From Alphaproteobacteria bacterium (GTDB lineage: Bacteria > Pseudomonadota > Alphaproteobacteria > JAJTHO01 > CANGYM01): 64,000 nucleotides of DNA. The translations under genes were made by a program, and so were the position numbers. Shown here piece by piece: positions 1 through 64,000 of the stretch. The stretch covers positions 105,104 through 169,103 of the forward strand of contig JBILMD010000002.1 in NCBI GenBank assembly GCA_044375675.1, read 5' to 3'. The notes below the pieces were generated by a model. The model worked only from the letters and a program-made list of their open reading frames with translations, made no database searches and was not told the origin of the DNA. Position 1 is the stretch's first letter, and each line of letters starts with the position of its first letter.

Positions 1-1316
1 TGACCACCGACGCTGATTTAACCCCCAAAGCCATTGTGGCTGAACTGGATCGCTATATTGTGGGACAGGCTGATGCCAAGCGGGCCGTGGCCAATGCCCT
101 GCGGAACCGTTGGCGCCGCAAGCAGTTGGACGAGCCCTTAAAATCCGAGGTTCTGCCCAAAAACATTTTGATGATCGGGCCCACCGGTGTGGGGAAAACA
201 GAAATTGCCCGCCGTTTGGCCAAGCTGGTCAATGCGCCCTTTATCAAAGTGGAGGCCACCAAGTTCACCGAAGTGGGCTATGTCGGCCGCGATGTTGAGC
301 AGATCATTCGGGATTTGGTGGAAATGGCCATTGTTCTGGTCCGTCAAACCAAAAGGGCGGAGATTTTATCCCGCGCCGAAGCCGAGGCCGAAGAGCGGGT
401 TTTGGATGCCCTGGTGGGGGATGCCGCCAGCCATGATACCCGCGAAAAATTTCGCACCATGCTGCGCGAGGGCAAATTAAACGATCGGGACATCGAGATT
501 GATGTCAAAGATATCCCCTCGGCCATGAAAACCTTTGATATCCCGGGCATGCCAGGGGCGCAGATGGGGATGATGAATTTGGGGGATATCCTTGGGAAAT
601 CCTTTGGCGCCCAAACCAAAAAGAAAAAAACCACGGTCAGTGATTCGTACGCGTATTTGATTGCCGATGCCTGCGATGCCCTGATGGATGATGATGACAT
701 TATCAAAACGGCGATAACATGGGTTGAGCAAAATGGGATCGTGTTTCTGGACGAGGTGGATAAAATCTGCGCCCGCTCGGAAATGCGGGGCGGTGATGTC
801 AGCCGTGAAGGGGTGCAGCGGGATCTTTTGCCCCTGATCGAGGGCACCGTGGTGTCCACCAAGCATGGGCAGGTGAAGACCGATCACATTTTGTTTATTG
901 CCTCTGGCGCGTTTCATTTGGCCAAGCCTTCGGATTTGTTGCCGGAACTTCAGGGCCGTTTGCCCATTCGGGTTGAATTGCAACCCCTGACCCGTCAAGA
1001 TTTCTGCCGCATCCTGACAGAACCGGAATGCAGCCTGATTAAGCAATACGTGGCCTTGTTGAAAACAGAAACCGTGGATTTGATTTTTACCGAAGAAGCC
1101 ATAGAGCGTCTGGCGGAACTGGCCACAGAAATCAATGCCTCTGTGGAAAACATCGGGGCGCGGCGCTTGCACACCCTGCTGGAGCGTTTAACGGACGATA
1201 TCAGCTACAACGCCAACGATCATGCCGGCACGGCCATCACGTTGGATGTCCCCTATGTCAACGAACGCTTGGCATCGCTGGCGAAAAATACGGATCTGAG
1301 TCGGTTTGTGCTGTAG
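1..1316 (+). CDS. hslU: ATP-dependent protease ATPase subunit HslU; 5' end lies outside the window (frame 3 reads [22 protein letters not shown]...)
   Basis: Translation has the Walker A motif [15 protein letters not shown], HslU I-domain and C-terminal helical domain, and the full-length HslU C-terminus ...LSRFVL. Confidence 0.9.
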
Positions 1317-1646
1317 GGGGGGTGGTGTCTGATAGGTATAGCCTCTCAAGTTAATAAATATTTGGTTTATCAAAGAAAAATAAAGAAAGTTTAGACGCGC
1401 GTCTTGGCTTTGATCATGGTTTGTTTCAAGGAGGCCTGTGATCCCGCCCCCTGACAAAAGCCCCCCGATTTAGGGGGCAAAGCACCCTCAACAGTGCCAC
1501 GGGTTGCGCCCTACGGTTGACGGCCAACACCCCACAACCCACGGGTGATTGGCTCTTCGATGGCCCTAAGGATGATCCTGTCGGGCCTTTGATCCTGCTG
1601 TCTTTGATGCGACGATGTCGCGATGGGTGAGCAGGCAACCTGAGAA

Positions 1647-1684
1647 GCCCCGAAAGTGGCCCGGGCCACCGAAGGGGTTTTTTT
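1647..1684 (+). terminator. Rho-independent terminator-like hairpin (ccccgaaaGTGGCCCGGGCCACcgaagggg) followed by T7
   Basis: Perfect 14-nt palindrome GTGGCCCGGGCCAC with flanking CCCC/GGGG, then TTTTTTT. It lies 330 nt after the hslU stop, so it may terminate a separate small transcript. Confidence 0.4.
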
Positions 1685-2078
1685 GAGGGGAACCGGTCAT
1701 CCCCCCGACCATGGATAGAAATATCAGAAAATGAATGTCGACAAAATTGAACTGGTCTTTCTATACCTTCACTGTAAAAAATGCGGATACGAAAGTCAAG
1801 GGGCTGTCAAGAAAAAAGTTTTGTTTAAAATCAATAAATTAAATTTTTTCGTTTGATTTCCGTCATCCCAGACCAGCGAGCGACAGCGAGCGCCGAGCTG
1901 GGATCCAGCGCAAATGCCAAAACGCGGAGCGTTTTGTTCCTTAGTTTTCACAATACAAAGGCAAAAGGCTGCGCCTTTTGACAGTGGCGCTGGATACCGG
2001 ATCAGCGGTCGCTGCGCTCCCTTGTCCGGTATGACGATGCATAGACATGAACAGCCTTGGCTGGGTTTGGGGCATCCT

Positions 2079-2558
2079 TTAGGCATCCCCCTTCATAATC
2101 CGTTGTTTGTCCCGTTGCCACGTCCGTTCTTTTTCGCTTTCCCGTTTGTCATGTTTCTTTTTTCCCTGGGCGGTGGCGATTTTGGCTTTGATGAGGCCTT
2201 TGTCGTTGCTATAGACCTCAAGCACCACCGCCGTCATTTGGGCGCGGGCCATGGCCCCCATAATTTTGTTGATTTCGCGTTTGTGCAGCAGCAACAGGCG
2301 GGGCCGTTCCTCCGCATGATTGCCGTGACGGGCAAAGGGATAGGGGGAAATGTGCATCCCCACGGCATATAGGTTTCCTTGCTTTTCAACCACATAGGCA
2401 TCCTTCAGTTGCCCCCGTCCCATACGCAGGGATTTGACTTCGGTGCCCATCAGCTGCAGGCCGGCTTCCCACACATCCCCCAAAACATAATCATGACGGG
2501 CTTTGCGATTGACGATATGGACGGGGGAAAAGGGGGATGGTTTTTTGGTTTTTGCCAT
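2079..2558 (-). CDS. smpB: SsrA-binding protein SmpB
   Basis: 159-aa ORF with a typical SmpB core (GTEVKSLR..., KLYAVGMHISPY) and a basic C-terminal tail. It overlaps the dapA stop by 1 nt. Confidence 0.93.
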   Translation of the reverse strand: MAKTKKPSPFSPVHIVNRKARHDYVLGDVWEAGLQLMGTEVKSLRMGRGQLKDAYVVEKQGNLYAVGMHISPYPFARHGNHAEERPRLLLLHKREINKIMGAMARAQMTAVVLEVYSNDKGLIKAKIATAQGKKKHDKRESEKERTWQRDKQRIMKGDA

Positions 2559-3442
2559 CAGGAAAGCCCAATCATGGCTTGGTTTAAAGCCTTTTCCGTT
2601 GCATCTGTGACAGGCACCAACGGCAGGCGCAAGACATTGTCACAGAGTCCCAAACGGGACGCCGCATACTTCACCGGCCCCGGGCTGGTTTCATAAAACA
2701 GGGCATCGTGCAGGGGCATTAAGGTTTGCTGGATGGCTCTGGCCTGATCCCATTGCCCCTGCATGGCCAAAGCATAAACGTCCGCGCATCCTTTGGGGGC
2801 CACGTTGGCCGTGACGGAAATGGACCCCACCGCCCCCACGGCGTAAAAGGCCAGAGCCGAGGCATCATCCCCAGATAAAAACACAAAATTTTCCCGCAAG
2901 CCCCGCGCCCTGAGGCGTAAAATCCGGCCCATATCGCCGGTGGCATCCTTGATGCCCGCCATGCGGGGAAGGTTGGCCAAGGATAAAATCACATCATCCG
3001 GCAGCGCCAACCCCGTGCGGCCGGGAACATCATACAAAAACAGGGGCAGAGATGTGGCATCATGAATGGCCTGAAAATGGGCCAACAGTCCGGCCTTTGT
3101 GGGTTTGTTGTAATAGGGGGTGATCAAAAGGGCCGCATCGGCCCCCATGGCGGCGGCGGCCTGTGTCAGCTCTATGGCCTCTGTGGTGTTGTTGGATCCT
3201 GTGCCGGCTATGACGGGGCAGCGTCCTTTGGCGGTATCGACGCAGTGTTTCATCACAGCCAGATGTTCATCCAGACTCAGCGTTGCCGATTCCCCCGTGG
3301 TGCCACAGGGGACAAGGCCCCTGGTCCCCCCCGCGAGTTGGTATTCGATCAGATGGGCAAAGGCAGCAAAGTCCAGATCCCCCTGCAGCGTCATGGGCGT
3401 TAAAAGCGCCACCATAGAGCCAGAAAAAGAAGGGTGTGTCAT
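2558..3442 (-). CDS. dapA: 4-hydroxy-tetrahydrodipicolinate synthase
   Basis: N-terminal GSMVALLTPM, the TGE motif and length 294 aa are typical of DapA. The dapA-smpB adjacency is common in Alphaproteobacteria. Confidence 0.93.
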   Translation of the reverse strand: MTHPSFSGSMVALLTPMTLQGDLDFAAFAHLIEYQLAGGTRGLVPCGTTGESATLSLDEHLAVMKHCVDTAKGRCPVIAGTGSNNTTEAIELTQAAAAMGADAALLITPYYNKPTKAGLLAHFQAIHDATSLPLFLYDVPGRTGLALPDDVILSLANLPRMAGIKDATGDMGRILRLRARGLRENFVFLSGDDASALAFYAVGAVGSISVTANVAPKGCADVYALAMQGQWDQARAIQQTLMPLHDALFYETSPGPVKYAASRLGLCDNVLRLPLVPVTDATEKALNQAMIGLS

Positions 3443-3474
3443 GGTGTTTCAGCGTGTCCTTTGTTCAAAAAAGC

Positions 3475-3831
3475 CTATAAAATCTTCTGATAATAAACCC
3501 CTGTTTGGGGAAACGTTGCACTGACCCAATCTTTTTTGATCACCAGAGCCAACAGCATCACCATACTGATAAAGCTGAGTGTCATAGCCGTTGTCCACAA
3601 ACGGTTTTTGGGTTTAAAATCCATGGATAGAGAGGGCAACTGCCCCGATACGGGGTTTTGGGTGGGTTGGGGCGCGAAAGAGGGCTCGGTTTCATCGCCA
3701 GGCATTTGAAACCAAATGTGCAAACAGCGGGCGCACCGGACGAATCGGCCTGTCACCCCCAGGCTTTCCCGCTGCAGCGCAAAGCGCGACGTACATTCCG
3801 AGCAGGTGATGATCATAGGGTTTCCCAACAT
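3475..3831 (-). CDS. Zinc-ribbon (MJ0042-type) domain membrane protein
   Basis: Has CSEC...CARC (two CxxC pairs) N-terminally, a Pro-rich linker and one predicted TM helix near the C-terminus. The start codon is uncertain. Confidence 0.5.
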   Translation of the reverse strand: MLGNPMIITCSECTSRFALQRESLGVTGRFVRCARCLHIWFQMPGDETEPSFAPQPTQNPVSGQLPSLSMDFKPKNRLWTTAMTLSFISMVMLLALVIKKDWVSATFPQTGVYYQKIL

Positions 3832-3913
3832 TCATGTCCTGAATTACGATAAAGGGCTTTTCATCATTTGTGAATGGGGTACATTAAAGGCCTCCTTGAA
3901 AAAGACTTTATTT

Positions 3914-4996
3914 ATGCCCGAAATTCTTCATCGTCTCAGTGTTGTTCTGCCGGATCGGTCGTATCCCTTGGTGATTGGTCGTGGACTGGTGGGGGATGGG
4001 CTTGCGTGCCTCAACATCCGCCCCCGCCGCTGTGTGGTGGTGAGCGATGAAACGGTTTATCCGCTTTATGGTCCTGCGCTTGTCCGTGCCTTGCCCGAAG
4101 CGCCGGCCTTTGTTTTGCCGGCGGGGGAAGCCAGCAAATCTTGGGGTTACCTTCAAAAGCTGACGGCCTTTTGTTTGGATCATCGTGTGGATCGGGACAC
4201 GCTGATTGTGGCCTTGGGCGGGGGGGTTGTGGGGGACTTGGCGGGCTTTGCGGCCAGCATTCTTCTGCGGGGGCTGCCCATTGTTCATATCCCCACCACG
4301 CTCTTATCTCAGGTGGACAGTGCCATTGGGGGGAAAACGGCCATTAACACGCCGCAGGGCAAGAATCTGGTGGGCACCTTTTACCAGCCCAGCGGCGTGA
4401 TGATGGATATTGATGTGCTTTCCAGCCTGCCCGCGGATCAGATGCTGGCGGGATATGGGGAAATTTTGAAATATGCCCTGCTGGGAAAGGCTGATTTTTT
4501 TGATTTTTTAGAGGGGAATGTGCAATCCCTGCTGAACAAAGATCCCAGCGTTCTGGCCCATGTTCTCTCCATCAGTGCCCAGATGAAAGCGGACATTGTG
4601 GGTAAGGATGAACGGGAACAGGGTCAGCGGGCCCTTTTGAACTTGGGCCACACCTTTGGCCATGCCATTGAGCAGGTCAGTGGGTTTTCCGTCCTGCATG
4701 GTCACGCGGTGCTAAGGGGGCTGTCTTTGGCGGCGGATTTATCACACCGTCTGGGGTTTTTGCCAGAGGATCAGAATGCCCGTATTCAGCGTCATATTTG
4801 CAGCCTGCCCCTAACCCTGAATTTGGCAAGCTTTGCCGTTTCTGATGTGATGCAGGCCATGCAGGTGGATAAAAAGAAAAAAGACGATGTTCTGACGTTT
4901 ATTCTTTTAAACCGTATCGGTGAAGCGTTTATTCACAAACAGCCTGTGCCCCCTGCCGTGATCGAGGATGTCTGGCGTGCGGGAGGGGCGGTGTGA
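3914..4996 (+). CDS. aroB: 3-dehydroquinate synthase
   Basis: GGGVVGDLAGFAA nucleotide-binding motif, metal-binding His residues (HGHAV) and ~360 aa length. The start is set at MPEILHRL rather than the ORF-track start, to avoid overlap with the upstream gene. Confidence 0.9.
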   Translation: MPEILHRLSVVLPDRSYPLVIGRGLVGDGLACLNIRPRRCVVVSDETVYPLYGPALVRALPEAPAFVLPAGEASKSWGYLQKLTAFCLDHRVDRDTLIVALGGGVVGDLAGFAASILLRGLPIVHIPTTLLSQVDSAIGGKTAINTPQGKNLVGTFYQPSGVMMDIDVLSSLPADQMLAGYGEILKYALLGKADFFDFLEGNVQSLLNKDPSVLAHVLSISAQMKADIVGKDEREQGQRALLNLGHTFGHAIEQVSGFSVLHGHAVLRGLSLAADLSHRLGFLPEDQNARIQRHICSLPLTLNLASFAVSDVMQAMQVDKKKKDDVLTFILLNRIGEAFIHKQPVPPAVIEDVWRAGGAV

Positions 4997-5325
4997 AGAC
5001 CCTGACCAAACGGGCGCATTTTGTGCAGATGCAAAAAACCGCGCAGTCCTTCGTGACCTCCGGATTGATTGTGCAATATGCGCCGCAGGGGCAAGAGTCT
5101 GTTGTGGTGGGCTACACCGCGTCCCGCAAAGTGGGCGGCGCCGTGCAAAGAAATTTTGCCAAACGCCGGATGCGCCATCTGGCCCGTTTGGTTCTGGCCC
5201 AGCAAGATCCGGCCTGTTATGTTTTGATTGCGCGAAAGGATTGTCTAACCTTGCCCTTTGATCGGTTGCACCGTGATTTACAGTGGGCTTTGCGCAGATT
5301 GAAGGGAGAAAAAAAAGATGTCTGA
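4993..5325 (+). CDS. rnpA: Ribonuclease P protein component
   Basis: Contains the RnpA signature ...TASRKVGGAVQRNFAKRRMRHLAR (the RNR-motif region) and is 110 aa. GTG start overlaps the aroB stop (GTGA). There is no rpmH upstream, so the context is atypical. Confidence 0.6.
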   Translation: MKTLTKRAHFVQMQKTAQSFVTSGLIVQYAPQGQESVVVGYTASRKVGGAVQRNFAKRRMRHLARLVLAQQDPACYVLIARKDCLTLPFDRLHRDLQWALRRLKGEKKDV

Positions 5326-6676
5326 GATGTATGATTTGATTGTGATTGGGGGGGGATCCGGCGGGGTTGCCTGTGCCCGTCGCTTGGCGGCCCGCGGAAA
5401 AACAGTGGCCCTGATTGAATCCCAGCGCGTGGGGGGTACCTGCGTCATGCGGGGATGCGTGCCCAAGAAACTGTTTTGGTATGCGGCCCATGCCAGCGAA
5501 GATGTGGCTTTGGCCCAAGATTACGGATGGGATGTGCAGGGCGGCCCCTTTGATTGGCCGCCCTTTATCGAAAAAAAGCGTCAGGAACTGAACCGGCTGG
5601 AGGGGATTTATCAGAACCTGCTGACCACCAGCGGCGTGGATGTTTTTAACGGGCATGGCGCCCTAAAGGGGCCCAACGCGGTGGTTCTGACAACGCCGTC
5701 AGGTCCATCCCGTACTCTGAAAGGCCATCATATCTTGCTGGCCACGGGGTCCACACCCAAACCCCTGCCCATTCCTGGGGGGGATCAGGCTCTGGTTTCG
5801 GATCATATCCTTGATCTGGCGGCCTTGCCCGAATCCATCGCCATCATCGGGGGGGGATTTATTGCGGTGGAAATGGCGTCGATTTTAAATGCCTTCGGCG
5901 TGCAGGTTCATTTGGTTTTAAAATATGATTTTGTTTTGCCTGGCTTTGATCGGGAATCGGCGGATGTCTTGCTGTCATGCCTGAAAGAGCGGGGCATTCA
6001 GGTCTATCCGTCCTGCCAAGTGCATGAGATTACGCATCAGGGGCAAAGGGTTCATCTGCAGGGGCAGGCTTTACAGGTCAGCTGCACCCTGAACGCCGTA
6101 GGGCGGCAGCCTTTGACAGCGGGGCTGGGTTTGGAAACGGTGGGGGTTGCCCTGCATCCGCAGCATGGCGGGATTGTGGTGGATGAACAAAATCGCACAT
6201 CGGTGCCCTCGATTTTTGCGGTGGGGGATGTGGTGAATGATATCAACCTCACCCCCTTTGCCATTGCGCAGGGGCGAAAGCTGGCGGATCGCCTCTCGGG
6301 CCTAAGTCCGGCGCCGCTGGATCGCACAGCCCTGCCCATGGCGGTGTTTACGGACCCCCCCCTGGCCGCGGCAGGATTGTCTGAGGAAGCTGCCCGCAAG
6401 GCAGGATATGATGTGGCTGTGTATGTGTCCCGTTTTCGCCCCATGAAGTATGTTTTGACCCAAAAAACCGAAAAAACATTCATGAAACTTTTGGTGGATC
6501 GCGCCAGTGATCGGGTTTTGGGGTGCGTGATGGTGGGGCCGGATGCGCCGGAGATTATTCAGGGGTTTGGCGTGGCCCTAACCTGCGGGGCCACCAAAGC
6601 GCAGTTTGATGCCACACTCGCCATTCACCCCAGCAGCGCCGAGGAGTTTGTCACCATGGGGGCGCCGAGGGGGTAG
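5318..6676 (+). CDS. gor: Glutathione-disulfide reductase (pyridine nucleotide-disulfide oxidoreductase, class I)
   Basis: N-terminal FAD motif DLIVIGGGSGG and redox-active GGTCVMRGCVPKK. A second NAD(P)-binding GGGFIAVE motif and C-terminal dimerisation HPSSAEE are present. Overlaps rnpA by 8 nt. Confidence 0.85.
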   Translation: MSEMYDLIVIGGGSGGVACARRLAARGKTVALIESQRVGGTCVMRGCVPKKLFWYAAHASEDVALAQDYGWDVQGGPFDWPPFIEKKRQELNRLEGIYQNLLTTSGVDVFNGHGALKGPNAVVLTTPSGPSRTLKGHHILLATGSTPKPLPIPGGDQALVSDHILDLAALPESIAIIGGGFIAVEMASILNAFGVQVHLVLKYDFVLPGFDRESADVLLSCLKERGIQVYPSCQVHEITHQGQRVHLQGQALQVSCTLNAVGRQPLTAGLGLETVGVALHPQHGGIVVDEQNRTSVPSIFAVGDVVNDINLTPFAIAQGRKLADRLSGLSPAPLDRTALPMAVFTDPPLAAAGLSEEAARKAGYDVAVYVSRFRPMKYVLTQKTEKTFMKLLVDRASDRVLGCVMVGPDAPEIIQGFGVALTCGATKAQFDATLAIHPSSAEEFVTMGAPRG

Positions 6677-6693
6677 GGGTATTAAAAAGAATC

Positions 6694-7392
6694 TTACCGA
6701 TTTTCCCAATAGATTAAATCACGCCCTAGTTTTTTCAGATAATACTCTTCAGGAATATCAGGCACATATCGCAAGAAACTATGCGGATAGGGAAAAAAAT
6801 GAAAATGAGGGTTGAAAGTAAACAGATATTCCCTCTCTAAAGGAACAACAATAATCAAACGTTTGTTGCACACACGGCGCAGTTCACGGATTGCTCCTCC
6901 TATATCCAAAATGTGCTCTAATGTGTGAGTACATATGACGGTATCAAAGTGTCCATCTGGAAAGGGGAGATTTTCAATTTTGGCCTCTTGGAAATAAATT
7001 TCTGGATACTTATCCCTATCTTTTTGATGAATAATAAAATCCACGGCTGTGTATTTTTTCTTTCCTTGGGTGTTTTTAGATAGCCAATTTGCCGTGTATC
7101 CTGTACCACAACCCACGTCGCAGATAGTTTCACCAATGATTATCTGGCTTATTGCTTTTAAACAATCGATAGTGTTGTCTGTATTATCTTGGACTCTGGG
7201 GTGAGTTTCGTAAAGATCCTTATATTCTTTGGGAGTTAAAAACGGTGCATTTTTCCGAAACGTCTCTAGTTGATCGATATGTTTTCCCCAAGCGCAGCGA
7301 AATAAAAAACGCATGAAGCCGGAGTCACGTAAAATAGGAGGCACAAGCTCTTCTAAAATAAAACGAATACGGTTTGTTGTTTCCCTATTCAT
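6694..7392 (-). CDS. Class I SAM-dependent methyltransferase (low-GC, probably horizontally acquired)
   Basis: Motif I VCDVGCGTGY and a post-I acidic residue pattern (DTVICTHTLEHI). The gene and its flanks are markedly AT-rich relative to its neighbours. Confidence 0.7.
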   Translation of the reverse strand: MNRETTNRIRFILEELVPPILRDSGFMRFLFRCAWGKHIDQLETFRKNAPFLTPKEYKDLYETHPRVQDNTDNTIDCLKAISQIIIGETICDVGCGTGYTANWLSKNTQGKKKYTAVDFIIHQKDRDKYPEIYFQEAKIENLPFPDGHFDTVICTHTLEHILDIGGAIRELRRVCNKRLIIVVPLEREYLFTFNPHFHFFPYPHSFLRYVPDIPEEYYLKKLGRDLIYWENR

Positions 7393-7404
7393 TAAATATC
7401 TCTC

Positions 7405-8133
7405 TTATCCCAAAACAATAAACTGGACCGTTTCGGCAATGTTGGTGGCACGGTCCCCCACGCGCTCAAAATTCTTCGCGATAAAGATCAGATGGGTGCA
7501 CAGTTTAATATCGTCGGGGTGGGTTTGCATATAGGACATGAGTTCTGTCAGCAGGGCGTTATAGGCTTCGTCCAAAACATCATCTTTGGATTCGACACTT
7601 TTGGCCAGTTCGATATCCTGATTTTGATAGGCCAGCAGGGCATCCCGCAAAATGGGCTCTGCCAGACGGGCCATGGCCAAAACGGCTTGTGTAGGGCCCA
7701 ACTCTGCACCGGCATTGATCTTGCTGGCACGTTTGGCGATGTTGGCGGCATAATCCCCCATACGTTCAAGGTCACGGGCGATTTTCATGGTGCCAATCAC
7801 AAGGCGCAGGTCTGATGCCATGGGTTGGCGCAGGGCCAGCATTTTCAGGCCCTGTTGATTGATGGAATGCTCCAGCGCGTTGACCTCTTGATCGCGTTTT
7901 GAGGTTTCGATGGCGATGTCATTGTTGCGGGCCTGCAGGGCTTCGGCAGACAGGCCCAGCTGCTCTTCAACAAGCTTGCCCATGGCCACGCAATCCCCCG
8001 TCATTTGAGAGAGGGCCTGATCATAGGATTTAACAGTATGGCTTTCGTACGCGGTCACAGAATCACCCTTGTCTACAAGGTTATTGTTTTCAAACCTCAA
8101 ACCATCGTTTGGGTCTTTTAACAATCTTATCAC
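7405..8133 (-). CDS. phoU: Phosphate transport system regulator PhoU
   Basis: Two PhoU repeats (ARDLERMGDYAANIA ... AKNFERVGDRATNIAE). The N-terminus may be about 25 aa shorter than the ORF-track start. Confidence 0.85.
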   Translation of the reverse strand: MIRLLKDPNDGLRFENNNLVDKGDSVTAYESHTVKSYDQALSQMTGDCVAMGKLVEEQLGLSAEALQARNNDIAIETSKRDQEVNALEHSINQQGLKMLALRQPMASDLRLVIGTMKIARDLERMGDYAANIAKRASKINAGAELGPTQAVLAMARLAEPILRDALLAYQNQDIELAKSVESKDDVLDEAYNALLTELMSYMQTHPDDIKLCTHLIFIAKNFERVGDRATNIAETVQFIVLG

Positions 8134-9131
8134 GAAAGCTTTAAAAAACCAAAACTTTCTCTGATTGTGCCCATGGTGCTTTCAGCCTTTTCAAGGCATT
8201 TGGATGCGTGCTGGGCCAGAAGGGCTTTTAAACCTTCGGGATCGGACAAGCGTTCGTGGATGCCCTGACGAATGGGGGCGATATGGGTGATCAAAACTTG
8301 GGTTAAGTCATCCTTTAAAACAGAAAACGTCTGTCCGGCATAACTTTGCAGGGTGTCGGATAAGGTGCGATTTTCCAGAACGGAGAGGATGGTCAGCAAA
8401 TTTTTGGCCTCTGGCCGATTGTCCAAGCCTGCAACATCGCTGGGCAGGGCATCGCTGTCGGTTTTGGCGCGGCGGATTTTTTGGGCGATGGTGTCATCGT
8501 CGTCGGTGAGGTGAATGCGGCTGGCCTCGGACGGGTCAGATTTGCTCATTTTTTTTGTTCCGTCCCGCAGACTCATGATGCGGGGGGCCACTTTGGACAC
8601 CATGGGCTCAGGAATGACCAAAAGATCTTTGCCATACGCCCGATTCACGGCCGCTGCGATATCGCGGGCCAATTCCAGATGTTGTTTTTGGTCCTCCCCC
8701 ACGGGGACATGGGTTGCGCCAAACAGGACAATATCGGCGGCCATCAACACGGGATAGGCATACAGACCCAAAACCGCCTGATCCTTATGCTTTCCCGCTT
8801 TGTCCTTAAACTGCGTCATGCGGTTCAGCCAACCCATGGGGGTGTGACAGGACAGCAGCCACGCCAGCTCGGCATGTTGGGGCACAGCGCTTTGGGGGTA
8901 AATGGTGACACGCTGGGGATCCAGACCACAGGCCAAATACGTGGCTGCCGTCATCAGAACGGACTGGCGCAGGGCCTCTGGATCCTGAAACACGGTAATG
9001 GCATGCCAATCGACAATACAAAAGGTGCATTCGGCAATGGCCTGCAGCTCTTTCCAAGCCACAATGGCCCCCAGATGATTCCCCAAATGCAAGGCCCCCG
9101 TGGGCTGAATTCCTGAAAAAACACGCATCAT
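8130..9131 (-). CDS. trpS: Tryptophan--tRNA ligase
   Basis: HIGH-class signature (GALHLGNHLGAI), KMSKS motif and 333 aa length. Confidence 0.95.
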   Translation of the reverse strand: MMRVFSGIQPTGALHLGNHLGAIVAWKELQAIAECTFCIVDWHAITVFQDPEALRQSVLMTAATYLACGLDPQRVTIYPQSAVPQHAELAWLLSCHTPMGWLNRMTQFKDKAGKHKDQAVLGLYAYPVLMAADIVLFGATHVPVGEDQKQHLELARDIAAAVNRAYGKDLLVIPEPMVSKVAPRIMSLRDGTKKMSKSDPSEASRIHLTDDDDTIAQKIRRAKTDSDALPSDVAGLDNRPEAKNLLTILSVLENRTLSDTLQSYAGQTFSVLKDDLTQVLITHIAPIRQGIHERLSDPEGLKALLAQHASKCLEKAESTMGTIRESFGFLKLS

Positions 9132-9140
9132 GATGGGGGA

Positions 9141-9551
9141 TTACATGGAATCTTCGATAGGGCCATCATCAAACAGGGCGGGGGATTCCAGCGCCTGATC
9201 TTCGCTCTCTGAGAGGGAAGACAAGGGGCGGGGTTGGTCGTCATCAAAAGAGGTGCGGGGCTGACGATCCCCCAAAGCCCGATCACAGGCGTTGATCACC
9301 CGCTGGTAATGATCCGCGTGTTGAAAATGGTTTTCGGCCCGCGTTTCATCCCCCGAAGACAGGGCATCCCGCGCCAGATCCAAATGACGGTTCAGGGCAT
9401 TTTGGGCATTGTTGCGGGTTTTGCGATCAAATTGTTCCTGAGAGGCAAAAGACGGCCGTCTGGGGCCACCACTGTTGAAATTTCCATGATTCCCACCAGG
9501 ACGGCGACGAAATCGTTTCATGGGGTTGTGTTTATTGCCAGGGGTGTTCAT
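9141..9551 (-). CDS. DUF4167 domain protein
   Basis: Gly/Arg-rich N-terminus and a conserved NAQNALNRHLDLARDA...AENHFQHADHYQR block typical of the alphaproteobacterial DUF4167 family. Confidence 0.55.
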   Translation of the reverse strand: MNTPGNKHNPMKRFRRRPGGNHGNFNSGGPRRPSFASQEQFDRKTRNNAQNALNRHLDLARDALSSGDETRAENHFQHADHYQRVINACDRALGDRQPRTSFDDDQPRPLSSLSESEDQALESPALFDDGPIEDSM

Positions 9552-9585
9552 GCTTAGGGATTCATCTTCAAAAAATGGGGAGGGG

Positions 9586-10395
9586 TTACAGAGACACTAT
9601 AACACAGCGATCCCGATTTTCCAAATCTTTTTCTATGCCGTGGATTTTTAAGCCATTTTTTTGGGCGATGAGGCCCACGGCCCCAGATTGTGTTGCCCCA
9701 ATTTCTAAAAAGGCTTTGCCTGTGGGGGCCAACAAAGATTTGAGTTGAGGCATCAAGACCCTATAAGGCCCAAGGCCATCCGGCCCCCCATCCAGCGCCA
9801 TCCAAGGGTCAAACACACGAACGGCAACCTTCAGCGTTTCGCACACCTTTGTGGGAATATAGGGGGGATTGCTGATGATGATATCAAAGGGGCCTTTTAG
9901 ACTTTCGCCCCAGTTTCCCTGAATCCAGTGGGGAAAACGCCCAAGATTTTCCCCATTGTTTTTGGCCACCCCCAGCGCGGCAGACGAAAGGTCCACCCCC
10001 ACACCGCAGGCATTCTGATATTCCCCCATCAGGGACAACAGCAGGCACCCACTGCCCGTGCCCAAATCCAAAAGATGATAGGGGGCGTTTTGATCGGGGT
10101 AATGGTTTAAAACCGCCGTAATCAGAGTTTCAGAATCGGGGCGGGGGTCCAAAACGTCCGCAGTGGTGATAAAATCATCCTTCCAAAAGGATCTTTGGCC
10201 CAGAATTTTGGTGATGGGCTCGCCCATATCCAGACGCCTTTTCAGGGCGTGAAAGCGTTCTGCCTGAGGGGGCGTTAAACAATAATCAGGGTTTTGCAGG
10301 CACCACAGGCGAGAGCGGTCCAAACTGTGGGCCAGCAAACGGCAAAGGGCAGGGCCCCGAATATCACGGACACGGATCTGGTCAACGGCGTTCAT
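9586..10395 (-). CDS. prmC: Release factor glutamine methyltransferase (HemK/PrmC)
   Basis: NPPY catalytic motif (IISNPPYI) and SAM motif I LDLGTGSGC. Confidence 0.85.
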   Translation of the reverse strand: MNAVDQIRVRDIRGPALCRLLAHSLDRSRLWCLQNPDYCLTPPQAERFHALKRRLDMGEPITKILGQRSFWKDDFITTADVLDPRPDSETLITAVLNHYPDQNAPYHLLDLGTGSGCLLLSLMGEYQNACGVGVDLSSAALGVAKNNGENLGRFPHWIQGNWGESLKGPFDIIISNPPYIPTKVCETLKVAVRVFDPWMALDGGPDGLGPYRVLMPQLKSLLAPTGKAFLEIGATQSGAVGLIAQKNGLKIHGIEKDLENRDRCVIVSL

Positions 10396-10433
10396 ATGAC
10401 GTATAAAGGGATAACTAAAGACAATGACCGGAT

Positions 10434-11009
10434 GTGGATTCTATCATGTTTATCCAAACCCAAGATACCCCCAATGCGAATACCATGGCCTTTTTTCCAG
10501 GCCGGATCATCCTTGAAAAGGGGACGCGTGATTTTAAACAGGCTGCGGATTGCCAGCATGCGCCGCTGGCCCGTCGTGTGTTGGGGATCGAGGGTGTGGC
10601 GGGGGTCATGTATGGCTTTGATTTTATTTCTGTCACTAAGGCAGATGATCAGGATTGGGCGTACTTAAAGCCGCTGGTGCTCTCTGGCATGGTGGATCAT
10701 TTTTTGGCCGGATTGCTGGTTTTGGAGGGTGATGGGGATGAGCCCCAAGAATCCGATGCCAATGACAGCAGCATTGTCAAAGAAATCAAGCATCTGCTGG
10801 ATACCCGCGTGCGGCCCTCTGTGGCGCAGGACGGGGGGGATATTTTGTTTGATCGGTTTGATGTGGAAACGGGCGTTCTGTTTTTGCATTTGCGGGGGGC
10901 CTGTTCCGGGTGTCCCAGTTCCAGCATGACCCTGAAATCAGGCATTGAAAACATGATGCGGTATTATATTCCTGAGGTTTTGGAAGTCCGCGCGGCCTCT
11001 GACCTGTAA
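10434..11009 (+). CDS. NifU family Fe-S cluster assembly protein (Nfu_N plus NifU C-terminal domain)
   Basis: N-terminal MFIQTQDTPNANTMAFFPG (Nfu_N) and C-terminal CSGC thioredoxin-like NifU domain. Confidence 0.8.
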   Translation: MDSIMFIQTQDTPNANTMAFFPGRIILEKGTRDFKQAADCQHAPLARRVLGIEGVAGVMYGFDFISVTKADDQDWAYLKPLVLSGMVDHFLAGLLVLEGDGDEPQESDANDSSIVKEIKHLLDTRVRPSVAQDGGDILFDRFDVETGVLFLHLRGACSGCPSSSMTLKSGIENMMRYYIPEVLEVRAASDL

Positions 11010-11033
11010 CCCCTATCCCTCAAAGGATTTTTT

Positions 11034-11633
11034 ATGGCTTTGTCTGTTCCCTTGTCCGATGATGTTTTGGATCATCTGTTTTACAAAGCCCGCTCTCTCG
11101 TGGACTGGCAAGACAAACCTGTGTCTTTGGAAACGCTGAAAACCCTGTATGATTTGGTGAAAATGGGCCCCACCAGTGCCAACAGTTGCCCCCTGCGGAT
11201 TCTGTTTTTAACCACAGAGGCGGCGAAACAGCGGTTGTTGCCCCACCTGCACGAAGGCAACGTTCACCAGACAAAAACCGCCCCTGTTGTGGCCTTGCTG
11301 GCCAATGATATGGATTTTCCCCAGCATTTCCCCGCCCTGTTTCCCGTGGCCCAAGCATGGTTTCAGGGCAATGCCCCTTTGATTGAGGAAACGGCCATGC
11401 GCAATGCCTCCATGCAGGGGGGGTATTTCATTATGGCGGCCCGCGCTCTGGGACTGGACTGCGGCCCCATTTCGGGGTTTGATGCCGAGGGTGTGAACCG
11501 TGACTTTTTTTCCGAAACTCCCTACACGTCTTGGAAAATCAATTTTTTATGCAACATCGGCTACGGCGATGCCCGCACACTCAAGCCCCGCTTGCCAAGG
11601 CTGCCGTTTGAAACGGCGTGCCTTGTGGTGTAG
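11034..11633 (+). CDS. Nitroreductase-family protein (RutE/malonic semialdehyde reductase-like)
   Basis: 199 aa with the RutE-like N-terminus (LDHLFYKARSLVDW...LKTLYDLVKMGPTSANSCP). Confidence 0.7.
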   Translation: MALSVPLSDDVLDHLFYKARSLVDWQDKPVSLETLKTLYDLVKMGPTSANSCPLRILFLTTEAAKQRLLPHLHEGNVHQTKTAPVVALLANDMDFPQHFPALFPVAQAWFQGNAPLIEETAMRNASMQGGYFIMAARALGLDCGPISGFDAEGVNRDFFSETPYTSWKINFLCNIGYGDARTLKPRLPRLPFETACLVV

Positions 11634-11721
11634 GGGGGTGTGGCCTTGGTCTTGGTTATTTCCCTTTTAATATTTTTATTGTATTGTTTAGCATTGAGTA
11701 AAAAAATCGGAAAATATCCCT

Positions 11722-12036
11722 ATGATCATCACAAACCTTGAATATGTGCCTAACCGAGACATCATTGAACATTATGGCTTAGTGAACGGCAGTTCTGTGC
11801 GTTCAAAGCACGTTGGGCGAGATTTGATTGCAGATTTTAAAAATATGTTTGGCGGTGAACTTAGGGGTTATACAGAGTTGTTGGAAGAAACACGCCAAGA
11901 AGCCTTAGAGCGTATGAGAAAACAGGCTGAAAATGTAGGTGCGAATGCCATTTTAAATGTGCGTCTTTCAACATCGTCTGTGGCATCCGGTGCAGCGGAA
12001 ATTTATGTATATGGGACAGCGGTAAGGATTGCATAG
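11722..12036 (+). CDS. YbjQ/UPF0145 (DUF74) family protein, soluble paralogue
   Basis: 104-aa protein with the YbjQ-family pattern (GLV...R...IADFKNMFGGE..YTELLEETRQEALERMRKQAENVGANAILNVRL). First gene of a low-GC island. Confidence 0.75.
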   Translation: MIITNLEYVPNRDIIEHYGLVNGSSVRSKHVGRDLIADFKNMFGGELRGYTELLEETRQEALERMRKQAENVGANAILNVRLSTSSVASGAAEIYVYGTAVRIA

Positions 12037-12499
12037 TATGGTCGATATAATGCTTGAGCATCTCGATTGGGTCGTTGGGGGCGCTTTACTGATTTTTACC
12101 GCTTTTTCTGGGAAAATCCTTGAAAATAAGCATTTCAAGGATTTGCTGGAAAGAGAAGCTGTTGCCCCAAAAATTCCCCTTGTGAATACGAAAGAAAAAA
12201 ACCTTTCCTTTGCATCTAATACACGCGCCGAGTTGGTGATTGGTAGCGTGGTGTTATCCTCTGATTTTTTCCGCTCTACTCTTGCCAGTTTCGTGGATAT
12301 TTTTGGAGGTCGTGTAGGAGTGTTAGAGAATTTAATGGATAGAGGCCGCCGAGAAGCCCTTCTTCGTGTACAAGAAAAAGCACGGGGCGCATCCCACCTC
12401 TTAAACGTGCGTTATACAACGGCAACATTAACTGATCCGAATAGAGGAGGTGTTCCTAAGGTTGAGGTTGTTGTTTATGCAACAGCCGTATACCCCTAA
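12029..12499 (+). CDS. YbjQ/UPF0145-like domain protein with N-terminal transmembrane anchor
   Basis: N-terminal hydrophobic helix (WVVGGALLIFTAF) followed by a second YbjQ-like domain (FVDIFGGRVGVLENL...EALLRVQEKARGASHLLNVRY). Overlaps the upstream gene by 8 nt, suggesting translational coupling. Confidence 0.6.
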   Translation: MHSMVDIMLEHLDWVVGGALLIFTAFSGKILENKHFKDLLEREAVAPKIPLVNTKEKNLSFASNTRAELVIGSVVLSSDFFRSTLASFVDIFGGRVGVLENLMDRGRREALLRVQEKARGASHLLNVRYTTATLTDPNRGGVPKVEVVVYATAVYP

Positions 12500-12517
12500 A
12501 GTACTCCTCTTGAAGCC

Positions 12518-13294
12518 ATGAAGTTTAAACATAAAACGTTTGATCATCAGGTTAATCATAGCACTGAACGTGAATGGGTAATTTTTGTCAGGGGGGGGCT
12601 GGGGTTAATCATTCTTGTGGTTATCACGTTAATCACCATCACATTGATTGTCCATCTTGGTGTGCAACATTTACCTAACTCAGTTGAAAGCTTTATATGG
12701 CGCCATTTGCAAACAATGGATTTTCAGGAATCTCCTATCGCAACCGAATCGTATCCGGTTGTACAGCGTGTTTTCGCTTCTTTGCCTAAACCAGATATAC
12801 CGCCTTATCTCACGCTAAAAGTTGCAGTGATGAAGGAAATAGACAGCAATGCCTTTGCTTATCCTAATGGTACCATTGTGATTTTTGAGGGATTGCTAAA
12901 GACAATAAAAAGTGAAAATGCTCTTGCTTTTGTGCTCGCCCATGAAGTGGGGCATTATGCACATCGGGATCATTTTAAGACGATGCTTGAATTGGGCCTT
13001 TATAGCATTTTAAGCTCTATAGTCGACGGTATGATGACTATCCCCAGCACGGCAGTGCAGGCACGTTTCTCCCAAAATACAGAAACTGCAGCCGATCTGT
13101 ACGCACTTGACGTGCTTTATAAGCGGTATGGTCATGTGGGCGGTGCAACCGAATTTTTTTCGACCATTCACCATAACGATTTCGAGGGGCTTGCGCTGTT
13201 TGCATCACATCCTTTAAGCAAAAAACGGATCGAAGTCTTGCGTGCGCGTATCAAAGAGAAACAGTTCCCTGAAAAGGCGACGATTCTCTTATAG
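12518..13294 (+). CDS. M48-family zinc metallopeptidase (membrane)
   Basis: HEVGH zinc-binding motif (VLAHEVGHYAHRDH) and N-terminal TM segment. Low GC. Contains a G8 homopolymer at 12591-12598. Confidence 0.75.
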   Translation: MKFKHKTFDHQVNHSTEREWVIFVRGGLGLIILVVITLITITLIVHLGVQHLPNSVESFIWRHLQTMDFQESPIATESYPVVQRVFASLPKPDIPPYLTLKVAVMKEIDSNAFAYPNGTIVIFEGLLKTIKSENALAFVLAHEVGHYAHRDHFKTMLELGLYSILSSIVDGMMTIPSTAVQARFSQNTETAADLYALDVLYKRYGHVGGATEFFSTIHHNDFEGLALFASHPLSKKRIEVLRARIKEKQFPEKATILL

Positions 13295-13320
13295 GGTGTA
13301 TGTCTTCTCCACAGGGAATC

Positions 13321-14298
13321 CTAACCCGCCTCATGATGGCGCAGCAGTTCGGCTTTGCGTAGGGTGTTGTGGTCTGTGGTCAGGCGGCGGACGGTTCCTG
13401 TTTTGGATCGCATGATGATGGAATGGGTTCTGACGCCGCCGGCAATACGCTTAACACCCGTCAGCAGGGGGCCATCGGTGACCCCTGTGGCGGCAAACAT
13501 CACATCATCGCTGGGCACCAGATCACGCAGGCTGTACACACGATCAAAATCCTTAACCCCCCACCGCAGGGCGCGTTGTTTTTCATCGTCATTGCGAAAC
13601 AAAAGGCGGCCTTGGATGGTGCCCCCTAAACAGGACAGGGCGGCGGCGGCCAAAACCCCCTCAGGCGCACCCCCTGTGCCTATGTAAACGTCGATGGAGC
13701 TTTCGGGTTGCGCCGTGGCAATCACCGCGCTGACATCCCCATCCTGAATCAGGATGATGCGGCATCCCAGCGCCCGAACTTGGGCGATTTGCTCGGCATG
13801 GCGGGGGCGATTCAGCAGACACACCACCAAATCTTGGAGGGGAACGCCCTTGGCATCCGCCACGTTGTTCAGGTTGGTGGCGAGGCTGTTTTTCAAAGAC
13901 AAAGCCTCGGCCGGCACATCGGGGCCTGCGGCCAATTTTTCCATATACACATCCGGCGCCGCCAAAAAGCCCCCCTGGGGCGCCAGCGCAATGACGGTCA
14001 TGGCGTTAAAATTGCCCTGGGCGGTTAGGGTTGTGCCCTCCAGCGGATCCAGCGCAATGTCCACGGATGTGCCGCCCAAGCCCACCTTTTCCCCGATATA
14101 CAGCATGGGGGCTTCGTCGCGTTCGCCTTCCCCGATGACCACCGTGCCATCAATGGGCATGGTGTTCAGGGCGGCGCGCATGGCCGCCACGGCGGCAGCA
14201 TCAGCGGCCTTTTCATCCCCGCGGCCAATCCATCTGGCGGAGGCTAAGGCGGCGTACTCTGTGGCCCTGACGGGCTCGAGGGTTAAAAAACGATCCAT
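13321..14298 (-). CDS. glpX: Fructose-1,6-bisphosphatase class II
   Basis: 325 aa with GlpX-type motifs (IGEGERDEAPMLYIGE, DPLEGTT, GTGGAPEGV). Confidence 0.9.
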   Translation of the reverse strand: MDRFLTLEPVRATEYAALASARWIGRGDEKAADAAAVAAMRAALNTMPIDGTVVIGEGERDEAPMLYIGEKVGLGGTSVDIALDPLEGTTLTAQGNFNAMTVIALAPQGGFLAAPDVYMEKLAAGPDVPAEALSLKNSLATNLNNVADAKGVPLQDLVVCLLNRPRHAEQIAQVRALGCRIILIQDGDVSAVIATAQPESSIDVYIGTGGAPEGVLAAAALSCLGGTIQGRLLFRNDDEKQRALRWGVKDFDRVYSLRDLVPSDDVMFAATGVTDGPLLTGVKRIAGGVRTHSIIMRSKTGTVRRLTTDHNTLRKAELLRHHEAG

Positions 14299-14313
14299 GA
14301 TGCGGTTCCTTTT

Positions 14314-14706
14314 TTAATGAAAAATTTTAGCAGCGTAGGGACTATCCAAAGAAAACGAGGGGATGTCCACGGTAAAAAGATTCCCGTCGATGTCCATCAT
14401 GCTGTAATAGCCCTGCATAATCCCCGAGGGGGTTTTTAAGGGGGCCCCGCTGACGTATTCAAAGCGTTCCCCCGAAGAAATAACAGGTTGTTGGCCGACA
14501 ACGCCGGCACCAGAAACCTCCTCTGTGTGTCCGGTTTCATCCACAATGCGCCAAAAGCGGTTGCATAACTTCACCGGTGATGGGCGTCCATTTTCAATGG
14601 CGATGCGGTAAAGCCAAACAAAGGTGTGTTCGTCGGGATCGGAATGCTCTTCGGAATAGGTCAAATCAACGGAAACGGTGACGTCCTCAGTGGTTTTTTG
14701 GTACAT
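14314..14706 (-). CDS. apaG: ApaG (DUF525) protein
   Basis: 130 aa with the conserved ApaG fold pattern (YRIAIENG..., GxGVVGQQPVI...G..FEY.S). Confidence 0.8.
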   Translation of the reverse strand: MYQKTTEDVTVSVDLTYSEEHSDPDEHTFVWLYRIAIENGRPSPVKLCNRFWRIVDETGHTEEVSGAGVVGQQPVISSGERFEYVSGAPLKTPSGIMQGYYSMMDIDGNLFTVDIPSFSLDSPYAAKIFH

Positions 14707-14795
14707 GAAACATCCAAAGGTTTTTTAGGAGAGGACCCACTTTATCACACAGAATGCAGACAGGGAACGATTGAAAGCGGGATCATGCCCCCATC

Positions 14796-16199
14796 TTAAA
14801 CATGAATCGGCTTGGCAAAGCAGGCAAGCGCGGCCTCTTTGACGGCTTCATTCAGGGTGGGATGGGCGTGGCAGGTTCGGGCAATGTCTTCAGAGGAGGC
14901 GCCGAATTCTATGGCCAAGGCCAGCTCGGCAATCATGGTGCCCGCATCGGGTCCCAAAATATGGGCCCCCAGCAAACGGTCATGATCCTTATGGGCCAGC
15001 AATTTGACAAAACCCACGGTGTTGCCCGTGGCCTTGGCGCGAGAGTTGGCGGCAAAAGGGAACTTTCCAACGGTGTAGGGAATGCCTTTGGCTTTCAGCT
15101 CGTCTTCGGTATAGCCCACCGTGGCAGCTTCGGGCCACGTGTACACCACACCAGGAATGGCATTGTAATTGATATGGGGTTTTTGTCCGGCCAGCCTTTC
15201 GACGCAGGCCACGCCTTCTTCTTCGGCTTTGTGGGCCAGCATGGGGCCGGCAATAACATCCCCAATGGCATAAACGTTGGGCACAGCGGTGGCAAAATGA
15301 TCATCAACAGAGATGCGCCCCCGATCATCGGTTTTTAGACCCACGGCGGAGAGATTCAGGCCGTCCGTATAGGCCCGACGTCCCACGGCAATCAGCACCA
15401 CATCCACCACCAAGCTTTCCCCAGAATCCAAGGTTATGGCGGCATTTTTCCCTGTGTTGTCTATGGCGTTCACGGCGGTTTTGGTCTTCAGGATTAGGCC
15501 CTGTTTGCTGAGAATCGTGTGCATATCTTTGCTGATATCATGATCCATGGCGGGCAAAATCCGATCCGAGGCCTCAATCACTGTGACGGTAGCCCCCAAT
15601 CGCTGCCACACACATCCCAGTTCCAGCCCAATATAGCCCCCCCCGATGACGGCCATGGTTTGGGGGACCTTGGGCAGGTTCAGGGCCCCTGTGGAGGAGA
15701 CCACAATGGTTTCATCAAAGGGGGCAAAGGGCAGGGCGATGGCCTCGGACCCTGTGGCAATCATAATGTTTTTGGCCGTTATGGGGGATTGCCCCTCAAC
15801 CGCCAAGGTGTGGGCATCAACGAACGAGGCGGCGCCCTGAACAAAGGTCACGCCATTTTTTTTTAACAAAAAGGCAATCCCTTTGGTCAAATCCCCCACA
15901 ACTTTATCCTTGCGCCCCAAAAGGGTGGGCAGGTCCAGAGTCACAGATCCCGTCTGAATACCATGGTCACTGAGGCTATGACGCGCCTCATGAAATTTTT
16001 CTGAGGATTGGAGCAAAGCTTTTGACGGAATACACCCCACATTCAAACAGGTTCCCCCCAGTGTTGGCCGTTTGTCGATACAGACAACCTTCATACCCAA
16101 CTGCGTCGCCTTAATGGCCGCCACATACCCCCCAGGGCCTGCTCCAATAATTGCCAGATCGTAATCGTAAGCCATGATACCCTCTGAAAAAACGCTCAA
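14796..16199 (-). CDS. lpdA: Dihydrolipoyl dehydrogenase (E3)
   Basis: FAD motif DLAIIGAGPGGY and redox disulfide GGTCLNVGCIPSK, plus an NAD-binding GGGYIGLE motif and C-terminal interface HAHPT. The true start is probably MAYDYD, 24 nt inside the ORF. Confidence 0.9.
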   Translation of the reverse strand: MSVFSEGIMAYDYDLAIIGAGPGGYVAAIKATQLGMKVVCIDKRPTLGGTCLNVGCIPSKALLQSSEKFHEARHSLSDHGIQTGSVTLDLPTLLGRKDKVVGDLTKGIAFLLKKNGVTFVQGAASFVDAHTLAVEGQSPITAKNIMIATGSEAIALPFAPFDETIVVSSTGALNLPKVPQTMAVIGGGYIGLELGCVWQRLGATVTVIEASDRILPAMDHDISKDMHTILSKQGLILKTKTAVNAIDNTGKNAAITLDSGESLVVDVVLIAVGRRAYTDGLNLSAVGLKTDDRGRISVDDHFATAVPNVYAIGDVIAGPMLAHKAEEEGVACVERLAGQKPHINYNAIPGVVYTWPEAATVGYTEDELKAKGIPYTVGKFPFAANSRAKATGNTVGFVKLLAHKDHDRLLGAHILGPDAGTMIAELALAIEFGASSEDIARTCHAHPTLNEAVKEAALACFAKPIHV

Positions 16200-16267
16200 A
16201 TCTTAGGGCCAGAACCCTATCAGATTTGTTTGGGTTTGCAACCGTCTAAAAAGGGCAGTGTTTTTTT

Positions 16268-16837
16268 TTAAGACACCAACGTGCAGCGTCCCACGAGGGG
16301 GGCGGAGGTTTGGCGTTTGACTTGGGTGCCCACCGTGGGCTGGCGACCCTGGGCTAGGTCATCAAGCAGGGTGATGACGGTGGTTTCCGTCAGATCCTCA
16401 TAAAAATCATCATTCACTTGCAGGACGGGGGCATTCACACAGGCCCCCAAACATTCCACACGGGACAGGGTGAAGAGGCCATCGGGGGTGGTTTCCCCCA
16501 TGCGGGCGTTCAGGTGTGTGGAAACGGCGTTTTCGATGGTCTCTGCCCCCCTCAGCCAACACGGCGTGGTGCGGCAAAATTGCAGGTGGTAACGCCCAAC
16601 AGGTTTCAGGTTGAACATGGTGTAAAAGGATGCGACCTCATACACCTTAATCTCGGGAACCTCTAGCGTTTCAGACAAAAACCGCAAAACCGGCGGGGAC
16701 AACCACCCCCCATTCTGGCGCTGGGCCAAATCCAAAAATGGCAGCAGGGCACTTTGTTTGCGATTGGCAGGATAGCGGGACAAAATCACACGGGCCGTTT
16801 CTGCATTGTCGGGCGTAAAACAAAAAGAATCCGTCAT
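16268..16837 (-). CDS. nuoE: NADH-quinone oxidoreductase subunit E-like [2Fe-2S] thioredoxin-fold protein, stand-alone
   Basis: Four Cys in NuoE spacing (QFCRTTPCWLRG...VECLGACVNAP). No nuoD or nuoF adjacent. Confidence 0.75.
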   Translation of the reverse strand: MTDSFCFTPDNAETARVILSRYPANRKQSALLPFLDLAQRQNGGWLSPPVLRFLSETLEVPEIKVYEVASFYTMFNLKPVGRYHLQFCRTTPCWLRGAETIENAVSTHLNARMGETTPDGLFTLSRVECLGACVNAPVLQVNDDFYEDLTETTVITLLDDLAQGRQPTVGTQVKRQTSAPLVGRCTLVS

Positions 16838-16989
16838 GGTGGGTGACTCTGCCTAAACTTTCCCTTCAGCTATATCAAGACGCGGGGGGTGCCTGCAATG
16901 GATTTTTGTTTTGGGTTTGTTGGGCAGTTGGGATGGTGATCCTCTGGCGTCTTTTCACGAGAGGGCACCTCTATTAAGCCCCGAGGTGT

Positions 16990-17125
16990 TAAAGTCCTAT
17001 AGTGTTTCCACTTTATTCCCGTACTGGCCTGCGAACGGCGCCTAGCGTCGCTCACCTAGATTCACTAGGCAGCGCTCCGCTAGGCTTGTTCTCGGCTTTA
17101 GTCACGAAAATAAATTGAAAACACT
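16990..17125. repeat. Mosaic dispersed repeat (modules C+B), with internal imperfect palindrome
   Basis: ctttattcccgtactggcc recurs at 20565. gcttgttctcggctttagtcacgaaaataaa recurs at 24248, and as its reverse complement at 20509. The central ggcgcctagcgtcgctc...gcagcgctccgctaggc forms a hairpin. Confidence 0.55.
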
Positions 17126-17181
17126 ATATAGAGGGGAATCCCAACCCACGAGAGGTGGTGTTGACGCGATAACAGGGACCC

Positions 17182-17970
17182 CTAAAACCGAAACCGTGCC
17201 CCGATCAGCGGGCCACTGAAATTCAAATCCTTCAATAGGGCGTTATCCTCAAATTGCCATTCTATGTAACGGTACGTAACGCCAACGTCTACAGACTGAT
17301 TGATTCGGTAGCCCACGCCGGCCATGACCTGCCAAGTTAAATCGCTGTCCCCCGTGCCGATATCAACGTAATAGGGCAAATGCCAGTTTTCATCAATGCT
17401 AACATCGCCTCTGGCCCCCACAATCCCGTCCAAAAGACCCGTGGAATCGGAAAATTCACGGCTTCGGTCATGAACACGAATATCCAATGTGGCATCCAAA
17501 TTCGCATAACGCGCCCCTGCAAAGGGTTCCAGCTGAAAACGCTCTGTTTCCAAGGCCACATAGCCGATTACAGGGGTTAACACTAAGGATTTAAGATCGA
17601 CGTTTGCACGGCCACTCAGGGTTTGATCATTGGGCAAAGCAATGTCCTTGCCATTTTCGGCCGATAAATTCAGGTAGAGGGCATCCAGCGAGGCATGCCA
17701 TTTGTTATAATAAACATGGCCCACCCCCATAAACCCAAGATCCAAATTTTCTATCAAATCAGAAAAGGCCACATCGATGTCACTGCCGCCGGAGGTTTCC
17801 CCGCCCACACCCGCCGCCCATAAATAAATATCCGCGCCAAAGCTCCATGCTTTGGCAGGGTCCGTTACAGGATTGTTCGTTTCTTCGGCCCATGCCCCAT
17901 GGGACAGGATCGCCCCGCCCAAACACGTCACAAAGAGGATATTCAAAAAACGATGGCGAAGGATTGTCAT
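17182..17970 (-). CDS. Outer-membrane beta-barrel protein (MipA/OmpV-like)
   Basis: Signal peptide (MTILRHRFLNILFVTCLGGAILSHGAWA), alternating amphipathic beta-strands and a C-terminal ...IGARFRF aromatic terminus. Confidence 0.6.
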   Translation of the reverse strand: MTILRHRFLNILFVTCLGGAILSHGAWAEETNNPVTDPAKAWSFGADIYLWAAGVGGETSGGSDIDVAFSDLIENLDLGFMGVGHVYYNKWHASLDALYLNLSAENGKDIALPNDQTLSGRANVDLKSLVLTPVIGYVALETERFQLEPFAGARYANLDATLDIRVHDRSREFSDSTGLLDGIVGARGDVSIDENWHLPYYVDIGTGDSDLTWQVMAGVGYRINQSVDVGVTYRYIEWQFEDNALLKDLNFSGPLIGARFRF

Positions 17971-18155
17971 GGCAAAGGAAATTTTAATAACGATGTTAAC
18001 CCTTAATACGATAGTCTCGCCTTTGGAGCAAGTGCCCACCGCGCGGCTTGGCGCCGCCAACGGTACCAGTCATTCTGGCGATAAGTTCTGTGTGGAAACC
18101 TGCGCGGGTCTTTGCTAAGATGATTTTATCTAAAAACCGGTTAGAGAGGGCAAGA

Positions 18156-18833
18156 ATGCGTCACATCGTACTGGATACAGAAACAACCGGTTTGGATCCG
18201 GCGCAGGGCCACCGTCTGGTGGAAATTGGCTGTGTGGAGGTTATCCATTATGTGCCAACCGGCAGGGTTTATCATCAATACATCAACCCAGAGCGGGATA
18301 TTCCCCAAGGGGCCTTTGCGGTGCATGGGTTATCAGAGTCCTTTTTAAAAAAACACCCCCCGTTTCGGGAGATTTCTGAGGATTTTCTGGCGTTTGTGGG
18401 GCAGGATCCTTTGGTGATTCATAATGCCAAGTTTGATATGCGTTTTTTGAATGCAGAACTTTCAAGCCATGGCTTAACCCCCTTGCCCATGGAGCGTGCC
18501 ATTGACACCGTGACCTTGGCGCGAAAAAAATTTCCCGGGGGCCGCGCCAGTTTGGATGCCCTCTGTCAACGCTTTGGGATTGATCTTTCGAAACGTGAAA
18601 AACACGGGGCCCTGCTGGATGCCGAGCTGTTGGCGGATGTGTATTTAGAGCTGATGGGGGGGCGCCAACCAGGCTTTGGCATGGCCGCAGAATCGTCCGC
18701 AAAAACGCAAGAGGGGCTTTCATCGGGGATTACGGCAGAGCGCCCCTTAAGGCCGGCGCGTCTTTTCAGCCCCACCGAGGTCGAGAAAGAGCGTCATGTT
18801 CCCTTTATTCAAAATCTGCGGGGGGCTGCCTGA
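18156..18833 (+). CDS. dnaQ: DNA polymerase III subunit epsilon (3'-5' exonuclease)
   Basis: Exo I motif VLDTETTG, Exo II HNAKFDMRFL and Exo III HGALLDAELLADVY. Confidence 0.9.
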   Translation: MRHIVLDTETTGLDPAQGHRLVEIGCVEVIHYVPTGRVYHQYINPERDIPQGAFAVHGLSESFLKKHPPFREISEDFLAFVGQDPLVIHNAKFDMRFLNAELSSHGLTPLPMERAIDTVTLARKKFPGGRASLDALCQRFGIDLSKREKHGALLDAELLADVYLELMGGRQPGFGMAAESSAKTQEGLSSGITAERPLRPARLFSPTEVEKERHVPFIQNLRGAA

Positions 18834-19009
18834 TGTCTTATCTTCTTTATGCGTTTATGGGGTTGACCCTTCTGAGTTTGCTGCTGGGGTTATCGTATTT
18901 TGTTCGCCCATCTGAGGCAGCCCGTCTGAAATCCAACAGGATCATGCAGGCCCGTGTTTTGTTTCAGGCGGCGGCTCTGTTGTGTTTGGCCCTTTTGTTA
19001 ATGCGCTAA
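18833..19009 (+). CDS. Small (58 aa) two-transmembrane-helix protein, not in the ORF track (below cutoff)
   Basis: The ATG overlaps the dnaQ stop (ATGA). Sequence MSYLLYAFMGLTLLSLLLGLSYFVRPSEAARLKSNRIMQARVLFQAAALLCLALLLMR has two hydrophobic helices and resembles twin-TM HIG1-like small proteins. Confidence 0.4.
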   Translation: MSYLLYAFMGLTLLSLLLGLSYFVRPSEAARLKSNRIMQARVLFQAAALLCLALLLMR

Positions 19010-19015
19010 GGTTTT

Positions 19016-19222
19016 ATGTCTTCGCCCGATCCTGCTTTGCTGAGTCTTTTGGTGTGCCCTGAAACGCGGGGACCGCTGCGTTATGATGCCGATCATCAAG
19101 AACTCATCAGCCTGCAGGCCAAAGTGGCCTATCCCATTCGCCACGGCATCCCCATCATGCTGTGCGATGAAGCCAGAACGCTGACGGATGAAGAGCTGCA
19201 ACGTTATGCTGTGACGGGCTGA
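19016..19222 (+). CDS. Trm112-family protein (UPF0434/YcaR-like)
   Basis: 68 aa with [14 protein letters not shown]...[11 protein letters not shown], the Trm112 zinc-ribbon-like signature. Confidence 0.7.
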
Positions 19223-19223
19223 T

Positions 19224-20294
19224 ATGTCCGAAGATCAGGACGATTCCCAAAAAACCGAAGACCCCTCGCAGAGGAAGCTGGAGCAGGCGAAGGAAAAAGG
19301 ACAAACGGTTTCCTCTAAGGAATTGTCCCACTTTTTTATTCTGCTTGGCGGGGCTTTGTCCCTGATGATTGTGTTGCCGGATCTGGGGGTTCAATTAACG
19401 GATTTTATGACGCCTTTTTTAGGGCGCGTTCATGACATGGACCTTTCGGCCGAGGGCCTGAGATCCATCTTCCTCGGTATCGTGCTGCGCGTGGGCATGG
19501 TTATGGGGCTGTTTGCGGTCCTGATGATGCTGGCCGGATTTTTGGGATCTTTTTTGCAACACGGATTTTTATTCAGCACACAAAGCATCACCCCATCATT
19601 GGATCGGATTTCGGTTTTTAAGGGGTTTAAGCGCATTTTCAGCATGAAATCCGTTGTGGAGCTGGCAAAAAATCTGGCCAAGCTTGTGATTATTGGGGCG
19701 ATTGTCTCCTCTTTGGTGATTCCCCTTTTTGGGGAAGAGATTACCCTTTTGCCGACCCTGTCCTTGGGCGATCAAATGGAGTATTTGCGTTATTATGCCC
19801 TGCGGATTCTGGGGGGCGCTATGGGGGCCATGCTGGTGATTGCGGGGGCGGACTATGCCTTTCAATTTTTCCAATTTCGCAAAGAGATGCGAATGACCAA
19901 ACAAGAGGTTAAGGAAGAATACCGACAAACTGAAGGGGATCCCAAGGTTAAATCGAAGCTCAAACAAGTCCGGCGAGAGCGGGCCCGCAGACGGATGATG
20001 GCCAAGGTGAAGGATGCCACGGCCATTATCACCAACCCTACCCACTATTCCATTGCCATTGTGTATGACAAAGAAAGCGCCGCCGCCCCCATTGTCGTGG
20101 CCAAAGGGGTTGATGCCGTGGCCATGAAAATCAGGGAGGAAGCCAAAAAATATGACATCCCTCTGGTGGAAAATCCCCCCTTGGCCCGCGCCCTTTATCA
20201 GGTGGATCTGGATGAAGAAATCCCCTTTGAACATTACGAAGCCGTGGCCAAAGTGGTTTCCTATGTTTTTGGCCTGAAAAAGAAAAAGTCCTAA
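19224..20294 (+). CDS. flhB: Flagellar biosynthesis protein FlhB
   Basis: NPTH autocleavage motif (ITNPTHYSIAI), four N-terminal TM helices and 356 aa length. Confidence 0.9.
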   Translation: MSEDQDDSQKTEDPSQRKLEQAKEKGQTVSSKELSHFFILLGGALSLMIVLPDLGVQLTDFMTPFLGRVHDMDLSAEGLRSIFLGIVLRVGMVMGLFAVLMMLAGFLGSFLQHGFLFSTQSITPSLDRISVFKGFKRIFSMKSVVELAKNLAKLVIIGAIVSSLVIPLFGEEITLLPTLSLGDQMEYLRYYALRILGGAMGAMLVIAGADYAFQFFQFRKEMRMTKQEVKEEYRQTEGDPKVKSKLKQVRRERARRRMMAKVKDATAIITNPTHYSIAIVYDKESAAAPIVVAKGVDAVAMKIREEAKKYDIPLVENPPLARALYQVDLDEEIPFEHYEAVAKVVSYVFGLKKKKS

Positions 20295-20345
20295 GGAGTG
20301 TTGACAGGTTCCTTAGGAATCCGCATAAGTACCTTGTGTTTTTTA

Positions 20346-20420
20346 GGGCGTATAGCTCAGGGGTAGAGCGCTACGTTGACATCGTAGAGGTCCGTGGTTC
20401 GAGACCACGTACGCCCACCA
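20346..20420 (+). tRNA. tRNA-Val (anticodon GAC), CCA encoded
   Basis: Cloverleaf with acceptor GGGCGTA/TACGCCC, anticodon stem-loop CTACG-TTGACAT-CGTAG, T-arm GGTTCGAGACC and 3' CCA. Confidence 0.9.
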
Positions 20421-20484
20421 GAAAAATCAATGCGCCAGAGGATGTGCCTTCTTGCGAGACACCCCCTGTGCTGCCTATGTGGTA

Positions 20485-20605
20485 TGGTATTTTGCCTTTA
20501 TTTTTGTACTGAGCCGAGAACAAGCTCAGCGGAGCGATGCCTATGGTTTTTCCTCTTTATTTCCGTACTGGCCCGTTGTTTTCCAGAGCCAAGCGGGGGG
20601 GGAGG
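20485..20605. repeat. Two tandem copies of repeat module C plus an inverted copy of module B
   Basis: ctttatttttgtactgagccgagaacaagctcagcggagcgatgcc at 20496-20542 and ctttatttccgtactggccc at 20565-20584. gagccgagaacaagc is the reverse complement of gcttgttctcggc at 17084 and 24248. Confidence 0.55.
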
Positions 20606-20649
20606 GGATAGCGTACGCCCTTCGCCCCCCAAGGCAACGATTGTTTTCG

Positions 20650-23013
20650 TTATTTCAAATCAATGGTCAGTTTTTCCAGTGTCCCCGTGAATTTGTACGG
20701 CATGGCATCGGCGTAGTCTTGTAATACAGGGCTTCCCGTGTCTTCCCCTACGTCGAACGTTTCATCAAGAGATAAGCGGTTGGGCAGGGTGCGCGCGATG
20801 CGGCCCTCAGCCACTTTTTTATCATCAATGAAGAGCGTTCCCAAGCCGCCTTGACCACGGCCACCGCCATCATAAACAAAGTCAAAGCGGATGGTGTGTT
20901 TGCCGCCAGACAGCACTGTATCGGAAACAATACGGGTTTTGTGCTCTGGCTGATTCGACAGAGCATAGGCAAACTCTGGTTTTCCGTCATCGTTGACCAA
21001 CAGTGCCCAGCCACCAAAATTGCCCCCAGTGGTTGCAAGGATACCCTTGGCCGGACTGTTGGGCAAGGTAACCTCTGCGGTTATGGTGTAGGATCTGTTT
21101 TTGGTATTGGGCGCCGTTCCCTCGGAAATGCGCGTCATGCCAGGATAGTATACAAAAGAGGTTCGACCCAAGGTCAGGCTGGGACGAATGGCAGGATCCA
21201 ACCGTGTGGCCGCCGAGGAATCCAGAGGATAAACGCCAAATTTTTTGGCCTCTTGATCAAAAATGGCCTGCATATCTTTCAGTTTCCCAGGATTGCTGGC
21301 CGCCAAATCGTTGGACTCTGAGAAGTCATTGGCAACGTTATAGAGTTCCCATTTAAAGTCATCCGGAGACGTCTCAGCGGCAGCCCCCGTAAGAACCCAC
21401 GGCAAACGCAGCGGTGTTGTCGCAGCCACCCATCCATCATGATAAATGGCGCGATTGGACATCATTTCAAAATACTGTGTCGTGCGGTGCGAAGGCGCTT
21501 TTGGATCATCAAACGTATAAAGCATGCTTTTTCCCTCAACAGGCTTTTGTTTAACGCCGTTGATTTCTTTGGGGAAAGAAAGATTGGCCGCCTGTAAAAT
21601 GGTGGGCAACACATCAATCACGTGATGAAATTGGGGCCGTATGGCGCCCTGATCCTTAATGGTCTCAGGCCAAGAAATAACCAAACCATTGCGGGTCCCG
21701 CCAAAGTGGGAAGCGACCTGCTTGGCCCACTGGAATGGTGTGTTCATGGCATGGGCCCAACCCACGGGGTAATGGTTATAGGTCTGGGGGCTGCCCAAGT
21801 TATCCATTTGGGAGAGCAAGTAGTCTAAGCTTTCTGGAATCCCATTAAAGGCCGTGGCGTTTTCGTTGGTGGTGCCTTGCAGGCTACCCTCGGCACTGGC
21901 ACCGTTGTCACCCTGAATGAAAAGAATCATGGTGTTGTCCAGTTTTCCCATATCAGCCACGGACTGAATGACGCGACCAATTTGGTAATCCGCGTGGGCC
22001 AGAGCCGCCGCATAGACTTCCATCATGCGGGAAAACAGGCGTTTTTGATCGGCGCTCAAAGAATCCCACGCGGGGATTTCTTTCGGACGTGGTGTCAAAA
22101 CGGCATTGGCAGGAATGATGCCCATGGCTTTTTGACGGGCAAAGGTCTCTTCGCGCACTTTGTCCCAACCCTGATCAAACTGCCCTTTGAATTTGGCAAT
22201 CCAGTCTTTCGGGGCATGATGGGGGGCATGGGCCGTACCAGGGGCATAATACGCGAAGAAAGGCTTGTTTGGGTTCAGGGCATTTTGGGTGCGAATCCAA
22301 GTAATGGCCTTATCCGCCATCAGCTGGTCGAAGTGCACGGGGTTTTTGCCTTTCTGCTCCGCAGCCTGAATCGGTTTTGTGCCTTCATAAATGGGGGTGC
22401 TCCACTGATCAGCATCGCCGCCAATGAATCCATAAAAATACTCAAATCCCAATCCTGTGGGCCATAAATCGAAAGGACCGGCTTGGCTGTTTTGCCAATC
22501 GGGAATGTTATGATTTTTTCCAAACCAAGCGGTGCTGTAACCGTTTTGCTTCAACACCTCGGCAACGGTACCGTTGGCTTTGGACATCAGGGAGTTATAG
22601 CCAGGATACCCTGTGCCTGCCTCCATAATCACGCCCGTATTGGCGCTGTGGTGGTTACGACCCGTAATCAGAGCCGCGCGGGTGGGGGAACACAGGGCCG
22701 TGGTGTGAAACTGGGTATAGCGCAGACCACGCTTGGCCAAGGCATCCAAGGTTGGCGTAGCAATGGGGCCACCAAAGGGGCTGGACGCGGAAAAACCCAC
22801 GTCATCGGTCAGAATCAACAGAACGTTGGGGGAGCCTTTCGCGGCCTGAAAAGGCTGAGGGAAATCGGGTGTCGAATCCTTGGCAAGGCGTTCAATTTTT
22901 CCCTTAAACGGCTGATCTGGGCGGGGCAGAACCTCCTGCGCCATCGCGGATACCGGCAAAAGAAAGGAGAATAGGACAACAAGGGCCCCAAAAAATTTGC
23001 GTTTTATGGACAT
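20650..23013 (-). CDS. Arylsulfatase (type I sulfatase) with a ~250-aa C-terminal extension, secreted
   Basis: Signal peptide and the sulfatase signature C/S-x-P-x-R (TTALCSPTRAALITGR), with conserved metal-binding Asp/His. Start MSIKRK is preceded by a GAGG RBS. Confidence 0.9.
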   Translation of the reverse strand: MSIKRKFFGALVVLFSFLLPVSAMAQEVLPRPDQPFKGKIERLAKDSTPDFPQPFQAAKGSPNVLLILTDDVGFSASSPFGGPIATPTLDALAKRGLRYTQFHTTALCSPTRAALITGRNHHSANTGVIMEAGTGYPGYNSLMSKANGTVAEVLKQNGYSTAWFGKNHNIPDWQNSQAGPFDLWPTGLGFEYFYGFIGGDADQWSTPIYEGTKPIQAAEQKGKNPVHFDQLMADKAITWIRTQNALNPNKPFFAYYAPGTAHAPHHAPKDWIAKFKGQFDQGWDKVREETFARQKAMGIIPANAVLTPRPKEIPAWDSLSADQKRLFSRMMEVYAAALAHADYQIGRVIQSVADMGKLDNTMILFIQGDNGASAEGSLQGTTNENATAFNGIPESLDYLLSQMDNLGSPQTYNHYPVGWAHAMNTPFQWAKQVASHFGGTRNGLVISWPETIKDQGAIRPQFHHVIDVLPTILQAANLSFPKEINGVKQKPVEGKSMLYTFDDPKAPSHRTTQYFEMMSNRAIYHDGWVAATTPLRLPWVLTGAAAETSPDDFKWELYNVANDFSESNDLAASNPGKLKDMQAIFDQEAKKFGVYPLDSSAATRLDPAIRPSLTLGRTSFVYYPGMTRISEGTAPNTKNRSYTITAEVTLPNSPAKGILATTGGNFGGWALLVNDDGKPEFAYALSNQPEHKTRIVSDTVLSGGKHTIRFDFVYDGGGRGQGGLGTLFIDDKKVAEGRIARTLPNRLSLDETFDVGEDTGSPVLQDYADAMPYKFTGTLEKLTIDLK

Positions 23014-23087
23014 AAAAACCTCATTTGGTACATGCATACTCCTTTATGGAAACAAAAAACCCAATTGTCACGAAAAAAACATTTGGT

Positions 23088-24179
23088 TTAGTGCATATTC
23101 GCGCTGCGAACACAGCGAAATCCCAAGTGATTTGTGCCGGTGGAGGGTTCACCCTTGCCCCGTGTTCCCACCATATAACGCGAGCAATACTGGTTGGTGC
23201 ACAAAAAAGATCCGCCCCGATGAACCTTTTTTTCAACGCCCATCTCAACAGGATCAAAAGATTTTTCTGGCCCCTGTGGATTTTTGGCCACCCCACCTGC
23301 CGTGACAAGCGTTTGATAATAATCCGGCGTGTACCAATCGCTGACCCATTCCCAAACATTGCCCGCCACATCATACAGGCCATAGCCGTTAGGGGGGAAT
23401 TGCGCAACGGGGGCCAGTCCATGAAAGCCATCGGTTGCGGTGTCTTTGTTGGGAAAGCTCCCTTGATAGGTATTCGCCATGCCTTTTTTTGTGGGGGGGG
23501 CAAACTCATCGCCCCACGCATACAGCTTGCCCGTTAGGCCCCCACGGGCGGCAAATTCCCATTCGGCCTCGGTGGGCAGGCGTTTCCCCGCCCATTTCGC
23601 ATAGGCCAGCGCATCCTGATAGGCCACGTGCACAACGGGAACATTGTCTTTTCCAACGATGGAACTCTCGGGCCCCGTGGGGTGTTTCCAGTTGGCACCG
23701 TGAACATAACGCCACCACTGAAGATGATCGTTAAGGGGCACAGCGTTTTGGGGCGCATAAAAAACAACGGACCCTGCCACCAAATTTTCTGGGGGCGCCC
23801 CTGGGAAATCTTCAGCCTTGGGGGCTTTTTCCGCCAAGGTGATATAGCCTGTGGCCTTCACAAAGCGGGCAAAATCCGCATTGGTGACCTCGGTTGTATC
23901 CATCCAAAACCCATCGACATAAACGCGGTGAATGGGGCGGGAATCATGTGTGGTCTGCATCCCAACATCATTGTGATCGATGCCGTGGGGATGCGCCGCG
24001 CCCATGGAAAATTCGCCGCCCGGAATCCAGACCATACCCTTGGGGGCAGGACCCTCAGGCTTTGTTGTGTTGGGGATGGTGGGTAAAAATTCTGATGGTG
24101 CAGCCTTAGCAGGGGGATTTTCCGCCACAGCCAAACCGCTGTTCAAAACAAGGATCACGAAAGCAAAGAGGATTTTCAT
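23088..24179 (-). CDS. Formylglycine-generating enzyme (FGE/SUMF1-family), secreted
   Basis: Signal peptide plus FGE-sulfatase domain hallmarks (WEWVSDWY, HRGGSFLC, GFRCVR). Lies 74 bp upstream of the sulfatase on the same strand. Confidence 0.85.
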   Translation of the reverse strand: MKILFAFVILVLNSGLAVAENPPAKAAPSEFLPTIPNTTKPEGPAPKGMVWIPGGEFSMGAAHPHGIDHNDVGMQTTHDSRPIHRVYVDGFWMDTTEVTNADFARFVKATGYITLAEKAPKAEDFPGAPPENLVAGSVVFYAPQNAVPLNDHLQWWRYVHGANWKHPTGPESSIVGKDNVPVVHVAYQDALAYAKWAGKRLPTEAEWEFAARGGLTGKLYAWGDEFAPPTKKGMANTYQGSFPNKDTATDGFHGLAPVAQFPPNGYGLYDVAGNVWEWVSDWYTPDYYQTLVTAGGVAKNPQGPEKSFDPVEMGVEKKVHRGGSFLCTNQYCSRYMVGTRGKGEPSTGTNHLGFRCVRSANMH

Positions 24180-24247
24180 GGCATGGTTTTCCTTTTTTTT
24201 CAGAGTAAGCGTCCCAATATAAACAATTGGGCATCACTCTGCCAGTC

Positions 24248-24400
24248 GTGTTCTCGGCCTTAGTCACGAAAATAAAGCAGGACTTGCGCACACCCTTTGT
24301 CATTGCGAGCGCAGCGAAGCAATCCAGACATGCCGCTACGGGAAAGACTGGATTGCCACGCCTCCTGCGGAGGCTCGCAATGACGATGTGCGTAAGTCCT
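24248..24400. repeat. Repeat module B fused to structured repeat family A (copy 1)
   Basis: 24248-24280 matches 17084-17117. 24281-24400 is ~97% identical to 47458-47560 and contains nested inverted repeats (gacttgcgcac/gtgcgtaagtc, tcattgcgagc/gctcgcaatga, gcaatccag/ctggattgc, gcctcc/ggaggc). Confidence 0.65.
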
Positions 24401-24415
24401 ATAAAGTAAAAATAC

Positions 24416-24452
24416 TTTAAAAAGGATCCCCGCATTATGCGGGGATCTTTTG
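24416..24452 (-). terminator. Rho-independent terminator downstream of rplA (palindromic, so potentially bidirectional)
   Basis: GATCCCCGCATTATGCGGGGATC hairpin flanked by an A-run and a T-run. Confidence 0.55.
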
Positions 24453-24474
24453 AGTATGCAAACGATCCGAAAGA

Positions 24475-25158
24475 TTAAACTTTCACCGTCAGGCCCACAC
24501 CCATGGTGGAAGAAAGGGTCATTTTTTTAATGTATGTGCCCTTCATGTCGGCAGGTTTGGCCCGTTGAATAACATCGTAGAGAGCCTGAAAATTTTCACG
24601 AAGTTTCACCAAATCAAAGCTGACTTTTCCGAACGGGGCATGGATAATCCCTGTTTTTTCCGTGCGGTATTCCACCTGACCGGCCTTGGCATCGGCAACA
24701 GCTTGGGTCACATTCATGGTCACCGTGCCCAGTTTGGGGTTGGGCATCAGGCCCTTGGTTCCCAGAATTTTTCCCAGACGTCCCACCAAAGCCATCATGT
24801 CCGGCGTGGCAATGCACACGTCAAAATCAATGGTGCCGCCCTGGATGATTTCAACCAAATCTTCTGCGCCAATGATATCGGCGCCGGCGGCTTTGGCCTC
24901 TTCGGCCTTGGCACCACGGGCAAACACGGCCACACGGGCTTGTTTTCCACCTTTTCCGTGGGGCAGGGTAAGCATCCCGCGGATGTTTTCATTGGCTTTG
25001 CGGGGATCCACGCCCAGCATCAAGGCCAATTCGATGGTTTCATCGAATTTGACTTTGCTGTTATCCTTCAGAATCTGCAAGGCTTCGTCCAAACCGTAAA
25101 CCTTGGCGGTGTCAACAGCCTGTAAAGTGGCGGCCACACGTTTTGCTAGTTTTGCCAT
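24475..25158 (-). CDS. rplA: 50S ribosomal protein L1
   Basis: 227 aa with strong L1 family similarity throughout. Confidence 0.95.
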   Translation of the reverse strand: MAKLAKRVAATLQAVDTAKVYGLDEALQILKDNSKVKFDETIELALMLGVDPRKANENIRGMLTLPHGKGGKQARVAVFARGAKAEEAKAAGADIIGAEDLVEIIQGGTIDFDVCIATPDMMALVGRLGKILGTKGLMPNPKLGTVTMNVTQAVADAKAGQVEYRTEKTGIIHAPFGKVSFDLVKLRENFQALYDVIQRAKPADMKGTYIKKMTLSSTMGVGLTVKV

Positions 25159-25175
25159 AAAAATCCCTTTATGTT

Positions 25176-25607
25176 TTAATCTTCAATAACTTCTAGGCCC
25201 ATGGAAACGGCTGAACCGGCAATCATGCGGGCGGCGGCTTCGCGGTCGTGGGCATTCAGGTCCTGCATTTTTTTATCCGCAATGGACAAAATTTGGCTGC
25301 GCGTGATTTTTCCCACAAAACCACGGCCGGTGGTTGAGGATCCTTTGGGCAGACCAGACTCTTTTTTCAAAAAATAACTGACAGGCGGCGTTTTGGTCAC
25401 AAAACTAAAGCTGCGATCCGCATAAACGGTAATGACGACAGGAATGGGGATGCCGGCTTCCAGCTTTTGCGTTTCGGCGTTAAACGCCTTACAAAATTCC
25501 ATAATGTTGACACCCCGTTGACCCAAAGCGGGACCCACAGGGGGGGCAGGGTTCGCTTTTCCCGAAGGAATTTGCAGTTTAATATAACCTGTAATTTTCT
25601 TGGCCAT
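25176..25607 (-). CDS. rplK: 50S ribosomal protein L11
   Basis: 143 aa with the L11 N-terminal PPVGPALGQ motif. Confidence 0.95.
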
Positions 25608-25623
25608 AATCCATCATCCTGAT

Positions 25624-26190
25624 TTAAATTTTTTCAACTTGGCTATAATCCAGTTCCACTGGGGTTTTGCGCCCGAAAATGGACACGGAAACCTTCAGCT
25701 TTTGGCGGCTTTCTTCCAAATCCTCCACCGTGGCGGAGAAGTTTTCAAAGGGACCATCAATAATGCGAATGTTTTCCCCGATTTCAAAAATGACACCCCG
25801 ACGAACCTCTTTAAAGCCCCCTTGGATATGGCCAAGCAAACGGTCTGATTCTGCTTTGCTTAAGGGAACAGGCTTGCTTTTCGCGCCCCCCCCTAAAAAG
25901 TTGACCACCCGCTTGTTATCCATAATCATATGCCAAGCGGGATCGGTCATGATCATGTTAATCAGAACGTATCCGGGAAAAAATTTTCGCTCTGTGTGGA
26001 CTTTTGTGCCTTTTTTCACGTCCTGAGCCTCTTCGACAGGGACAACAACATCGAAAATTTCGCCGTCCAGACCCTTTTCCAGGGCTTGCTCGCGAATGGA
26101 TTCAGCGACCTTGTTTTCAAAGCCCGAGTGGACCTGAATCACATACCACCGTCCCTTGGGCGCGGGCGTTGTGGTTTTGGGCGTCGTCAT
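25624..26190 (-). CDS. nusG: Transcription termination/antitermination factor NusG
   Basis: NGN domain (WYVIQVHSGFENKV) and C-terminal KOW (VEDLEESRQKLKVSVSIFGRKTPVEL). Start set at MTTPK, which has an AGGA RBS. The ORF track extends about 20 codons further. Confidence 0.88.
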   Translation of the reverse strand: MTTPKTTTPAPKGRWYVIQVHSGFENKVAESIREQALEKGLDGEIFDVVVPVEEAQDVKKGTKVHTERKFFPGYVLINMIMTDPAWHMIMDNKRVVNFLGGGAKSKPVPLSKAESDRLLGHIQGGFKEVRRGVIFEIGENIRIIDGPFENFSATVEDLEESRQKLKVSVSIFGRKTPVELDYSQVEKI

Positions 26191-26242
26191 AGTATCCTGC
26201 ATGCTTTCAACAATAAAAAAGAGGGCCGAATCGTCGCAACGA

Positions 26243-26569
26243 TCAGCCAAGGAGGACCTTTATACCATAAGATAAAATTTGGTCCACAAGAAAAAAGAAC
26301 AAAGACAAAATCGCCACCATCACGAAAACCATCACCGTGGTCATGGTGGTTTCTTTGCGTGTGGGCCATGTAATGCGCCCGATTTCTGAGCGTGTCAGAC
26401 GGAAAAATTCAGCCACACCGATTTTTTTGGTGTGACTTTTGTCCCCACCCGCTGCGTCGTTGACCCCTGCGGCCACAGCAAGGGGCTTGGCACCTGCCAA
26501 AGGATTCGCTGAGATTTTGCCTTTGGGCTTAGGCTTTGATTGTGCCTTTGAGGAGTTATTTTTACGCAT
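26243..26569 (-). CDS. secE: Preprotein translocase subunit SecE
   Basis: Position immediately upstream of nusG. C-terminal SecE pattern EFFRLTRSEIGRITWPTRKET followed by a TM helix. The N-terminal extent is uncertain. Confidence 0.7.
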   Translation of the reverse strand: MRKNNSSKAQSKPKPKGKISANPLAGAKPLAVAAGVNDAAGGDKSHTKKIGVAEFFRLTRSEIGRITWPTRKETTMTTVMVFVMVAILSLFFFLVDQILSYGIKVLLG

Positions 26570-26663
26570 ACCCGCTACAAAAATCCTTGTTTAGAAAGGA
26601 GAGGATTGTACCAAGCTCCCTTTCAAAGGGCAAGGTTTTGGTTTGGATTTGTATCGCGTCTGT

Positions 26664-28592
26664 TTAAGCGGGTTTTGGCCGCAGCGGGGGGCGTGTTTTT
26701 TGGGGCTGGCTTTCTGATGTGGGGACGGATGTTTTTGATGTGGATTTTTTATGGGCTTTTTGGGAAGAGGTTTCTTCGCGCACCAAGGTGCCCCCATCCA
26801 AAAGCGTTTTGATTTCGTCACCACTGAGGGTTTCATATTCCAAAAGGGCCTGCGCCAAACGTTCCAGTTGATCGGCGTGTTCCGTTAAAAGGGTTTCCGC
26901 GCGTTGATAGGCGCGGTCCACAATCAAGCGGATTTCCGTGTCCACGATTTCTGCCGTGGCATCGGACATATTTTTGGTTTGGGTGACAGAGTGCCCCAAA
27001 AAGACCTCTTGCTGGTCGGCGCCGTAGTGAAGGGGGCCTAATTTTTTGCTCATCCCCCATTCCGTGACCATGCGGCGGGCGATGTTGGTGGCCATTTGAA
27101 TGTCGCCGGAGGCCCCTGTGGTGACCATCTGTTTGCCGAAAATCATGGCCTCGGCAATGCGCCCGCCCATGGCCACGGCCAGATCATCCTCTAATTTGGC
27201 TTTGGGCATAGAGTAACGGTCCCCCTCAGGCAGACGCATGACCATCCCGAGGGCGCGTCCCCTTGGGATAATGGTGGCCTTATGAATGGGATCGGAATGG
27301 GGACAATGCAGGGCCACGATGGCGTGGCCGGCTTCGTGATAGGCCGTGAGTTTTTTTTCAGATTCGCTCATGGCCATGGACCGACGCTCGGCGCCCATCA
27401 TGACTTTATCTTTGGCCTCTTCCAATTCCTGCATGCCCACGGCTGTTTTGTTTTTACGTGCGGCCAGCAGAGCCGCTTCGTTGACAAGGTTGGCCAGATC
27501 CGCACCGGAAAATCCGGGCGTCCCGCGGGCGATGATGCGGGCTTCAACCCCTTCGGCCAGGGGGACTTTTTTTAAATGAACGCGCAAAATTTTCTCGCGC
27601 CCCATGACGTCAGGATTGGGGACCACCACTTGGCGGTCGAAACGGCCCGGGCGAAGCAGGGCAGGATCCAAAACATCAGGGCGGTTGGTGGCGGCAATCA
27701 AAATCACGCCTTCGGTGCCCTCGAAGCCATCCATTTCCACCAACAGCTGGTTTAGAGTTTGCTCGCGCTCATCATTTCCCCCGCCCAGCCCTGCGCCGCG
27801 GTGACGGCCTACGGCGTCAATTTCGTCAATGAAAATGATACAGGGGGCATTTTTCCGGCCTTGCTCGAACATATCCCGAACGCGGCTGGCGCCCACACCC
27901 ACGAACATCTCAACAAAGTCGGATCCTGATATGGTGAAAAACGGCACACCCGCTTCCCCCGCAATGGCGCGGGCCAGCAAGGTTTTCCCTGTGCCTGGGG
28001 GGCCCACCAGCAAAACCCCCTTGGGGATTTTTCCGCCCAAGCGTTGGAATTTTTGGGGGTCTTTTAAAAAATCGACGACTTCCTCTAACTCTTGCTTGGC
28101 TTCATCAATGCCGGCGACATCCTCAAAAGTGATTTTGGTGGTTTTTTCTGTCAACATCTTGGCGCGGGATTTGCCAAAGCCCATGGCTTTACCGCTGCTT
28201 TGCTGCATCTGGCGCAAAAAAAACAGCCAAATCCCAATAAAAATCAACCACGGCAGGGCTCCGATGATCATCCCCAAAAGAGACGTTTTCCCTGGTTCCT
28301 CTGGCGTGGCACTGACGCGGACTTTGGCCTCCTCCAGCCGGTCCATCAATTTAAAATCCCCTGGGTTATAGGTGATAAATGGGGCTTGGTTTTGATTGCG
28401 ACGCACGGCGGTGATTTGCTGGCCCTGAACCGTGACCTGCTCAATTTGCCCCTGAGAGAGCAGCTGCGTAAATTCTGAATAATCCATCACAGGAGTTTTG
28501 GGGGCGCGGGACTCTTGAAAACTGCCAAAAATGGCAAAAACAACCAGCGCAACAACAACCCAGATGGCAATGTTTTTAAAAAGATTTGGCAT
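26664..28592 (-). CDS. ftsH: ATP-dependent zinc metalloprotease FtsH
   Basis: Two N-terminal TM helices, AAA Walker A GPPGTGKT and Walker [13 protein letters not shown] region, and the zinc HEAGH motif. Confidence 0.95.
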
Positions 28593-28687
28593 AAGACTCT
28601 TTCTTGGAAAAGGGATGCAGCACCATAACCATCATGCCCTATAGACCTTAAGTATAAGTATCCGGACCTGAGATTTCAAGGTGCCTG

Positions 28688-29824
28688 TCACAGTCGCCCA
28701 CGAAAGGCGTCGTAGCCAAAAGTTTTAACAACCTCATAGTGTCCATTCTCATGCAGGGTGGCAAAATCGGGTAGGGGGGTGCCATTAAAAACGGTGCTTT
28801 TGACAAAAGTGTAATGCAAAGCATCCGTGAACAGGATTTTATCCCCTTTTTTCAAAGGATCCGCAAAGCTGTACGTGCCAAAAATATCCCCTGTCATGCA
28901 GGTGTTGCCGGCTAGGATATAGTCATGGGGATGCTCCCCCTCCAAACCAGCCCCCACCACGAGGGCGCGATAGCCGGCCTCGATCACATCAGGATGATGA
29001 CAACTGGCAGAGGCATCCAATATGGCAATGGGCATGCCGTTATGATGCACATCCAAAACGGTGGCCACCAGATATCCCCCGTTGTAGACAATCCCGCCCC
29101 CTGGTTCCAAAAGAACCGAAACATCGTGTTTATCCTGAAAACGGTTGATGGCATCCATAAGGGCAGAAAGGTCATAGTCCGGATGATTTAAAAGATGCCC
29201 CCCCCCAAAATTGACGGTTTTGACGAATTTCAGATAGGGGGCAAAGGTTTCCGAAACATGCTGAATTAACCCCATGGACCCATCATGACGGGATTCGCAC
29301 AGGGCATGGACATGAAAAATATCCACCCCATCCCAGTTGACATCCCCCAGCTGATCCGCCGGCGTTCCAAAACGGGAATGGGGGGCGCAGGGATTGTAAA
29401 GATCCCCCCCCACGGTGCTGAGGCTATACCCCGGATTCACCCGCAGGCCAATAGGTTTGCCCGCCCCGATGTGGGGGCGAAAATGGTTCAACTGGGCAGG
29501 GGAATTAAAATAAATATGATCGGTGTAGCCTAGGATTTCCGGTATATCCTGATCTCTAAAGGCCGGCGCATAAACGTGGACCTGTTTTCCGAAGGTTTCA
29601 TGGCCCAAGCGGGCCTCGTAAAGGCCGCTGGCCGTTGTGCCATCCAGAACCTCTGCCAGCAGGGGAAACAGATCCACACGGGCAAAGGCCTTGGTGGCCA
29701 GCAAGACCTGACAGCCGGTTTTTTCTTTTACATGGGCGATGCGATCCAGATTGCGCCTGAGTGCCGATACATCGGCAACATAGGCAGGCGTATTGATGGA
29801 TTCATACCAAGGTTGGTTGGGCAT
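28688..29824 (-). CDS. nspC: Carboxynorspermidine/carboxyspermidine decarboxylase
   Basis: 378 aa, PLP-fold decarboxylase with the characteristic CANSDC N-terminus (PAYVADVSALRRNLDRI...LLATKAF). Confidence 0.85.
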   Translation of the reverse strand: MPNQPWYESINTPAYVADVSALRRNLDRIAHVKEKTGCQVLLATKAFARVDLFPLLAEVLDGTTASGLYEARLGHETFGKQVHVYAPAFRDQDIPEILGYTDHIYFNSPAQLNHFRPHIGAGKPIGLRVNPGYSLSTVGGDLYNPCAPHSRFGTPADQLGDVNWDGVDIFHVHALCESRHDGSMGLIQHVSETFAPYLKFVKTVNFGGGHLLNHPDYDLSALMDAINRFQDKHDVSVLLEPGGGIVYNGGYLVATVLDVHHNGMPIAILDASASCHHPDVIEAGYRALVVGAGLEGEHPHDYILAGNTCMTGDIFGTYSFADPLKKGDKILFTDALHYTFVKSTVFNGTPLPDFATLHENGHYEVVKTFGYDAFRGRL

Positions 29825-31038
29825 TAAGGCAACAGCCCCAAAGGTTGGGCCCCCTCAATGTCCCGCACGTGCCACGGCAGGCCCTGACGGGCAAGCTCTT
29901 TTAAGAAGGGCTCCGCTGGCAATTGCTCGACGTTAAAGACCCCCTTGCCCTGCCATTGCCCAGAAAACAGCATCATGGCGCCAACAACGGGGGGGACCCC
30001 TGTGGTGTAGGAAACGGCCTGCGCTTTGACCTCTTGGAAAGAGGCCGCATGGTCGCAAATGTTGTAAATGACAATGGTTTTGGGCTTGCCGTCTTTGTGT
30101 CCCTGAATGACGCATCCGATGGAGGTTTTGCCCGTATAGTTTTCCGCCAACGACGACGGGGCCGGCAAAAGGTGTTTCAAAAACTGAATGGGCACAATGG
30201 GCATGCCGTTATACATCACCGGATCAATACGGGTTAGCCCCACGTTCTGCAGGACCTCCATATGTTTGATATAGTTATCCGAAAACGTCATCCAGAAACG
30301 AATTTGTTTTAGGCCCGGGATGTTTTGAACCAAGGATTCTTCTTCTTCGTGATAGATCAAATAGGATTTTCGGGGGCCGACCTCAGGATAATCAATCATG
30401 CAGGCAATGCTGACGGGATCAACATCGATCCACTGTCCGTCTTTCCAGTATTTGCCGCGCTGGGTGACTTCCCGCAGGTTGATTTCCGGATTGAAATTGG
30501 TGGCAAAGGCTTTGCCGTGGTTTCCATCATTGCAATCAATGATATCAATGCCTTCAATGGTATCAAACAGATGGTCGCGTGCGTAGGCACAAAACACGTT
30601 GGTGACACCCGGATCAAAGCCGCAGCCTAAAATGGCCATCAGCCCTTTTTCTTTAAAGCGTTCCTGATAGGCCCATTGCCAGTGATAGGCGAACTTGGCC
30701 TCTTCGCGGGGTTCATAGTTGGCGGTGTCCATATAATGCACGCCGGTGGCCAAACAGGCATCCATCAGGGTTAAATCCTGATAGGGCAGGGCCATGTTGA
30801 TCAGCAAATCTGGCTTTTGTTTTTCAATCAGCGCAATAACCTGCGCCGTATCATCGCCGTCAACCTCAGAAACGGTGATGGGGGATGCACAGTCTTTCTG
30901 GACAGCCAGACAACTTTCTAGTCGGCGAGAGGCCAAATGGATGCTCTTAAAAACATCCGTATTCATGGCGCATTTTTTGGCCACAACGGATCCCGCCGCG
31001 CCTGCACCGATGATCAAAACACGACCCATGGCGTTCAT
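29824..31038 (-). CDS. Carboxynorspermidine synthase/dehydrogenase (saccharopine dehydrogenase family)
   Basis: N-terminal Rossmann motif (VLIIGAGAAGSVVA) and ~400 aa length. Start overlaps the nspC stop, indicating an operon. Confidence 0.85.
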   Translation of the reverse strand: MNAMGRVLIIGAGAAGSVVAKKCAMNTDVFKSIHLASRRLESCLAVQKDCASPITVSEVDGDDTAQVIALIEKQKPDLLINMALPYQDLTLMDACLATGVHYMDTANYEPREEAKFAYHWQWAYQERFKEKGLMAILGCGFDPGVTNVFCAYARDHLFDTIEGIDIIDCNDGNHGKAFATNFNPEINLREVTQRGKYWKDGQWIDVDPVSIACMIDYPEVGPRKSYLIYHEEEESLVQNIPGLKQIRFWMTFSDNYIKHMEVLQNVGLTRIDPVMYNGMPIVPIQFLKHLLPAPSSLAENYTGKTSIGCVIQGHKDGKPKTIVIYNICDHAASFQEVKAQAVSYTTGVPPVVGAMMLFSGQWQGKGVFNVEQLPAEPFLKELARQGLPWHVRDIEGAQPLGLLP

Positions 31039-31133
31039 TTTGTCCTCTATCCTTGGTGTTCATTAAGCAGGGAGCAATTTAAGGCATAAGCCCCAAAAAA
31101 CCAAAAGGTTATTTTGGGGCGATTAAAAAGGCC

Positions 31134-32006
31134 TTATCGTGTCGGAACAGGAACTTCACCGCTGTAATCGTAAAAACCTTTGCCTTTTTTGCGGCCCAGC
31201 CATCCGGCCTCAACATATTTGGCCAGCAGGGGGCAGGGGCGGTATTTCCCATCGCCCAACCCTTCGTGCAGGACGTGCATAATGGCATAGCAGGTGTCCA
31301 GACCGATAAAATCCGCCAGCTCAAAAGGTCCCATGGGGTGATTGGCCCCCAGTTTCATGGCCAGATCAATGGATGTGATATCCCCAACGCCTTCGTGCAG
31401 GGCGTAAACGGCCTCGTTAATCATGGGCAGCAGGACACGGTTGACGATAAAGGCGGGAAAATCTTTGGATAGCGCCACCTGTTTTCCCATGTTTTGGGCG
31501 ATCAAGCGGACGGTTTCGTAACACTCATCGGATGTGGCAATCCCCCGAATGATTTCCACCAGTTTCATCACCGGTACGGGGTTCATGAAATGCATGCCGA
31601 TAAAACGTTCCGGCCGGTCGGTGACAGAGGCAAGGCGCGTGATGGATAGCGACGATGTGTTGGTGGCCAGAATCGCATCGGGATTCAGGTTGGGCACCAG
31701 ACGTTCAAAAATGCTTTTTTTCAGGTCTTCCCGTTCTGTTGCGGCCTCAATCACAAAATCGCATTCCACAAAGGCAGCATAATCCGTGGTTGTGGTGATG
31801 CGCGAAAGGGCTTCATCGCGAAGGGATTCCGTAATCAGGCCCTTTTTAACCTGACGATCCATGTTTTTGCCAATGCCGTCTATGGCCTTTTGCAAAACAT
31901 CTTCGGAAATATCCAGCAGGGTCAGATCATAACCGCTCAGCGCTGCCACGTGGGCAATCCCGCTGCCCATTTGTCCCGCACCAATAACACCCATAGCCAT
32001 TTTCAT
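31134..32006 (-). CDS. hbd: 3-hydroxybutyryl-CoA dehydrogenase (3-hydroxyacyl-CoA dehydrogenase family)
   Basis: NAD-binding [13 protein letters not shown] and the 3HCDH C-terminal domain. Confidence 0.85.
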
Positions 32007-32174
32007 AAAAAACTCTCAAGATCGTGTTTTTTTCAAACTCTCTTATTTATACACAAAGGATTACCAAAGTCTGTATCTTTTGGAAATAGTACAAATATCC
32101 TTTGCGCCTGCCAAAGAGTATGGTATCCCTTGGGTTATCATTTTTTGGCAACAAACAGGACTCAGGGATTTTTT

Positions 32175-32723
32175 ATGAACGTTCGTATTGCTTTGACCAA
32201 GACGCTTTTTTTGTCGGGGGTTTTGGCCTCCTCTTTGGCCTTAACAGCCTGTGAAACCACACAATCAGGATCATCCCAAACAGGTCCTGTCACCTCTTCT
32301 GCTGCGGATTTCAGCAGCGTTGCCGCCTATCCCAAACCCACGGTGACCCATGTTTATAACGCCCAGTTTGATGTGAACCCTCAGGCCAGCGCGAAACAGC
32401 GTCGCCTGTATGTGGATTTGATCAACATTTCCAACGGCAAAGACGGTTATGCCCCCCGTTACTATGTTGTCACCGCAGGGCAGGATGATGTGACCTTGGT
32501 GGCTGTGGCCGCCCAGAAAAAATATCTGGAAAACATTTATCAGGCGCGCGCCGGATTGCACCGTTTTGGGGCCAGTGCCCGTTTGTTGCCCTTGATTCAG
32601 GGCCATAAAGAAGCCGGCGATTACAACACGCTGGATCTTCTTTACCACTTGGGCTTTCAGCGTTTGGTGATGACCAACGGCAGTGATTTCACGTATCGCA
32701 TCGACCTGCAAAAAAAATCTTAG
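32175..32723 (+). CDS. Hypothetical lipoprotein
   Basis: Lipobox (LALTAC) after an N-terminal signal sequence. No recognisable domain. Confidence 0.5.
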   Translation: MNVRIALTKTLFLSGVLASSLALTACETTQSGSSQTGPVTSSAADFSSVAAYPKPTVTHVYNAQFDVNPQASAKQRRLYVDLINISNGKDGYAPRYYVVTAGQDDVTLVAVAAQKKYLENIYQARAGLHRFGASARLLPLIQGHKEAGDYNTLDLLYHLGFQRLVMTNGSDFTYRIDLQKKS

Positions 32724-32772
32724 GATTGTTGTTGGGATCATTCTGTAACGCAATGAAAGACAGGGGGCCTTT

Positions 32773-33285
32773 GTGCTGAACGTTCGTGATTATGTGACAG
32801 AGGTTCTCAATTTTCCCAAGCGTGGGGTGACATTTTACGATATTTCAGGGATTTTGGCCAATCCTGAGGCTTGGGCCTATACCATTGACAGTCTGGCAGA
32901 GGCCATTGCCCCCCATCGCCCCAAGATGTTGGCGGGTATTGAATCACGGGGCTTTTTGCTGGCGGCCCCTTTGGCGTACAAACTGGGCTGTGGCTTTGTT
33001 TTGATTCGCAAGCGCGGCCGCCTGCCTGGGCGCACCATTTCTTACACGTACAGTTTAGAATATGGGGCGGATACTTTGGAAATTCAATCTGGTCGCGTTA
33101 CGGCCGGTGACACTGTTGTGGCCGTGGATGACATTTTGGCCACGGGGGGCACCCTTTCCGCCAGCATCAAACTGCTGCGTCAATGCGGCGCCCATGTCCC
33201 CATGGCAGCGGGGATTATGGAACTTTCCGATTTGGGTGGACGCGAAAAAATCGGTCTTCCTTTTCATGCCTTGATGGTGATTTAG
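32773..33285 (+). CDS. apt: Adenine phosphoribosyltransferase
   Basis: PRPP-binding motif VVAVDDILATGGT and 170 aa length. Confidence 0.9.
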   Translation: MLNVRDYVTEVLNFPKRGVTFYDISGILANPEAWAYTIDSLAEAIAPHRPKMLAGIESRGFLLAAPLAYKLGCGFVLIRKRGRLPGRTISYTYSLEYGADTLEIQSGRVTAGDTVVAVDDILATGGTLSASIKLLRQCGAHVPMAAGIMELSDLGGREKIGLPFHALMVI

Positions 33286-33307
33286 GGCGTGCAGCCCTGA
33301 AGTGGGT

Positions 33308-33332
33308 GGGGGAAGCACATTCCCCTTTTTTT
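33308..33332 (+). terminator. Rho-independent terminator after apt
   Basis: GGGGAAGCACATTCCCC hairpin followed by T7. Confidence 0.6.
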
Positions 33333-33395
33333 GCCCTGTTTTTTGATGTCATGTTTTTTGATGCTGTGGGTTTGTTTTTTTGCTATAGGTCCTTA

Positions 33396-33801
<406 letters not shown>

Positions 33802-33939
33802 TGACTGATGGGGGGTGTGCCATCGGTCGTTGGAAAGGATTGGGCCGTAAAAAAATGGCCCTTTCTCTTGAAGTTATGGGGATATTTTGTATATAGTGAT
33901 CCTCCCTTAAAAAAAACCACTACGAAAGATTCAGACATC

Positions 33940-35340
33940 ATGACAGCCAAAACCCTGTTTCAAAAAATTTGGGATGATCACCTGGTGGAGCGCACGGGGG
34001 AGGCGTGTTTGCTGTATATCGACCGTCATTTGATTCACGAGGTAACCAGCCCCCAAGCGTTCGAGGGTTTGCGTCAGGCCAAACGGGGCGTGCGTCACCC
34101 TGAAATGACGCTGGCGGTGGCGGATCATAACGTTCCCACAGAAAATCGCGCCGCGGGGATTGCCGATGTGGAATCCCGATTGCAGGTGGATACGCTGGAG
34201 AAAAATTGTCATGATTTTGGTGTGACCTACTATCCGCTGGATGATGTGCGTCAGGGGATTGTGCATGTGGTGGGCCCTGAACAGGGGTTGACGTTGCCAG
34301 GATCAACCATTGTTTGCGGGGATTCCCATACCTCAACGCATGGGGCCTTTGGGGCGCTGGCGTTTGGTATTGGCACATCTGAGGTTGAGCATGTTCTGGC
34401 TACGCAAACCCTGATCCAGCGTCCGGCAAAATCCATGCGCGTGACGGTCACGGGCACCTTGAAGGCCGGTGTGGGTCCCAAGGATATTATTCTGGCCATT
34501 ATTGCCAAAATCGGCACAGCAGGGGGCACGGGTTATGTGATTGAATATGCGGGTGATGCCATCACGTCTCTTTCCATGGAAGGCCGCATGACCATCTGCA
34601 ATATGTCCATCGAGGCAGGAGCCCGCGCCGGCATGATTGCGCCGGATGAGGTGACATTTGACTATCTGCGGGGTCGTCCTTTGGCCCCCAAGGGCGCCGT
34701 GTGGGAGCAAGCCGTGTCCTATTGGAAGACACTCAAAACCGATGACGGCGCGATCTTTGATAAAGAGGTTGTCATCGACGGCGCGTCTCTTGAACCCTTT
34801 GTGACGTGGGGCACCAGTCCAGAGGATGCCTTGCCCATCACAGGCCGTGTCCCCACGCTGGATCAGGCCCGAAACGATGCCCACCGTCAGTCGCTGGAAA
34901 GAACACTGGCCTATATGGGCCTGAAAGGTGGGGAAGCCATCACCGATATTGCCATTGATACGGTCTTTATTGGATCGTGCACCAATTCCAGAATCGAAGA
35001 TTTGCGTGATGTGGCCCGTTTGGTTCAGGGCAAAAAGGTTAAGGCAGGACTTCGGGCCATGATCGTCCCGGGTTCAGGGTTGGTGCGAGAGCATGCCGAA
35101 GCCGAAGGTCTGGATCAGATTTTTAAAGACGCTGGCTTTGACTGGCGGGAACCAGGATGTTCCATGTGTCTGGCCATGAATGCGGATCGGTTGAGCCCTA
35201 AGGAGCGCTGCGCCTCAACATCAAATCGGAATTTTGAGGGACGGCAGGGCAGGGAAGGGCGCACTCATCTCATGAGTCCCATCATGGCCGCTTCAGCCGC
35301 TTTGACAGGGCACCTGACGGATGTGCGGAGTTTCCTATAG
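33940..35340 (+). CDS. leuC: 3-isopropylmalate dehydratase large subunit
   Basis: Aconitase-family Fe-S ligands (CGDSHT, GSCTNS, CSMCLAM) and 466 aa length. Confidence 0.95.
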
Positions 35341-36497
35341 TGGGTTTGCCGCCGCTGGCTTTGTACATTCACTGGCCGTTTTGCGCCAAAAAATGCCCGT
35401 ACTGCGATTATAACAGCTATGCTGTGGGCTGGCATGCTCACGAGGCTGCCCTTTGGGGCAAGGCCTATATCCGCGCACTGGAAACCTTGGTCAGCGAGTA
35501 TTCTCAGCATCGCTTAGATACCGTTTTTTTCGGGGGCGGAACGCCATCCCAAATGCCGCTGTCGGTTTTGGAATCCCTTTTATCCGCCATTCATGATGTG
35601 TTTCCCGCGCGGGCGGATGCCGTGGAAATGACGTTGGAGGCCAATCCCCGCGATATCAGCAAAGCATTACTAAAAAGCTATTATAGTTTAGGAATCAACA
35701 GGATATCGCTGGGTGTTCAATCTTTTGATGATGATGAATTGATGTTTTTGGGGCGGGATCACAATGCCAAGGTCGCCAGAGACGCACTGGATGCGGTGGC
35801 CACGGTGTTTGATCGTTATTCGATAGATCTGATGTATGGTTTGCCCCATCATACTCCGGCGCTATGGGAAGGGCGACTTGAGGACGCTTTATCCCTAGGC
35901 ACCCGTCACCTTTCGCTCTATCAACTCACCATTGAACCGGAAACAGGGTTTTATCGTCCATTTCAGCGTGGTGACTATAAATTACCAGAAAACAGTGTAT
36001 TGGCAGATTTATTTAATACAACACATGAATTTTGTGCGGACAGAGGATTGTTGGGATATGAAATTTCCAGCTTTGCGGTTTCGGGTCAGGAATGTCGGCA
36101 CAATCTTCATTATTGGCATTATAATAGTTATTTTGGGATCGGCCCGGGAAGCCATGGCCGCGTGCATCACAATGGGCAGACCCACGCGCTGGCCAGCATG
36201 AAAAATCCGGCGGCGTGGCGGGAGGGGGTTCTCAATGAAGGGATAGGGGTGGTTGAAAAAACCCCGCTGACCCCCCCTGAGGCTGCGCTGGAGCGTTTGT
36301 ATATGGGACTACGTCTGCGTGACGGCCTAAACCGCTCCGTTTTTCAGGATTTGCAAAACGGGGGCCATATTGATCTGGCGGCTTATCAGGCGTTATGCGC
36401 CCAAGGTCTGATGGCTGAAGGTGGAAAAACGGTCTTTTTGACAGAAAAGGGCCGCCTGCGTTTGGATGGGGTGGTGGTGGATTTGCTCAAAGCGTAG
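35340..36497 (+). CDS. hemW: Radical SAM heme chaperone HemW (coproporphyrinogen III oxidase-like)
   Basis: CxxxCxxC radical-SAM motif (HWPFCAKKCPYCDYNS) and the HemN C-terminal domain. Confidence 0.85.
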   Translation: MGLPPLALYIHWPFCAKKCPYCDYNSYAVGWHAHEAALWGKAYIRALETLVSEYSQHRLDTVFFGGGTPSQMPLSVLESLLSAIHDVFPARADAVEMTLEANPRDISKALLKSYYSLGINRISLGVQSFDDDELMFLGRDHNAKVARDALDAVATVFDRYSIDLMYGLPHHTPALWEGRLEDALSLGTRHLSLYQLTIEPETGFYRPFQRGDYKLPENSVLADLFNTTHEFCADRGLLGYEISSFAVSGQECRHNLHYWHYNSYFGIGPGSHGRVHHNGQTHALASMKNPAAWREGVLNEGIGVVEKTPLTPPEAALERLYMGLRLRDGLNRSVFQDLQNGGHIDLAAYQALCAQGLMAEGGKTVFLTEKGRLRLDGVVVDLLKA

Positions 36498-36535
36498 CTT
36501 TGTTTCATATTCGAAATGGTTTTTGGGTGCGTGTT

Positions 36536-37240
36536 TTACAAAACCCCACCCAACTGGCGAAATGACGTAAACTGGCTGCCCTTGGTGACAATAATATGGT
36601 CATGCAGTTTAATATGAACGGATTTCAGGGCGCGGTTGATATCTTCGGTATATTTGATATCGGCATGGGATGGGGTGGGATCCCCGCCAGGATGATTATG
36701 AACCATAATCACGGCACTGGCGGAGAGTTCCAGGGCCCGCTTCACAACCTCACGCGGGAAAATGGGCACACTGTTGACGGTGCCGCGTTGATGCACTTCA
36801 TCCCGAATGACGTGGTTTTTGTTGTTTAGGAAAATCAGGCGAAACTCTTCTTCGGTTTTATGCCCCATCACAGCGCGGCAATAATTCACAACATGGTCCC
36901 AGTGGGACAAAACGGGGGTTTCTTTCATCTCATGCTGTAGAACTTTGATGGATGCCACGTGGACAGCCCGCAGAATGCTTTGGGCGGCGGGCCCTATGCT
37001 TTTAAAGGATGAAAAATCTTCAGGCTTAGCCCGAATGACATCCGCAAAGCTGCCAAAATGGGCGATCAGGGATTTGGCCAGTGGCTTAATATCCGATCTA
37101 GGCAGGGCGGCGAACAGCAGCAGTTCCAAAAGCTCATAATCGGCCATCCCCTGACCATCGGTATCCAGAAAACGTTGGCGCAGGCGTTGCCGGTGGCCGT
37201 GGTAATGGGGGGCAGGGGATTCTGTATCTGGCATGAACAA
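36536..37240 (-). CDS. radC: RadC-family JAB/MPN domain protein
   Basis: JAMM motif HNHPGGDPTPSHAD and 234 aa length. Confidence 0.8.
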   Translation of the reverse strand: MFMPDTESPAPHYHGHRQRLRQRFLDTDGQGMADYELLELLLFAALPRSDIKPLAKSLIAHFGSFADVIRAKPEDFSSFKSIGPAAQSILRAVHVASIKVLQHEMKETPVLSHWDHVVNYCRAVMGHKTEEEFRLIFLNNKNHVIRDEVHQRGTVNSVPIFPREVVKRALELSASAVIMVHNHPGGDPTPSHADIKYTEDINRALKSVHIKLHDHIIVTKGSQFTSFRQLGGVL

Positions 37241-37251
37241 TCCCGTGGTGG

Positions 37252-38547
37252 TTAAAAGGGTTCAACGCGCAGCAGTTTGGGATCATCACACAAAATGTCC
37301 AGAGCGCGAATTTCAGAAAGGGTTTTCTGAATGACAGATTCTTGGCATTCGTGGGTGGTTAAAATCAGGGGGACGATGCCTTGGTGATACTCGGCCTCGG
37401 GCTGTTTCAGACTGCGGATGGAAACGTCGTGATCGGCCAAAATCCGCGCGACATGAGACACCGCCCCTGCCACATCCCGCAGCATAAAGCGGACATAATA
37501 CCGGCAGGTATAGGTGTCCATGGATTCGGGTTTGGCCTGAATCAGATCCCTGACAGAGACTTTAAAGGGATAAACATGCCGATGATTGGCCAAATCAATC
37601 AGATCGGCCATAATGGCAGAGGCCGTGGGATCCCCACCCGCACCCCGTCCGGTGACCATGATTTCGCCCAAAAAATCCCCCTTAAACAAAACCCCGTTAA
37701 ACACATCATCCACGTGGGCCAAGGGAATGTGGTTCGGGATCAGGGCAGGGTAAACAGCCTGATGCAAAATGCCGCGATGGTAACGGGCTTTGGCAATCAG
37801 TTTAATGACGTATCCGATGTCTTCGGCGGCGGCAACATCGGCGGCGGATAGGCCGCGGATGCCCTCGACATAAAGGTTATTCACATCGGGCACAACGCCG
37901 TAAGCCATGCTGGACAGCAGGGCAAGTTTCTGGGCCGTATCAATGCCGTCAATATCAAAAGAGGGATCGGCTTCGGCGTAGCCGAGACGTTTGGCCTCTT
38001 CCAAAACATCCTCAAACGACGCGCCTGTTTTGGCCATGGTGGTTAGGATATAATTGCAGGTGCCATTTAAAATCCCATACAGGGATTCGATGGTGTTGGC
38101 ACTGGAGCCCTCCCGCAGCATTTTCAAAATGGGGATCCCGCCGGCCACGGCGGCTTCGTAGCATAGGCTCAGACCCTTGGTCTCAGCCTGCATCGCCAAG
38201 GCAACGCCGTGGTGGGCCATCATGGCCTTGTTGGCGGTCACAACAGATTTCCCGTTGGCCAGGGCAGTTTGGCAGACATCCAGCGCAATGCCGTTTTGTC
38301 CCCCCACCATTTCCACCACAACATCCACGCGAGGGTCTCTGGCCAAAGCCAAAGGATCATCATGCCACGTATAGGCAGAAACATCCGCATGGCGGTGCCG
38401 CGTTCGATCTCTGGCAGAAACAGCAATAATTTGAATGGGATGGTCGCAAATTTTTCGCAGCAAATCGGTTTGGGTTTGTAGGATGCTCACCACGCTGCAC
38501 CCGACAGTTCCCAAGCCGACTAAGCCCACACGAAGGGGGTTTTTCAT
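37252..38547 (-). CDS. hom: Homoserine dehydrogenase
   Basis: NAD-binding VGLVGLGTVG, the HSDH catalytic domain and a C-terminal ACT domain. Start chosen at MKNPLRVGL. Confidence 0.9.
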   Translation of the reverse strand: MKNPLRVGLVGLGTVGCSVVSILQTQTDLLRKICDHPIQIIAVSARDRTRHRHADVSAYTWHDDPLALARDPRVDVVVEMVGGQNGIALDVCQTALANGKSVVTANKAMMAHHGVALAMQAETKGLSLCYEAAVAGGIPILKMLREGSSANTIESLYGILNGTCNYILTTMAKTGASFEDVLEEAKRLGYAEADPSFDIDGIDTAQKLALLSSMAYGVVPDVNNLYVEGIRGLSAADVAAAEDIGYVIKLIAKARYHRGILHQAVYPALIPNHIPLAHVDDVFNGVLFKGDFLGEIMVTGRGAGGDPTASAIMADLIDLANHRHVYPFKVSVRDLIQAKPESMDTYTCRYYVRFMLRDVAGAVSHVARILADHDVSIRSLKQPEAEYHQGIVPLILTTHECQESVIQKTLSEIRALDILCDDPKLLRVEPF

Positions 38548-38628
38548 AAAGGGTTGCCTGAATTTCTCCTTGTCATGCCGTAGAAAAGCATTTTTTGGGG
38601 CAATTCGCAAGGCTGAGACGGCAGAACG

Positions 38629-38670
38629 CAAAACGCGCCCAAACATCAATTCAGATGGGGGCGCGTTTTG
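38629..38670 (-). terminator. Rho-independent terminator downstream of flgE
   Basis: AACGCGCCC...GGGCGCGTT hairpin with a flanking T-run on the minus strand. Confidence 0.5.
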
Positions 38671-38686
38671 GTCATTTTAGATGGGT

Positions 38687-40495
38687 TTAGGTCTGGTTGA
38701 TCAATTCTTCCAGCATCTGATCTGCCGTGCTGATGACACGGGTGGCGGCGGAATAGGATCGTTGGGTAACGATCATGTTGGAGAATTCCTCGGCAATATC
38801 CACCGTAGAGGCTTCTTTAGACGATGAAACAATCCCCCCTGCTGACGCGGTGCCAGCTTGGCGCAGAATAAATTCCCCCGCCCGTTCCGTTTGGGAATAG
38901 GCATTGCCTGCCCGTGGGGCCAACCCGTCCGTGTTGGCAAAAGATACGATGGGAATTTGGTACAAAGGTTGTGTTTGACCGTTATCAAAAATGGCCGTGA
39001 CAATTCCCCGCGAATCGATATCAACCCCTGTATAGGATCCAAACGTCACCCCGTCCTGATTTAAGAAAGAGGTAAATAAGTTCGCATCATATTGGGTAAT
39101 CCCTTCTGCGACATTGGGCACAGCGGTGTTGTTGAAACGTCCAAAATCAAAACTGACCACCTGATCGGCATCCGCACCTGAGGCACTGAAATCCATGACG
39201 ATATCCAGCGTTTGGCTGTTGTTGTTGTAAAGAGACCGGCCCGCAGGGGTGGTTGTGGAATCCCCAGGCTGGGATGGGTCAATGATATCCTGTAATGTTC
39301 CATCCGCGTTGAAGTTAAAAATCAGGTAATCAAAATAATCCCCACCCGCAGCATCACTGCTATACTTGGCCGCACTGCTGAGTTTATTGGCCCCCACCGA
39401 TATGGCTGAGGGTGTGCCGCCGAAAAAAGTCGAAAGATTAGGGGCTGAGGATAAATTCATCCCACTAATGGAATCATTGCGATCGGTTGTATAAAACTCC
39501 AGCTGATTGGGGGTGACATCATCATTAATGCGCATCTGGACGCGAGGGTTGACGGCATTAATGCTGGTCATAAGGTTGCTGACATCCCCAGCCCCTAAAG
39601 CGGGGATGGTAATGGTTGTGTTGGCCCCCGTTGTGGCGTTGGTGAGGGTGAGGGAGAAGCTTTCCCCCGTCACACCCGCAGGCAATGCTGTTGTTGACGT
39701 TAAGGGTGTTGCCGAAGCGGTTCTGAAAATATAGGGGCTTGTTGAGGTCAAATCACCGATATTGGTACCTGTGACATCACGGACATCGACGATGGATCCG
39801 CGGGTGGGATCCGTGCTCATGGTCATATGCCATTGGTTGTTGGCGACTTTGGTCCATGCCACCCGTAAACTTTGGGATTGGCCCAAGCTGTCGAATACAA
39901 CAAAGTCTGTGGCGCTGACGGATCTGGGATCATTGGCCTCCCCTGTGGCGTTAATGGTGGATGAGGAGGGCAGGTTAATCCCCATTTCAACGCTGCTTGT
40001 CGCCTTGGGTTGTCCTGTGATCTGGGCAATGTTGATGGTTTCCAAGCTGACCAAGGATGTGTTGTTGGTGGGCAAATCGCCGTCTTGGTCCAGTGGCCAT
40101 CCCTGCAGATAATATCCCGCTGTGTTGACCAGATTCCCGTTTTTATCGGGTTTGAATTGGCCCGCGCGGGTATACAAATACTCATCACCAACCCCTGGGG
40201 TGGGGGTTTCATTGACCACAAACATCCCATTGCCCGATATGGCAATATCGGTTTTGTTCAGGCTGGATTCCAGCAATCCCTGCTGAGAGATTTGATTGGC
40301 GATGGATGTTCTGACCCCCCCCGCTGAGTGGCGGGTGGTGGTGGTTTGGGTCACAAAGGTGCTAAACGCTGTTTCCACGCGCTTGTATCCCGTGGTTCCC
40401 ACGTTGGCAATGTTATCGGCAATGGTGGACAGTCGCTGGGACTGTCCATTTAGACCTGAAACACCGGCAAATAAAGCTCCGAATACACCACTCAT
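38687..40495 (-). CDS. flgE: Flagellar hook protein FlgE
   Basis: N-terminal flagellar rod/hook motif (SGLNGQSQRLSTIADNIANVGTTGYKR) and C-terminal conserved flg_bbr domain. 602 aa. Confidence 0.9.
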   Translation of the reverse strand: MSGVFGALFAGVSGLNGQSQRLSTIADNIANVGTTGYKRVETAFSTFVTQTTTTRHSAGGVRTSIANQISQQGLLESSLNKTDIAISGNGMFVVNETPTPGVGDEYLYTRAGQFKPDKNGNLVNTAGYYLQGWPLDQDGDLPTNNTSLVSLETINIAQITGQPKATSSVEMGINLPSSSTINATGEANDPRSVSATDFVVFDSLGQSQSLRVAWTKVANNQWHMTMSTDPTRGSIVDVRDVTGTNIGDLTSTSPYIFRTASATPLTSTTALPAGVTGESFSLTLTNATTGANTTITIPALGAGDVSNLMTSINAVNPRVQMRINDDVTPNQLEFYTTDRNDSISGMNLSSAPNLSTFFGGTPSAISVGANKLSSAAKYSSDAAGGDYFDYLIFNFNADGTLQDIIDPSQPGDSTTTPAGRSLYNNNSQTLDIVMDFSASGADADQVVSFDFGRFNNTAVPNVAEGITQYDANLFTSFLNQDGVTFGSYTGVDIDSRGIVTAIFDNGQTQPLYQIPIVSFANTDGLAPRAGNAYSQTERAGEFILRQAGTASAGGIVSSSKEASTVDIAEEFSNMIVTQRSYSAATRVISTADQMLEELINQT

Positions 40496-40524
40496 AACGT
40501 GTTCTCCTTGTTTGGTTTTGGATT

Positions 40525-41220
40525 TTAAAAGTAAGATATTGAAATGACTTTGTCCTCGGCAATGGGAACGCCATCCACATTCAGCATGATTTTCCCCCCC
40601 TCGACCCCCGTACTGTTCACCACCCCTGTGGTGGTGGTTTCCAGATTGGTGCTTGTTTGATCGTTGGGGCCGTTACCCGTTTTGGTGACACCAACCGCCT
40701 TGAGGGTATATTGGCCTGCGGGTACGGGCAGACCTTGGGTGTTTTTTCCATCCCAAGTGACGGTTTTTAGGCCTGCCTCCCCCGATAAGGCATCCAGCGT
40801 TCGCACCACTTTTCCCTTGTTGTCCAAAATGGTGATTTTGGCGTTGGTGTATTTTTTATCGTTGGTATAGGTAAAGGTGCTGGGGGTTGTGTCATCCCCC
40901 CGCACCAATTTGTCGCTTTTGATGGAAACCGTTTGACCGATATAAGACGCGGATTCGCGCAGCAATCCCGATGTCTGGTTTCCGGAAATTTTTTCCAGAA
41001 GCGTATTGGATTTGATGTTTTGCTCGATCCCCGCAAACTGGACCAACTGGTTGGTGAATTCGCTGGCATCCATGGGTTCCATGGGGTCTTGGTTTTTCAT
41101 TTGTGTGACCAGCAATTTTAAAAACTGGTCAAAATTGTTCCCAAAGGTGGTTTTGTCCTTGGCGGTGCCTGATGTTGGCGTGCTGGGTGTGGTATTCGTA
41201 AGGGCGGCGGTGGTTGTCAT
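40525..41220 (-). CDS. flgD: Flagellar hook assembly/capping protein FlgD
   Basis: FlgD N-terminal motif FLKLLVTQMKNQDPMEPMD...EFTNQLVQFAGIEQ. Confidence 0.85.
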   Translation of the reverse strand: MTTTAALTNTTPSTPTSGTAKDKTTFGNNFDQFLKLLVTQMKNQDPMEPMDASEFTNQLVQFAGIEQNIKSNTLLEKISGNQTSGLLRESASYIGQTVSIKSDKLVRGDDTTPSTFTYTNDKKYTNAKITILDNKGKVVRTLDALSGEAGLKTVTWDGKNTQGLPVPAGQYTLKAVGVTKTGNGPNDQTSTNLETTTTGVVNSTGVEGGKIMLNVDGVPIAEDKVISISYF

Positions 41221-41229
41221 AACAATGTC

Positions 41230-42941
41230 CTAGGCGTGGATATCAAGGGCTTGATTGGGATTATAGGAGAGGGGCCGCATGGCGACGGTTTTCACGTCGG
41301 GGTCGGCCTGAACAGAGCGGCCCTTTAAGTCTGCGACTTTTTGTTCAAACGCTTGGCGTTGGTCGTGATAGGCAAAGGACAATCCCCCCTGTCCCATTTT
41401 CAGTCCGGCCTGTTGCAACATATCCTGCAGAGAGGACGCATCGCGGCGCAGCCAGTCATAGGTGTCTTGCCGATCGGTGCCGATGACGGCATTAACGGTG
41501 CCATCCTGCGCGATGTCCATGGCGACATCCACGGTGCCGAGGCGCTCGGGGCTCATTTTAATCCGAATTTGGGTGTTTTCATCGTCCATGCCTTTTTTGA
41601 TGGTCATGGCCAGATTTTCGCGGGCATGTTGGGTTTCCATGGGCGTTAAAGCGGCCGCCTGATGAAATGCCATCATCCGCTGAGAAGACCCTGCCGTGGT
41701 GTCCGTCATTGGGGACAGCGGTTGAGACAAAGAGGCCGTTGGCATAGAGAGTGGCCCATTTTCCCCCAAAGGGGTGTCTTGACGATGCGGGGCCCCAAAC
41801 CCTTCCACTTTCAAGGGGGAGGCATCAGCCACCGTTGAAAACTCAAGCGCCTTGACGGGATCAGCGGTATTTTGGGGAGATCCCTCAAAACTGGCCAAAC
41901 GCACAGGTGTGGTGTCTTTGGGAGTATCATTCACCGCTGCAATCTCTTTGGTGACAGGCGAAGAGGTTAGAGCGGATTTTTTCTTAGTGTCCGCTGCTGG
42001 CAAAGAGGCGAGGGTTTTTATGGGCAGGGATTCAGCTTGGGCCAGAACGGTTGCGGCCTGCTGAGAGGTATTCAGCGCCTCACCCTGATGGGTGGGGGTT
42101 AAGTCTGGCAAAGGGGCGGTTAAAGGGCGGTCCGTCCCAGATAATCTTTTGTTGTCGGCCACCTGCATGGGGGCCTTCAGGCTGGCCATGGCATTCAGGG
42201 CGGCATCCAAATCCTCTTGAACCGTGGGCATAGAGGCGGCAGGGGCGGAGGTATCAGGTTTTTTAGAGAGAGCAGCAAGAGGGAGCTTGGCAGAACCTGC
42301 AGGATCTGCCGGCGCTAAGGATGCTGTTTCATCAATGGGGGCCGGCATTTCTGTCAGGTTATTAGGCTGCGGCGCTTTATACCCCTCAAGAGCAGAAAGA
42401 GGGCGCGGCGAAAGACCGCCATCCTGCGTTTCGCCCACCAAGGTTTTCACGTCATTGTGAACTGGGGCAAAACTGGGCAAGGCGGCAGGAACGAAAGGCA
42501 ATGGGGTCGTTACAGAAAGACCGGCGGTGTTGGTTTGTTTTTTTGCCTCTTTTAGGGGATCCAAATCAGCGCTACCTCCATCCAGAGGGTTTTCAGAGGG
42601 CTTATTTTGAAAGGGGAGGCCCAAGGGGATTTGGCCATCCAAAAGGGAAGATTCCATGGGAAGATTTGACCCCTCTGTAGGGGAGTTTTGAAAATCCAGA
42701 ACCGGCAGGGCCACAGGAAAGAGGAAAGGAAGAAAGGGGGCCGTGCCTTCGGTGGATTCCGATGTGTTTTTTGGAAAATCCATGATGCTTCCATCTCCAG
42801 AAAAACCATCCAAAGCCCCCAGAATGGAACCAAAGTTTTCCTTGGCGCTGGCATCCGGCTTTCCAAACACGGATAAAATACCCATGTCTTGGCCGGACAG
42901 GCCTTCGGTTGTTAGCGATGAAAAGGGGTTGGTCCCTATCA
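41230..42941 (-). CDS. fliK: Flagellar hook-length control protein FliK (start uncertain)
   Basis: Long Pro/Ala/Ser-rich low-complexity region followed by a FliK C-terminal domain (MAFHQ...LGTVDVAMDIAQDGTVNAVIGTDRQDTYDWLRRD). Position upstream of flgD-flgE. Confidence 0.65.
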
Positions 42942-43058
42942 TGATCTGATCATTTCTTGTGTGTTGGTTTCCCATTATGCAAACAGTGGGCCAAAAAAAC
43001 GCTTGCTTTTTTCGCGCAATACATTTAAAATGTAAAACAATCCAAAGGGCCGCTGACA

Positions 43059-43478
43059 ATGATTTTTGATGAGGATACGCATGCTTTGGCTCTGGCCACA
43101 GAGAATCCCCGCTTGGCGCGAGAGCTGCGGTTCCACCTTTTGACATGCAGTTTAGAGGAACTCAGGCATCATTTTGATGCAACGTTCCAAAAAATGGGGG
43201 CCCTTGGCGCATGTGGGTACAGTCCTGAAAAAATAGAGCCATTTGAACGTGCCCTTGTGTCCATCCTGCTGGAACTTCGTGTGCGCGGCTACGAATCTGA
43301 TTACAATGGAAATATTTACAAAAGCGCCTTTATCGTGCCGGTTCCTGAACATTACCCATCAGAGCGGGAACGTCAAAAATATCGTCTGCACAGTTTAGAC
43401 CCTGATTTCTTTCGTAGCCTTTATAACAAAACCCTGCAGACCTTGCGCTCCAAAGTTAAGCAAGAGAGCAAAGCCTAA
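43059..43478 (+). CDS. Hypothetical protein (139 aa)
   Basis: ORF with no recognisable motif, divergent from fliK. Confidence 0.4.
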   Translation: MIFDEDTHALALATENPRLARELRFHLLTCSLEELRHHFDATFQKMGALGACGYSPEKIEPFERALVSILLELRVRGYESDYNGNIYKSAFIVPVPEHYPSERERQKYRLHSLDPDFFRSLYNKTLQTLRSKVKQESKA

Positions 43479-43514
43479 GTCTAACAACGACACCAACGGA
43501 AGGAAGATTTCATA

Positions 43515-43703
43515 ATGTCCATGGTGGTCCCCCATTTTGCCCCAGAGGGTCAAAAGAGCGCAGCGCGTCACGATGAATCTTTACTGGATAAAGTCTTACA
43601 AGATAAGGGTCAAACCATACCTTCCCCCAAAGAGCGTTTGCAGGATGTTTTAAATTTGTTTGAGGAAAAGAATGACGCTCTTTTAGGAAAGCAAGCGCCA
43701 TAA
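43515..43703 (+). CDS. Hypothetical small protein (62 aa)
   Basis: Strong RBS GGAAGGAAG 8 nt upstream of the ATG. Hydrophilic, no recognisable domain. Confidence 0.35.
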   Translation: MSMVVPHFAPEGQKSAARHDESLLDKVLQDKGQTIPSPKERLQDVLNLFEEKNDALLGKQAP

Positions 43704-43792
43704 TCCCAAAACATCAGGTCCTAAAGAATCATGGCCAAGGGGGTTGTTTTCGCGTATAAGAACCTCTTTGTTCAATAAAGATTGGATTTTTC

Positions 43793-45436
43793 ATGACGGT
43801 ACCTCAGGCTTTTTCCTTTATTCCCTTGGGGGGATGTCAGGAAATTGGGATGAATCTTAATGTGTACGCCTACAAGGGGAAACTTTTGGTGGTGGATTGC
43901 GGCGTGACGTTCGGTGATGCCAGCACGCCAGGCATTGATTTGATTGTGGCGGATCCTGGGTATCTGCTGGATAACCGCGATAAAATTGTGGGTTTGGTGT
44001 GTACGCACGGTCACGAAGATCATATCGGGGCCATTCCCTATGTCTGGCCAGAACTGGAATGTCCCATTTATGCCACGGATTTCACGGCGGCTTTGGTGCG
44101 GCAAAAATTGCTGGGTGTGGTGCAAAATCCCCCCATCAAAAAATTGCCCCTTTCGGGCACCTGCACCATTGGCCCTTTTACCATTGAATTGATTACGCTG
44201 ACCCATTCCATACCCGAGCCCAACGCCGTTTTGATCACCACAAAGGCCGGATCGGTGCTGCACACGGGGGACTGGAAACTGGATCCGGATCCACGGGTGG
44301 GCCAGACCTCTGACGAAGCCAGACTGCGGTCTCTGGGCCAAGAGGGCGTGCTGGCCATGGTGTGTGATTCCACCAACGTGTTTTGTGAAGGCAGCACGGG
44401 GTCAGAGGCCGATGTGGCCAAAAACCTGATTGATGTCATGAAATCATGCGAAAAAACGGTGTTTGTCGGATGTTTTGCCACCAACGTGGCCCGTGTGCAA
44501 AGCATTGCTGAGGCCGCCTTGGCCTGTGATCGCGCGGTGGCCTTGGTTGGGAAATCCATGTGGCGCATTGACAAAGCGGCGCGGGATACTGGGTATTTGA
44601 AACACATCCCCCCGTTTTTGGACAGCGAGCAAGCCCGTTTGGCCCCCCGTCACAAGTTGGTTTACATCGCCACAGGGTCCCAAGGGGAATCGCGGGCGGC
44701 TTTGGGGAAAATTGCCCGCGGGGAACATCCCGATGTGGCGGTTCAAAAGGGCGATACGGTGATTTTTTCATCCCGCGTGATTCCGGGGAATGAAAAATCC
44801 ATTTATGCCCTGCAAAATCAACTCTCAGAGCGCGGCGCAAAAATCATCACGGAAAAAGACGCCATGATTCACGTGTCAGGGCACCCGTCACGGGATGATT
44901 TAAAAACGCTGTACGATTGGGTTCGCCCCAAAAGCTCCATTCCGGTCCACGGAGAGCCCCGTCATATCCGCGAACATGCGGCTTTTGCCAAAACCTGCGG
45001 CGTGCCCCACAGTCTGGTGGCCCACAACGGCGCCATCATCAAGCTGGAGGGCGATCACCCCACCATCACCAGTCAAATCGACGTCACCCGCATGGGGGTT
45101 CATGGATCCCGCCTGATGCCCCTGTTTGGTCAGCGTCACAAGCGTTTGCATCAGGTGTTGCAGGATGGGTATCTGGCGGTGTGTGTTCCGTTTCACACGA
45201 AAAAACAAACCATCAGCAAAACACCCGTATTTTTTCATGTCAACCTGCTGGATGATGATGAATTTCAGGAGATGGAGGCCGATTTTCACGGCTGCCTGAT
45301 GGAAGCCTGTTTGGATTTGGAAGAGGGCGCCAAAAAACCCCACATCATCGCCATGATGAAAAAGGCCCTGCGGCAAATGCTGCGCGAAGAAATCGGCAGA
45401 AACCCCCGTATTGATGTGGTTTTGATGGAGGGGTAG
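43793..45436 (+). CDS. rnj: Ribonuclease J (RNA-metabolising metallo-beta-lactamase)
   Basis: MBL motif II HGHEDHIG, beta-CASP and RMMBL C-terminal domains. 547 aa. Confidence 0.9.
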   Translation: MTVPQAFSFIPLGGCQEIGMNLNVYAYKGKLLVVDCGVTFGDASTPGIDLIVADPGYLLDNRDKIVGLVCTHGHEDHIGAIPYVWPELECPIYATDFTAALVRQKLLGVVQNPPIKKLPLSGTCTIGPFTIELITLTHSIPEPNAVLITTKAGSVLHTGDWKLDPDPRVGQTSDEARLRSLGQEGVLAMVCDSTNVFCEGSTGSEADVAKNLIDVMKSCEKTVFVGCFATNVARVQSIAEAALACDRAVALVGKSMWRIDKAARDTGYLKHIPPFLDSEQARLAPRHKLVYIATGSQGESRAALGKIARGEHPDVAVQKGDTVIFSSRVIPGNEKSIYALQNQLSERGAKIITEKDAMIHVSGHPSRDDLKTLYDWVRPKSSIPVHGEPRHIREHAAFAKTCGVPHSLVAHNGAIIKLEGDHPTITSQIDVTRMGVHGSRLMPLFGQRHKRLHQVLQDGYLAVCVPFHTKKQTISKTPVFFHVNLLDDDEFQEMEADFHGCLMEACLDLEEGAKKPHIIAMMKKALRQMLREEIGRNPRIDVVLMEG

Positions 45437-45452
45437 GGGGCCTTCCCCCCCC

Positions 45453-46343
45453 CTACATCTTCACCACCGGTGCGCCCTGCGTGCGTTTTAATTTGTGTTC
45501 GCGGCGGATGATGTAGAGGTTTGAGAGGAAAATGATGGCCGCGCCGATCCAGGTGGTGGGGCTGACGACCTCGTGAAAAAAAATGTATCCAAAGGCGGCG
45601 GCAAAGGGCAGGCGGAAAAAATCCAGCGGCGAGGCCTCTGACGATTCCATGGTTTCAAAGGCCCGAATCACGCCGTATTGACCGATTTGCGCCGTCACCC
45701 CCATCAGGGCAATCAGGCCGATTTGGTATGCGGAGGGGGTTTGCAGCCCCAGCAGCAAAAGGGGCATGGAAAACATCAACATAAACGCGGCAATCAGGCT
45801 GAGCATCAAAATGGGGGGGTGCCGTAACGACAGATGCTTGATCAGGGTGATGGAAATGGCGGCCAAAACGGCGGAGGCAAGGCCGCTAACGACGCCCAGC
45901 CAAGGCAGCAGATGCGGCCCCTGAGGGTTGATGATGATCAAAACCCCGATAAACCCAAAACCAATGGCGGCCCAGCGGTGCCAGCGGACCACTTCGCCCA
46001 AAAACAAAACGGCGGCCAAGGTGGCAAACATGGGGGTGGTAAAGCTGATGACCACGGCATCGGCCATGGGCAGCATGGCGATGGTATAAAACCACAGCAG
46101 CATGGCCACCACCCCGCATAGCGAGCGATAGGCATGGATGCGCACGCGGATGGTTTTGGCATAATGCCATGTTGGGGCGGCCCAGGGCAGCATGGCCAGC
46201 AGGGCGGCAAAGTTACGCCAGAACACCACTTGGGTGACGGGCATATCCGCGCTCAGCCAGCGCACGCACGAGGCCACGATGCTCATCATAAAGCAAAACA
46301 GCAGGATCCACAGGGGACCCCGCCAAGCGTGCCAGCGCGTCAT
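45453..46343 (-). CDS. DMT-superfamily (EamA-like) transporter
   Basis: Ten predicted TM helices in two EamA repeats. Start chosen at MTRWHAW. Confidence 0.8.
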   Translation of the reverse strand: MTRWHAWRGPLWILLFCFMMSIVASCVRWLSADMPVTQVVFWRNFAALLAMLPWAAPTWHYAKTIRVRIHAYRSLCGVVAMLLWFYTIAMLPMADAVVISFTTPMFATLAAVLFLGEVVRWHRWAAIGFGFIGVLIIINPQGPHLLPWLGVVSGLASAVLAAISITLIKHLSLRHPPILMLSLIAAFMLMFSMPLLLLGLQTPSAYQIGLIALMGVTAQIGQYGVIRAFETMESSEASPLDFFRLPFAAAFGYIFFHEVVSPTTWIGAAIIFLSNLYIIRREHKLKRTQGAPVVKM

Positions 46344-46354
46344 GAAAACGACTC

Positions 46355-46849
46355 CTACAAAAAGCGGTGCATGATGTGCGTATCCACCCACCCCAGCGTG
46401 TGGTGGCGATAGGCACGGGGAACCGTTCCAATGATGCGAAAGCCCAAGGATTGCCAAAGATGCAGCGCCCGTTGGTTCGTGCTGACCACGGAATTGAACA
46501 GCATGGCGGTATAGCCTTGGCGGCGGGCCTCATCCAGCGCAAACTGGCCGATTGTCCGGCCATAACCGCGTCCGTGATGGGCGGGATCAATGATAAAGGT
46601 GGCGTTGGCAACCTGATGACGTCCCGGGCCCCCAAAGTTAGGGCGCAGCATGATGGTGCCGATGATGGTGTCCCCCAAAACCAGTTTGAAAATCTGGTGG
46701 TGTTTGGAAAACCAGATGGCCTTGGCGGTGTCAAAGTCTAAGCCATCAGGCATGCAAAAGGCATTGTCGTCACGGGTGATGGGCTTAAAGAAAGACCAGA
46801 TGGCGTGAAAATCCTCCGGCGTGGCCGGTTTGATATGGGGTGTGTCCAT
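46355..46849 (-). CDS. GNAT-family N-acetyltransferase
   Basis: Acetyl-CoA binding motif A region (HHGRGYGRTIGQFALDEARRQGY). 164 aa. Confidence 0.75.
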   Translation of the reverse strand: MDTPHIKPATPEDFHAIWSFFKPITRDDNAFCMPDGLDFDTAKAIWFSKHHQIFKLVLGDTIIGTIMLRPNFGGPGRHQVANATFIIDPAHHGRGYGRTIGQFALDEARRQGYTAMLFNSVVSTNQRALHLWQSLGFRIIGTVPRAYRHHTLGWVDTHIMHRFL

Positions 46850-46861
46850 AATGGGCAGGCC

Positions 46862-47371
46862 CTAAAACGGGATTTCGTCATCAAGCTCTTTTTCCAAATG
46901 GACCGCAGGGGCGGAGGACCGCGTTTCGGGGCTGTCATAATACAAAGCCCCGTCACCCGGGCCGGCCAGAGAGGATCCCCCCTCGTACCCACTGCCGCCG
47001 CGGGCGCCGCCGCCGTCGGATTTGGTATCCAGCAGGGTCAGCTCGCCTTTAAAGCGGGAAATGACAATTTCTGTTGTGTATTTTTCAACGTTGCTTTGGT
47101 CGGTCCATTTGCGGGTTTGCAGTTGGCCCTCGATAAAAATGCGGCTGCCTTTTTTGACATAGCGCTCGGCGATATCCGCCAGTTTGTCGTTAAAAATCAC
47201 CACGCGGTGCCATTCGGTGCGGTCTTTGCGCTCCCCCGATTGTTTGTCGCGCCATGTTTCGGATGTGGCCAAGGTAAGCGTCGCCAATTTGGTCCCATCC
47301 TGGGAGGTGCGAATTTCAGGGTCTTTGCCCACGTTGCCAATCAGCATGACTTTGTTTAAACTTCCGGCCAT
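46862..47371 (-). CDS. ssb: Single-stranded DNA-binding protein
   Basis: OB-fold N-terminus (NKVMLIGNVGKDPEIR), Gly-rich linker and acidic C-terminal tip DDEIPF. Confidence 0.95.
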   Translation of the reverse strand: MAGSLNKVMLIGNVGKDPEIRTSQDGTKLATLTLATSETWRDKQSGERKDRTEWHRVVIFNDKLADIAERYVKKGSRIFIEGQLQTRKWTDQSNVEKYTTEIVISRFKGELTLLDTKSDGGGARGGSGYEGGSSLAGPGDGALYYDSPETRSSAPAVHLEKELDDEIPF

Positions 47372-47457
47372 AAAAGAATCCCCATCACTGTGTTGTCATC
47401 AATCAAAAACCGAATCATAATCCCCGCAGGGGTTGGAGGCAATAAAAAATAGAGGGT

Positions 47458-47560
47458 GACTTGCGCACAACCTTTGTCATTGCGAGCGCAGCGAAGCAAT
47501 CCAGACATGCCGCCACGGGAAAGACTGGATTGCCACGCCTCCTGCGGAGGCTCGCAATGT
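47458..47560. repeat. Structured repeat family A (copy 2)
   Basis: ~97% identical to 24281-24400 over about 100 bp, with the same nested inverted repeats. Confidence 0.65.
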
Positions 47561-47579
47561 GCGTAAGTCTTAAAACCTT

Positions 47580-47846
47580 TTAAGCATCAGAGGCGAGAAT
47601 CTCTGACAGGATTTCAGGGGTTAGGCCGCGCTGGGCTGCTTTTTCGGCAAGGTCATGGCGCAAAGACAGGAAATTTTGGGATTTTAACGCCTGCCACTGG
47701 GCAAAATCTTGCATGGAAATGACGGCCACGCAATCGCGCTTGTGCCGCTTGATAATCACAGGCGCATGCTGGGCCCGATCCAAAAGAGCCCCAAAATGGT
47801 TTTGCGCGTCTCGAGAGGACATAATGTCAGTCATGATGAACATCAC
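47580..47846 (-). CDS. Phd/YefM-family type II antitoxin, orphan (no adjacent toxin ORF)
   Basis: NHFGALLDRAQHAPVIIKRHKRDCVAVISMQDF matches the Phd/YefM fold pattern. The start codon is ambiguous (GTG/ATG options). Confidence 0.65.
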   Translation of the reverse strand: MMFIMTDIMSSRDAQNHFGALLDRAQHAPVIIKRHKRDCVAVISMQDFAQWQALKSQNFLSLRHDLAEKAAQRGLTPEILSEILASDA

Positions 47847-48057
47847 AGTCTATGGGATGATTGGTTATAAGTGTAGCGATAATAGAGATTTTTGTCAAGA
47901 TTTTGATCCCAAAACATCACTTCCCCCCAAAAAAATTTTTTGGGTTTGGCGGGAAAATGTGATATTTGTTATAGTTGTGAAAAGTGAGATTTGTTATATT
48001 TTTTCTCTAAAATAACTTAAGAAGCCAAAGCATTCTAGAAAAGGTTTTTATACGTTT

Positions 48058-51000
48058 ATGGCGAATCATCCTATTTTTTCTGATGAAAAGAAAGATCTCT
48101 TTGTTTATTTGTTAGATAAACAAAGAGAAGTTGCCGGAGATGAGCAAGAGGATTTTCAGACAGCCTTGGCTATTTATCAGGGAACCTTTGAGGGCCAGAG
48201 AGAGGGTGCACACAATCCTGTTTTAAATCCTAAAGTGGCCAAATATTTACTAACGATTATTGAAATCGAAAGGATTGCGGGAGAGGTTTCCACCTTTCGT
48301 TATAAAGAGGATAATAGATCAGAGAGCGTGACACCTGTTGAGGGTACCCCTAGATTTTTGATAAAAAATATGAGGGATGCTGGTGTACCTTATAAGGAAG
48401 CTTTGGAAATTCTTGCGACCATTCAAGATCACCCTGTTTTAACAGCCCACCCGACCAATACCCTTGATTCACAACGGCTTATTGTTCATCAAAACTATAA
48501 AAACGACCTTGTAAGGCTGGACCCCCGCACAAATCCCGAGGCCATAGATAACATAGTCATAGGGTATTTAACATCTTTGAATGGACAGCGTTTGGTTGCA
48601 GATAATAAGAGTGTTGAAGAAGAGGTTCGAGATGCACTAACGCATGCTGGAAACCGTTGGGAAGGCATAGAATTTATTTATGGAGCCTTTGAAAAAGCTT
48701 TGAAGGAATATTATCCGGCAGAGTATCGTGACGGAGATCTTAAGCTCAATTTAAAGATCAGTTCTTGGGTCGGTGGCGATAAAGATGGCAATAAATCGAT
48801 TGATGAACAAACAACAAGGAAGACTATCCTTGCCCATGATGCTGAGGCTCGTCTTAAATTTACAGCAGCGATAGATCGTATCGCCGGAGATTTGACACTA
48901 AAGACATCCGGTGATGATCCTTTTCTGAAGCGTATCATGGATATTGTGCGTGATGATAAGCAGCCCGATGAGGGTCGGGATCTCAATCTTATGGATGTTG
49001 CGCCTATCCAAGAAGCTTTGGCATCTATGTTGGAAGATCTTTCCTATCAGTTTGCCAACAATTCCATCAGGCTTTTTCAACGTCAAATCGATTGTTTTGG
49101 GGGGACTGCAGGGAAACTGGAATATCGTGAAAATAGTGTACTATTAATGGAAGCCTTGGACGTTTTGCTGAAAGAATCCGTCCCTGGTTATGAAGCATAC
49201 GAAACTCCAGCAGACAAAGAAGAGCTTTATACCCAAATTTTGATGGGGGAACGTCCTGATATCAATTTAAATCATCACCTAAGAGTTCAGTTAAAAAAGC
49301 TGGAGGATAAAAAGGCTAGGGGAGAGAGTCTAGAAAAGAAGGAAAATGCCTTTGTGACGACCTTTGGTCGTTTTGAATTGGCCTTGTTGAATCCAGAAAT
49401 TATTGAAAATCATGTTATTGCTGAGGCCACAGACAATTTTCAAATCTTAGGGGTCGAAGTTATAAAAAAGGCAGTGTCCCAAAAATTAAACGATGAAGGA
49501 AAGACATCAACGCCACATTCTTTGCGGTTAACGCCCCTTTATGAAAGCCCAGAGGATATGGCCGCTATACCAGCAAGAATGGATGCACTTTTGGATAATC
49601 CTGCTTATCAGGATAGTTTAGAAGGGCAAAGAGTCCATTTTGGCTTTAAAAAGCTCTTTCAAGCGATTAAGGTGGCCATGAGCGATACCATGCGCCGTGG
49701 AAGCTTAGTGGGGGCTCGCATTGCTATACATCGGGCCATCAAGAAAACCCAAGAGGTCATGGTCAAATGCGGTGTCAGTCCACAGATCGATTTTGGGGGT
49801 AGTCAAACAGACCCGATGCGTGATGGCGGAAGAGCCATGGGATTCAAAGTCAAGTTGTACAAATTGTTATCGCATGGGTTAAAATATACATCGCAAGGAA
49901 TTGATCTGGTTCATTTTATGGGTGGTCCAGCAACAGGTCCTTTTTGCTTGGCCAATCTTGTGGCTTTGGGGCAGGGGCTTTTTAAAGACCGCTACACCCC
50001 AGAAAATCCCCCTTTGTCTCGTCTTAGCGATCAAGTTGACGATATTCTTTATGAGGCTTTGCCGGATATTGTTAAAAATTATGAAGACACCTTTTTTAAC
50101 GATCCCTTAACAAACGAGTTGCTTGAGGCACTTGATTATAATGGTATCACAACAGCTGGCAATTCATCGAGTCGTGCAAAAGGCCGCAGTGATAAGATTC
50201 GTATTCAAGATGTGCGCTCGATTAGCTTAACGGAAACTTTTCAACATAGTCAACTTGTTCCTGGGTACTTGGGATGTTCGGTGTTGAAAAGAAATATTTA
50301 TGAAAAAATAAACACTATTTTGGATGATTCAGCCAATCAGACAGAGTTGGCCAAATGCCTGCGTGTGATTGCATCCAATCATAATCATAGCAAAGATGAG
50401 GCGTTTTATAGCGCTGCTCTTAATTTTATGTTTAACCGTAGCCCTTTAATGAGGGATACTATGGATCGAGTTGGGCATTCTGTTGCTTGTACAAATTTTG
50501 AAACAGTTTGGAAAAGTCTTTTTAATGAACCTTTGCCTGCAGAGGAAAAGATTAATGCGCTAAAAGGGGAAAATTCGCTTCGGGGGCATCTGGTTCGGAT
50601 TATGCAGGACTATAGAGCAGGGGCTGCCGTATCCTATGCTGCTCAATCAGGCGAACCCCTTCAAGAAGTTTCCATTATAAGTACAGAAAAAAAGCTAGAA
50701 ACAATGTACCCTCATTTTCAAGGTTATTTTGTGGCAAATGATAATGTGTTTCCTTTTTTGGTTGAGGCACGAAAAACATTTGAAGAATTACGACAATCTG
50801 AAAATCAGGGCTCTTCACAGTCAAAGTTAACTGAAGAGAGGGTCGTTCATGCTATCGGTGATGGTTTGATTTTTTCGAACCCAGATGCAGCGAAATACCT
50901 ACTTTCTTGGGCTAATTTTTTAGCGGATCATCCGGAAATACAAGATCAAATCCAAAATAACGTCGGCAAAGCTAAAGAAATTTTAGTAGAGGCAGGTTTA

Positions 51001-51072
51001 ACAGACCATCAAAGCGGACATGAATGGTATAATACCATTTCAAAGTTTCTTAGAGTGGGGCGCACTGTTTAA
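48058..51072 (+). CDS. Divergent phosphoenolpyruvate carboxylase (PEPC)-like protein, 1004 aa, in a low-GC island
   Basis: PEPC N-terminal motifs sit at the expected spacing (VLTAHPT at ~aa 128; SWVGGDKDGN at ~aa 237). Later motifs are degenerate: GGSQTDPMRDGG where GYSDSxKDxG is expected, LVHFMGGPATGPF where FHGRGGxxGRGGxP is expected, and C-terminus RVGRTV rather than MRNTG. GC is about 36-40%, against a ~53% flank. Confidence 0.8.
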   Translation: MANHPIFSDEKKDLFVYLLDKQREVAGDEQEDFQTALAIYQGTFEGQREGAHNPVLNPKVAKYLLTIIEIERIAGEVSTFRYKEDNRSESVTPVEGTPRFLIKNMRDAGVPYKEALEILATIQDHPVLTAHPTNTLDSQRLIVHQNYKNDLVRLDPRTNPEAIDNIVIGYLTSLNGQRLVADNKSVEEEVRDALTHAGNRWEGIEFIYGAFEKALKEYYPAEYRDGDLKLNLKISSWVGGDKDGNKSIDEQTTRKTILAHDAEARLKFTAAIDRIAGDLTLKTSGDDPFLKRIMDIVRDDKQPDEGRDLNLMDVAPIQEALASMLEDLSYQFANNSIRLFQRQIDCFGGTAGKLEYRENSVLLMEALDVLLKESVPGYEAYETPADKEELYTQILMGERPDINLNHHLRVQLKKLEDKKARGESLEKKENAFVTTFGRFELALLNPEIIENHVIAEATDNFQILGVEVIKKAVSQKLNDEGKTSTPHSLRLTPLYESPEDMAAIPARMDALLDNPAYQDSLEGQRVHFGFKKLFQAIKVAMSDTMRRGSLVGARIAIHRAIKKTQEVMVKCGVSPQIDFGGSQTDPMRDGGRAMGFKVKLYKLLSHGLKYTSQGIDLVHFMGGPATGPFCLANLVALGQGLFKDRYTPENPPLSRLSDQVDDILYEALPDIVKNYEDTFFNDPLTNELLEALDYNGITTAGNSSSRAKGRSDKIRIQDVRSISLTETFQHSQLVPGYLGCSVLKRNIYEKINTILDDSANQTELAKCLRVIASNHNHSKDEAFYSAALNFMFNRSPLMRDTMDRVGHSVACTNFETVWKSLFNEPLPAEEKINALKGENSLRGHLVRIMQDYRAGAAVSYAAQSGEPLQEVSIISTEKKLETMYPHFQGYFVANDNVFPFLVEARKTFEELRQSENQGSSQSKLTEERVVHAIGDGLIFSNPDAAKYLLSWANFLADHPEIQDQIQNNVGKAKEILVEAGLTDHQSGHEWYNTISKFLRVGRTV

Positions 51073-51074
51073 CC

Positions 51075-53405
51075 CTACCTCCACAACCCCCGCAACCCCT
51101 CAAGAAGTTCCTTCTTATTCACCGGCGGAACTGGCTGTTGTTGTTCAGAGGGCGGCTGGGGGGTTAAACTCTTAACCCCCCGCACCTCAAACCGCCCATC
51201 CTTCAGCGGGATTAGGGCCTTGGCGCAGATGTCGTCGTTGGCGGGCAGAGGATTGGCGGGCAGTTTGCCTTTGTTTTGAATCAGGGACAACACGGTGTTT
51301 GTCAGGGTTTCCACCCCTTGCTTGCCCAAAGAGGCGCGGGGCGCATCCAAAGGTCCCGTAACCGATACCGGCACCGCCAAGGTCGCCAGCAGGGGGTCTT
51401 TGGGCGTGGGGGTTAAGGTCATGGCCACGGTGCTGGAGCCCAGAGTGATGGTGCCCGTTCCCCATACCTGCACGGCGGGGCTTTCCAGCAGCGTCACGGG
51501 GGTGGTGGCCACACCCTGAACAAAGGGCCACTTTGTGGCAATGCAAGAGAGGGGCAGCGTTTTTTGATCCCCCAGCAAAGCCCGCGCCAAATCACCGGAC
51601 ACAAAGGAGGAAAGCAGGGCTTCGCTTTGAACCGTGGCCGGCCCCATGCCCAAGGTGACATCCCCAGAAAGGGTGGCCAGCACCGTCTGAGGGGTGTGGC
51701 CGGTGCCCTGGACATTGGCCAAAAGGTGACTGCCCCCCCCCTGCATCGCAGAGGTCAGGCCGGTTGTTTTCAGCAAGGCCCCCACATTGGGATGGGTGAC
51801 ATTCAGCAGCATGGCCAAGGTTGCCTTGGGTGGGGTTGTGGGTTTGGGGCCCTGCGGCTGCGGCGTTAAAGAGGCCGAAAAGGTCATCCCCCCATCCTGA
51901 TAAAAACGCCCCCGACCCTCCATGGCCAAGGCGTCCTGTTGGGTGGCGCGTAGGGTGACTTGGGTCAACAGATCCCCTGCCTCTGCCGTTTCCCGAACAT
52001 GATCCAGACTGACCGTGATCACACCGCGCAGACCAGACCACGGGGTGGGATACAGGGTGATCTGCCGCCAAGAGGCGAGGGCAGGCTTGGGTGTTGGGGC
52101 GGGGGCGTCGTTTTGCGCGGCATTTTCAGACAACGCCGATGCCCCAGAGGGCGCAGCAGGGGCAGGGGCCGGTGTTTGCAGATCCGCCAACACCACCAGA
52201 GGGCTGCGTATATCCGCCTGCACCAACGTGGGGACGGCGGCCCCCTGTGGCCAGCGCAGGGTCCCGTCGCTTTCAACCGTCGTGGCGGTGCCCAGTGTGC
52301 CTTTCACTTTGCCCCACGTGATGACGTCACCTTTTTTCTGAAGGCGGCCTTTGACAGACAGGGGCTTTTGCAACAAAGGCACCTGAAATCGTGTGGCCAG
52401 ATCGGCAGATCCCGAAGACACCACCTGAATGGCCCCATCAAAGGATCCCTCTTTCAAACGGTACGTGCCGTTGCTGGTGACGGTGGCCCCCAGGCTGGTG
52501 ATCTCCCCTTGCGTCCATGTCACGGATTCCGGCGTATACAAAATCCCCATTTTCATGGTCATGGGCGGCAGATCCGGCGACGGAAACGCCTTGGGCCAAG
52601 CGGATGCGTTCAGGCTCAGGGTGCCCTCGGCTTTGCTGAGTGCCCCCAGATGTTTTGTGATGATGCCCGCGGCCGTAAATCCCACATCGGCCAGTGTGCC
52701 TTTCAGGGTGAGGGGGCTTTGTCCCGTGGGGGATAACAGGGCCAGACTGTCTTGAATCGTCCCCGAAAGACTCAGCGGGGTTTGGCGCAATCCCCCTGTC
52801 AGAGAGAAACGGTGCCCTTTGGTCTGGCCCTCTAGGGTCAGGTTGGCAATGTCCAGCGTTTCCTGTGTCGTTGTGTTGGTCCGTTGATCGGTGAAAAGAA
52901 TAACGCTGTCCCGAATGGACAGATTGCGGATCACCAGATGGGGGGCTGCGGGGGGTTTTGCAGAGGATGCGGGGGCTTGGGCATCGGTATTTGGGGTCTG
53001 TTGCGGGGCAGGGGGGGAGAGTGTCCAGTTGGTGTTGCCTTTGGGATCAATGGTCAGGCGCACAGTCATGCCGCCCACATCCAGCCCATCAACGACCACA
53101 TCCCCAAAAATTAAAGGAAGAAAGGCAATGTTCAGGTCGATTGTTTTGGCCTGCACCATCGGGCCGGTGGTGTCAAAGGGGGCATTGCTCAGGCTTATGC
53201 CATTCAGGCTCAGGCGTGGGGACAGTCCCCAATGAATGGCCATGTCGCCGTTTATGGTCAGGGTGCGTCCGGTGGCTTTTTGGACCTGCGCCACAATTTG
53301 ATCGCGCATATAGGGGGCTTTGATCACATCGTTTATGCTGTAAAGCCCGATGCCAAGCAGGACAACAATCCCGAGCAATGCCCATGCCAAAACCCGTAAA
53401 ACCAT
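51075..53405 (-). CDS. AsmA-family outer-membrane biogenesis protein
   Basis: N-terminal TM anchor followed by an AsmA N-domain (YMRDQIVAQVQKATGRTLTINGDM), a long Thr/Gly/Ala-rich beta-rich body and the AsmA C-terminus. Confidence 0.75.
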   Translation of the reverse strand: MVLRVLAWALLGIVVLLGIGLYSINDVIKAPYMRDQIVAQVQKATGRTLTINGDMAIHWGLSPRLSLNGISLSNAPFDTTGPMVQAKTIDLNIAFLPLIFGDVVVDGLDVGGMTVRLTIDPKGNTNWTLSPPAPQQTPNTDAQAPASSAKPPAAPHLVIRNLSIRDSVILFTDQRTNTTTQETLDIANLTLEGQTKGHRFSLTGGLRQTPLSLSGTIQDSLALLSPTGQSPLTLKGTLADVGFTAAGIITKHLGALSKAEGTLSLNASAWPKAFPSPDLPPMTMKMGILYTPESVTWTQGEITSLGATVTSNGTYRLKEGSFDGAIQVVSSGSADLATRFQVPLLQKPLSVKGRLQKKGDVITWGKVKGTLGTATTVESDGTLRWPQGAAVPTLVQADIRSPLVVLADLQTPAPAPAAPSGASALSENAAQNDAPAPTPKPALASWRQITLYPTPWSGLRGVITVSLDHVRETAEAGDLLTQVTLRATQQDALAMEGRGRFYQDGGMTFSASLTPQPQGPKPTTPPKATLAMLLNVTHPNVGALLKTTGLTSAMQGGGSHLLANVQGTGHTPQTVLATLSGDVTLGMGPATVQSEALLSSFVSGDLARALLGDQKTLPLSCIATKWPFVQGVATTPVTLLESPAVQVWGTGTITLGSSTVAMTLTPTPKDPLLATLAVPVSVTGPLDAPRASLGKQGVETLTNTVLSLIQNKGKLPANPLPANDDICAKALIPLKDGRFEVRGVKSLTPQPPSEQQQPVPPVNKKELLEGLRGLWR

Positions 53406-53478
53406 GGATAACCTCTTGCTGATGGATGAATTTCCGGTATAGTTGGGATCCAAGGACAAAAAGTCAAGGATATCCATA

Positions 53479-54495
53479 ATGACCATGAAACGCACATCCC
53501 TAGAAGGATATGATCCTAAAAAGGGATATGAGATGCTCATGGATTTTTGTCAAGGTCTGGAGCCTGTACGCACGGCGGTTTGCCATCCTTGCAGTGAAAC
53601 CTCTTTGCAGGGGGCGATCGAGGCAGCCGAGGTCGGCCTGATTATTCCCATCTTAATTGGTCCCAAAGCAAAAATTCAGCAGGTGGCCAAGGCGTGCGAT
53701 ATTGACCTGACCCCCTATGAAATCGTGGATACGTCCCACAGCCATGAATCGGCCAAAAAAACCGTTGAAATGGTACGCGCCGGCAAAGCCGATGCCATCA
53801 TGAAGGGCAGCCTGCACACCGACGAATTGATGGGCGAGGTTGTGAAAAAAGAAACCGGCCTGCGCACCGAACGCCGCATCAGTCACGTTTTTTTGATGTC
53901 TGTGGATGGGTATCACCGTCCCTTTATCGTGACCGACGCCGCCGTGAACATTTATCCAGACCTGATGACAAAGCGGGATATTTGTCAAAACGCCATTGAT
54001 TTTGCGCATATTATGCGGCATTATTATCATCCTAAGAGCCATCATACAAACCCTGTGAAGGTGGCCATTCTTTCCGCCATTGAAACCGTGAATCCCAGCA
54101 TTCAATCCACATTGGATGCTGCCGCCCTGTGCAAAATGGCGGATCGTGGACAAATCACGGGGGCTTTGTTGGATGGCCCTTTGGCCTATGACAACGCCAT
54201 GAATCTGGAGGCCGCCAAAACCAAAGGCATTCTCTCCCCCGTGGCCGGTGATGCCAGCATTTTGCTGGTGCCGGATCTTGAGGCCGGAAATATCTTGGCC
54301 AAGCAATTGATTTATCTTTCCGGCGCCTACGCCGTGGGCATGATCGTGGGGGCGCGGGTTCCGATTATTTTAACGTCCCGTGCGGATGGGGTGGAATCCC
54401 GCATTGGATCCTGCGCTGTGGCGGCCATGATAGCCCATTACCATAAGCACCATAGGGACAGCAGCAAAACGGTTTACGCCGCTGATCTGGCATGA
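53479..54495 (+). CDS. Phosphate acetyl/butyryltransferase (PTA_PTB family)
   Basis: PTA_PTB domain throughout (IVTDAAVNIYPD, SRADGVESRIGSCAVAA). The start codon is uncertain (MGSK / MTMK / MLMD). Confidence 0.78.
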   Translation: MTMKRTSLEGYDPKKGYEMLMDFCQGLEPVRTAVCHPCSETSLQGAIEAAEVGLIIPILIGPKAKIQQVAKACDIDLTPYEIVDTSHSHESAKKTVEMVRAGKADAIMKGSLHTDELMGEVVKKETGLRTERRISHVFLMSVDGYHRPFIVTDAAVNIYPDLMTKRDICQNAIDFAHIMRHYYHPKSHHTNPVKVAILSAIETVNPSIQSTLDAAALCKMADRGQITGALLDGPLAYDNAMNLEAAKTKGILSPVAGDASILLVPDLEAGNILAKQLIYLSGAYAVGMIVGARVPIILTSRADGVESRIGSCAVAAMIAHYHKHHRDSSKTVYAADLA

Positions 54496-54764
54496 GTGAA
54501 GGTTCCTATTTTCAGCGCATAACGGACAACCTGACGCAGGCGTTTCAGCCCACCTATCTGCTGGTGCGGGATGATTCCCACAACCACGCTGGCCACAGCG
54601 GTGCCCATGCCTTGGGGGAGACCCATTTTCATATTGCCATCAACGCCCCCGCCTTTGACGGTTTATCCCGTATCGCCCAACATCGTTTAATTTATGATGC
54701 CCTAGCACAAGAGCTGAAAGAGCGTGTGCATGCGTTGTCTATTGAGATTAAGGGCGTGCCATGA
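54492..54764 (+). CDS. BolA-family protein
   Basis: 90 aa with BolA HTH/class II KH fold motifs (HNHAGHSG...HFHIAI...F.GLSRI.QHRLIY). Confidence 0.8.
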
Positions 54765-55759
54765 CATCCGCCCCCGCCCGCAACCCCCTGTTGGATCCTC
54801 AGATTCCCGATGAAGTATCGTCCTTGCGCCCCAAGCGTTTGTCGGATTTTATCGGTCAGGATCAGTTGTGCCATAACCTGAAGGTTTGCATTGATGCATC
54901 GAAGGCGCGGGGGGATGTGCTGGATCATTTGTTGTTTTATGGCCCCCCGGGTTTGGGCAAAACCACGCTGGCCCAGATTGTCGCGCACGAGCGCGAAGTG
55001 GGGTTTAAAGCCACCTCCGGCCCCCTGCTGACCAAAAGTGGGGATTTGGCGGCGATTTTGACGAATCTGCAGGCCCATGATGTGTTGTTCATTGATGAAA
55101 TCCACCGCCTGCCGGTTCAGGTGGAGGAGGTTTTATACGCCGCCATGGAGGATTTTCAGCTGGATATTGTTTTGGGTGAGGGTCCCTCTGCGCGGACGTT
55201 GCGTATTGATCTGCAGCCCTTTACTTTGGTGGGGGCTACGACGCGCTCTGGCCTGCTGACCAATCCGCTGCGGGATCGTTTTGGTATTTTGTGCCGGTTG
55301 GAATTTTACGAACCCCAAGATTTATGCCGCATTGTGCAGCGTGCCGCATCCAAGTGGGATTTGTCCATGCATCCTGAGGCCGCCATGGCCGTGGCCCGAC
55401 GTTCACGCGGGACGCCGCGGATTGCGGGACGGTTAATGCGGCGGATTCGGGATTTTTATACCCTGTCCGGACAGCCGCATTTGACGGCGGATCATGTGGA
55501 TGAAACGTTGCGGGCGTTGGATGTGGATGATTTGGGACTGGATGCCTTTGATCGTCGGTATTTATCCACCATCGCCGTGCATTATCAGGGGGGACCGGTG
55601 GGGATTGAAACGTTGGCGGCCGCCTTGGGCGAAGCCAAAGACACTCTGGAGGATGTCATAGAACCCTTTTTAATTCAACAGGGCCTGATCCATCGCACTC
55701 CTCGCGGGCGGATGTTGGCAGAGGCCGCGTTTCGGCATTTAGGGCTGGGGCCGGTTTGA
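54761..55759 (+). CDS. ruvB: Holliday junction branch migration DNA helicase RuvB
   Basis: Walker [12 protein letters not shown] and Walker B FIDEIHRL, sensor and winged-helix domains. No ruvA immediately upstream. Confidence 0.95.
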
Positions 55760-55773
55760 AAAAGGGCAGGGGA

Positions 55774-57096
55774 TTAAAACCCCGCCGCACCAGAACGGGC
55801 GTAAGATCCGCCGCCCAGACGCTCTACCTTGGCCCCGCAGGCCTGCAACTTTTCAGGCAGACGAACATACCCGCGGTACAGGTGGTGAAGGCCCCCCACG
55901 GTGGTTGTGCCCTTTGCCATTAAACCTGCCAGCACCAAAGAGGATGAAGCCCGTAAATCCGTGGCCTCAACATCCGCCCCATGCAGGGGAAAGCCACCGT
56001 GAATGGTGCAGGTTTCCCCGTTCTGTGTGATGTGTGCGCCCATGGCCTTTAGCGCGGATACATGTTGAAAGCGGTTTTCAAAAATGGTTTCGGTGATGTG
56101 GGATTCGCCGGCAATGCTGGTCATCAGAACCATCATTTGCGCCTGAATATCCGTGGGAAACCCTGGATAGGGGGCGGTGGTTAATTGTGCCGGCTTGGGC
56201 TGGACCTCTGCCGCATTCAGGCGAAGGGTGGTGGCATTGATGGCCTGAACGTCAAAGCCCATGGCATGAAGACAGGCGATTTCCCCCTGAATATGATCTT
56301 TGTTGGCCCCTGTTAACGTGACATCCCCCCGCGTCAGGGCGGCGGCGATCAGATAGGTCATGGCCTCGATCCGATCCGGAATGATGGTGTGGGTGGCGCC
56401 GTGCAGGCGGGGCACTCCGTGGATGGTCAGGGTATCCGTGCCCGCCCCCTCAACCTTCGCCCCCATGGCATTCAGGCAATCTGCCAAATCAACAATTTCA
56501 GGCTCCTTCGCCACGTTGTGAAAAATACTGGTGCCACTCGCCAAAGAGGCGGCCATCATGGCATTTTCCGTGGCGCCGACGGAGGGCACGCGCAGGCGGT
56601 GTGTGGCGCCTTTCAGACCCCCCTCACAAAACGCATGAAGGGCGTTGTCTTTGTACTGGATGACGGCCCCCAAAGCCTGCAGAGCATCTTCGTGAACGTC
56701 CAGAGGGCGGGCCCCGATGGGGCAGCCCCCAGGCAAAGGCACGGTGGCCCGACCAAGGCGTGCCAGCAAAGGCCCCAGCACAATCACAGAGGCACGCATT
56801 TTTCGGGCGGCCGCCATAGGGGATTCGGCATTCAGGGCGTTTTGGGGGGATTCCAAAGACAGAGACAGCTCCCCGTCCTGAGGTTCCCTCAAGACAATGT
56901 GGGCCCCAATATCCCGCAGCAAGTCCATCATGACGCGGGTGTCGTTCAAATCGGGGACATTGTGTAAATTCAGGGGCTCTTCACTCAGCAAGCTGGCCGC
57001 CATAATGGGCAGGGCGGCGTTTTTGGACCCGCTGATGGACACCTGACCCCGCAAAGGGGTTCCCGTGCCCTGAATCATCATACGGTCCATGGTCAT
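55774..57096 (-). CDS. murA: UDP-N-acetylglucosamine 1-carboxyvinyltransferase
   Basis: EPSP-synthase fold and the conserved MurA N-terminus (GSKNAALPIMAA). 440 aa. Confidence 0.95.
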   Translation of the reverse strand: MTMDRMMIQGTGTPLRGQVSISGSKNAALPIMAASLLSEEPLNLHNVPDLNDTRVMMDLLRDIGAHIVLREPQDGELSLSLESPQNALNAESPMAAARKMRASVIVLGPLLARLGRATVPLPGGCPIGARPLDVHEDALQALGAVIQYKDNALHAFCEGGLKGATHRLRVPSVGATENAMMAASLASGTSIFHNVAKEPEIVDLADCLNAMGAKVEGAGTDTLTIHGVPRLHGATHTIIPDRIEAMTYLIAAALTRGDVTLTGANKDHIQGEIACLHAMGFDVQAINATTLRLNAAEVQPKPAQLTTAPYPGFPTDIQAQMMVLMTSIAGESHITETIFENRFQHVSALKAMGAHITQNGETCTIHGGFPLHGADVEATDLRASSSLVLAGLMAKGTTTVGGLHHLYRGYVRLPEKLQACGAKVERLGGGSYARSGAAGF

Positions 57097-57169
57097 GGGG
57101 GGTGAAGTTCCTTTTGATTCTTTTGTGAATGCACACTACACTCTTGCAGCAAAAGCGCAAGGCATAACC

Positions 57170-57763
57170 ATGATCATCTCAGAGTCCGACTGTCCCTTTA
57201 CCCTGTTTCAAAACTGGTATCAACACGCCGAAGCGGCGGAAATCAACGATCCCAATGCGGCCAATCTCTGCACGGTGGATCATCAGGGGCGCCCCAGCAG
57301 TCGGATTATTCTGGTGAAACAGGTGGACAACGATGGTTTTGCCTTTTTCACCAATTACAACAGCGCCAAAGCCCAGAATCTGGTGGCTAGGCCCTTTGCC
57401 AGCCTATGTTTTCACTGGAAAAGCCTGCGTCTGCAGGTTCGGATCGAGGGGATGGTCAGGAAAACAGATGCCGCCGTATCCGATGCCTATTTTGCAACAC
57501 GGTCCAGAGAAAGCCAAATGGGGGCGCATGCGTCTTTGCAGTCGCAAGGTTTGCCGGATTGGGATGTTCTGAATCAACGTTTTGCCGAAGTTGTCCAAAC
57601 CTTTCAGGATAAAGATGTGCCCCGTCCACCCCACTGGGGGGGATTTTTGTTGATGCCAGAGAGGATGGAATTCTGGCAGGATCAACCCCACCGTCTTCAT
57701 CGTCGTTTGGTTTATGACAAATGTCGCAGCCCAACGTGGGAAACGCGTTTACTTTATCCCTAA
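57170..57763 (+). CDS. pdxH: Pyridoxamine 5'-phosphate oxidase
   Basis: FMN-binding split-barrel and the PdxH C-terminal motif (MEFWQDQPHRLHRRLVY). Start chosen at MIISESD. Confidence 0.85.
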   Translation: MIISESDCPFTLFQNWYQHAEAAEINDPNAANLCTVDHQGRPSSRIILVKQVDNDGFAFFTNYNSAKAQNLVARPFASLCFHWKSLRLQVRIEGMVRKTDAAVSDAYFATRSRESQMGAHASLQSQGLPDWDVLNQRFAEVVQTFQDKDVPRPPHWGGFLLMPERMEFWQDQPHRLHRRLVYDKCRSPTWETRLLYP

Positions 57764-57783
57764 AGAATCTTGTAGGTACATCC

Positions 57784-59283
57784 ATGCACACGTCAGACAC
57801 CATGAGGGATTTCTTGAAAAATCCCTCTCATTATGAAGGTGGGGGCACCGTTACCCTTCACGAAACCCATGGGGCTTGGGTGGGTGTGGGGGGAAACATC
57901 GCCATAAAGGTCAAAAAGCCGGTTCTGTTCCCGTACATGGATTACAGCACACCAGAAAAACGCCGTGATCTATGTTTTCGGGAAATGGCGCTGAATCAAC
58001 GCACGGCCCCCCATCTGTATCGGGAAATCCGGATGATTGCCCAGCACCCTGACGGGACGTTGTTTTTTACGACGGATCCCAGTAATGCCGTTGTGGATTA
58101 TGCCATTGTGATGAATCGTTTTGATGATCATCGTTTGTTGTCAGAACAGTCCTCTTTTTCTGAGGATGTGTGTGAACGTTTGGCTGCCCGCATTGCCGCG
58201 TTTCACAAAAACGAAGTGCCCCTTTCGGGCATTGATGGTTACGCCATGATGGTGGGGGTGGTTCAGGGGAATGATGGGTGTTTTTCTCCCTATCCCAACG
58301 CATTGCCCCAAAATCAAACACGCGCTTTGACAGCACACTGCCTAAAAGCCTTAGAGGAGCATAAGGGACTTTTGCAGGATCGTTCCGCCCGTTTTTTAAA
58401 GCAGTGTCACGGGGATTTGTATTTAAAAAACATCTATGTGGACACGGATGGCCAGCCTGTTTTGTTTGATTGTATCGAATTTAATGATGCCTTTGCCCAG
58501 ATTGATACGGCCTATGATTTGGCTTTTTTGCTGATGGATGTGAAATTTCGGGGGATGGCGCGGGAGGGATTTTGGATTCAGCATACCTATGTTCAGCAAA
58601 CAGGGGATATCGAGGGTTTGTTGCTGATGCCCGTGTTTATGGCCATACGGGCGGCCATTCGCTCTCATGTGTCTTTGGCTATCGCCCAAGGCATTACGGA
58701 TGCAGGGGCGAAAGATGGATTTTTGGGGGATGCCAAGGCCTATTTGGATCTAGCGCTGTCTTTGGTGGCCCAGAAAAAGGGATCGGTGACGGCCTTTGGG
58801 GGGTATGCGGGCAGTGGAAAAACAACACTGGCCCGAGCGTTTTCCCAAAAAACGGGGGCGGTTTTGGTATCCAGCGATGATGTGCGTAAACAGATGCATG
58901 GGGCGGCGGTGACGGAGACTCTGCCACAGACGGCCTATACCGATGAAAAAAACAGGGCTGTTTATAATCGTCTGCAGACCTTGGCCCTGGGGCTGGCGCA
59001 AACGGGCCAAGATGTTGTTTTGGATGCGACCTTTTTGCAGCAAGAGGGCAGGGAGGCTTTGGTAGACCAGCTAACAAAAGAAGGCATTGCTTTCCGCGGA
59101 TTCTGGGTGCAAGCCCCCGATGATTTGGCAGAGGCCAGAATGGATCAACGCGTAGGGGATGCATCGGATGCCACATCAGAGGTGCGTCGCCGGCAGAAAC
59201 AAAGCGATGTCGGTGCGATCACGTGGCCCCGTTTGTGGGGGCATACATCCACCGAGACTGTTTTGCAGGAGATTGCGGCATGA
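57784..59283 (+). CDS. Bifunctional aminoglycoside-phosphotransferase-like kinase / P-loop ATP-binding protein
   Basis: APH/ePK-like catalytic loop HGDLYLKNIY with a D-x-x-D-L-A metal-binding region, plus C-terminal Walker A GYAGSGKTTLA (gluconate-kinase/zeta-toxin-like fold). Confidence 0.7.
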   Translation: MHTSDTMRDFLKNPSHYEGGGTVTLHETHGAWVGVGGNIAIKVKKPVLFPYMDYSTPEKRRDLCFREMALNQRTAPHLYREIRMIAQHPDGTLFFTTDPSNAVVDYAIVMNRFDDHRLLSEQSSFSEDVCERLAARIAAFHKNEVPLSGIDGYAMMVGVVQGNDGCFSPYPNALPQNQTRALTAHCLKALEEHKGLLQDRSARFLKQCHGDLYLKNIYVDTDGQPVLFDCIEFNDAFAQIDTAYDLAFLLMDVKFRGMAREGFWIQHTYVQQTGDIEGLLLMPVFMAIRAAIRSHVSLAIAQGITDAGAKDGFLGDAKAYLDLALSLVAQKKGSVTAFGGYAGSGKTTLARAFSQKTGAVLVSSDDVRKQMHGAAVTETLPQTAYTDEKNRAVYNRLQTLALGLAQTGQDVVLDATFLQQEGREALVDQLTKEGIAFRGFWVQAPDDLAEARMDQRVGDASDATSEVRRRQKQSDVGAITWPRLWGHTSTETVLQEIAA

Positions 59284-60098
59284 CCGCCCGCGTGACTTTT
59301 TGGGGTGTGCGTGGATCCATTCCCTGTCCAGAGCCGGATTTTATGGGCTATGGGGGGCATACCTCGTGCGTCACTGTGGAGTTGGGGGAGGATTTGCTGA
59401 TTTTGGATGCCGGATCCGGTTTGCAAAAACTGGGACGCTCGGATTTGGTGAAGCGTCACAAAACCCTGCATCTTTTGTTATCGCACGCCCATTTGGACCA
59501 TATCATGGGGCTACCTTTTTTTGCCCCGCTTTATGATCCGGACTATACGGTGCATTTTTATGCCAGACCTGCCACGGGGGAAACGGTGGATGGGGTACTC
59601 AAAAAAATGCTGATGCCCCCGTTTTCCCCTGTGACCACAGAGACCTTTCGGGCCACGTTGCATTTTCATGCTTTTGAGGACGGGGAAAGCCTGAGAATCA
59701 GCAATCATACCATCGCAACCCATCCCCTAAACCACCCTGGGGGTAGCATGGGGTATCGTATGGCTTCAGATACAGGATCATTGTGTTACATCACCGACAC
59801 CGAACACACGGTTGGGAAAACCGATGAAGGTTTGGTGCGTTTTATCAAAAACAGTGATTGTTTGATTTATGACAGCATGTTTTGTGATACCAACTTTACC
59901 CCTTATATCGGATGGGGCCATTCGACCTGGCAAGAGGGAGTCCGCTTGCAAGAAAAAGCGGGCGTAAAAACGTTTTTCCTGTTTCATTATAGTCCCGATG
60001 CCGTGGATGGTGTCCTGAGGGATTTGGAGGTAGGTTTGGAAAAATCCTACGGATCACACGTTCGTCTTGCCAAAGAAGGCGTATGCGTTTATGTTTAA
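59280..60098 (+). CDS. MBL-fold metallo-hydrolase (PhnP/ElaC-like)
   Basis: HxHxDH motif (LLSHAHLDHIMG). ATG overlaps the upstream stop (ATGA). Confidence 0.75.
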   Translation: MTARVTFWGVRGSIPCPEPDFMGYGGHTSCVTVELGEDLLILDAGSGLQKLGRSDLVKRHKTLHLLLSHAHLDHIMGLPFFAPLYDPDYTVHFYARPATGETVDGVLKKMLMPPFSPVTTETFRATLHFHAFEDGESLRISNHTIATHPLNHPGGSMGYRMASDTGSLCYITDTEHTVGKTDEGLVRFIKNSDCLIYDSMFCDTNFTPYIGWGHSTWQEGVRLQEKAGVKTFFLFHYSPDAVDGVLRDLEVGLEKSYGSHVRLAKEGVCVYV

Positions 60099-60264
60099 AG
60101 GACAATTTTTTGATCCTTTTTCAAAGCATAAGCGCATCAGAGCCCCAAAATTCAACCATAGGTTGAATTTTGCTTTTGGAAATCAGGACATTATCCTGTT
60201 GCACTACCCTGTTTTTTGGGTAATATCTGCCAAGTTTTGACAGCTTTAAAAAAACAATCAAAAG

Positions 60265-61374
60265 TTGAAATTCATGAAAATCATGCATGCTATCGGCGGT
60301 GAGACTTTTGGAGGGGCGGAAAGTCACTTTGTTCGTCTGGTTTGCGCCCTTCATCACAGTGGTTTGGCGCAGCATGTTGTGATGCGTCATCATCCCCAGC
60401 GCATGGCTACGCTCAGGGCCGCAGGGGTAACGGTGACCGAGGCCCCGTTTCAGGGATTTTTGGATGCAAAAACCAGGGATATCTTGAAACAAGAAGCCAA
60501 GACTTTTGCCCCTGATATTGTCCAAAGTTGGATGTTTCAGGCCAGCCGTATGATGCCCGTGGGGGATTATATGCGTCTGGGGTGGTTACGGGGGTTTCAC
60601 CATTTGGAAGATTATCGGTATTGCGATCACTTGTGCGCTTTGACCAAAGGCATTGTGTCCTCGATTGTTGCCCAAGGATGGCCTTCGGAGCGGATCCATC
60701 AGGTCCGCCCGTTTGCGGAGGCCAAGTTGGGTAAAAAAATTCCCAAATCCACCTATAAAACCCCCGAAGATGCCCCCGTGATTTTGGGTCTGGGGCGTTT
60801 GCACTGGCATAAATCGTTTGACACGGTGATTCAGGTGCTTACCCAGATTCCGGAGGCCTATTTCTGGTTAGCCGGCGAGGGGGAGCAGAGAACAGATTTG
60901 GAAAATTTTGCAAAATCCATAGGGGTTTTTGATCGTGTGCGGTTTTTGGGATGGCACGAGGATCAGGCGGATCTTTATGCCACTGCGGATGTTTGCGTTT
61001 TGCCCTCACGCTACGAGCCCTTTGGGTTGGTGATGATCGAGGCATGGGCGCACAAAATCCCCTTGGTGGCGACGCGGGCGGCCGGACCCCGTGCCACGGC
61101 CCAGGATATGGTGGATGCGCTTTTGGTGCCCATTGATGATATTGATGCCTTTGGTGAGGCCATTCGCCGCATTCTAACCGATGATATTTTACGGGCGTCC
61201 CTAGTGGCTAACGGTTTTAACCACTACAAGCAGGATTATACGGTGGATTCTACGGTGGCCCAATATCATCGTCTTTATCAAGATATTTTGGATCAGGGAC
61301 CCATGATCCATCGTGGATTATCTCGTTTGGGGCAAATTAAAGATTCCCTTTTGGCGTTGTTTCTTTCAAAGTAG
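60265..61374 (+). CDS. Family 4 glycosyltransferase (GT-B fold)
   Basis: N-terminal GGAE(S/T) motif (GGETFGGAESH) and C-terminal E-x7-E region (RYEPFGLVMIEAWAHKIP). Confidence 0.75.
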   Translation: MKFMKIMHAIGGETFGGAESHFVRLVCALHHSGLAQHVVMRHHPQRMATLRAAGVTVTEAPFQGFLDAKTRDILKQEAKTFAPDIVQSWMFQASRMMPVGDYMRLGWLRGFHHLEDYRYCDHLCALTKGIVSSIVAQGWPSERIHQVRPFAEAKLGKKIPKSTYKTPEDAPVILGLGRLHWHKSFDTVIQVLTQIPEAYFWLAGEGEQRTDLENFAKSIGVFDRVRFLGWHEDQADLYATADVCVLPSRYEPFGLVMIEAWAHKIPLVATRAAGPRATAQDMVDALLVPIDDIDAFGEAIRRILTDDILRASLVANGFNHYKQDYTVDSTVAQYHRLYQDILDQGPMIHRGLSRLGQIKDSLLALFLSK

Positions 61375-61413
61375 AGTCTTTGCCGTTTCGCCCTTATTAT
61401 TTTTGGAGGCTTT

Positions 61414-61866
61414 GTGACTGTTCCATCTTTTCAAATGACCATTAAAACGCAGTATCTGAAGGATTTTTCTGTGGAAAATCCCAAAGCGCCGCATATTTTC
61501 AGCGCCCTGAAGGCCCAGCCCCAAGTGACCATTCAGGGGGATGTTTTGGCCCAAGCGTTGGATGCGGAGCATCATGAAGTGGCCCTGCGCCTGACGCTGC
61601 AAATGATGGACGAAGCCGCCCAGCCCATCTGCATCATGGACACCCTGTATGCAGGGGTTTTTCATTTTACCCCCGCCCTGAATGATCCGGAACATCCCAT
61701 TTTGTTTATTGAGGCCCCGCGTTATCTGTTTCCCTTTACGCGCCAGATTCTGGTGGATGCGACGTTGCATTGTGGGTTTCCTCCTGTTTTTATCCAGCCC
61801 ATTGATTTTGCCGCTTTGTATCATCAGCGGCAAGAGCAAGGCCAACAAACCAAGGCCGCATCTTAA
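61414..61866 (+). CDS. secB: Protein-export chaperone SecB
   Basis: Conserved SecB blocks (ENPKAPHIF, LFPFTRQIL.DAT..GFPPV.IQPIDFAALY). Confidence 0.82.
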   Translation: MTVPSFQMTIKTQYLKDFSVENPKAPHIFSALKAQPQVTIQGDVLAQALDAEHHEVALRLTLQMMDEAAQPICIMDTLYAGVFHFTPALNDPEHPILFIEAPRYLFPFTRQILVDATLHCGFPPVFIQPIDFAALYHQRQEQGQQTKAAS

Positions 61867-61920
61867 CAGGGTTGTTTCGTTGATCGCATCGTCATAAACC
61901 TTTTTTAGGGGAAGCCCACC

Positions 61921-62193
61921 ATGACCGTGACCGAAGTGACCGACATCATGCGAGAGGCTCTTTGGGTCACCATCAAGCTATCCTTGCCCATTTTGCTTGT
62001 GGCTTTGATCGTGGGGCTTGTGGTGTCGCTGTTTCAGGCCCTGACCCAGATTCAGGAAATGACCCTATCGTTTATTCCCAAAATTCTGTCTGTGTTTACG
62101 GCTTTGGTGTTCCTGTTTCCTTTTATGCTCACCACCTTGATGGACTATACGATCAAGCTGTTTGATCGTCTGCAAACGGTGGGGGCCTCTTAG
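61921..62193 (+). CDS. fliQ: Flagellar biosynthetic protein FliQ
   Basis: 90 aa, two TM helices and FliQ N-terminal motif (EALWVTIKLSLPILLVALIVGLVVSLFQA.TQIQE). Confidence 0.9.
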   Translation: MTVTEVTDIMREALWVTIKLSLPILLVALIVGLVVSLFQALTQIQEMTLSFIPKILSVFTALVFLFPFMLTTLMDYTIKLFDRLQTVGAS

Positions 62194-62204
62194 AAGGATA
62201 TCAC

Positions 62205-63290
62205 ATGCGGCTGCCCCGTGTTCATATTGATGCGGAATCCCTGATTTATAACCACCGCACCATGCAGGGGCTGGCCCCTGCATCCCTGTGCGGAGCTGTG
62301 GTGAAGGCCAATGCCTATGGTTTGGGTTTGACGCCCGTGGTGCCGCTTTTGGCGGGGGCAGGGTGCTCTCTTTTTTACGTGGCCAGTTTGGATGAGGGGG
62401 TTGCGGTGCGGCGTCTGCTGCACGACCATGGGTTTTTGACCCCAGAGATTGTGGTGTTTCATGGGTATTTGGCAGAAGAAATGCCGGTTTATCAGCAGCA
62501 TGGCATCATTCCGGTGTTAAAAACGTCGCAGGCGTTATCCTCTTGGTTTTCCGGGGATCATGGGCCCGCCGTGGTGGAGTGGGACACGGGGATGCATCGC
62601 TGTGGTTTATCCCCCGCGCTGGCGGAGGAGGTTTCCCGTCTGGACCCCAAACGTTTGCATCATATCATGACGCATCTGGCGGCGGCGGATGTGCCGGATC
62701 ATCCCCTGAACGTTCAGCAAAAAGATGTTTTTGATGCCATCACCCGCTTTTTCCCAGGTATTCCTACCAGCATCGGGGCCAGTCATGGGGTACTTCTGGG
62801 GCCGTCCTATCATGGAACATATGTTCGTATAGGGATTGCCCTTTATGGGGGGGTTCCGCACCCTGATTTGCGTCCTGTGGTGCAGGTTCGCGCCCCCATT
62901 TTAGAGGTACGCTCCATCGCCGCCGGCGAGAGTGTTGGTTACGGGGCCAGCTATATCGCCCCCCGTCCCCGTCAGATCATGACCGTGGGGTTTGGGTATG
63001 CGGATGGGTATTTACGGTCCTTTTCCAATGTGGGGCAGGCCATCATCAGAGCCAAAGATGGGTCTGTGTTCCCTTTGCCCGTGGTGGGCCGCGTTTCCAT
63101 GGATGTCACCACGTTGGATGGGACAGATGTTCCGGAGTCTGTGGTATCAGAGGCCAACGAGGTTATGTTTTACGCCCCTGAACAAGGGGGCATCATCGCC
63201 GCCGCCCACAGTGCGGGGACCATTCCCTATGAACTGTTGACCAGTTTAAAGCCAACGTTGGCGCGGTGGGTGGGGGCAGAGGGCAGGTGA
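62205..63290 (+). CDS. alr: Alanine racemase
   Basis: PLP-binding Lys motif (VVKANAYGLG) and the C-terminal alanine racemase domain. Confidence 0.9.
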   Translation: MRLPRVHIDAESLIYNHRTMQGLAPASLCGAVVKANAYGLGLTPVVPLLAGAGCSLFYVASLDEGVAVRRLLHDHGFLTPEIVVFHGYLAEEMPVYQQHGIIPVLKTSQALSSWFSGDHGPAVVEWDTGMHRCGLSPALAEEVSRLDPKRLHHIMTHLAAADVPDHPLNVQQKDVFDAITRFFPGIPTSIGASHGVLLGPSYHGTYVRIGIALYGGVPHPDLRPVVQVRAPILEVRSIAAGESVGYGASYIAPRPRQIMTVGFGYADGYLRSFSNVGQAIIRAKDGSVFPLPVVGRVSMDVTTLDGTDVPESVVSEANEVMFYAPEQGGIIAAAHSAGTIPYELLTSLKPTLARWVGAEGR

Positions 63291-63307
63291 GGGGGCAAAA
63301 AGCCCAT

Positions 63308-64000
63308 TTAGACGTTTTCTTGCAGAAAGGCGTGCGCCATGCGGTTACCGGCCACGATCTGGCCAGAATCGAGCATGGTGTCTTTGCCCCCAAAGTCGGT
63401 GACCAGACCGCCAGCCTCTGTCACCATCAGCAAGCCGGCCGCGATGTCCCAAGATTTCAGGTGATCCTCAAAATACCCATCATAGCGCCCCGCCGCCACA
63501 TAGCATAAATCCAGCGCGGCCGACCCAAAACGACGAATCCCCGCCACCTTGCCCATAATTTGGTTCAGGCTTTTTAAAAAAGGGGCTGTTTGACCATGTC
63601 CGGCAAAGGGACAGCCGGTGGCAATCACACAGTCCATAAGATGACTGCGACTGGACACACGCAAGCGACGTTGATTGCAAAACGCGCCCCCGCCCTTGCT
63701 GGCCCAAAACACCTCTTGTTTAATGGGATCATGCACCAGACCCGCCACAATCTGGCCGCGATCCTCCACGGCGATGGAAATGCAAAAATGGGGGATGCCG
63801 TGAATAAAGTTGGTCGTTCCGTCAATGGGATCCACGATCCAGTTGATGTCACGGGGATCGGGCTCGGATTCTTCGCCAATAAAACCATAATCAGGACGGG
63901 CATGCATAAGCTCTTCATAAAGCAAAGCCTGGGTCCGATGGTCCGCCACCGTGACAAAATCGGCGGGACCCTTGCGGGAGGGTTGCAGGTTTTCAACCTC
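63308..64000 (-). CDS. suhB: Inositol monophosphatase family protein (SuhB-like); N-terminus outside the window
   Basis: IMPase motifs WIVDPIDGTTNF and the metal-binding region. Homology (DFVTVADHRTQ...) continues upstream of the ORF-track start to the window edge. Confidence 0.85.
   Translation of the reverse strand, partial: EVENLQPSRKGPADFVTVADHRTQALLYEELMHARPDYGFIGEESEPDPRDINWIVDPIDGTTNFIHGIPHFCISIAVEDRGQIVAGLVHDPIKQEVFWASKGGGAFCNQRRLRVSSRSHLMDCVIATGCPFAGHGQTAPFLKSLNQIMGKVAGIRRFGSAALDLCYVAAGRYDGYFEDHLKSWDIAAGLLMVTEAGGLVTDFGGKDTMLDSGQIVAGNRMAHAFLQENV

What the first reader, a model, noticed from the sequence alone, without database searches (positions are those of the whole stretch)
11640..13310. 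Low-GC three-gene module: soluble YbjQ, membrane-anchored YbjQ and a membrane M48 metallopeptidase
Three co-directional genes form an AT-rich segment (~38-43% GC) wedged between converging core genes (rutE-like and glpX), with its own AT-rich upstream region. The first two overlap by 8 nt, and the third starts 19 nt after the second. Two paralogous YbjQ (DUF74/UPF0145) domains, one soluble and one with an N-terminal TM helix, are paired with an HExxH membrane peptidase. This looks like a co-inherited functional unit, perhaps membrane stress, metal sensing or defence-related, rather than a chance adjacency. To my knowledge this triplet has not been described as a system.
Basis: inference. Interest (0 to 1): 0.6.

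Follow-up and report, generated by a model that had tools for sequence, protein, structure and literature searches.

The report
Conserved YbjQ–YbjQ–M48 protease membrane operon
The three genes are a real, self-contained operon found in the same order in at least ten bacterial phyla. It pairs a poorly understood protein family (YbjQ) with a membrane-anchored protease, appears undescribed, and in this genome is a recently acquired cassette in a strain-variable slot that carries an anti-phage system in sister strains.

Summary
Three + strand genes (11722-12036, 12038-12499, 12518-13294) encode a soluble YbjQ, a YbjQ with an N-terminal membrane helix, and a single-pass M48 zinc peptidase. They form a 42.7% GC cassette in a 52% GC window.

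The interpretation as a co-inherited unit is strongly supported.
- Seeded from the peptidase, 75 of 75 assessable loci (one per GTDB species) carry the same ordered triplet.
- Seeded from the anchored YbjQ in metagenomes, 75 of 75 have the soluble YbjQ upstream and 62 of 67 the peptidase downstream.
- Natural YbjQ-M48 fusions exist, and no fourth gene is conserved.

Topology evidence places both YbjQ domains in the cytoplasm and the catalytic domain in the periplasm.

In other genomes the triplet matches host GC and is syntenic within genera. Here it is a foreign cassette with sharp boundaries. Sister strains at 97-98% flank identity carry AbiL or orphan genes in the same slot.

My best reading is a membrane-spanning complex in which a tethered cytoplasmic YbjQ ring scaffolds or gates a periplasmic BepA/LoiP-like protease. 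The biological role is unproven; envelope proteostasis is favoured, with phage defence as a rival. I found no description of the triplet in the searchable literature or in PADLOC.

The parts
11646..13319 (+). Whole strain-variable cassette: upstream spacer plus three genes. It is foreign by composition.
   Evidence: blastn against sister-strain contigs loses homology at window 11637-11645 and regains it at 13320, with flanks 97-98% identical. GC is 42.7% against 52.2% for the window.
11646..11721 (+). AT-rich upstream spacer (26% GC), the presumed promoter and 5' UTR of the operon.
   Evidence: No consensus sigma-70 hit was found here and no Rfam family. In homologues the median distance to the upstream gene is 150 nt and that gene's orientation is random, which implies the triplet has its own promoter.
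11722..12036 (+). Y1: soluble YbjQ/UPF0145 protein, 104 aa, predicted cytoplasmic.
   Evidence: PF01906 match over 1-103 of 103 positions, E 2.4e-36. No TM segment in 78 of 78 family members. PDB relatives 2GTC, 1VR4 and 1Y2I each hold five chains. Mean pairwise identity across phyla is 73%.
12038..12499 (+). Y2: membrane-anchored YbjQ, 153 aa, with the alternative TTG start at 12029. It has an N-out TM helix, a juxtamembrane helix carrying invariant G/E/H, and a cytoplasmic YbjQ domain.
   Evidence: PF01906 E 3.6e-12. AlphaFold2 gives helix 2-42 followed by a YbjQ fold, pLDDT 85.8. Best Foldseek matches are 1VR4, 1Y2I and 3QKB. K+R count is 0.01 on the N side against 4.47 on the C side of the TM, in 68 of 68 sequences. 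Variants carry a signal peptide and a periplasmic domain ahead of this TM. Invariant residues are listed.
12518..13294 (+). M48 zinc metallopeptidase, 258 aa: a conserved 24-aa N-tail, one TM, and a BepA/LoiP/3C37-like catalytic domain predicted to be periplasmic.
   Evidence: PF01435 E 2.2e-25. H142, E143, H146, E189, H231 and P232 are invariant in 74 homologues. AlphaFold2 pLDDT is 85.1. The family profile matches 3C37 at E 4e-40 and BepA at 5e-21.
11034..11633 (+). Left core flank: RutE-type malonic semialdehyde reductase (nitroreductase family). Not part of the module.
   Evidence: NCBIfam NF003768, 261.9 bits against a cut-off of 152. Present next to the slot in all sister strains whatever the cargo.
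13321..14298 (-). Right core flank: glpX class II fructose-1,6-bisphosphatase. Not part of the module.
   Evidence: TIGR00330, 358 bits. The identical protein is found in strains with different cargo.

Best explanation
The module is a self-contained operon encoding a three-protein inner-membrane complex.

Shown:
- The three genes are inherited together across phyla.
- The peptidase keeps all its M48 catalytic residues.
- The cassette is foreign in this genome and sits in a slot whose cargo varies between strains.

Strongly inferred:
- Y2 spans the membrane once, N-terminus out, and holds its YbjQ domain under the membrane on a long rigid helix.
- Y1 is cytoplasmic.
- The peptidase has a short conserved cytoplasmic tail, one TM helix and a periplasmic catalytic domain of the BepA/LoiP type.

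Inferred mechanism:
- Y1 and Y2 assemble into a YbjQ ring. Solved YbjQ proteins crystallise with five chains, so this could be a mixed pentamer or stacked pentamers, tethered to the membrane by the Y2 helices.
- The peptidase docks to the ring through its conserved N-tail (NxNxS...PL.EF) and through TM-TM packing.
- The ring either clusters several protease domains on the periplasmic face or gates them in response to a cytoplasmic cue.
- The protease then cuts envelope proteins, as its closest relatives do.

The favoured role is envelope or membrane protein quality control under stress. In the window organism the module is an accessory gene set, recently acquired by recombination into a hotspot between rutE-like and glpX.
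For: Unit conservation:
- 75 of 75 assessable GTDB-species loci seeded from the M48 carry Y1-Y2-M48 in the same order and strand.
- Seeded from Y2 in metagenomes, Y1 lies upstream in 75 of 75 and the M48 downstream in 62 of 67.
- Gene gaps have a median of about 6 nt (Y1-Y2) and 0 nt (Y2-M48), with many 4-nt overlaps.
- Pairwise-identity matrices correlate at r 0.81-0.88, and 0 of 500 permutations reach that.
- No fourth gene is conserved.

Physical link:
- Natural Y2-M48 fusions exist (P0185, P0291). P0185 sits directly after a Y1 gene.
- The association survives rearrangement: in L103 the M48 lies convergent to the YbjQ pair.

Topology:
- Y2 follows the positive-inside rule in 68 of 68 sequences.
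- Y2 variants have a signal peptide and periplasmic domain ahead of the TM.
- M48 net charge favours N-in in 60 of 78 sequences.
- The fusion architecture TM-YbjQ-tail-TM-M48 forces the catalytic domain to the side opposite the YbjQ domain.
- Two M48 positions covary perfectly: Cys/Cys in 53, a single Cys in 0, neither in 25. The alternative pairs W/A, S/K-R and D/N also covary. This indicates a contact pair that is a disulfide in 68% of members.
- The nearest relatives are BepA and LoiP, which are known from the literature to act in the periplasm.

Active enzyme: HExxH, E189 and H231-P232 are invariant.

Ring:
- All YbjQ PDB entries hold five chains.
- Single polypeptides with five or four tandem YbjQ domains exist.

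Resident, housekeeping-like behaviour elsewhere:
- Triplet GC equals flank GC in 74 loci, median difference +1.9 points.
- Synteny is kept within genera and families.
- Nearest neighbours are mostly housekeeping genes.
- No copies were found in plasmid, phage or IMG/VR collections.
Against: - No direct evidence exists for any physical contact, stoichiometry, ligand or substrate. Multimer modelling was not available.
- M48 orientation from charge alone is only moderate: 49 sequences against 17 by K+R count.
- The window's own M48 lacks the Cys pair (D93/K202), so the disulfide argument is by family rather than for this copy.
- No sigma-32 or sigma-E promoter enrichment lies upstream, so there is no regulatory support for a stress role.
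- 5 of 67 Y1-Y2 pairs lack an adjacent M48, so the YbjQ pair may have a function of its own.
- In this species the cassette alternates with AbiL in a hotspot, which fits an accessory or defence role better than housekeeping.
Confidence: 0.5

Rival explanations
1. Anti-phage (abortive-infection-type) system. The cytoplasmic YbjQ assembly senses infection and activates the periplasmic protease, or a membrane lesion, to kill or arrest the cell.
For: - In strains with the identical glpX protein and 97-98% identical flanks, the same slot holds AbiLi+AbiLii (PADLOC E 1.6e-89 and 5e-26), orphan ORFs or this triplet.
- All cargos in the slot are low-GC foreign DNA.
- A relative at 64% identity sits next to a Gp49/HTH_37 (HigBA-like) pair at a different locus.
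- One broad-sample locus adjoins Septu-like genes and two adjoin DUF1848.
- The unit is compact, self-contained and patchily distributed.
Against: - Y1 and Y2 have no PADLOC hit. The M48 has only a weak capP match around HExxH, 21.9 bits.
- In 74 species-level loci only about 3-4 of 143 nearest neighbours look defence-related.
- The triplet is compositionally native in those loci and syntenic across species of a genus or family, which is unusual for fast-turnover defence genes.
- It is absent from plasmids, phages and viral contigs.
- Hotspots also carry non-defence cargo.
Confidence: 0.17
2. Metal sensing or homeostasis module. The YbjQ ring binds a heavy metal or zinc, as the Pfam name suggests, and controls or supplies the zinc protease.
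For: - Pfam calls PF01906 'putative heavy-metal-binding'.
- Invariant E and H lie at the Y2 membrane interface.
- Occasional neighbours include a GDT1 cation antiporter, ArsP and three CusB/HlyD-type proteins.
Against: - The metal-binding label is a structure-based guess. No experiment was found in the literature searched.
- No metal transporter, metalloregulator or resistance gene recurs next to the triplet.
- Y1 has almost no Cys (mean 0.19 per protein).
Confidence: 0.1
3. All three domains are cytoplasmic. The M48 faces inward like HtpX and processes or is inhibited by the YbjQ proteins directly.
For: - Charge bias of the M48 TM flanks is modest, and 17 of 78 sequences favour the opposite orientation.
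- A moderately hydrophobic helix follows HExxH (KD 1.2-1.5), as in HtpX.
- Co-localisation on one side would give the simplest regulator-enzyme contact.
Against: - Fusion proteins keep a TM between the YbjQ domain and the M48.
- The perfectly covarying Cys pair points to an oxidising compartment.
- Sequence and fold are nearest to BepA, LoiP and 3C37 rather than HtpX (NCBIfam HtpX 28.7 bits against a cut-off of 341).
- The post-HExxH hydrophobic helix is also present in soluble BepA-type enzymes (my own knowledge of the BepA sequence).
Confidence: 0.1
4. Chance adjacency of unrelated genes in an AT-rich patch.
For: None beyond the fact that both families are common.
Against: The order is identical in 75 of 75 and 62 of 67 independent loci across many phyla, fusions exist, and divergence is correlated.
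Confidence: 0.01

Closest known systems
BepA (YfgC), LoiP (YggG) and the Geobacter M48 peptidase of PDB 3C37: periplasmic M48 envelope proteases
   Same: - Same catalytic fold and motifs: HExxH, a downstream QE..AD glutamate, and a C-terminal HP.
- These are the best sequence and structure matches: family profile against 3C37 E 4e-40, BepA 5e-21; Foldseek probability 1.0.
- The predicted location is also periplasmic.
   Different: - It lacks the TPR domain of BepA and the lipoprotein signal of LoiP.
- It is anchored by an N-terminal TM helix with a conserved cytoplasmic tail.
- It scores far below the NCBIfam cut-offs: LoiP 58.8 against 365, BepA 40.6 against 570.
- It is obligately encoded with two YbjQ proteins, which none of these relatives is known to have.
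OMA1, the mitochondrial inner-membrane M48 stress protease
   Same: M48 domain on the trans side of an energised membrane. A short N-terminal segment on the cis (matrix/cytoplasm) side that could act as a regulatory element. This comparison rests on my own knowledge of OMA1 and was not tested.
   Different: No specific sequence relationship was examined. OMA1 has no YbjQ partners.
HtpX, the inner-membrane M48 quality-control protease
   Same: Membrane-anchored M48 zinc protease of the inner membrane.
   Different: HtpX has four TM segments and a cytoplasm-facing active site. This protein has one strong TM, a predicted periplasmic domain, and an HtpX model score of 28.7 bits against a cut-off of 341.
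Ring-scaffold plus membrane-protease pairs (HflK/C-FtsH; SPFH/stomatin-NfeD operons)
   Same: Operon logic: oligomeric ring-forming proteins, including paralogous pairs, are co-encoded with a membrane protease and thought to organise or restrain it. This is an analogy from established knowledge.
   Different: The folds are unrelated (YbjQ versus SPFH; M48 versus AAA+/S49). Here the scaffold and the catalytic domain are predicted to lie on opposite sides of the membrane.
Stand-alone YbjQ/UPF0145 proteins (E. coli YbjQ; PDB 1VR4, 2GTC, 1Y2I)
   Same: Y1 is a full-length canonical YbjQ domain (124.9 bits). Y2 has the same fold (TM-score 0.71 against 1VR4, normalised to the target).
   Different: Stand-alone YbjQ has no known partner or function. 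In the triplet the family appears as a soluble plus membrane-tethered pair. Y1 is unusually conserved, at 73% mean identity across phyla.

Membership tests
YbjQ_1 / UPF0145 (PF01906) | Sequence match to the family model above the curated cut-off | tested here: met
   g1 scores 124.9 bits and g2 47.3 bits against a cut-off of 23. The NCBIfam equivalog models are not reached (106.6 against 181), so neither protein is an orthologue of a named subfamily.
YbjQ_1 / UPF0145 (PF01906) | YbjQ fold (beta-alpha-alpha-beta-beta domain as in 1VR4 and 1Y2I) | tested here: met
   The AlphaFold2 model of g2 has pLDDT 85.8. Its best Foldseek hits are 1VR4, 1Y2I and 3QKB at probability 1.0. g1 matches 2GTC and 1VR4 by sequence at E 3e-15.
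YbjQ_1 / UPF0145 (PF01906) | Pentameric ring assembly | not testable with these tools
   Indirect evidence only. The PDB entries each hold five chains, and one polypeptide carries five tandem YbjQ domains.
YbjQ_1 / UPF0145 (PF01906) | Heavy-metal binding, the family's nominal function | not testable with these tools
   No experiment was found in the literature searched.
Peptidase family M48 | Pfam match above the cut-off, plus HExxH and a downstream Glu as zinc ligands | tested here: met
   90 bits against a cut-off of 20.3. H142, E143, H146 and E189 are invariant in 74 homologues.
Peptidase family M48 | M48 catalytic fold | tested here: met
   AlphaFold2 pLDDT 85.1. Foldseek finds 3C37 at E 2.7e-7 and BepA at 1.4e-5, both at probability 1.0.
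BepA (NF052400) / LoiP (NF052399) / HtpX equivalogs | Score above the equivalog cut-off, plus the characteristic architecture (TPR domain; lipobox; four TM segments) | tested here: not met
   Scores are 40.6 against 570, 58.8 against 365 and 28.7 against 341. The protein has a single N-terminal TM, no TPR domain and no lipobox.
Known anti-phage defence systems (PADLOC-DB v2) | Component proteins match defence-system models | tested here: not met
   Y1 and Y2 have no hits at E up to 1. The M48 has only capP at 21.9 bits over about 50 profile positions.
Known anti-phage defence systems (PADLOC-DB v2) | Preferential location in defence islands or hotspots | tested here: inconclusive
   In this species the triplet shares a hotspot with AbiL. 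Across 74 other species about 3-4 of 143 nearest neighbours are defence-like, and the triplet is compositionally native and syntenic.
Conserved gene cluster (operon-level unit) | Same gene content and order in phylogenetically distant genomes with unrelated flanks | tested here: met
   Complete in 75 of 75 assessable loci seeded from the M48. Seeded from Y2, Y1 is present in 75 of 75 and the M48 in 62 of 67. The largest shared flank-gene cluster covers only 9 of 74 loci.

The most novel reading that the evidence does not exclude
The triplet is a previously unrecognised kind of trans-membrane device. A cytoplasmic YbjQ ring acts as the sensor for an intracellular cue, which could be a phage component, an ion or a metabolite. 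The ring transmits the signal through its membrane tether and the protease's cytoplasmic tail, switching on proteolysis in the periplasm. In accessory contexts such as this hotspot it would serve as an abortive-infection or stress-suicide system. This would also give the first function to the YbjQ/UPF0145 fold, which has had solved structures but no known role since 2005.
Probability: 0.15. Interest if true: 0.85.

Novelty: new variant of a known kind. Interest (0 to 1): 0.6.

Why it matters
YbjQ/UPF0145 is widespread and includes an E. coli y-gene. Its crystal structures are two decades old, yet I found no assigned function for it.

A near-obligate genetic partnership across at least ten phyla now gives a concrete, testable hypothesis for the family. 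The partners are a soluble YbjQ, a membrane-tethered paralogue and a periplasm-facing M48 protease, and natural fusions link the last two. The partnership also defines a new architectural class of bacterial M48 envelope protease.

The arrangement is unusual because the putative regulator and the catalytic domain are predicted to lie on opposite sides of the membrane. That makes it a candidate for inside-out control of periplasmic proteolysis.

Locally, the finding also documents a clean cargo-swapping hotspot between rutE-like and glpX. The slot carries AbiL in sister strains, so the triplet is a reasonable candidate for defence screening.

Tried and rejected
- PADLOC scan of the three proteins gave nothing useful.
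- Literature searches found no description. I tried YbjQ+M48, YbjQ/UPF0145/DUF74/PF01906/COG0393, YbjQ+phage, M48+anti-phage, the NCBI product names, and UPF0145 since 2018.
  - The PF01906 mention in a domain co-evolution preprint pairs it with a recombinase domain, not with M48.
  - The 'M48' of the EPEC RptR defence island is described there only as a lone predicted M48-family peptidase beside a type I R-M and DarTG island, with no YbjQ genes. I did not compare its sequence.
  - A 'DUF74' hit in an Acidithiobacillia paper was actually DUF742.
- The triplet is not mobile-element cargo. The M48 has no relatives in IMG/VR, PLSDB plasmids or GenBank phages.
- No conserved fourth gene was found.
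- Upstream regions of 78 triplets show no enrichment of sigma-32, sigma-E, sigma-54 or sigma-70 consensus promoters over control genes.
- The window's own upstream spacer has no promoter-consensus hit and no convincing terminator. It has no Rfam element.
- The cassette has no flanking direct or inverted repeats, integrase or tRNA. Cargo exchange is therefore best explained by homologous recombination in the core flanks.
- I considered 3C37 as a possible orthologue from a triplet. It lacks the family-specific YGHVGG and Cys motifs, and its gene context could not be checked.
- I considered a channel role for a Y2 TM bundle. The TM has no conserved polar residue; the conserved G/E/H lie at the cytoplasmic interface. 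I did not pursue it.
- The host organism was not identified beyond alphaproteobacterium-like gene content. No GTDB species representative matched the window's peptidase above 44% identity in its best segment.
Full report
**1. What is in the window**

Three co-directional ORFs lie between converging core genes.

| Gene | Coordinates | Length | Domain evidence |
|---|---|---|---|
| g1 | 11722-12036 | 104 aa | Full-length YbjQ_1, E 2.4e-36 |
| g2 | 12038-12499 (ATG) or from TTG 12029 | 153/156 aa | YbjQ_1 over the C-terminal 90 residues, E 3.6e-12 |
| g3 | 12518-13294 | 258 aa | Peptidase_M48, E 2.2e-25 |

- The flanks are a RutE-type malonic semialdehyde reductase (above the NCBIfam equivalog cut-off) and glpX.
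- The ATG at 12038 is the likelier g2 start for three reasons:
  - It has an AAGGA Shine-Dalgarno 8 nt upstream.
  - Public gene calls use it.
  - In homologues the first two genes never overlap.
Either way the genes are tightly packed.
- The cassette is 42.7% GC against 52.2% for the window. Its GC3 is 37-42%, against 56-69% in neighbouring genes.

**2. The triplet is a conserved unit**

- A search with g3 found about 75 full-length homologues at 25-45% identity. The first three contexts I examined all showed YbjQ (104-109 aa), YbjQ (147-159 aa) and M48 (257-280 aa) amid unrelated neighbours.
- A scan of one genome per GTDB species returned 80 loci. They come from:
  - Nitrospirota and Thermodesulfobacteriota (Desulfosarcina, Desulfobulbus, Electrothrix)
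  - Omnitrophota and Planctomycetales
  - Cyanobacteria (Prochloron) and Acidobacteriota (Bryobacterales)
  - Myxococcales
  - Alpha-, Beta- (Massilia, Noviherbaspirillum) and Gammaproteobacteria (Alishewanella, Marithrix, Ketobacter, Microbulbifer)
- After ORF calling and iterative HMM searches, every locus with enough upstream DNA carries the full ordered triplet: 75 of 75. The other five are cut by contig ends.
- Gene gaps are tiny. The Y1-Y2 median is about 6 nt and the Y2-M48 median is 0 nt, with many 4-nt overlaps.
- A reciprocal scan seeded from Y2 in JGI metagenomes gave Y1 upstream in 75 of 75 assessable loci and the M48 downstream on the same strand in 62 of 67. The five exceptions have unrelated neighbours.
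- No fourth gene is conserved. The largest flank-gene cluster covers 9 of 74 loci, all Desulfosarcina-like.
- Upstream-gene orientation is random, with a median gap of 150 nt, so the triplet has its own promoter.
- Pairwise-identity matrices of the three proteins correlate at r 0.81-0.88, and 0 of 500 permutations reach that.
- Y1 is strikingly conserved: 73% mean identity across phyla, against 52% for Y2 and 40% for the M48.
- A Y2 profile finds 474 clusters (at 50% identity) at E ≤ 1e-30 among 1.84 billion representatives.

**3. Architectural variants that inform mechanism**

Among the Y2-profile hits:

- **Natural Y2-M48 fusions.** P0185 (442 aa) and P0291 (410 aa) are fused. P0185 follows a Y1 gene with a 4-nt overlap and was seen on two contigs. 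Its layout is TM, YbjQ, the M48 N-tail motif (NISNDSPLKEF), TM, M48.
- **Y2 with a periplasmic N-domain.** P0255, P0279 and P0304 have a signal peptide or anchor plus a 60-220 aa extracytoplasmic domain ahead of the TM. P0255 still sits between a Y1 and an M48 gene.
- **Y2 with a C-terminal extension.** Some Y2 proteins carry about four extra TM segments and a C-terminal soluble domain. In L103 this form follows Y1 and faces a convergent M48 of the same type (27% identical to g3).
- **Tandem YbjQ repeats.** Single polypeptides carry five or four YbjQ domains in a row.

**4. Topology**

- Y1 has no hydrophobic segment in 78 of 78 sequences.
- The Y2 TM starts at residues 1-5. It has essentially no K/R before it and 4.5 K/R in the 15 residues after it, in 68 of 68 sequences. 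With the periplasmic N-domain variants, this fixes Y2 as N-out with a cytoplasmic YbjQ domain.
- AlphaFold2 (pLDDT 85.8) predicts one continuous helix 2-42, then a YbjQ fold that matches 1VR4, 1Y2I and 3QKB.
- G25, E29 and H32 are invariant or nearly so at the membrane-cytoplasm interface. The DRGRREAL motif is invariant in the domain.
- Four lines of evidence place the M48 N-terminus in the cytoplasm and the catalytic domain in the periplasm:
  - Net charge favours it in 60 of 78 sequences.
  - The fusion architecture requires the catalytic domain to lie opposite the YbjQ domain.
  - The closest relatives by sequence and fold are BepA, LoiP and 3C37, not HtpX. BepA and LoiP are known from the literature to act in the periplasm.
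  - Two catalytic-domain positions (window D93 and K202) are Cys/Cys in 53 sequences, never a single Cys, and non-Cys in 25. The replacement pairs also covary (W/A six times, S/K-R, D/N, M/R-K). This is a contact pair that forms a disulfide in 68% of members.
- The 24-residue N-tail is conserved (N13 ≥ 95%; NxNxS...PL.EF). It is therefore predicted to be cytoplasmic, on the same side as the YbjQ proteins.
- The catalytic residues H142, E143, H146, E189, H231 and P232 are invariant. The AlphaFold2 model has pLDDT 85.1.

**5. Genomic behaviour**

- Sister-strain contigs carry the identical or near-identical glpX protein but different cargo in the slot between glpX and the nitroreductase:
  - the triplet
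  - AbiLi+AbiLii (PADLOC E 1.6e-89 and 5e-26)
  - a 264-aa orphan
  - a 372-aa SLT-domain protein
- Homology to the window ends at 11637-11645, just after the reductase stop, and resumes at 13320, the glpX stop. The flanks are 97-98% identical.
- All cargos are low GC, 33-43%. No repeats, integrase or tRNA flank the cassette.
- A relative at 64% identity lies elsewhere, beside a Gp49/HTH_37 pair. In this lineage the triplet is therefore flexible, recently acquired cargo in a recombination hotspot that also hosts a bona fide defence system.
- The broad sample behaves differently:
  - The triplet's GC equals that of its flanks (median +1.9 points, none below -2.7).
  - It is syntenic across species within genera or families: 12 Desulfosarcina-like species and 3 Alishewanella species, among others.
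  - Its nearest neighbours are mainly housekeeping genes, with about 3-4 of 143 defence-like.
  - It is absent from plasmid, phage and IMG/VR collections.

**6. Interpretation**

- *Shown:* a conserved operon, co-inherited as a unit, encoding an intact M48 protease. It is foreign in this genome.
- *Strongly inferred:* the YbjQ domains are cytoplasmic, and the protease is periplasmic with a cytoplasmic tail.
- *Inferred mechanism:*
  - Y1 and Y2 form a membrane-tethered ring that docks the protease tail and TM.
  - The ring scaffolds or gates periplasmic proteolysis of envelope proteins.
- The logic is analogous to HflK/C-FtsH or SPFH-NfeD, but the folds are unrelated and the arrangement is trans-membrane.
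- I put about 0.5 on this architecture and role. The rivals are a defence function (about 0.17), a metal-related function (about 0.1) and an all-cytoplasmic arrangement (about 0.1).

**7. Novelty**

- No paper in the searchable library holds both YbjQ and M48, and none gives UPF0145 a function.
- PADLOC has no model for the YbjQ proteins. NCBIfam has no model that the three proteins reach.
- The parts belong to known families, so I file the module as a new variant of a known kind: a membrane-anchored M48 envelope protease with a dedicated, previously unrecognised YbjQ partner pair.
- Its main value is a testable handle on an orphan family.

Noticed in passing
window 16256-16269: There is a second strain-variable slot, between the lipoamide dehydrogenase gene and the 2Fe-2S thioredoxin-like gene. 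Several sister strains (L090, L094, L095, L097) carry a 421-490 aa ORF there on the opposite strand, with no Pfam or PADLOC hit. The window has nothing at that position.
   Followed up: partly
window 47000-51500 (ORF 48058-51072, +): A second low-GC island (40-46% GC) holds a 1004-aa ORF. It has only a partial, divergent match to PEP carboxylase (PF00311, E 1.5e-35, residues 65-283). A 100-aa ORF with no Pfam match lies upstream of it.
   Followed up: partly
L095:6118-8092 and the equivalent stretches in L091, L092, L093 and L097: Sister strains carry a complete AbiL system (AbiLi AAA_21/AAA_15 ATPase plus AbiLii RloB) in exactly the slot the triplet occupies here. This marks the rutE-like | glpX junction as a defence-capable hotspot in this species.
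   Followed up: yes
P0249, P0236, P0277, P0289, P0287, P0280; locus L103:3001-4164: A sub-family of anchored YbjQ proteins carries an extra C-terminal module of about four TM segments plus a soluble domain, with no Pfam match. In L103 it follows a Y1 gene and faces a convergent M48 of the same type. This may be an alternative effector architecture.
   Followed up: partly
P0161 (627 aa) and P0199 (460 aa): Single polypeptides carry five and four tandem YbjQ domains. They also weakly match PF23025, the YbjQ-like domain of C2 domain-containing protein 5. This is consistent with a pentameric ring as the functional unit of the fold.
   Followed up: no
L087:62-759: The relative at 64% identity to the window's triplet sits beside a Gp49/HTH_37 (HigB/HigA-like) toxin-antitoxin pair and der/engA. 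That is a different locus from the one in the window.
   Followed up: no
window 33398-33800 and 20346-20417: Bacterial RNase P class A RNA (289.6 bits) and one tRNA are the only Rfam matches above the gathering score in the window.
   Followed up: no

Follow-up and report, generated by a model that had tools for sequence, protein, structure and literature searches.

The locus is chromosomal and belongs to an uncultured alphaproteobacterium; it lies within a window of 64 kb (the whole stretch of DNA analysed here), and comprises a gene for a sulfatase and a gene for a formylglycine-generating enzyme (FGE), which are the only sulfatase and the only FGE of the window (Table 1). The two genes occupy the same strand with a gap of 74 bp, and no others are found between rplA and a tRNA-Val gene whose 3' end faces the sulfatase gene. 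The FGE match covers positions 3-255 of the 255 in the Pfam FGE-sulfatase profile. The intrinsic terminator of rplA is also kept in two contigs of the same species (L085 and L087) and in one of a sister species (L003). An earlier note had described this arrangement (tRNA-Val, repeats, sulfatase, FGE, repeat modules B and A, rplA terminator), and all of its elements were recovered at the positions it gave; its gene identities and its two-gene unit were likewise borne out by the Pfam matches, a CSPTR motif, both FGE catalytic cysteines and two Sec-type signal peptides. Considering the short gap, the common strand, a gene order as in other lineages and the terminator upstream, the FGE and sulfatase genes are probably co-transcribed.

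Table 1. Features of the FGE-sulfatase locus and related repeat copies in the 64 kb window.
Feature	Position	Strand	Basis or remark
B/C repeat element, most complete copy	16996-17135		Unrelated intergenic site
tRNA-Val (anticodon GAC)	20346-20420	+	ARAGORN; Rfam RF00005, 67 bits
tRNA-side intergenic repeat block, 229 bp	20421-20649		Repeat search and blastn-short
Sulfatase, Cys-type S1, 787 aa	20650-23013	-	Pfam Sulfatase, E=2.7e-59
Predicted laminin-G/concanavalin-A-like beta-sandwich domain, sulfatase residues 590-787	20653-21246	-	AlphaFold2 and Foldseek
Putative recombination patch, with a deeper separate history relative to the sister species	20653-21393	-	4-fold-site identity
FGly motif C108-S-P-T-R112 of the sulfatase	22678-22692	-	Aligned to PAS C51-R55
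Sulfatase Sec-type signal peptide, MSIKRKFFGALVVLFSFLLPVSAMA, cleavage before QE	22939-23013	-	Read by eye from the translation
FGE, aerobic, SUMF1 type, 363 aa	23088-24179	-	Pfam FGE-sulfatase, E=2.6e-78
FGE catalytic cysteine pair C327 and C332, in GGSFLCTNQYCSRY	23184-23201	-	Aligned to S. coelicolor FGE
FGE signal peptide, MKILFAFVILVLNSGLAVA, cleavage before E	Start of the 23088-24179 gene	-	Sec-type, by eye
Module B, half copy of the 16996-17135 element	24230-24276		85% identical to 17068-17114; 27-nt core
Module A, ~120-nt near-perfect hairpin (MITE/REP-like)	24277-24410		95-98% identical to 47446-47559
rplA intrinsic terminator	24447-24425	-	10-bp stem, 7 GC pairs, then CTTTTT
Module A, second copy	47446-47559		Unrelated intergenic site, adjoining a low-GC gene

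Counted from its first ATG, the sulfatase open reading frame (20650-23037, minus strand) encodes 795 aa; the start of the 787-aa form, at 23013, has GAGG 5 nt upstream, and the same form is called in public records. Its putative signal peptide displays a basic n-region, a hydrophobic core and A-M-A preceding the cleavage site. The best solved homolog is the Pseudomonas aeruginosa arylsulfatase AtsA/PAS (1HDH, E~1e-69, residues 61-586), and the PAS structures 1HDH and 4CXK align with residues 61-582 (E~1e-69). Both enzymes have the two-domain alkaline-phosphatase-like fold and the Cys-type CSPTR motif, which is the substrate motif of FGE, as well as the metal-binding and catalytic residues: D70, D71, C108, R112, K166, H168, H262, D369 and N370 of the sulfatase correspond to D13, D14, C51, R55, K113, H115, H211, D317 and N318 of PAS, whose active-site roles have been described (PMC5066984). 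PAS is classed in SulfAtlas subfamily S1_4 (PMC5066984). PAS consists of 536 aa and its alignment stops at residue ~586 of the window sulfatase, which carries, beyond PAS, the N-terminal Sec signal peptide and a C-terminal domain. The extension pointed out in the earlier note is thus present, with a length of ~200 aa past the PAS-like fold (residues ~587-787) rather than ~250 aa.

The C-terminal domain had a weak match to Pfam Laminin_G_3, below the cutoff (E=0.0029). Its AlphaFold2 model (pLDDT 78.7, pTM 0.79) retrieved the LG domains of agrin and laminin and CBM40 as top Foldseek matches in the PDB, with probability 1.0, E-values down to 3e-7 and TM-scores of 0.45-0.55, and the domain was present in 119 of 120 sulfatase homologs, at 57-75% identity. 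On the basis of the structural model, the last ~200 aa of the sulfatase are predicted to be a family-wide laminin-G/ConA-like domain; a comparison with the PDB yielded no solved sulfatase chain with a sequence match to it. The segment encoding this domain differs in its history from the rest of the gene. At about 21400, DNA identity to the sister species drops from ~0.90 to ~0.71, and 4-fold sites agree in 33/95 cases (0.35) over residues 541-787 vs 170/234 (0.73) over residues 1-540 (Fisher p=3.6e-10; 0.31 expected at random). Synonymous divergence is therefore saturated in the LamG-coding segment, which points to a recombination patch, putatively acquired by homologous exchange after the pair had reached this site.

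The FGE matched the structures from Streptomyces coelicolor (6MUJ/2Q17), human (SUMF1, 1Y1E) and Thermomonospora curvata (5NXL/6S07) with E-values of 1e-69 to 1e-73. It is homologous to these aerobic FGEs over its full length, shares their domain and retains both cysteines of the active site, C327 and C332 being aligned with the GGSYLCHDSYCNRY cysteines of the S. coelicolor enzyme. Unlike them, it carries a cleavable-looking signal peptide and ~25 extra N-terminal residues, and this signal peptide implies a periplasmic location. Human FGE sits in the ER lumen, to which a periplasmic FGE would be a parallel.

The sequences flanking the pair were related to repeats located elsewhere in the window. 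In the tRNA-side block, a ~34-nt module occurs twice (20481-20514 and 20540-20573) alongside a ~32-nt one in inverted orientation (20512-20543), with partners at 16996-17029 and 17066-17097, and all of them are related to the 16996-17135 element, whose two ends form, by eye, imperfect inverted repeats of ~35 nt. This block is kept in contigs of the same species, and homology to the sister contig L004 ends within it, at ~20575. On the FGE side, module B is present, though diverged, in L085, L087 and L003. Module A folds at -44.5 kcal/mol (z=-9.6) and is missing in four contigs of the same species (L085, L086, L087 and L101) and in L003, where ~16 nt are found instead; it is a strain-specific insertion. 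Searches with the repeat-core patterns had 0.00 matches expected in shuffled sequences. The repeats beside the pair belong to small hairpin (MITE-like) elements that are dispersed and also occupy other intergenic sites. Bacterial miniature inverted-repeat and palindromic intergenic elements include REP/BIME, Correia and Rickettsia palindromic elements; module A resembles such elements in its size of ~120 nt, long hairpin, intergenic position, presence in more than one copy and polymorphism between strains, and an Rfam search gave no match for it. A weak promoter-like site for FGE (24245-24216, minus strand) overlaps module B, and the promoter scan returned 5 sites vs 3.5 expected, which is not above shuffled sequences.

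Taken together, we consider it likely that the locus is an ordinary two-gene operon, resident in the chromosome, for an exported sulfatase and its activating enzyme. Downstream of the rplA terminator the operon would have a start region of its own, from which it would be read on the minus strand, FGE then sulfatase, and both proteins would be exported via the Sec pathway. Maturation would take place in the periplasm, as suggested by the signal peptides seen by eye in both proteins: there the FGE, which depends on copper and oxygen, would oxidise Cys108 of CSPTR to C-alpha-formylglycine while the sulfatase is still unfolded. The mature sulfatase would hydrolyse sulfate esters by the PAS mechanism, with the C-terminal laminin-G/ConA-like domain probably binding substrate or a surface. 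Export, maturation and catalysis are proposed here from homology. For the substrate, the earlier note had conjectured mucins or other glycans, and for the bacterium an association with a host or prey.

The earlier note had instead read the locus as a classic genomic island, situated beside a tRNA gene and between repeats, a reading that would imply recent integration at the tRNA-Val 3' end. The tRNA 3' end does face the pair, and repeat modules lie on both sides, with one inverted pair among them (20513-20541 and 24230-24258, 76% complementary). Nevertheless, the deviant composition that it proposed looking for was not observed: GC content is 0.526 vs 0.522 for the core (z=0.24), GC3 is 0.57 vs 0.58+-0.07, the tetranucleotide distance lies at the 23rd percentile, and codon usage is core-typical. 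No integrase was found among the genes of the window at the locus, and neither integrase nor transposase families among the genes called within 10 kb on the collinear contig L085; further, the window holds no second copy of the last 18-25 nt of tRNA-Val, with up to 3 mismatches allowed. The rplA-FGE-sulfatase order is the same in L085, L086, L087 and L101 (97.6-98.9% DNA identity), with tRNA-Val at the same place in L085-L087. The sister species retains this order despite rearrangement of both flanks, and there the sulfatase gene adjoins an RNase T gene, with no tRNA at that junction (L004), so that the pair is linked to rplA rather than to the tRNA. In addition, copies of these repeats are found at 17 kb and 47 kb, and the boundary repeat A was inserted later: five related contigs have the pair but lack this repeat. 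The sole likeness to tRNA-linked islands is the position by a tRNA 3' end, and an origin as such an island appears very improbable, since the pair follows rplA in both species, its composition is that of the core, and the flanking repeats are dispersed. Protein clusters at 90% identity comprised 120 members for the sulfatase and 111 for FGE vs 41-75 for neighbouring core genes; being as large as core-gene clusters, they were counted in favour of a resident operon. The whole explanation, namely a resident FGE-sulfatase operon at rplA acting as proposed above and not a tRNA-targeted island, is in our judgement a probable one.

A composite mobile unit, in which the small repeat, present twice in inverted orientation, mobilises the enclosed genes by means of a transposase encoded elsewhere, would account for the inverted partial B/C copies flanking the pair and for breakpoints of the sister species in or beside repeat blocks, such as that at ~20575. 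However, the copies are partial and matched at only 76%, no target-site duplication was seen, and a second copy of the cassette was seen nowhere; in the sister species the pair travels with secE-nusG-rplK-rplA and not as a repeat-bounded unit, and in other lineages the sulfatase homologs do not adjoin FGE, all of which makes such a unit highly unlikely. A different matter is whether the pair was transferred horizontally to the site downstream of rplA before the two species split, having since become host-like in composition; such a transfer bears solely on where the pair came from and agrees with the present function proposed for the resident operon. Synteny, which the earlier note had suggested examining, holds within the species and in the sister species, but relatives whose L1 is 92% and 79% identical lack the pair at the site (an absence that refers to the rplA locus only); they keep secE-nusG-rplK-rplA, and their homology to the window ends exactly at the rplA stop codon. 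Nor was the pair found downstream of rplA in 80 other alphaproteobacterial rplA loci. The pair is thus lineage-specific at this site, which it reached on the branch leading to the two species, before their split. Furthermore, homologs named from Binatia, Pyrinomonadaceae and Bryobacteraceae share 72% identity with the sulfatase and up to 77% with FGE; in unrelated phyla both proteins have homologs at 70-77% identity, compared with a maximum of 68% for L1 against any sequence from outside the lineage. These values are compatible with an older horizontal origin, and gene flux at the locus goes on, as indicated by the putative recombination patch and by strains L087 and L101, in which a further sulfatase of 550 aa and an FGE allele with 95% identity are present. 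Conversely, composition is indistinguishable from the core, and both a mobility gene and an att site are missing. The lineage rearranges heavily (rplJL-rpoBC follows rplA in no member, and the flanks differ in the sister species), and relocation within the same genome would explain the pattern equally well. The sulfatase family is also unusually conserved, with its best 120 matches all at least 66% identical, so that high identity to other phyla is weak evidence. We thus regard an old horizontal transfer as possible, though somewhat doubtful.

FGE-sulfatase clusters of environmental bacteria (L092/L093 and L094) follow the same operon logic as the window, with an FGE 74-76% identical to that described here and a sulfatase gene after or near it on the same strand. 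Their partner sulfatases are of 556-604 aa types, unlike the LamG-bearing type of the window, which in its 780-810-aa form was without an FGE neighbour in the three other lineages examined; the window species has the 550-aa sulfatase type in certain strains, such as L087.

All the features described around the sulfatase gene in the earlier note, namely the tRNA gene, the two protein-coding genes, the repeats and the terminator, are present in the window, and they are listed in the table together with the other features considered here. Across the 64 kb there is one sulfatase gene and one gene for a formylglycine-generating enzyme (FGE), and repeat modules occupy both gaps around this pair: 229 bp between the sulfatase gene and the tRNA gene, and 295 bp between the FGE gene and rplA. 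A promoter scan of the locus returned sites that did not score above shuffled sequences, and consequently no promoter is claimed. The RNase P RNA found elsewhere in the window is usable for phylogenetic placement of the organism.

Features of the sulfatase locus and of other parts of the window
Feature	Position	Strand	Remarks
tRNA-Val(GAC)	20346-20420	plus	ARAGORN and Rfam; sole tRNA in the window
ftsH, secE, nusG, rplK, rplA (transcription order)	rplA 24475-25158	minus	
rplA intrinsic terminator	24447-24425	minus	strong; 10-bp stem and T tail
FGE gene	23088-24179	minus	363 aa; Pfam FGE-sulfatase
Sulfatase gene	20650-23013	minus	787 aa; Pfam Sulfatase
Module A	24277-24410		134 nt
Module A, second copy	47446-47559		
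Module B	24230-24276		partial copy of the element at 16996-17135
Module B element, fullest copy	16996-17135		between two unrelated genes
ORF through module A	24106-24435	minus	109 aa
ORF through module A	24227-24409	plus	60 aa
Methyltransferase gene	6694-7392	minus	GC 0.385; atypical codon usage
YbjQ-like and peptidase M48 genes	12029-13294	plus	GC 0.43-0.44; atypical codon usage
RNase P RNA, bacterial class A	33398-33800	plus	289.6 bits
1004-aa ORF	48058-51072	plus	GC3 0.35; partial Pfam PEPcase match, residues 65-283, E=1.5e-35

The position of the pair next to a tRNA gene and between repeats had led the earlier note to read it as a tRNA-targeted island, a reading that did not survive examination. 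Where an island might depart from the core in GC content, codon usage and tetranucleotides, the region 20650-24180 showed no deviation: its GC content, 0.526, is near the 0.522 of the window (z=0.24), its distance in tetranucleotides from the window as a whole ranks at the 23rd percentile among sliding windows of equal size, GC3 is 0.570 in both genes as compared to 0.580±0.074 over 53 ORFs, and codon-usage distances are ordinary. Between 20421 and 24474 the sulfatase and FGE genes are the only genes, with no integrase or recombinase, and in L085, a collinear contig of the same species, the genes called within 10 kb include no integrase or transposase Pfam family. Likewise, no second copy of the tRNA-Val 3' end (25 nt or 18 nt, up to 3 mismatches) was found in the 64 kb. 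A 9-nt match to this 3' end at 20614-20622 (CGTACGCCC) was considered as an att remnant, but it is kept neither in L085 nor in the sister-species contig L003 and is attributed to chance. With core-like composition, neither integrase nor tRNA 3' duplication, and no empty site among the relatives compared, the island reading is rejected, and the pair is an ordinary resident FGE-sulfatase operon, lineage-specific in position. Removing a false island call has little importance beyond annotation; nevertheless, it illustrates that a tRNA gene and flanking repeats are not enough for such a call where small dispersed repeats abound in the genome.

The most deviant composition in the window lies at 47.5-51 kb, with a GC content of 0.41-0.44 and the highest tetranucleotide distance. 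The stretch 47500-51100, which holds the 1004-aa ORF and directly adjoins the second copy of module A, makes a stronger case for foreign DNA than the sulfatase locus does. Low GC content and atypical codon usage were also observed in a methyltransferase gene and in YbjQ-like and peptidase M48 genes.

The repeats themselves are of two kinds. Module A, whose ends are GGACTTGCGCACA and TGTGCGTAAGTCC, pairs almost perfectly into a hairpin of 120 nt (-44.5 kcal/mol, z=-9.6) and occurs twice in the 64 kb, the copies being 95-98% identical. It is absent at this site in four same-species contigs (L085, L086, L087 and L101) and in L003, all of which carry about 16 nt instead, which indicates a recent, strain-specific insertion. 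A possible CTTTAT flanks the 24.3-kb copy on both sides, though some 11 nt of the empty site are missing there, and the 47-kb copy has no clear target-site duplication. By its hairpin, dispersed copies and insertion polymorphism module A is MITE/REP-like, a small mobile hairpin element inserted where an intergenic region already parted rplA from the FGE gene. Module B and the tRNA-side modules are partial copies of one element, and the sister species, too, has a diverged module B; such modules are repeats dispersed over intergenic regions and not island boundaries. Homology to L004, the second sister-species contig, ends within the tRNA-side repeat block at about 20575, which suggests that repeats of this kind mark rearrangement breakpoints. 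Two mechanically predicted ORFs traverse the hairpin of module A and would be spurious if called as genes; their translations include strings such as LDCFAALAMT, which we presume to be of the kind seen in repeat-derived hypothetical proteins of many genomes. Additionally, 17 nt in the centre of module A (24342-24358) match the sulfatase codons for KDWIA (22194-22210) perfectly in inverted orientation (blastn-short E 4e-4), probably by chance.

The exact FGE and sulfatase of the window were found on public contigs, and the history of the pair at this site was traced through progressively distant relatives. The four same-species contigs display 97.6-98.9% DNA identity to the window and share the order ftsH-secE-nusG-rplK-rplA-FGE-sulfatase-tRNA-Val-flhB; one of them, L101, an L087-type strain, was the single match from metagenome DNA-pattern scans aimed at relatives whose L1 (the rplA product) is 93-98% identical. 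In the sister species (L003 and L004), the two sulfatase genes share 99.7% identity and encode a protein 87% identical to that of the window. There, secE-nusG-rplK-rplA-FGE-sulfatase is retained and both flanks are changed, with two unrelated genes in place of ftsH upstream of secE and, downstream of the sulfatase gene, RNase T, HIG, Trm112 and flhB in reversed orientation followed by ftsH, with no tRNA. Since the pair is linked to rplA in this species without the tRNA, its travelling companion is rplA and not the tRNA. In L004, the block that is inverted corresponds to 18026-20296 and includes neither the outer-membrane protein gene nor the tRNA, an arrangement that does not fit a simple inversion between the repeat copies in opposite orientation at 17066-17097 and 20512-20543.

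An L1 protein search gave a lineage series of 100, 98, 97, 96, 93 and 92% identity, one further relative at 79% and none other above 68%. The relatives at 92% (L095-L097) and 79% (L098-L100) keep secE-nusG-rplK-rplA, followed in the former by genes for a glycosyltransferase, a C-terminal processing protease and others, and in the latter by hypothetical and riboflavin genes. Neither the FGE nor the sulfatase gene lies downstream of rplA in these six contigs, whose DNA homology to the window stops at the rplA stop codon and whose unrelated flanks offer no empty site. The pair was also absent within 10 kb of rplA in all 80 other alphaproteobacterial loci listed, which have L1 identities of at most 67% and are informative on distant taxa only. 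The presence of the pair in related genomes, a point raised in the earlier note, is accordingly split: it is found in the same-species contigs and the sister species, and is absent at this site when L1 identity is 92% or lower. This absence makes the pair specific to this site in a small clade; it arrived there before the window and sister species split, either by transfer out of a different lineage or by relocation within the genome. Clusters at 90% identity contain 120 members for the sulfatase and 111 for the FGE, compared to 75 for flhB, 43 for ftsH and 41 for nusG, which roughly indicates that the pair is no rare accessory. In this lineage, down to 79% L1 identity, rplJL-rpoBC never follow secE-nusG-rplK-rplA, which occupies 24475-26569 in the window; the lineage is heavily rearranged, and the genes after rplA differ per sub-lineage; no homologs of rplJ, rplL or rpoB were found in the 64-kb window with ORFs of eight alphaproteobacterial loci as queries. 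Separately, L085 carries at 16819-18102 a 427-aa gene with no Pfam match, located between 2Fe-2S thioredoxin-like and lipoamide dehydrogenase-like genes, which is missing in the window (a 68-bp gap at 16200-16267) and in L087, and is a strain-specific insertion or deletion.

With regard to protein function, the 787-aa product matches Pfam Sulfatase PF00884 over profile positions 1-300 of 301 (E=2.7e-59), and structures of the Pseudomonas aeruginosa arylsulfatase PAS (1HDH and variants) align to its residues 61-586 with E~1e-69. In the HMMER alignment, residues D70, D71, C108, R112, K166, H168, H262, D369 and N370 fall on PAS D13, D14, C51, R55, K113, H115, H211, D317 and N318, respectively, the C/S-x-P-x-R signature being represented by C108-S-P-T-R112 on PAS C51-R55; the roles of PAS C51, R55, H115 and D317 have been described (PMC5066984). 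The catalytic domain, signature, metal ligands and catalytic Lys/His/Asp of type I (S1) sulfatases are all recognizable, and both sequence and fold bear out the protein's identification as a predicted type I (S1) formylglycine-dependent sulfatase. PAS, the nearest solved structure, has been assigned to SulfAtlas S1_4 (PMC5066984). A literature search yielded nothing usable on a characterized family member of about 790 aa, mycobacterial AtsA/Rv0711 included.

The CSPTR motif denotes a Cys-type sulfatase that requires an aerobic FGE. The 363-aa neighbor matches Pfam FGE-sulfatase PF03781 over profile positions 3-255 of 255 (E=2.6e-78), and solved FGEs from S. coelicolor, human and T. curvata match it at E 1e-69 to 1e-73. 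Its C327 and C332 align to the active-site, copper-binding cysteine pair of the S. coelicolor enzyme and set it apart from the relatives GldK, EgtB and PvdO; scores against GldK, EgtB, SenA and PvdO profiles were far under the NCBIfam cutoffs. Homology and fold confirm it as a putative aerobic (SUMF1-type) FGE. Judged by eye, both N-termini resemble Sec signal peptides (MSIKRKFFGALVVLFSFLLPVSAMA before QE in the sulfatase, MKILFAFVILVLNSGLAVA before E in the FGE), so that the pair appears to illustrate cleanly a Cys-type sulfatase and an FGE that are both exported, and would imply that formylglycine is formed in the periplasm of a Gram-negative bacterium. In other lineages, genes for FGE homologs (74-76% identity) lie directly upstream of, or near, genes for 556-604-aa sulfatases on the same strand, and an FGE gene followed by a sulfatase gene is a common operon layout; beside three large-sulfatase homologs (70-72% identity) there is no FGE gene, though two of them have other sulfatases nearby. 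Pairing of an FGE with this larger sulfatase type, which bears the C-terminal domain described below, seems specific to this clade.

The C-terminal extension, put at about 250 aa in the earlier note, measures about 200 aa. Pfam on this domain alone gave a sub-threshold Laminin_G_3 match (18.2 bits, cutoff 27.6, E=0.0029). An AlphaFold2 model of residues 590-787 from a 16-sequence alignment is a beta-sandwich (pLDDT 78.7, pTM 0.79), with 91 Foldseek matches in the PDB at E<=0.001; the top ones, which are agrin/laminin LG domains, neurexin and sialic-acid-binding CBM40 modules, reach a probability of 1.0, E values down to 3e-7 and TM scores of 0.45-0.55. As modeled, residues 590-787 constitute a LamG/ConA-like domain by fold, not by curated family membership, and, from the usual role of such domains, would be expected to bind a ligand. 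The sulfatase family is very large, with at least 8000 scored candidates, all at E<=0.001. The best 120 of these share 66% identity or more along 88-100% of the length (96-100% except for three truncated entries), carry names including Binatia, Pyrinomonadaceae and Alphaproteobacteria, and in 119 cases cover the extension at 57-75% identity, which means that it is not special to the window sulfatase. The model gives a LamG/ConA-like identity to the C-terminal domain in a very large group of unstudied sulfatases, whose exported 780-810-aa members are unusually conserved, being at least 66% identical across several phyla.

The coding segment of this domain provides evidence for a recombination history of its own. 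At four-fold degenerate sites, identity of the window to the sister species is 0.83-0.87 in secE, nusG, rplK, rplA and the FGE gene, and 0.64-0.68 in RNase T, flhB and ftsH; within the sulfatase gene it is 0.73 for residues 1-540 and 0.35 for residues 541-787, with a random expectation of 0.31. A single-breakpoint scan placed the change at residue 540, near window position 21393 (170/234 versus 33/95, Fisher p=3.6e-10), where DNA identity drops from about 0.90 to about 0.71; past the stop codon it is back at roughly 89% over the first 135 nt. Selection on the protein cannot account for saturated synonymous sites, and the LamG segment therefore coalesces deeper than its surroundings. Over residues 541-787 the proteins of the two species are 74-75% identical, and at most 69% identical to any other of the best 120 homologs. 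The deeper coalescence is most likely due to homologous recombination, the donor of the divergent allele being a member of the same wider clade that has not been sampled; this patch is mildly interesting in itself. A broader proposal, which we consider doubtful, is that the 780-810-aa PAS-like LamG sulfatases form an uncharacterized, periplasmic-FGE-dependent subfamily, in which the LamG domain would be a ligand-binding, specificity-determining cassette swapped by recombination; if so, the saturated synonymous divergence confined to this domain in the window would represent one such exchange.

A second sign of exchange comes from L087 (8252-9904) and L101, in which a gene for an extra 550-aa Cys-type sulfatase (motif CTAGR, GC 0.52) lies between the FGE and large sulfatase genes, and the FGE is only about 95% identical to that of the window, the flanks being more than 98% identical. 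Homologs of this 550-aa sulfatase were also observed near an FGE or the large sulfatase type in other lineages (L089 and L092-L094).

Follow-up and report, generated by a model that had tools for sequence, protein, structure and literature searches.

A probably selfish REP/MITE-like repeat, built as a head-to-head pair of CGTC/TGTC-tagged units, in two intergenic regions of an alphaproteobacterial genome

Bacterial MITEs that combine terminal inverted repeats with target-site duplications (TSDs) include Correia elements and ERIC. In the REPIN-RAYT system, a RAYT tyrosine transposase, present as a single copy, moves doublets of GTAG-type REPs (Bertels and Rainey, 2011, PMC3116915; Nunvar et al., 2010, PMC2817692). 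Y1 HUH genes are few in Alphaproteobacteria (PMC6006769). The superfamily of CGTC-tagged REPs comprises, among others, Neisseria dRS3 as well as Rickettsia RPE-4 and RPE-6 (Di Nocera, De Gregorio and Rocco, 2013, BMC Genomics 14:522, PMC3733652). No transposase was found for these repeats, and longer palindromes that regularly enclose their dimers are reported for Halothiobacillus neapolitanus and Anabaena variabilis (PMC3733652). REPs can also be targets of other elements: IS621 and ISPpu9, insertion sequences (IS) of the IS110 family that are guided by bridge RNA, target the REPs of Escherichia coli (PMC11208160) and Pseudomonas putida (PMC12288879), respectively. A structural parallel is the DNA mini-hairpin d(GCGNAGC)/d(GCGNNAGC) of Hirao and co-workers, which is treated in a review (PMC13037366); simulations are available for d(GCGCAGC) (PMC3201870).

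The window analysed here is a stretch of 64 kb from an alphaproteobacterium. Together with scattered metagenome contigs it provides the data for the element described below. Two copies are present, both on the plus strand: copy A at 24279-24400, which extends from AGGACTTGCGCACA to TGTGCGTAAGTCCT, and copy B at 47458-47569, which extends from GACTTGCGCACA to GTGCGTAAGTC. A preliminary description had detected both of them in the same orientation, but let copy B end at 47560, about 10 nt too early. It gave an identity of ~97%. In the stretch from GACTTGCG to AAGTC, copy B is distinguished from copy A by two substitutions and the loss of 6 nt, CAATG[ACGATG]TGCG; identity is ~98% if aligned positions are counted, and 95% for 114 nt compared without gaps. 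The similarity ends at the element borders, and the flanks are unrelated. A 26-mer core matches twice in the 64-kb window compared to 0.00 matches expected by chance. The outer repeat does not occur elsewhere in the window.

Each copy is a head-to-head pair (tags outside) of CGTC/TGTC REP-type units inside a 14-bp outer inverted repeat. In copy A, the left arm of the outer repeat (24279-24292, plus strand) is followed by the left unit (24298-24327, plus strand), which reads TGTC, ATTGC, GA, GC-GCA-GC, GAA, GCAAT and CCAG. This is the short form of the unit, and its centre is the d(GCGCAGC) mini-hairpin. The 20-nt spacer ACATGCCGCTACGGGAAAGA (24328-24347) contains a weak CCG/CGG mini-stem. It is followed by the right unit (24348-24385, minus strand) with CGTC, ATTGC, GA, G-CCTCC-GCA-GGAGG-C, GTG, GCAAT and CCAG, whose DNA fold has -8.9 kcal/mol (z -2.2), and by the right arm (24387-24400, plus strand). 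The arms are complementary at 13 of 14 positions and have one G-T pair on the plus strand. A putative TSD, ATAAAG, can be read from the sequence on the left (24272-24277, plus strand) and recurs on the right (24401-24406, plus strand); an extra C (24278) separates the left ATAAAG from the outer repeat. In copy B, the left arm (47458-47469, plus strand) adjoins a rearrangement junction and for this reason has its first 2-3 nt replaced. The left unit (47475-47504, plus strand) is the same as in copy A, and the spacer (47505-47524) has one substitution. The right unit (47525-47558, minus strand) has lost its CGTC tag by the 6-nt deletion of ACGATG, a tag that is kept in the same-site alleles of other metagenomes (L137, L142), and is followed by the right arm (47559-47569, plus strand). 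The tags found in the window are TGTC at 24298-24301 and 47475-47478 and CGTC at 24385-24382 (minus strand). All four units contain the ATTGC...GCAAT stem and subsequent CCA(G), and a GCA triloop closed by C-G is present in both window units (left and right).

The four inverted repeats proposed before are all present, but the fourth (gcctcc/ggaggc) is not nested within the third. Instead, it forms a side hairpin flanked by the right arms of repeats three and two, which makes the fold branched. Predicted RNA folds amount to -71.9 kcal/mol (z -10.5) for copy A and -55.7 kcal/mol (z -5.4) for copy B, the DNA fold of copy A to -44.3 (z -8.6), and the opposite strands fold nearly as stably. For a compact functional RNA, the data point neither way. 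Neither copy matches Rfam at the gathering score; at a laxer E-value, applied to copy A, the only matches were far below threshold and confined to the neighbouring terminator region. Among nine close copies nearly every pair is invariant, which makes the covariation analysis uninformative.

The window copies belong to a very large repeat family with the same 27-nt core in many phyla. In a pattern scan, this core, GTCATTGCGAGCG[A/C]AGCGAAGCAATCC, was found unchanged at at least 120 genome loci, among others in Bradyrhizobium, sphingomonads, Legionellales, Rickettsiales, Calothrix, Chloroflexota, Bacteroidota and a Helicobacter prophage. One Novosphingobium megaplasmid carries it at 35 places, and it is also present in Helicobacter canis prophages. 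The G+C content of the loci ranges from 25% to 67%, and the core is identical across this span, from Rickettsiales at the lower to Acidobacteriota at the upper end. Complete genomes with the core include Calothrix NIES-267 and several Bradyrhizobium. Some of the cross-phylum matches stem from metagenome-assembled genomes, where contamination is possible. The superfamily of the window copies spans at least ten bacterial phyla.

Unit anatomy was derived from 288 units in 888 kb. The layout is tag, ATTGC, GA, a variable hairpin (usually GC-GNA-GC), GAA, GCAAT and CCA. GTC is preceded by C in 83% and by T in 15% of these units, and the CCA tail is present in ~80%. Pairs are arranged with tags outside (117), tags inside (10) or in tandem (11), and the centres of the tags-outside dimers are different in 102 and identical in 15 of 117 cases. 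Spacers of 24 nt are commonest, and most have 15-30 nt. The unit stem comprises only five Watson-Crick pairs. They are followed by an internal loop (GA versus GAA or GTG) and then by an inner hairpin that has 2-7 or more bp and a loop of 3 nt. Among sub-families, covariation is seen in the outer 5-bp stem (ATTGC/GCAAT, ATTCT/AGAAT, ATCCT/AGGAT, ATGGC/GCCAT). Altogether, 112 distinct centres were found, the commonest being GCGNAGC with all four bases at N. At levels 1, 2, 4 and 5 of the inner stem, Watson-Crick pairing reaches 92%, 50%, 78% and 86%, which exceeds all 1000 partner shuffles; where levels 2 and 3 are not of this type, tandem G-A/A-G is found. Once the pairs are peeled off, GCA, GAA, GTA and GGA are the loops most often left. 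Canonical units with stems of 8-9 bp (8/4, 9/5) share loci with the GA-bracket family. The nearest-neighbour DNA fold of the short unit (-2.7 kcal/mol, z +0.2) cannot be told apart from that of shuffled sequences, with parameters that omit the special stability of GNA loops and sheared G-A pairs. Therefore, the mini-hairpin argument rests on covariation and on the literature, where GCGNAGC is described as a very stable DNA mini-hairpin (PMC3201870; passages of PMC13037366).

The element is an insertion whose presence varies among near-identical strains. Site A is filled in four contigs (L127, L128, L129, L131) with 100% identical rplA and empty in four others (L130, L132, L133, L134) with 98.2-98.8% identical rplA. 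Site B is empty in L121-L126, whose ssb genes are 99.4-99.8% identical. In the lineage with the empty site A, the intergenic region has diverged as well and displays no clean excision or insertion footprint. Further loci with the element are L156, L158, L159/L160, L162 and L163. In this alphaproteobacterial lineage, it occupies at least five or six different intergenic positions. The terminal inverted repeats AGGACTTGCGCACA/TGTGCGTAAGTCCT are conserved at every locus of the lineage. Several metagenome contigs terminate within the element. A search for TSDs, as had been recommended, revealed 6-bp direct repeats at two of the three insertions that allowed the comparison: Copy A is flanked by ATAAAG and L156 by AAAATA, the latter with the geometry of copy A (6 bp, then C, then AGGACTT). 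Copy B has no TSD and marks one edge of a larger variable segment. L158 and L159 give no information on TSDs, and the other loci are truncated or decayed. The earlier idea of a cruciform-capable, mobilisable element of REP or MITE type is supported: It agrees with the head-to-head CGTC dimer, the presence/absence polymorphism, the terminal inverted repeats and the TSDs.

Taken together, the element is judged to be a selfish REP/MITE-like repeat. The two copies are small, non-coding, probably mobile palindromic repeats of a REP-type superfamily. It is likely that each of them is an inserted, non-autonomous REP dimer from a large cross-phylum family, whose effects on its neighbours are incidental. 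Since the superfamily is found in at least ten phyla, the copies appear to be ordinary genomic hitch-hikers and not dedicated regulators of adjacent genes. The unit might act as a single-stranded DNA hairpin on the purine-rich strand. Such a hairpin would have a 5-bp stem, whose first pairs are A-T/T-A, followed by a G-A bracket; its inner hairpin would be variable, mostly the very stable GC-GNA-GC. The unpaired CGTC tag and the CCA tail could be the handles for a putative trans-acting enzyme that copies or moves the element. As the two units are inverted, each DNA strand would carry one of them in foldable form. In this lineage, the whole composite including the outer repeats seems to move as one piece. 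Single-strand transposition of the HUH/RAYT type yields no 6-bp target duplication. Because the 6-bp TSD is unlike such a product, the mode of movement is ambiguous. To our knowledge, there is no cognate RAYT for CGTC-tagged repeats, and among the loci examined no transposase for the CGTC-tagged GA-bracket family was identified. At L005, a transposase was considered between two inverted units 1.5 kb apart, and was discarded; judged by eye from the translations, the gene pair located there looks like a LysE-type transporter and an unrelated ORF.

Tentatively, the 14-bp outer repeats can be regarded as the termini of a miniature transposon that is cut and pasted by the DDE-type transposase of a parent IS and generates the 6-bp TSDs. 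The REP dimer inside would then, with the same reservation, be passenger DNA or a remnant of the original target. In favour of this, all copies of the lineage share the outer repeat and the same core junctions. Perfect 6-bp repeats with the same one-base offset at two independent insertions also fit, as the chance of such repeats is estimated at roughly 1e-3 per site in A/T-rich flanks. There are precedents for dimers within longer palindromes in H. neapolitanus and A. variabilis (PMC3733652), and an unrelated composite (L139-L157), with another outer repeat around a TGTCATTGCGAG core, is present in multiple copies in one metagenome. However, none of the fetched loci contained an IS with CAGGACTTGCGCAC-type ends, and we know of no parent IS for the window element. 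The duplication is backed by two sites only, and the outer repeat is confined to the two copies within the window. More daring, and rather unlikely, is a combination in which the GA-bracketed GNA unit is the signal for a widespread putative enzyme that mobilises or processes single-stranded DNA, while the composite in the window, with its outer terminal repeats and 6-bp duplications, arose when such units were captured and moved by a second, unrelated transposition system. If the unit were such a signal, this would be the largest 'orphan' repeat family in bacteria.

In related contigs, an IS110-family IS is located exactly at the boundary between tag and stem. It encodes a 326-residue DEDD/IS110 transposase and occupies a fixed position in the unit, between CGCAAT and GAC, in three contexts; its 5' non-coding region has 8-nt matches to the unit. 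Some flank combinations of these insertions look chimeric. A tblastn search against all fetched loci yielded no further copies of this transposase. One documented consequence of the element is thus a landing site for an IS110-family IS that can drive rearrangements.

Copy A is located ~100 nt from the start of the FGE gene (24179) and copy B 87 nt from that of ssb (47371), in agreement with the preliminary description. From these distances, promoter or regulatory hitch-hiking and a preference for 5'-UTR-proximal sites had been proposed. Neither is supported. Promoter-like hexamers are found between element and gene in both cases, at 24245-24216 for the FGE gene and at 47442-47414 for ssb. They lie outside the element in sequence common to element-free strains; hence, the element would be outside the 5' UTRs, and the promoter/5'-UTR idea is unsupported. 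A promoter scan detected no sigma-70-like site within either copy. Furthermore, copy A is situated just downstream of the intrinsic rplA terminator (24447-24425), 75 nt after the upstream stop codon, and copy B 9 nt past the stop codon of a Phd/YefM antitoxin gene. This means, the copies are as much 3'- as 5'-proximal. Both are located between co-directional genes. At L159, the same orientation of the element is on the sense strand of its upstream gene; therefore, no consistent orientation is seen. In the family, crude longest-ORF calls yielded 24 convergent, 53 co-directional and 17 divergent contexts compared to 156/358/149 among background intergenic regions, which is not significantly different (estimated chi-square ~1.1 for region counts and ~5.5 for intergenic length). 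These calls are noisy: 38 of 148 elements fall 'inside' long ORFs, which are probably spurious in high-GC genomes.

Could the element act in cis as RNA? A hairpin in the neighbouring mRNAs might be a 3'-end stabiliser, an RNase target or a terminator for the upstream gene, or a 5'-UTR structure of the FGE gene and ssb, but this is improbable. It would profit from the very stable fold of both strands, the vicinity of copy B to the antitoxin stop codon, the family median of 19 nt from the nearest upstream stop codon (crude ORF calls) and a T-rich run, GCTTTATTTTCG, directly after copy A on the minus strand. REPs are known as stabilisers of mRNA 3' ends, and many of them are transcribed in the view of Di Nocera et al. 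(PMC3733652). By contrast, copy A lies behind a canonical terminator, both the FGE gene and ssb have their promoter-like sites downstream of the element, and strains without it retain the same flanking control regions. The G-T pair of the outer stem on the plus strand becomes a C-A mismatch in the minus-strand transcript, which is the sense transcript for all four neighbouring genes. A terminator scan called only the rplA terminator and none at the element; at copy B, the T run begins only 9 nt past the stem. Rfam and the close copies provided neither a match nor covariation. In addition, GNA triloops closed by C-G are a DNA rather than an RNA motif, as stated in passages of PMC13037366. Whatever influence the element has on rplA, the FGE gene, the antitoxin gene or ssb is most likely a side effect.

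Several ORFs can be explained by the element and are spurious: 24227-24409 (plus strand), 24106-24435 (minus strand), 47461-47583 (plus strand) and 47415-47516 (minus strand). Their translations contain ...VIASAAKQSR... and ...DCFAALAMT..., and the two element-derived ORFs tested have no Pfam match. Literature searches with peptide strings (CFASLAMT, VIASEAKQS and others) and DNA strings (GTCATTGCGAG, CGAAGCAATCC and others) yielded nothing but unrelated papers and primer sequences. Neither the text nor the supplements of Di Nocera et al. (PMC3733652) contain ATTGCGAG or related strings.

It is very unlikely that the unit is a domesticated DNA site bound by a host protein, e.g. a nucleoid protein, gyrase or a primase/single-strand initiation factor, and selected for a chromosomal function. 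The same 27-mer core in hosts of 25% to 67% G+C across phyla would agree with such a role, as would mini-hairpins at the single-strand priming sites of phage G4 and plasmid RSF1010 ssiA (passages of PMC13037366) and the binding of gyrase and IHF to E. coli REPs (PMC3733652). However, copy number is patchy and varies among strains, both window sites are empty in near-identical strains, and according to Di Nocera et al. the 50-fold range of family sizes rules out one general chromosomal function (PMC3733652). That only two copies are visible in the 64-kb window might suggest a local sequence that was simply duplicated as a segment, the reading that the preliminary description reserved for the case of only two copies in the genome, or sequences that resemble each other by chance. 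Both are refuted, since the similarity stops exactly at the borders, zero chance matches are expected, and further copies at other loci of related genomes as well as hundreds of family members were found.

The selfish repeat explains why metagenome contigs break downstream of rplA, and it marks two strain-variable spots that adjoin essential genes. CGTC-tagged repeats have no known transposase. With its invariant 27-mer, its covarying outer stem and its swappable inner hairpin based on d(GCGNAGC), the unit provides a sharply defined substrate for a biochemical or comparative search for such an enzyme.

Among the known systems, IS621 and ISPpu9 are paralleled by an IS110-family element at a fixed site of a REP-type unit, in another host lineage, at another REP family and, so far, from sequence data. 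The commonest unit centre is exactly the GCGNAGC mini-hairpin, which is a structural motif and not a genetic element; the returned passages of the review do not mention it as core of a genome-wide repeat family (PMC13037366). The element resembles MITEs in its ~120 bp, its lack of coding capacity, its terminal inverted repeats, its short A/T-rich target duplication, its intergenic insertion and its presence varying among strains. It differs from them in its interior, a REP dimer instead of a deleted transposase region, and in a 6-bp duplication instead of the TA duplication typical of Correia and ERIC. With REPINs, it shares two inverted REPs and a short spacer that can form one long hairpin; REPINs, too, are non-autonomous and long-persisting and thought to be processed as single-stranded DNA. 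Here, however, the tag is CGTC/TGTC and not GTAG, dimers are mostly heterodimers whereas REPIN arms are usually near-identical, and target duplications are not among REPIN features. The CGTC superfamily is closest in organisation. Its members have an unpaired terminal CGTC/TGTC tag (CCTC is tolerated), a stem that starts with A-T/T-A and a CCA tail, and they form mostly head-to-head heterodimers with rare tags-inside and negligible tandem pairs; the same is observed here. Its published spacers comprise 20-100 nt. It is found mainly in Alphaproteobacteria but also in several other phyla, lies in intergenic regions with enrichment between convergent or co-directional genes, often near the 3' ends of ORFs, lacks a flanking transposase and includes some dimers inside longer palindromes. 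Published stems are fully paired over 8-9 bp with loops of 4-5 nt, whereas in the GA-bracket family a stem of 5 bp leads via the G-A bracket into an inner hairpin that is variable and has a GNA triloop, and the window copies have in addition the 14-bp outer inverted repeat and 6-bp TSDs. In its head, its tail and the organisation of its dimers, the family thus conforms to the CGTC REP superfamily, but not in the published stem and loop sizes.

Direct reading of the sequence places both copies of the repeat on the plus strand, copy A at 24279-24400 and copy B at 47458-47569. The preliminary description had reported both copies and their shared orientation correctly; the end it gave for copy B (47560) falls about 10 nt short. 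Two substitutions and a 6-nt deletion, the latter in copy B (CAATG[ACGATG]TGCG), distinguish the copies inside the outer repeats, and their likeness ends at the element borders. A 26-mer core occurs twice in the window, with no occurrence expected by chance. The element consists of two inverted, REP-type units enclosed by an outer inverted repeat of 14 bp (AGGACTTGCGCACA / TGTGCGTAAGTCCT). The left unit reads TGTC-ATTGC-GA-GC-GCA-GC-GAA-GCAAT-CCAG in both copies (24298-24327 and 47475-47504). A spacer of 20 nt separates it from the right unit, which in copy A is found on the minus strand (24385-24348) and reads CGTC-ATTGC-GA-G-CCTCC-GCA-GGAGG-C-GTG-GCAAT-CCAG. The right unit of copy B lacks its tag, removed by the 6-nt deletion; the tag is kept in L137 and L142, alleles of this site from other metagenomes. 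All four inverted repeats described previously were found, with gcctcc/ggaggc forming a side hairpin instead of the innermost nested pair. The predicted folds are very stable: -71.9 kcal/mol (z -10.5) for copy A and -55.7 kcal/mol (z -5.4) for copy B as RNA, and -44.3 kcal/mol (z -8.6) for copy A as DNA. The opposite strands are predicted to fold nearly as stably. An Rfam search with the copies matched no family.

A survey of 288 units in 888 kb of family loci revealed a common anatomy: a tag ([C 83% / T 15%]GTC), ATTGC, GA, a centre, G(A/T/C)(A/G), GCAAT and the tail CCA(G). The most frequent centre is GC-GNA-GC, where N is any of the four bases; a longer form is G-GA-GC-GNA-GC-GA-C. Many further centres, of 112 distinct ones overall, are unrelated hairpins at the same place, among them CCTCC-GCA-GGAGG in the right unit of the window, GGCGC-GAA-GCGCC, GAGTTGC..GCAACTC and, in a Helicobacter prophage, CCTTGC-CCT-GCAAGG. 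From outside inward, Watson-Crick pairing in the centre reaches 92%, 50%, 78% and 86% at levels 1, 2, 4 and 5, each value exceeding all 1000 partner shuffles. At levels 2 and 3, the non-Watson-Crick cases are nearly all tandem G-A/A-G. Once the centre pairs are peeled away, mainly GCA, GAA, GTA and GGA loops remain. In addition, the outer 5-bp stem covaries between sub-families (ATTGC/GCAAT, ATTCT/AGAAT, ATCCT/AGGAT, ATGGC/GCCAT) whose tag, GA bracket and tail are unchanged. The motif GCGNAGC corresponds to Hirao and co-workers' 'mini-hairpin DNA', whose stability to heat and nucleases is unusual (PMC13037366); the d(GCGCAGC) mini-hairpin is treated in PMC3201870. Since this stability escapes nearest-neighbour energies (z +0.2 for the short unit), single-strand DNA folding of the unit, with the purine-rich strand as the folding one, is inferred from covariation and the literature, not from a computed fold. 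Pairs are inverted with tags outside in 117 cases, against 10 with tags inside and 11 in tandem. Two inverted units mean that each DNA strand has one of them in foldable form. The most frequent spacer within pairs is 24 nt, and only 15 of the 117 tags-outside pairs have identical centres. In an Anaerolineae metagenome-assembled genome (L105 1824-2058, JARYMK010000068.1), at least six identical short-form units lie in one orientation 7-10 nt apart, forming a tandem array in contrast to the usual inverted pairs.

The core GTCATTGCGAGCG[A/C]AGCGAAGCAATCC is present without mismatch in at least 120 stretches of a species-representative genome collection. Among the matches listed, examples of alphaproteobacterial hosts are many Bradyrhizobium and other Hyphomicrobiales, Sphingomonadales, Micavibrio, Rickettsiales and Magnetospirillaceae, and examples from other Pseudomonadota are Legionellales, Coxiellaceae, Lysobacterales and Hydrogenophaga. 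Other phyla are represented in the same list by Desulfobacterales, Thermoanaerobaculia, Anaerolineae, Dehalococcoidales, Calothrix, Bacteroidota, Chitinispirillales, Spirochaetaceae and one Clostridia metagenome-assembled genome; some metagenome-assembled genomes are possibly contaminated, and complete genomes are also among the matches. The G+C content of the host loci ranges from 25% to 67%. The 1.76-Mb megaplasmid NZ_CP017076.1 of Novosphingobium resinovorum carries the family at 35 places, and the best match overlaps no annotation. Prophages of Helicobacter canis, a Campylobacterota host, also carry it (L161 1470-1590 = BK070053.1 14353-14473, annotated within a 'hypothetical protein'). 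Prophages and the megaplasmid may be vehicles by which the family passes from one lineage to another.

Related strains from freshwater-type metagenomes were retrieved by exact-protein look-ups. The insertion place of copy A is filled in L127, L128, L129 and L131 (rplA 100% identical) and empty in L130, L132, L133 and L134 (98.2-98.8%), where the rplA terminator runs to the upstream region of the FGE-sulfatase gene (FGE gene). The rplA contigs of L128, L129 and L131 break off inside the element, 102-134 nt past the rplA stop codon, as expected when assembly runs into repeated sequence. The place of copy B is empty in six contigs with ssb 99.4-99.8% identical. Here, the conserved region upstream of ssb stops exactly at the element border, past which the window has an antitoxin gene (47580-47846, in the stretch 47570-48057) and the element, together ~460 bp. 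This segment is missing from L121, L122 and L126, which have 25 nt of other sequence instead, and is replaced in L123-L125 by another small gene and CCCTCTCCC...GGGAGAGGG-type palindromes; upstream of its promoter, ssb thus has a hot spot of variable DNA. The same composite was found at further loci (L156, L158, L159/L160 in decayed form, L162, L163). When the element is taken as C+AGGACTT...AAGTCCT, 6-bp duplications flank copy A (ATAAAG/ATAAAG) and the L156 copy (AAAATA/AAAATA). No target duplication flanks copy B, whose left end falls on the rearrangement junction. Among nine close copies, pairs hardly vary and give no covariation signal either way. Variable presence among close strains, the further loci and the duplications at copy A and L156 point to inserted DNA that has moved recently, and bear out the earlier proposal of a mobilisable REP/MITE-type element. 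As a non-coding repeat, the element belongs to a family that spans phyla, and its intergenic insertion sites vary. The unit would be a single-strand DNA hairpin recognised by a putative trans-acting enzyme, and the composite would move as one piece in this lineage. For the mode of movement there are two candidates: a DDE-type enzyme working on the outer repeats, suggested by the 6-bp duplications, and an HUH-type enzyme, suggested by classic REPIN logic. Metagenome Ga0180009 has a different multi-copy composite, with the core TGTCATTGCGAG...CTCGCGATGACA inside a separate outer inverted repeat (AGTTTCGC...). It is present at no fewer than nine sites flanked by low-GC sequence, and many contigs end inside it (L139-L141, L144, L148-L150, L154, L157).

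The unit itself is a target of insertion. An IS110-family insertion sequence encoding a 326-residue transposase (DEDD_Tnp_IS110 + Transposase_20) lies between CGCAAT and GAC, the stem/tag boundary, in three contexts: L158 1-1601, L162 2200-3520 beside the FGE gene, where copy A also lies, and L163 1-1200 with a flank homologous to window ~2040-2300; one of the contexts is beside smpB. Its 5' non-coding region holds CTCGCAAT and AGCAATCC, each an 8-nt match to the unit, which is suggestive of bridge-RNA targeting. IS621 and ISPpu9 use bridge-RNA targeting and insert into REPs (PMC11208160, PMC12288879). Some flank combinations appear chimeric; this could be due to recombination between insertion-sequence copies or to assembly errors.

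The proposed effect on promoters or 5' UTRs is not supported, and a role of the element as cis-regulatory RNA is unlikely. Copy A is located between rplA (24475-25158) and the FGE gene (23088-24179), and copy B is bordered by ssb (46862-47371) and a Phd/YefM antitoxin gene (47580-47846), all four genes being on the minus strand. A canonical intrinsic terminator of rplA (24447-24425) lies between rplA and copy A, and the only promoter-like sites toward the FGE gene (24245-24216) and ssb (47442-47414) sit between element and gene. Element-free strains keep the same flanks, and the orientation of the element relative to genes is not consistent; together with the terminator and promoter positions, this argues against such an RNA role. 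No toxin gene lies behind the antitoxin gene, and the element begins 9 nt past its stop codon. A ~47-nt motif (GGCA.C.CTC.GC.AG..TGTTCTCGGC.TTAGTCACGAAAATAAA) is repeated beside sulfatase/FGE-related genes at 17066-17114, 20512-20543 (inverted) and 24230-24276, also at 16996-17029 and 20540-20573. Upstream of the FGE gene it is also found in strains without the element, and it is probably a common promoter/operator region of sulfatase genes, separate from the repeat. The ORFs running through the element (24227-24409 and 47461-47583 on the plus strand, 24106-24435 and 47415-47516 on the minus strand), with translations containing ...FVIASAAKQSR... or ...CLDCFAALAMTK..., are artefacts of the repeat; a Pfam search with two of the four yielded no match, and one is resembled by just two metagenome 'hypothetical proteins'.

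As defined by Di Nocera et al. 2013 (PMC3733652), CGTC-tagged REPs have an unpaired CGTC/TGTC tag, a CCA tail, loops of 4-5 nt and stems of 8-9 bp whose first pairs are A-T. They form mainly head-to-head dimers (tags outside), often heterodimers and now and then nested in longer palindromes, and have no dedicated transposase. They are prevalent in Alphaproteobacteria, Micavibrio and Bradyrhizobium among them, and outliers occur in other phyla (PMC3733652). The family described here shares all defining features except stem and loop sizes, and canonical 8/4 and 9/5 units, e.g. ATTCCCGC-GAAA-GCGGGAAT and ATGGCCGGG-CTTGA-CCCGGCCAT, are found in the same loci. Therefore, we treat it as a structural variant inside the CGTC REP superfamily. 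Its strings are absent from the text and supplements of PMC3733652. A second, different CGTC-type head-to-head dimer is located in the window (1861-2036), ~43 nt past the stop codon of smpB. Its left unit (1861-1907, plus strand) reads CGTC ATCCCAG ...GCGACAGC... CTGGGAT CCAGC; ~80 nt on, the minus-strand unit (1991-2036) reads CGTC ATACCGGA ...GAGCGCAGCGAC... TCCGGTAT CCAGC. Stems of 7-8 bp enclose large loops with the same mini-hairpin motifs, and similar units are present in other fetched loci. The family is not of the GTAG/RAYT REPIN type, and the outer repeats and 6-bp duplications of the composite are MITE-like. Overall, this is an ordinary selfish element that belongs to a known superfamily and has a distinctive unit architecture within a composite, MITE-like shell.
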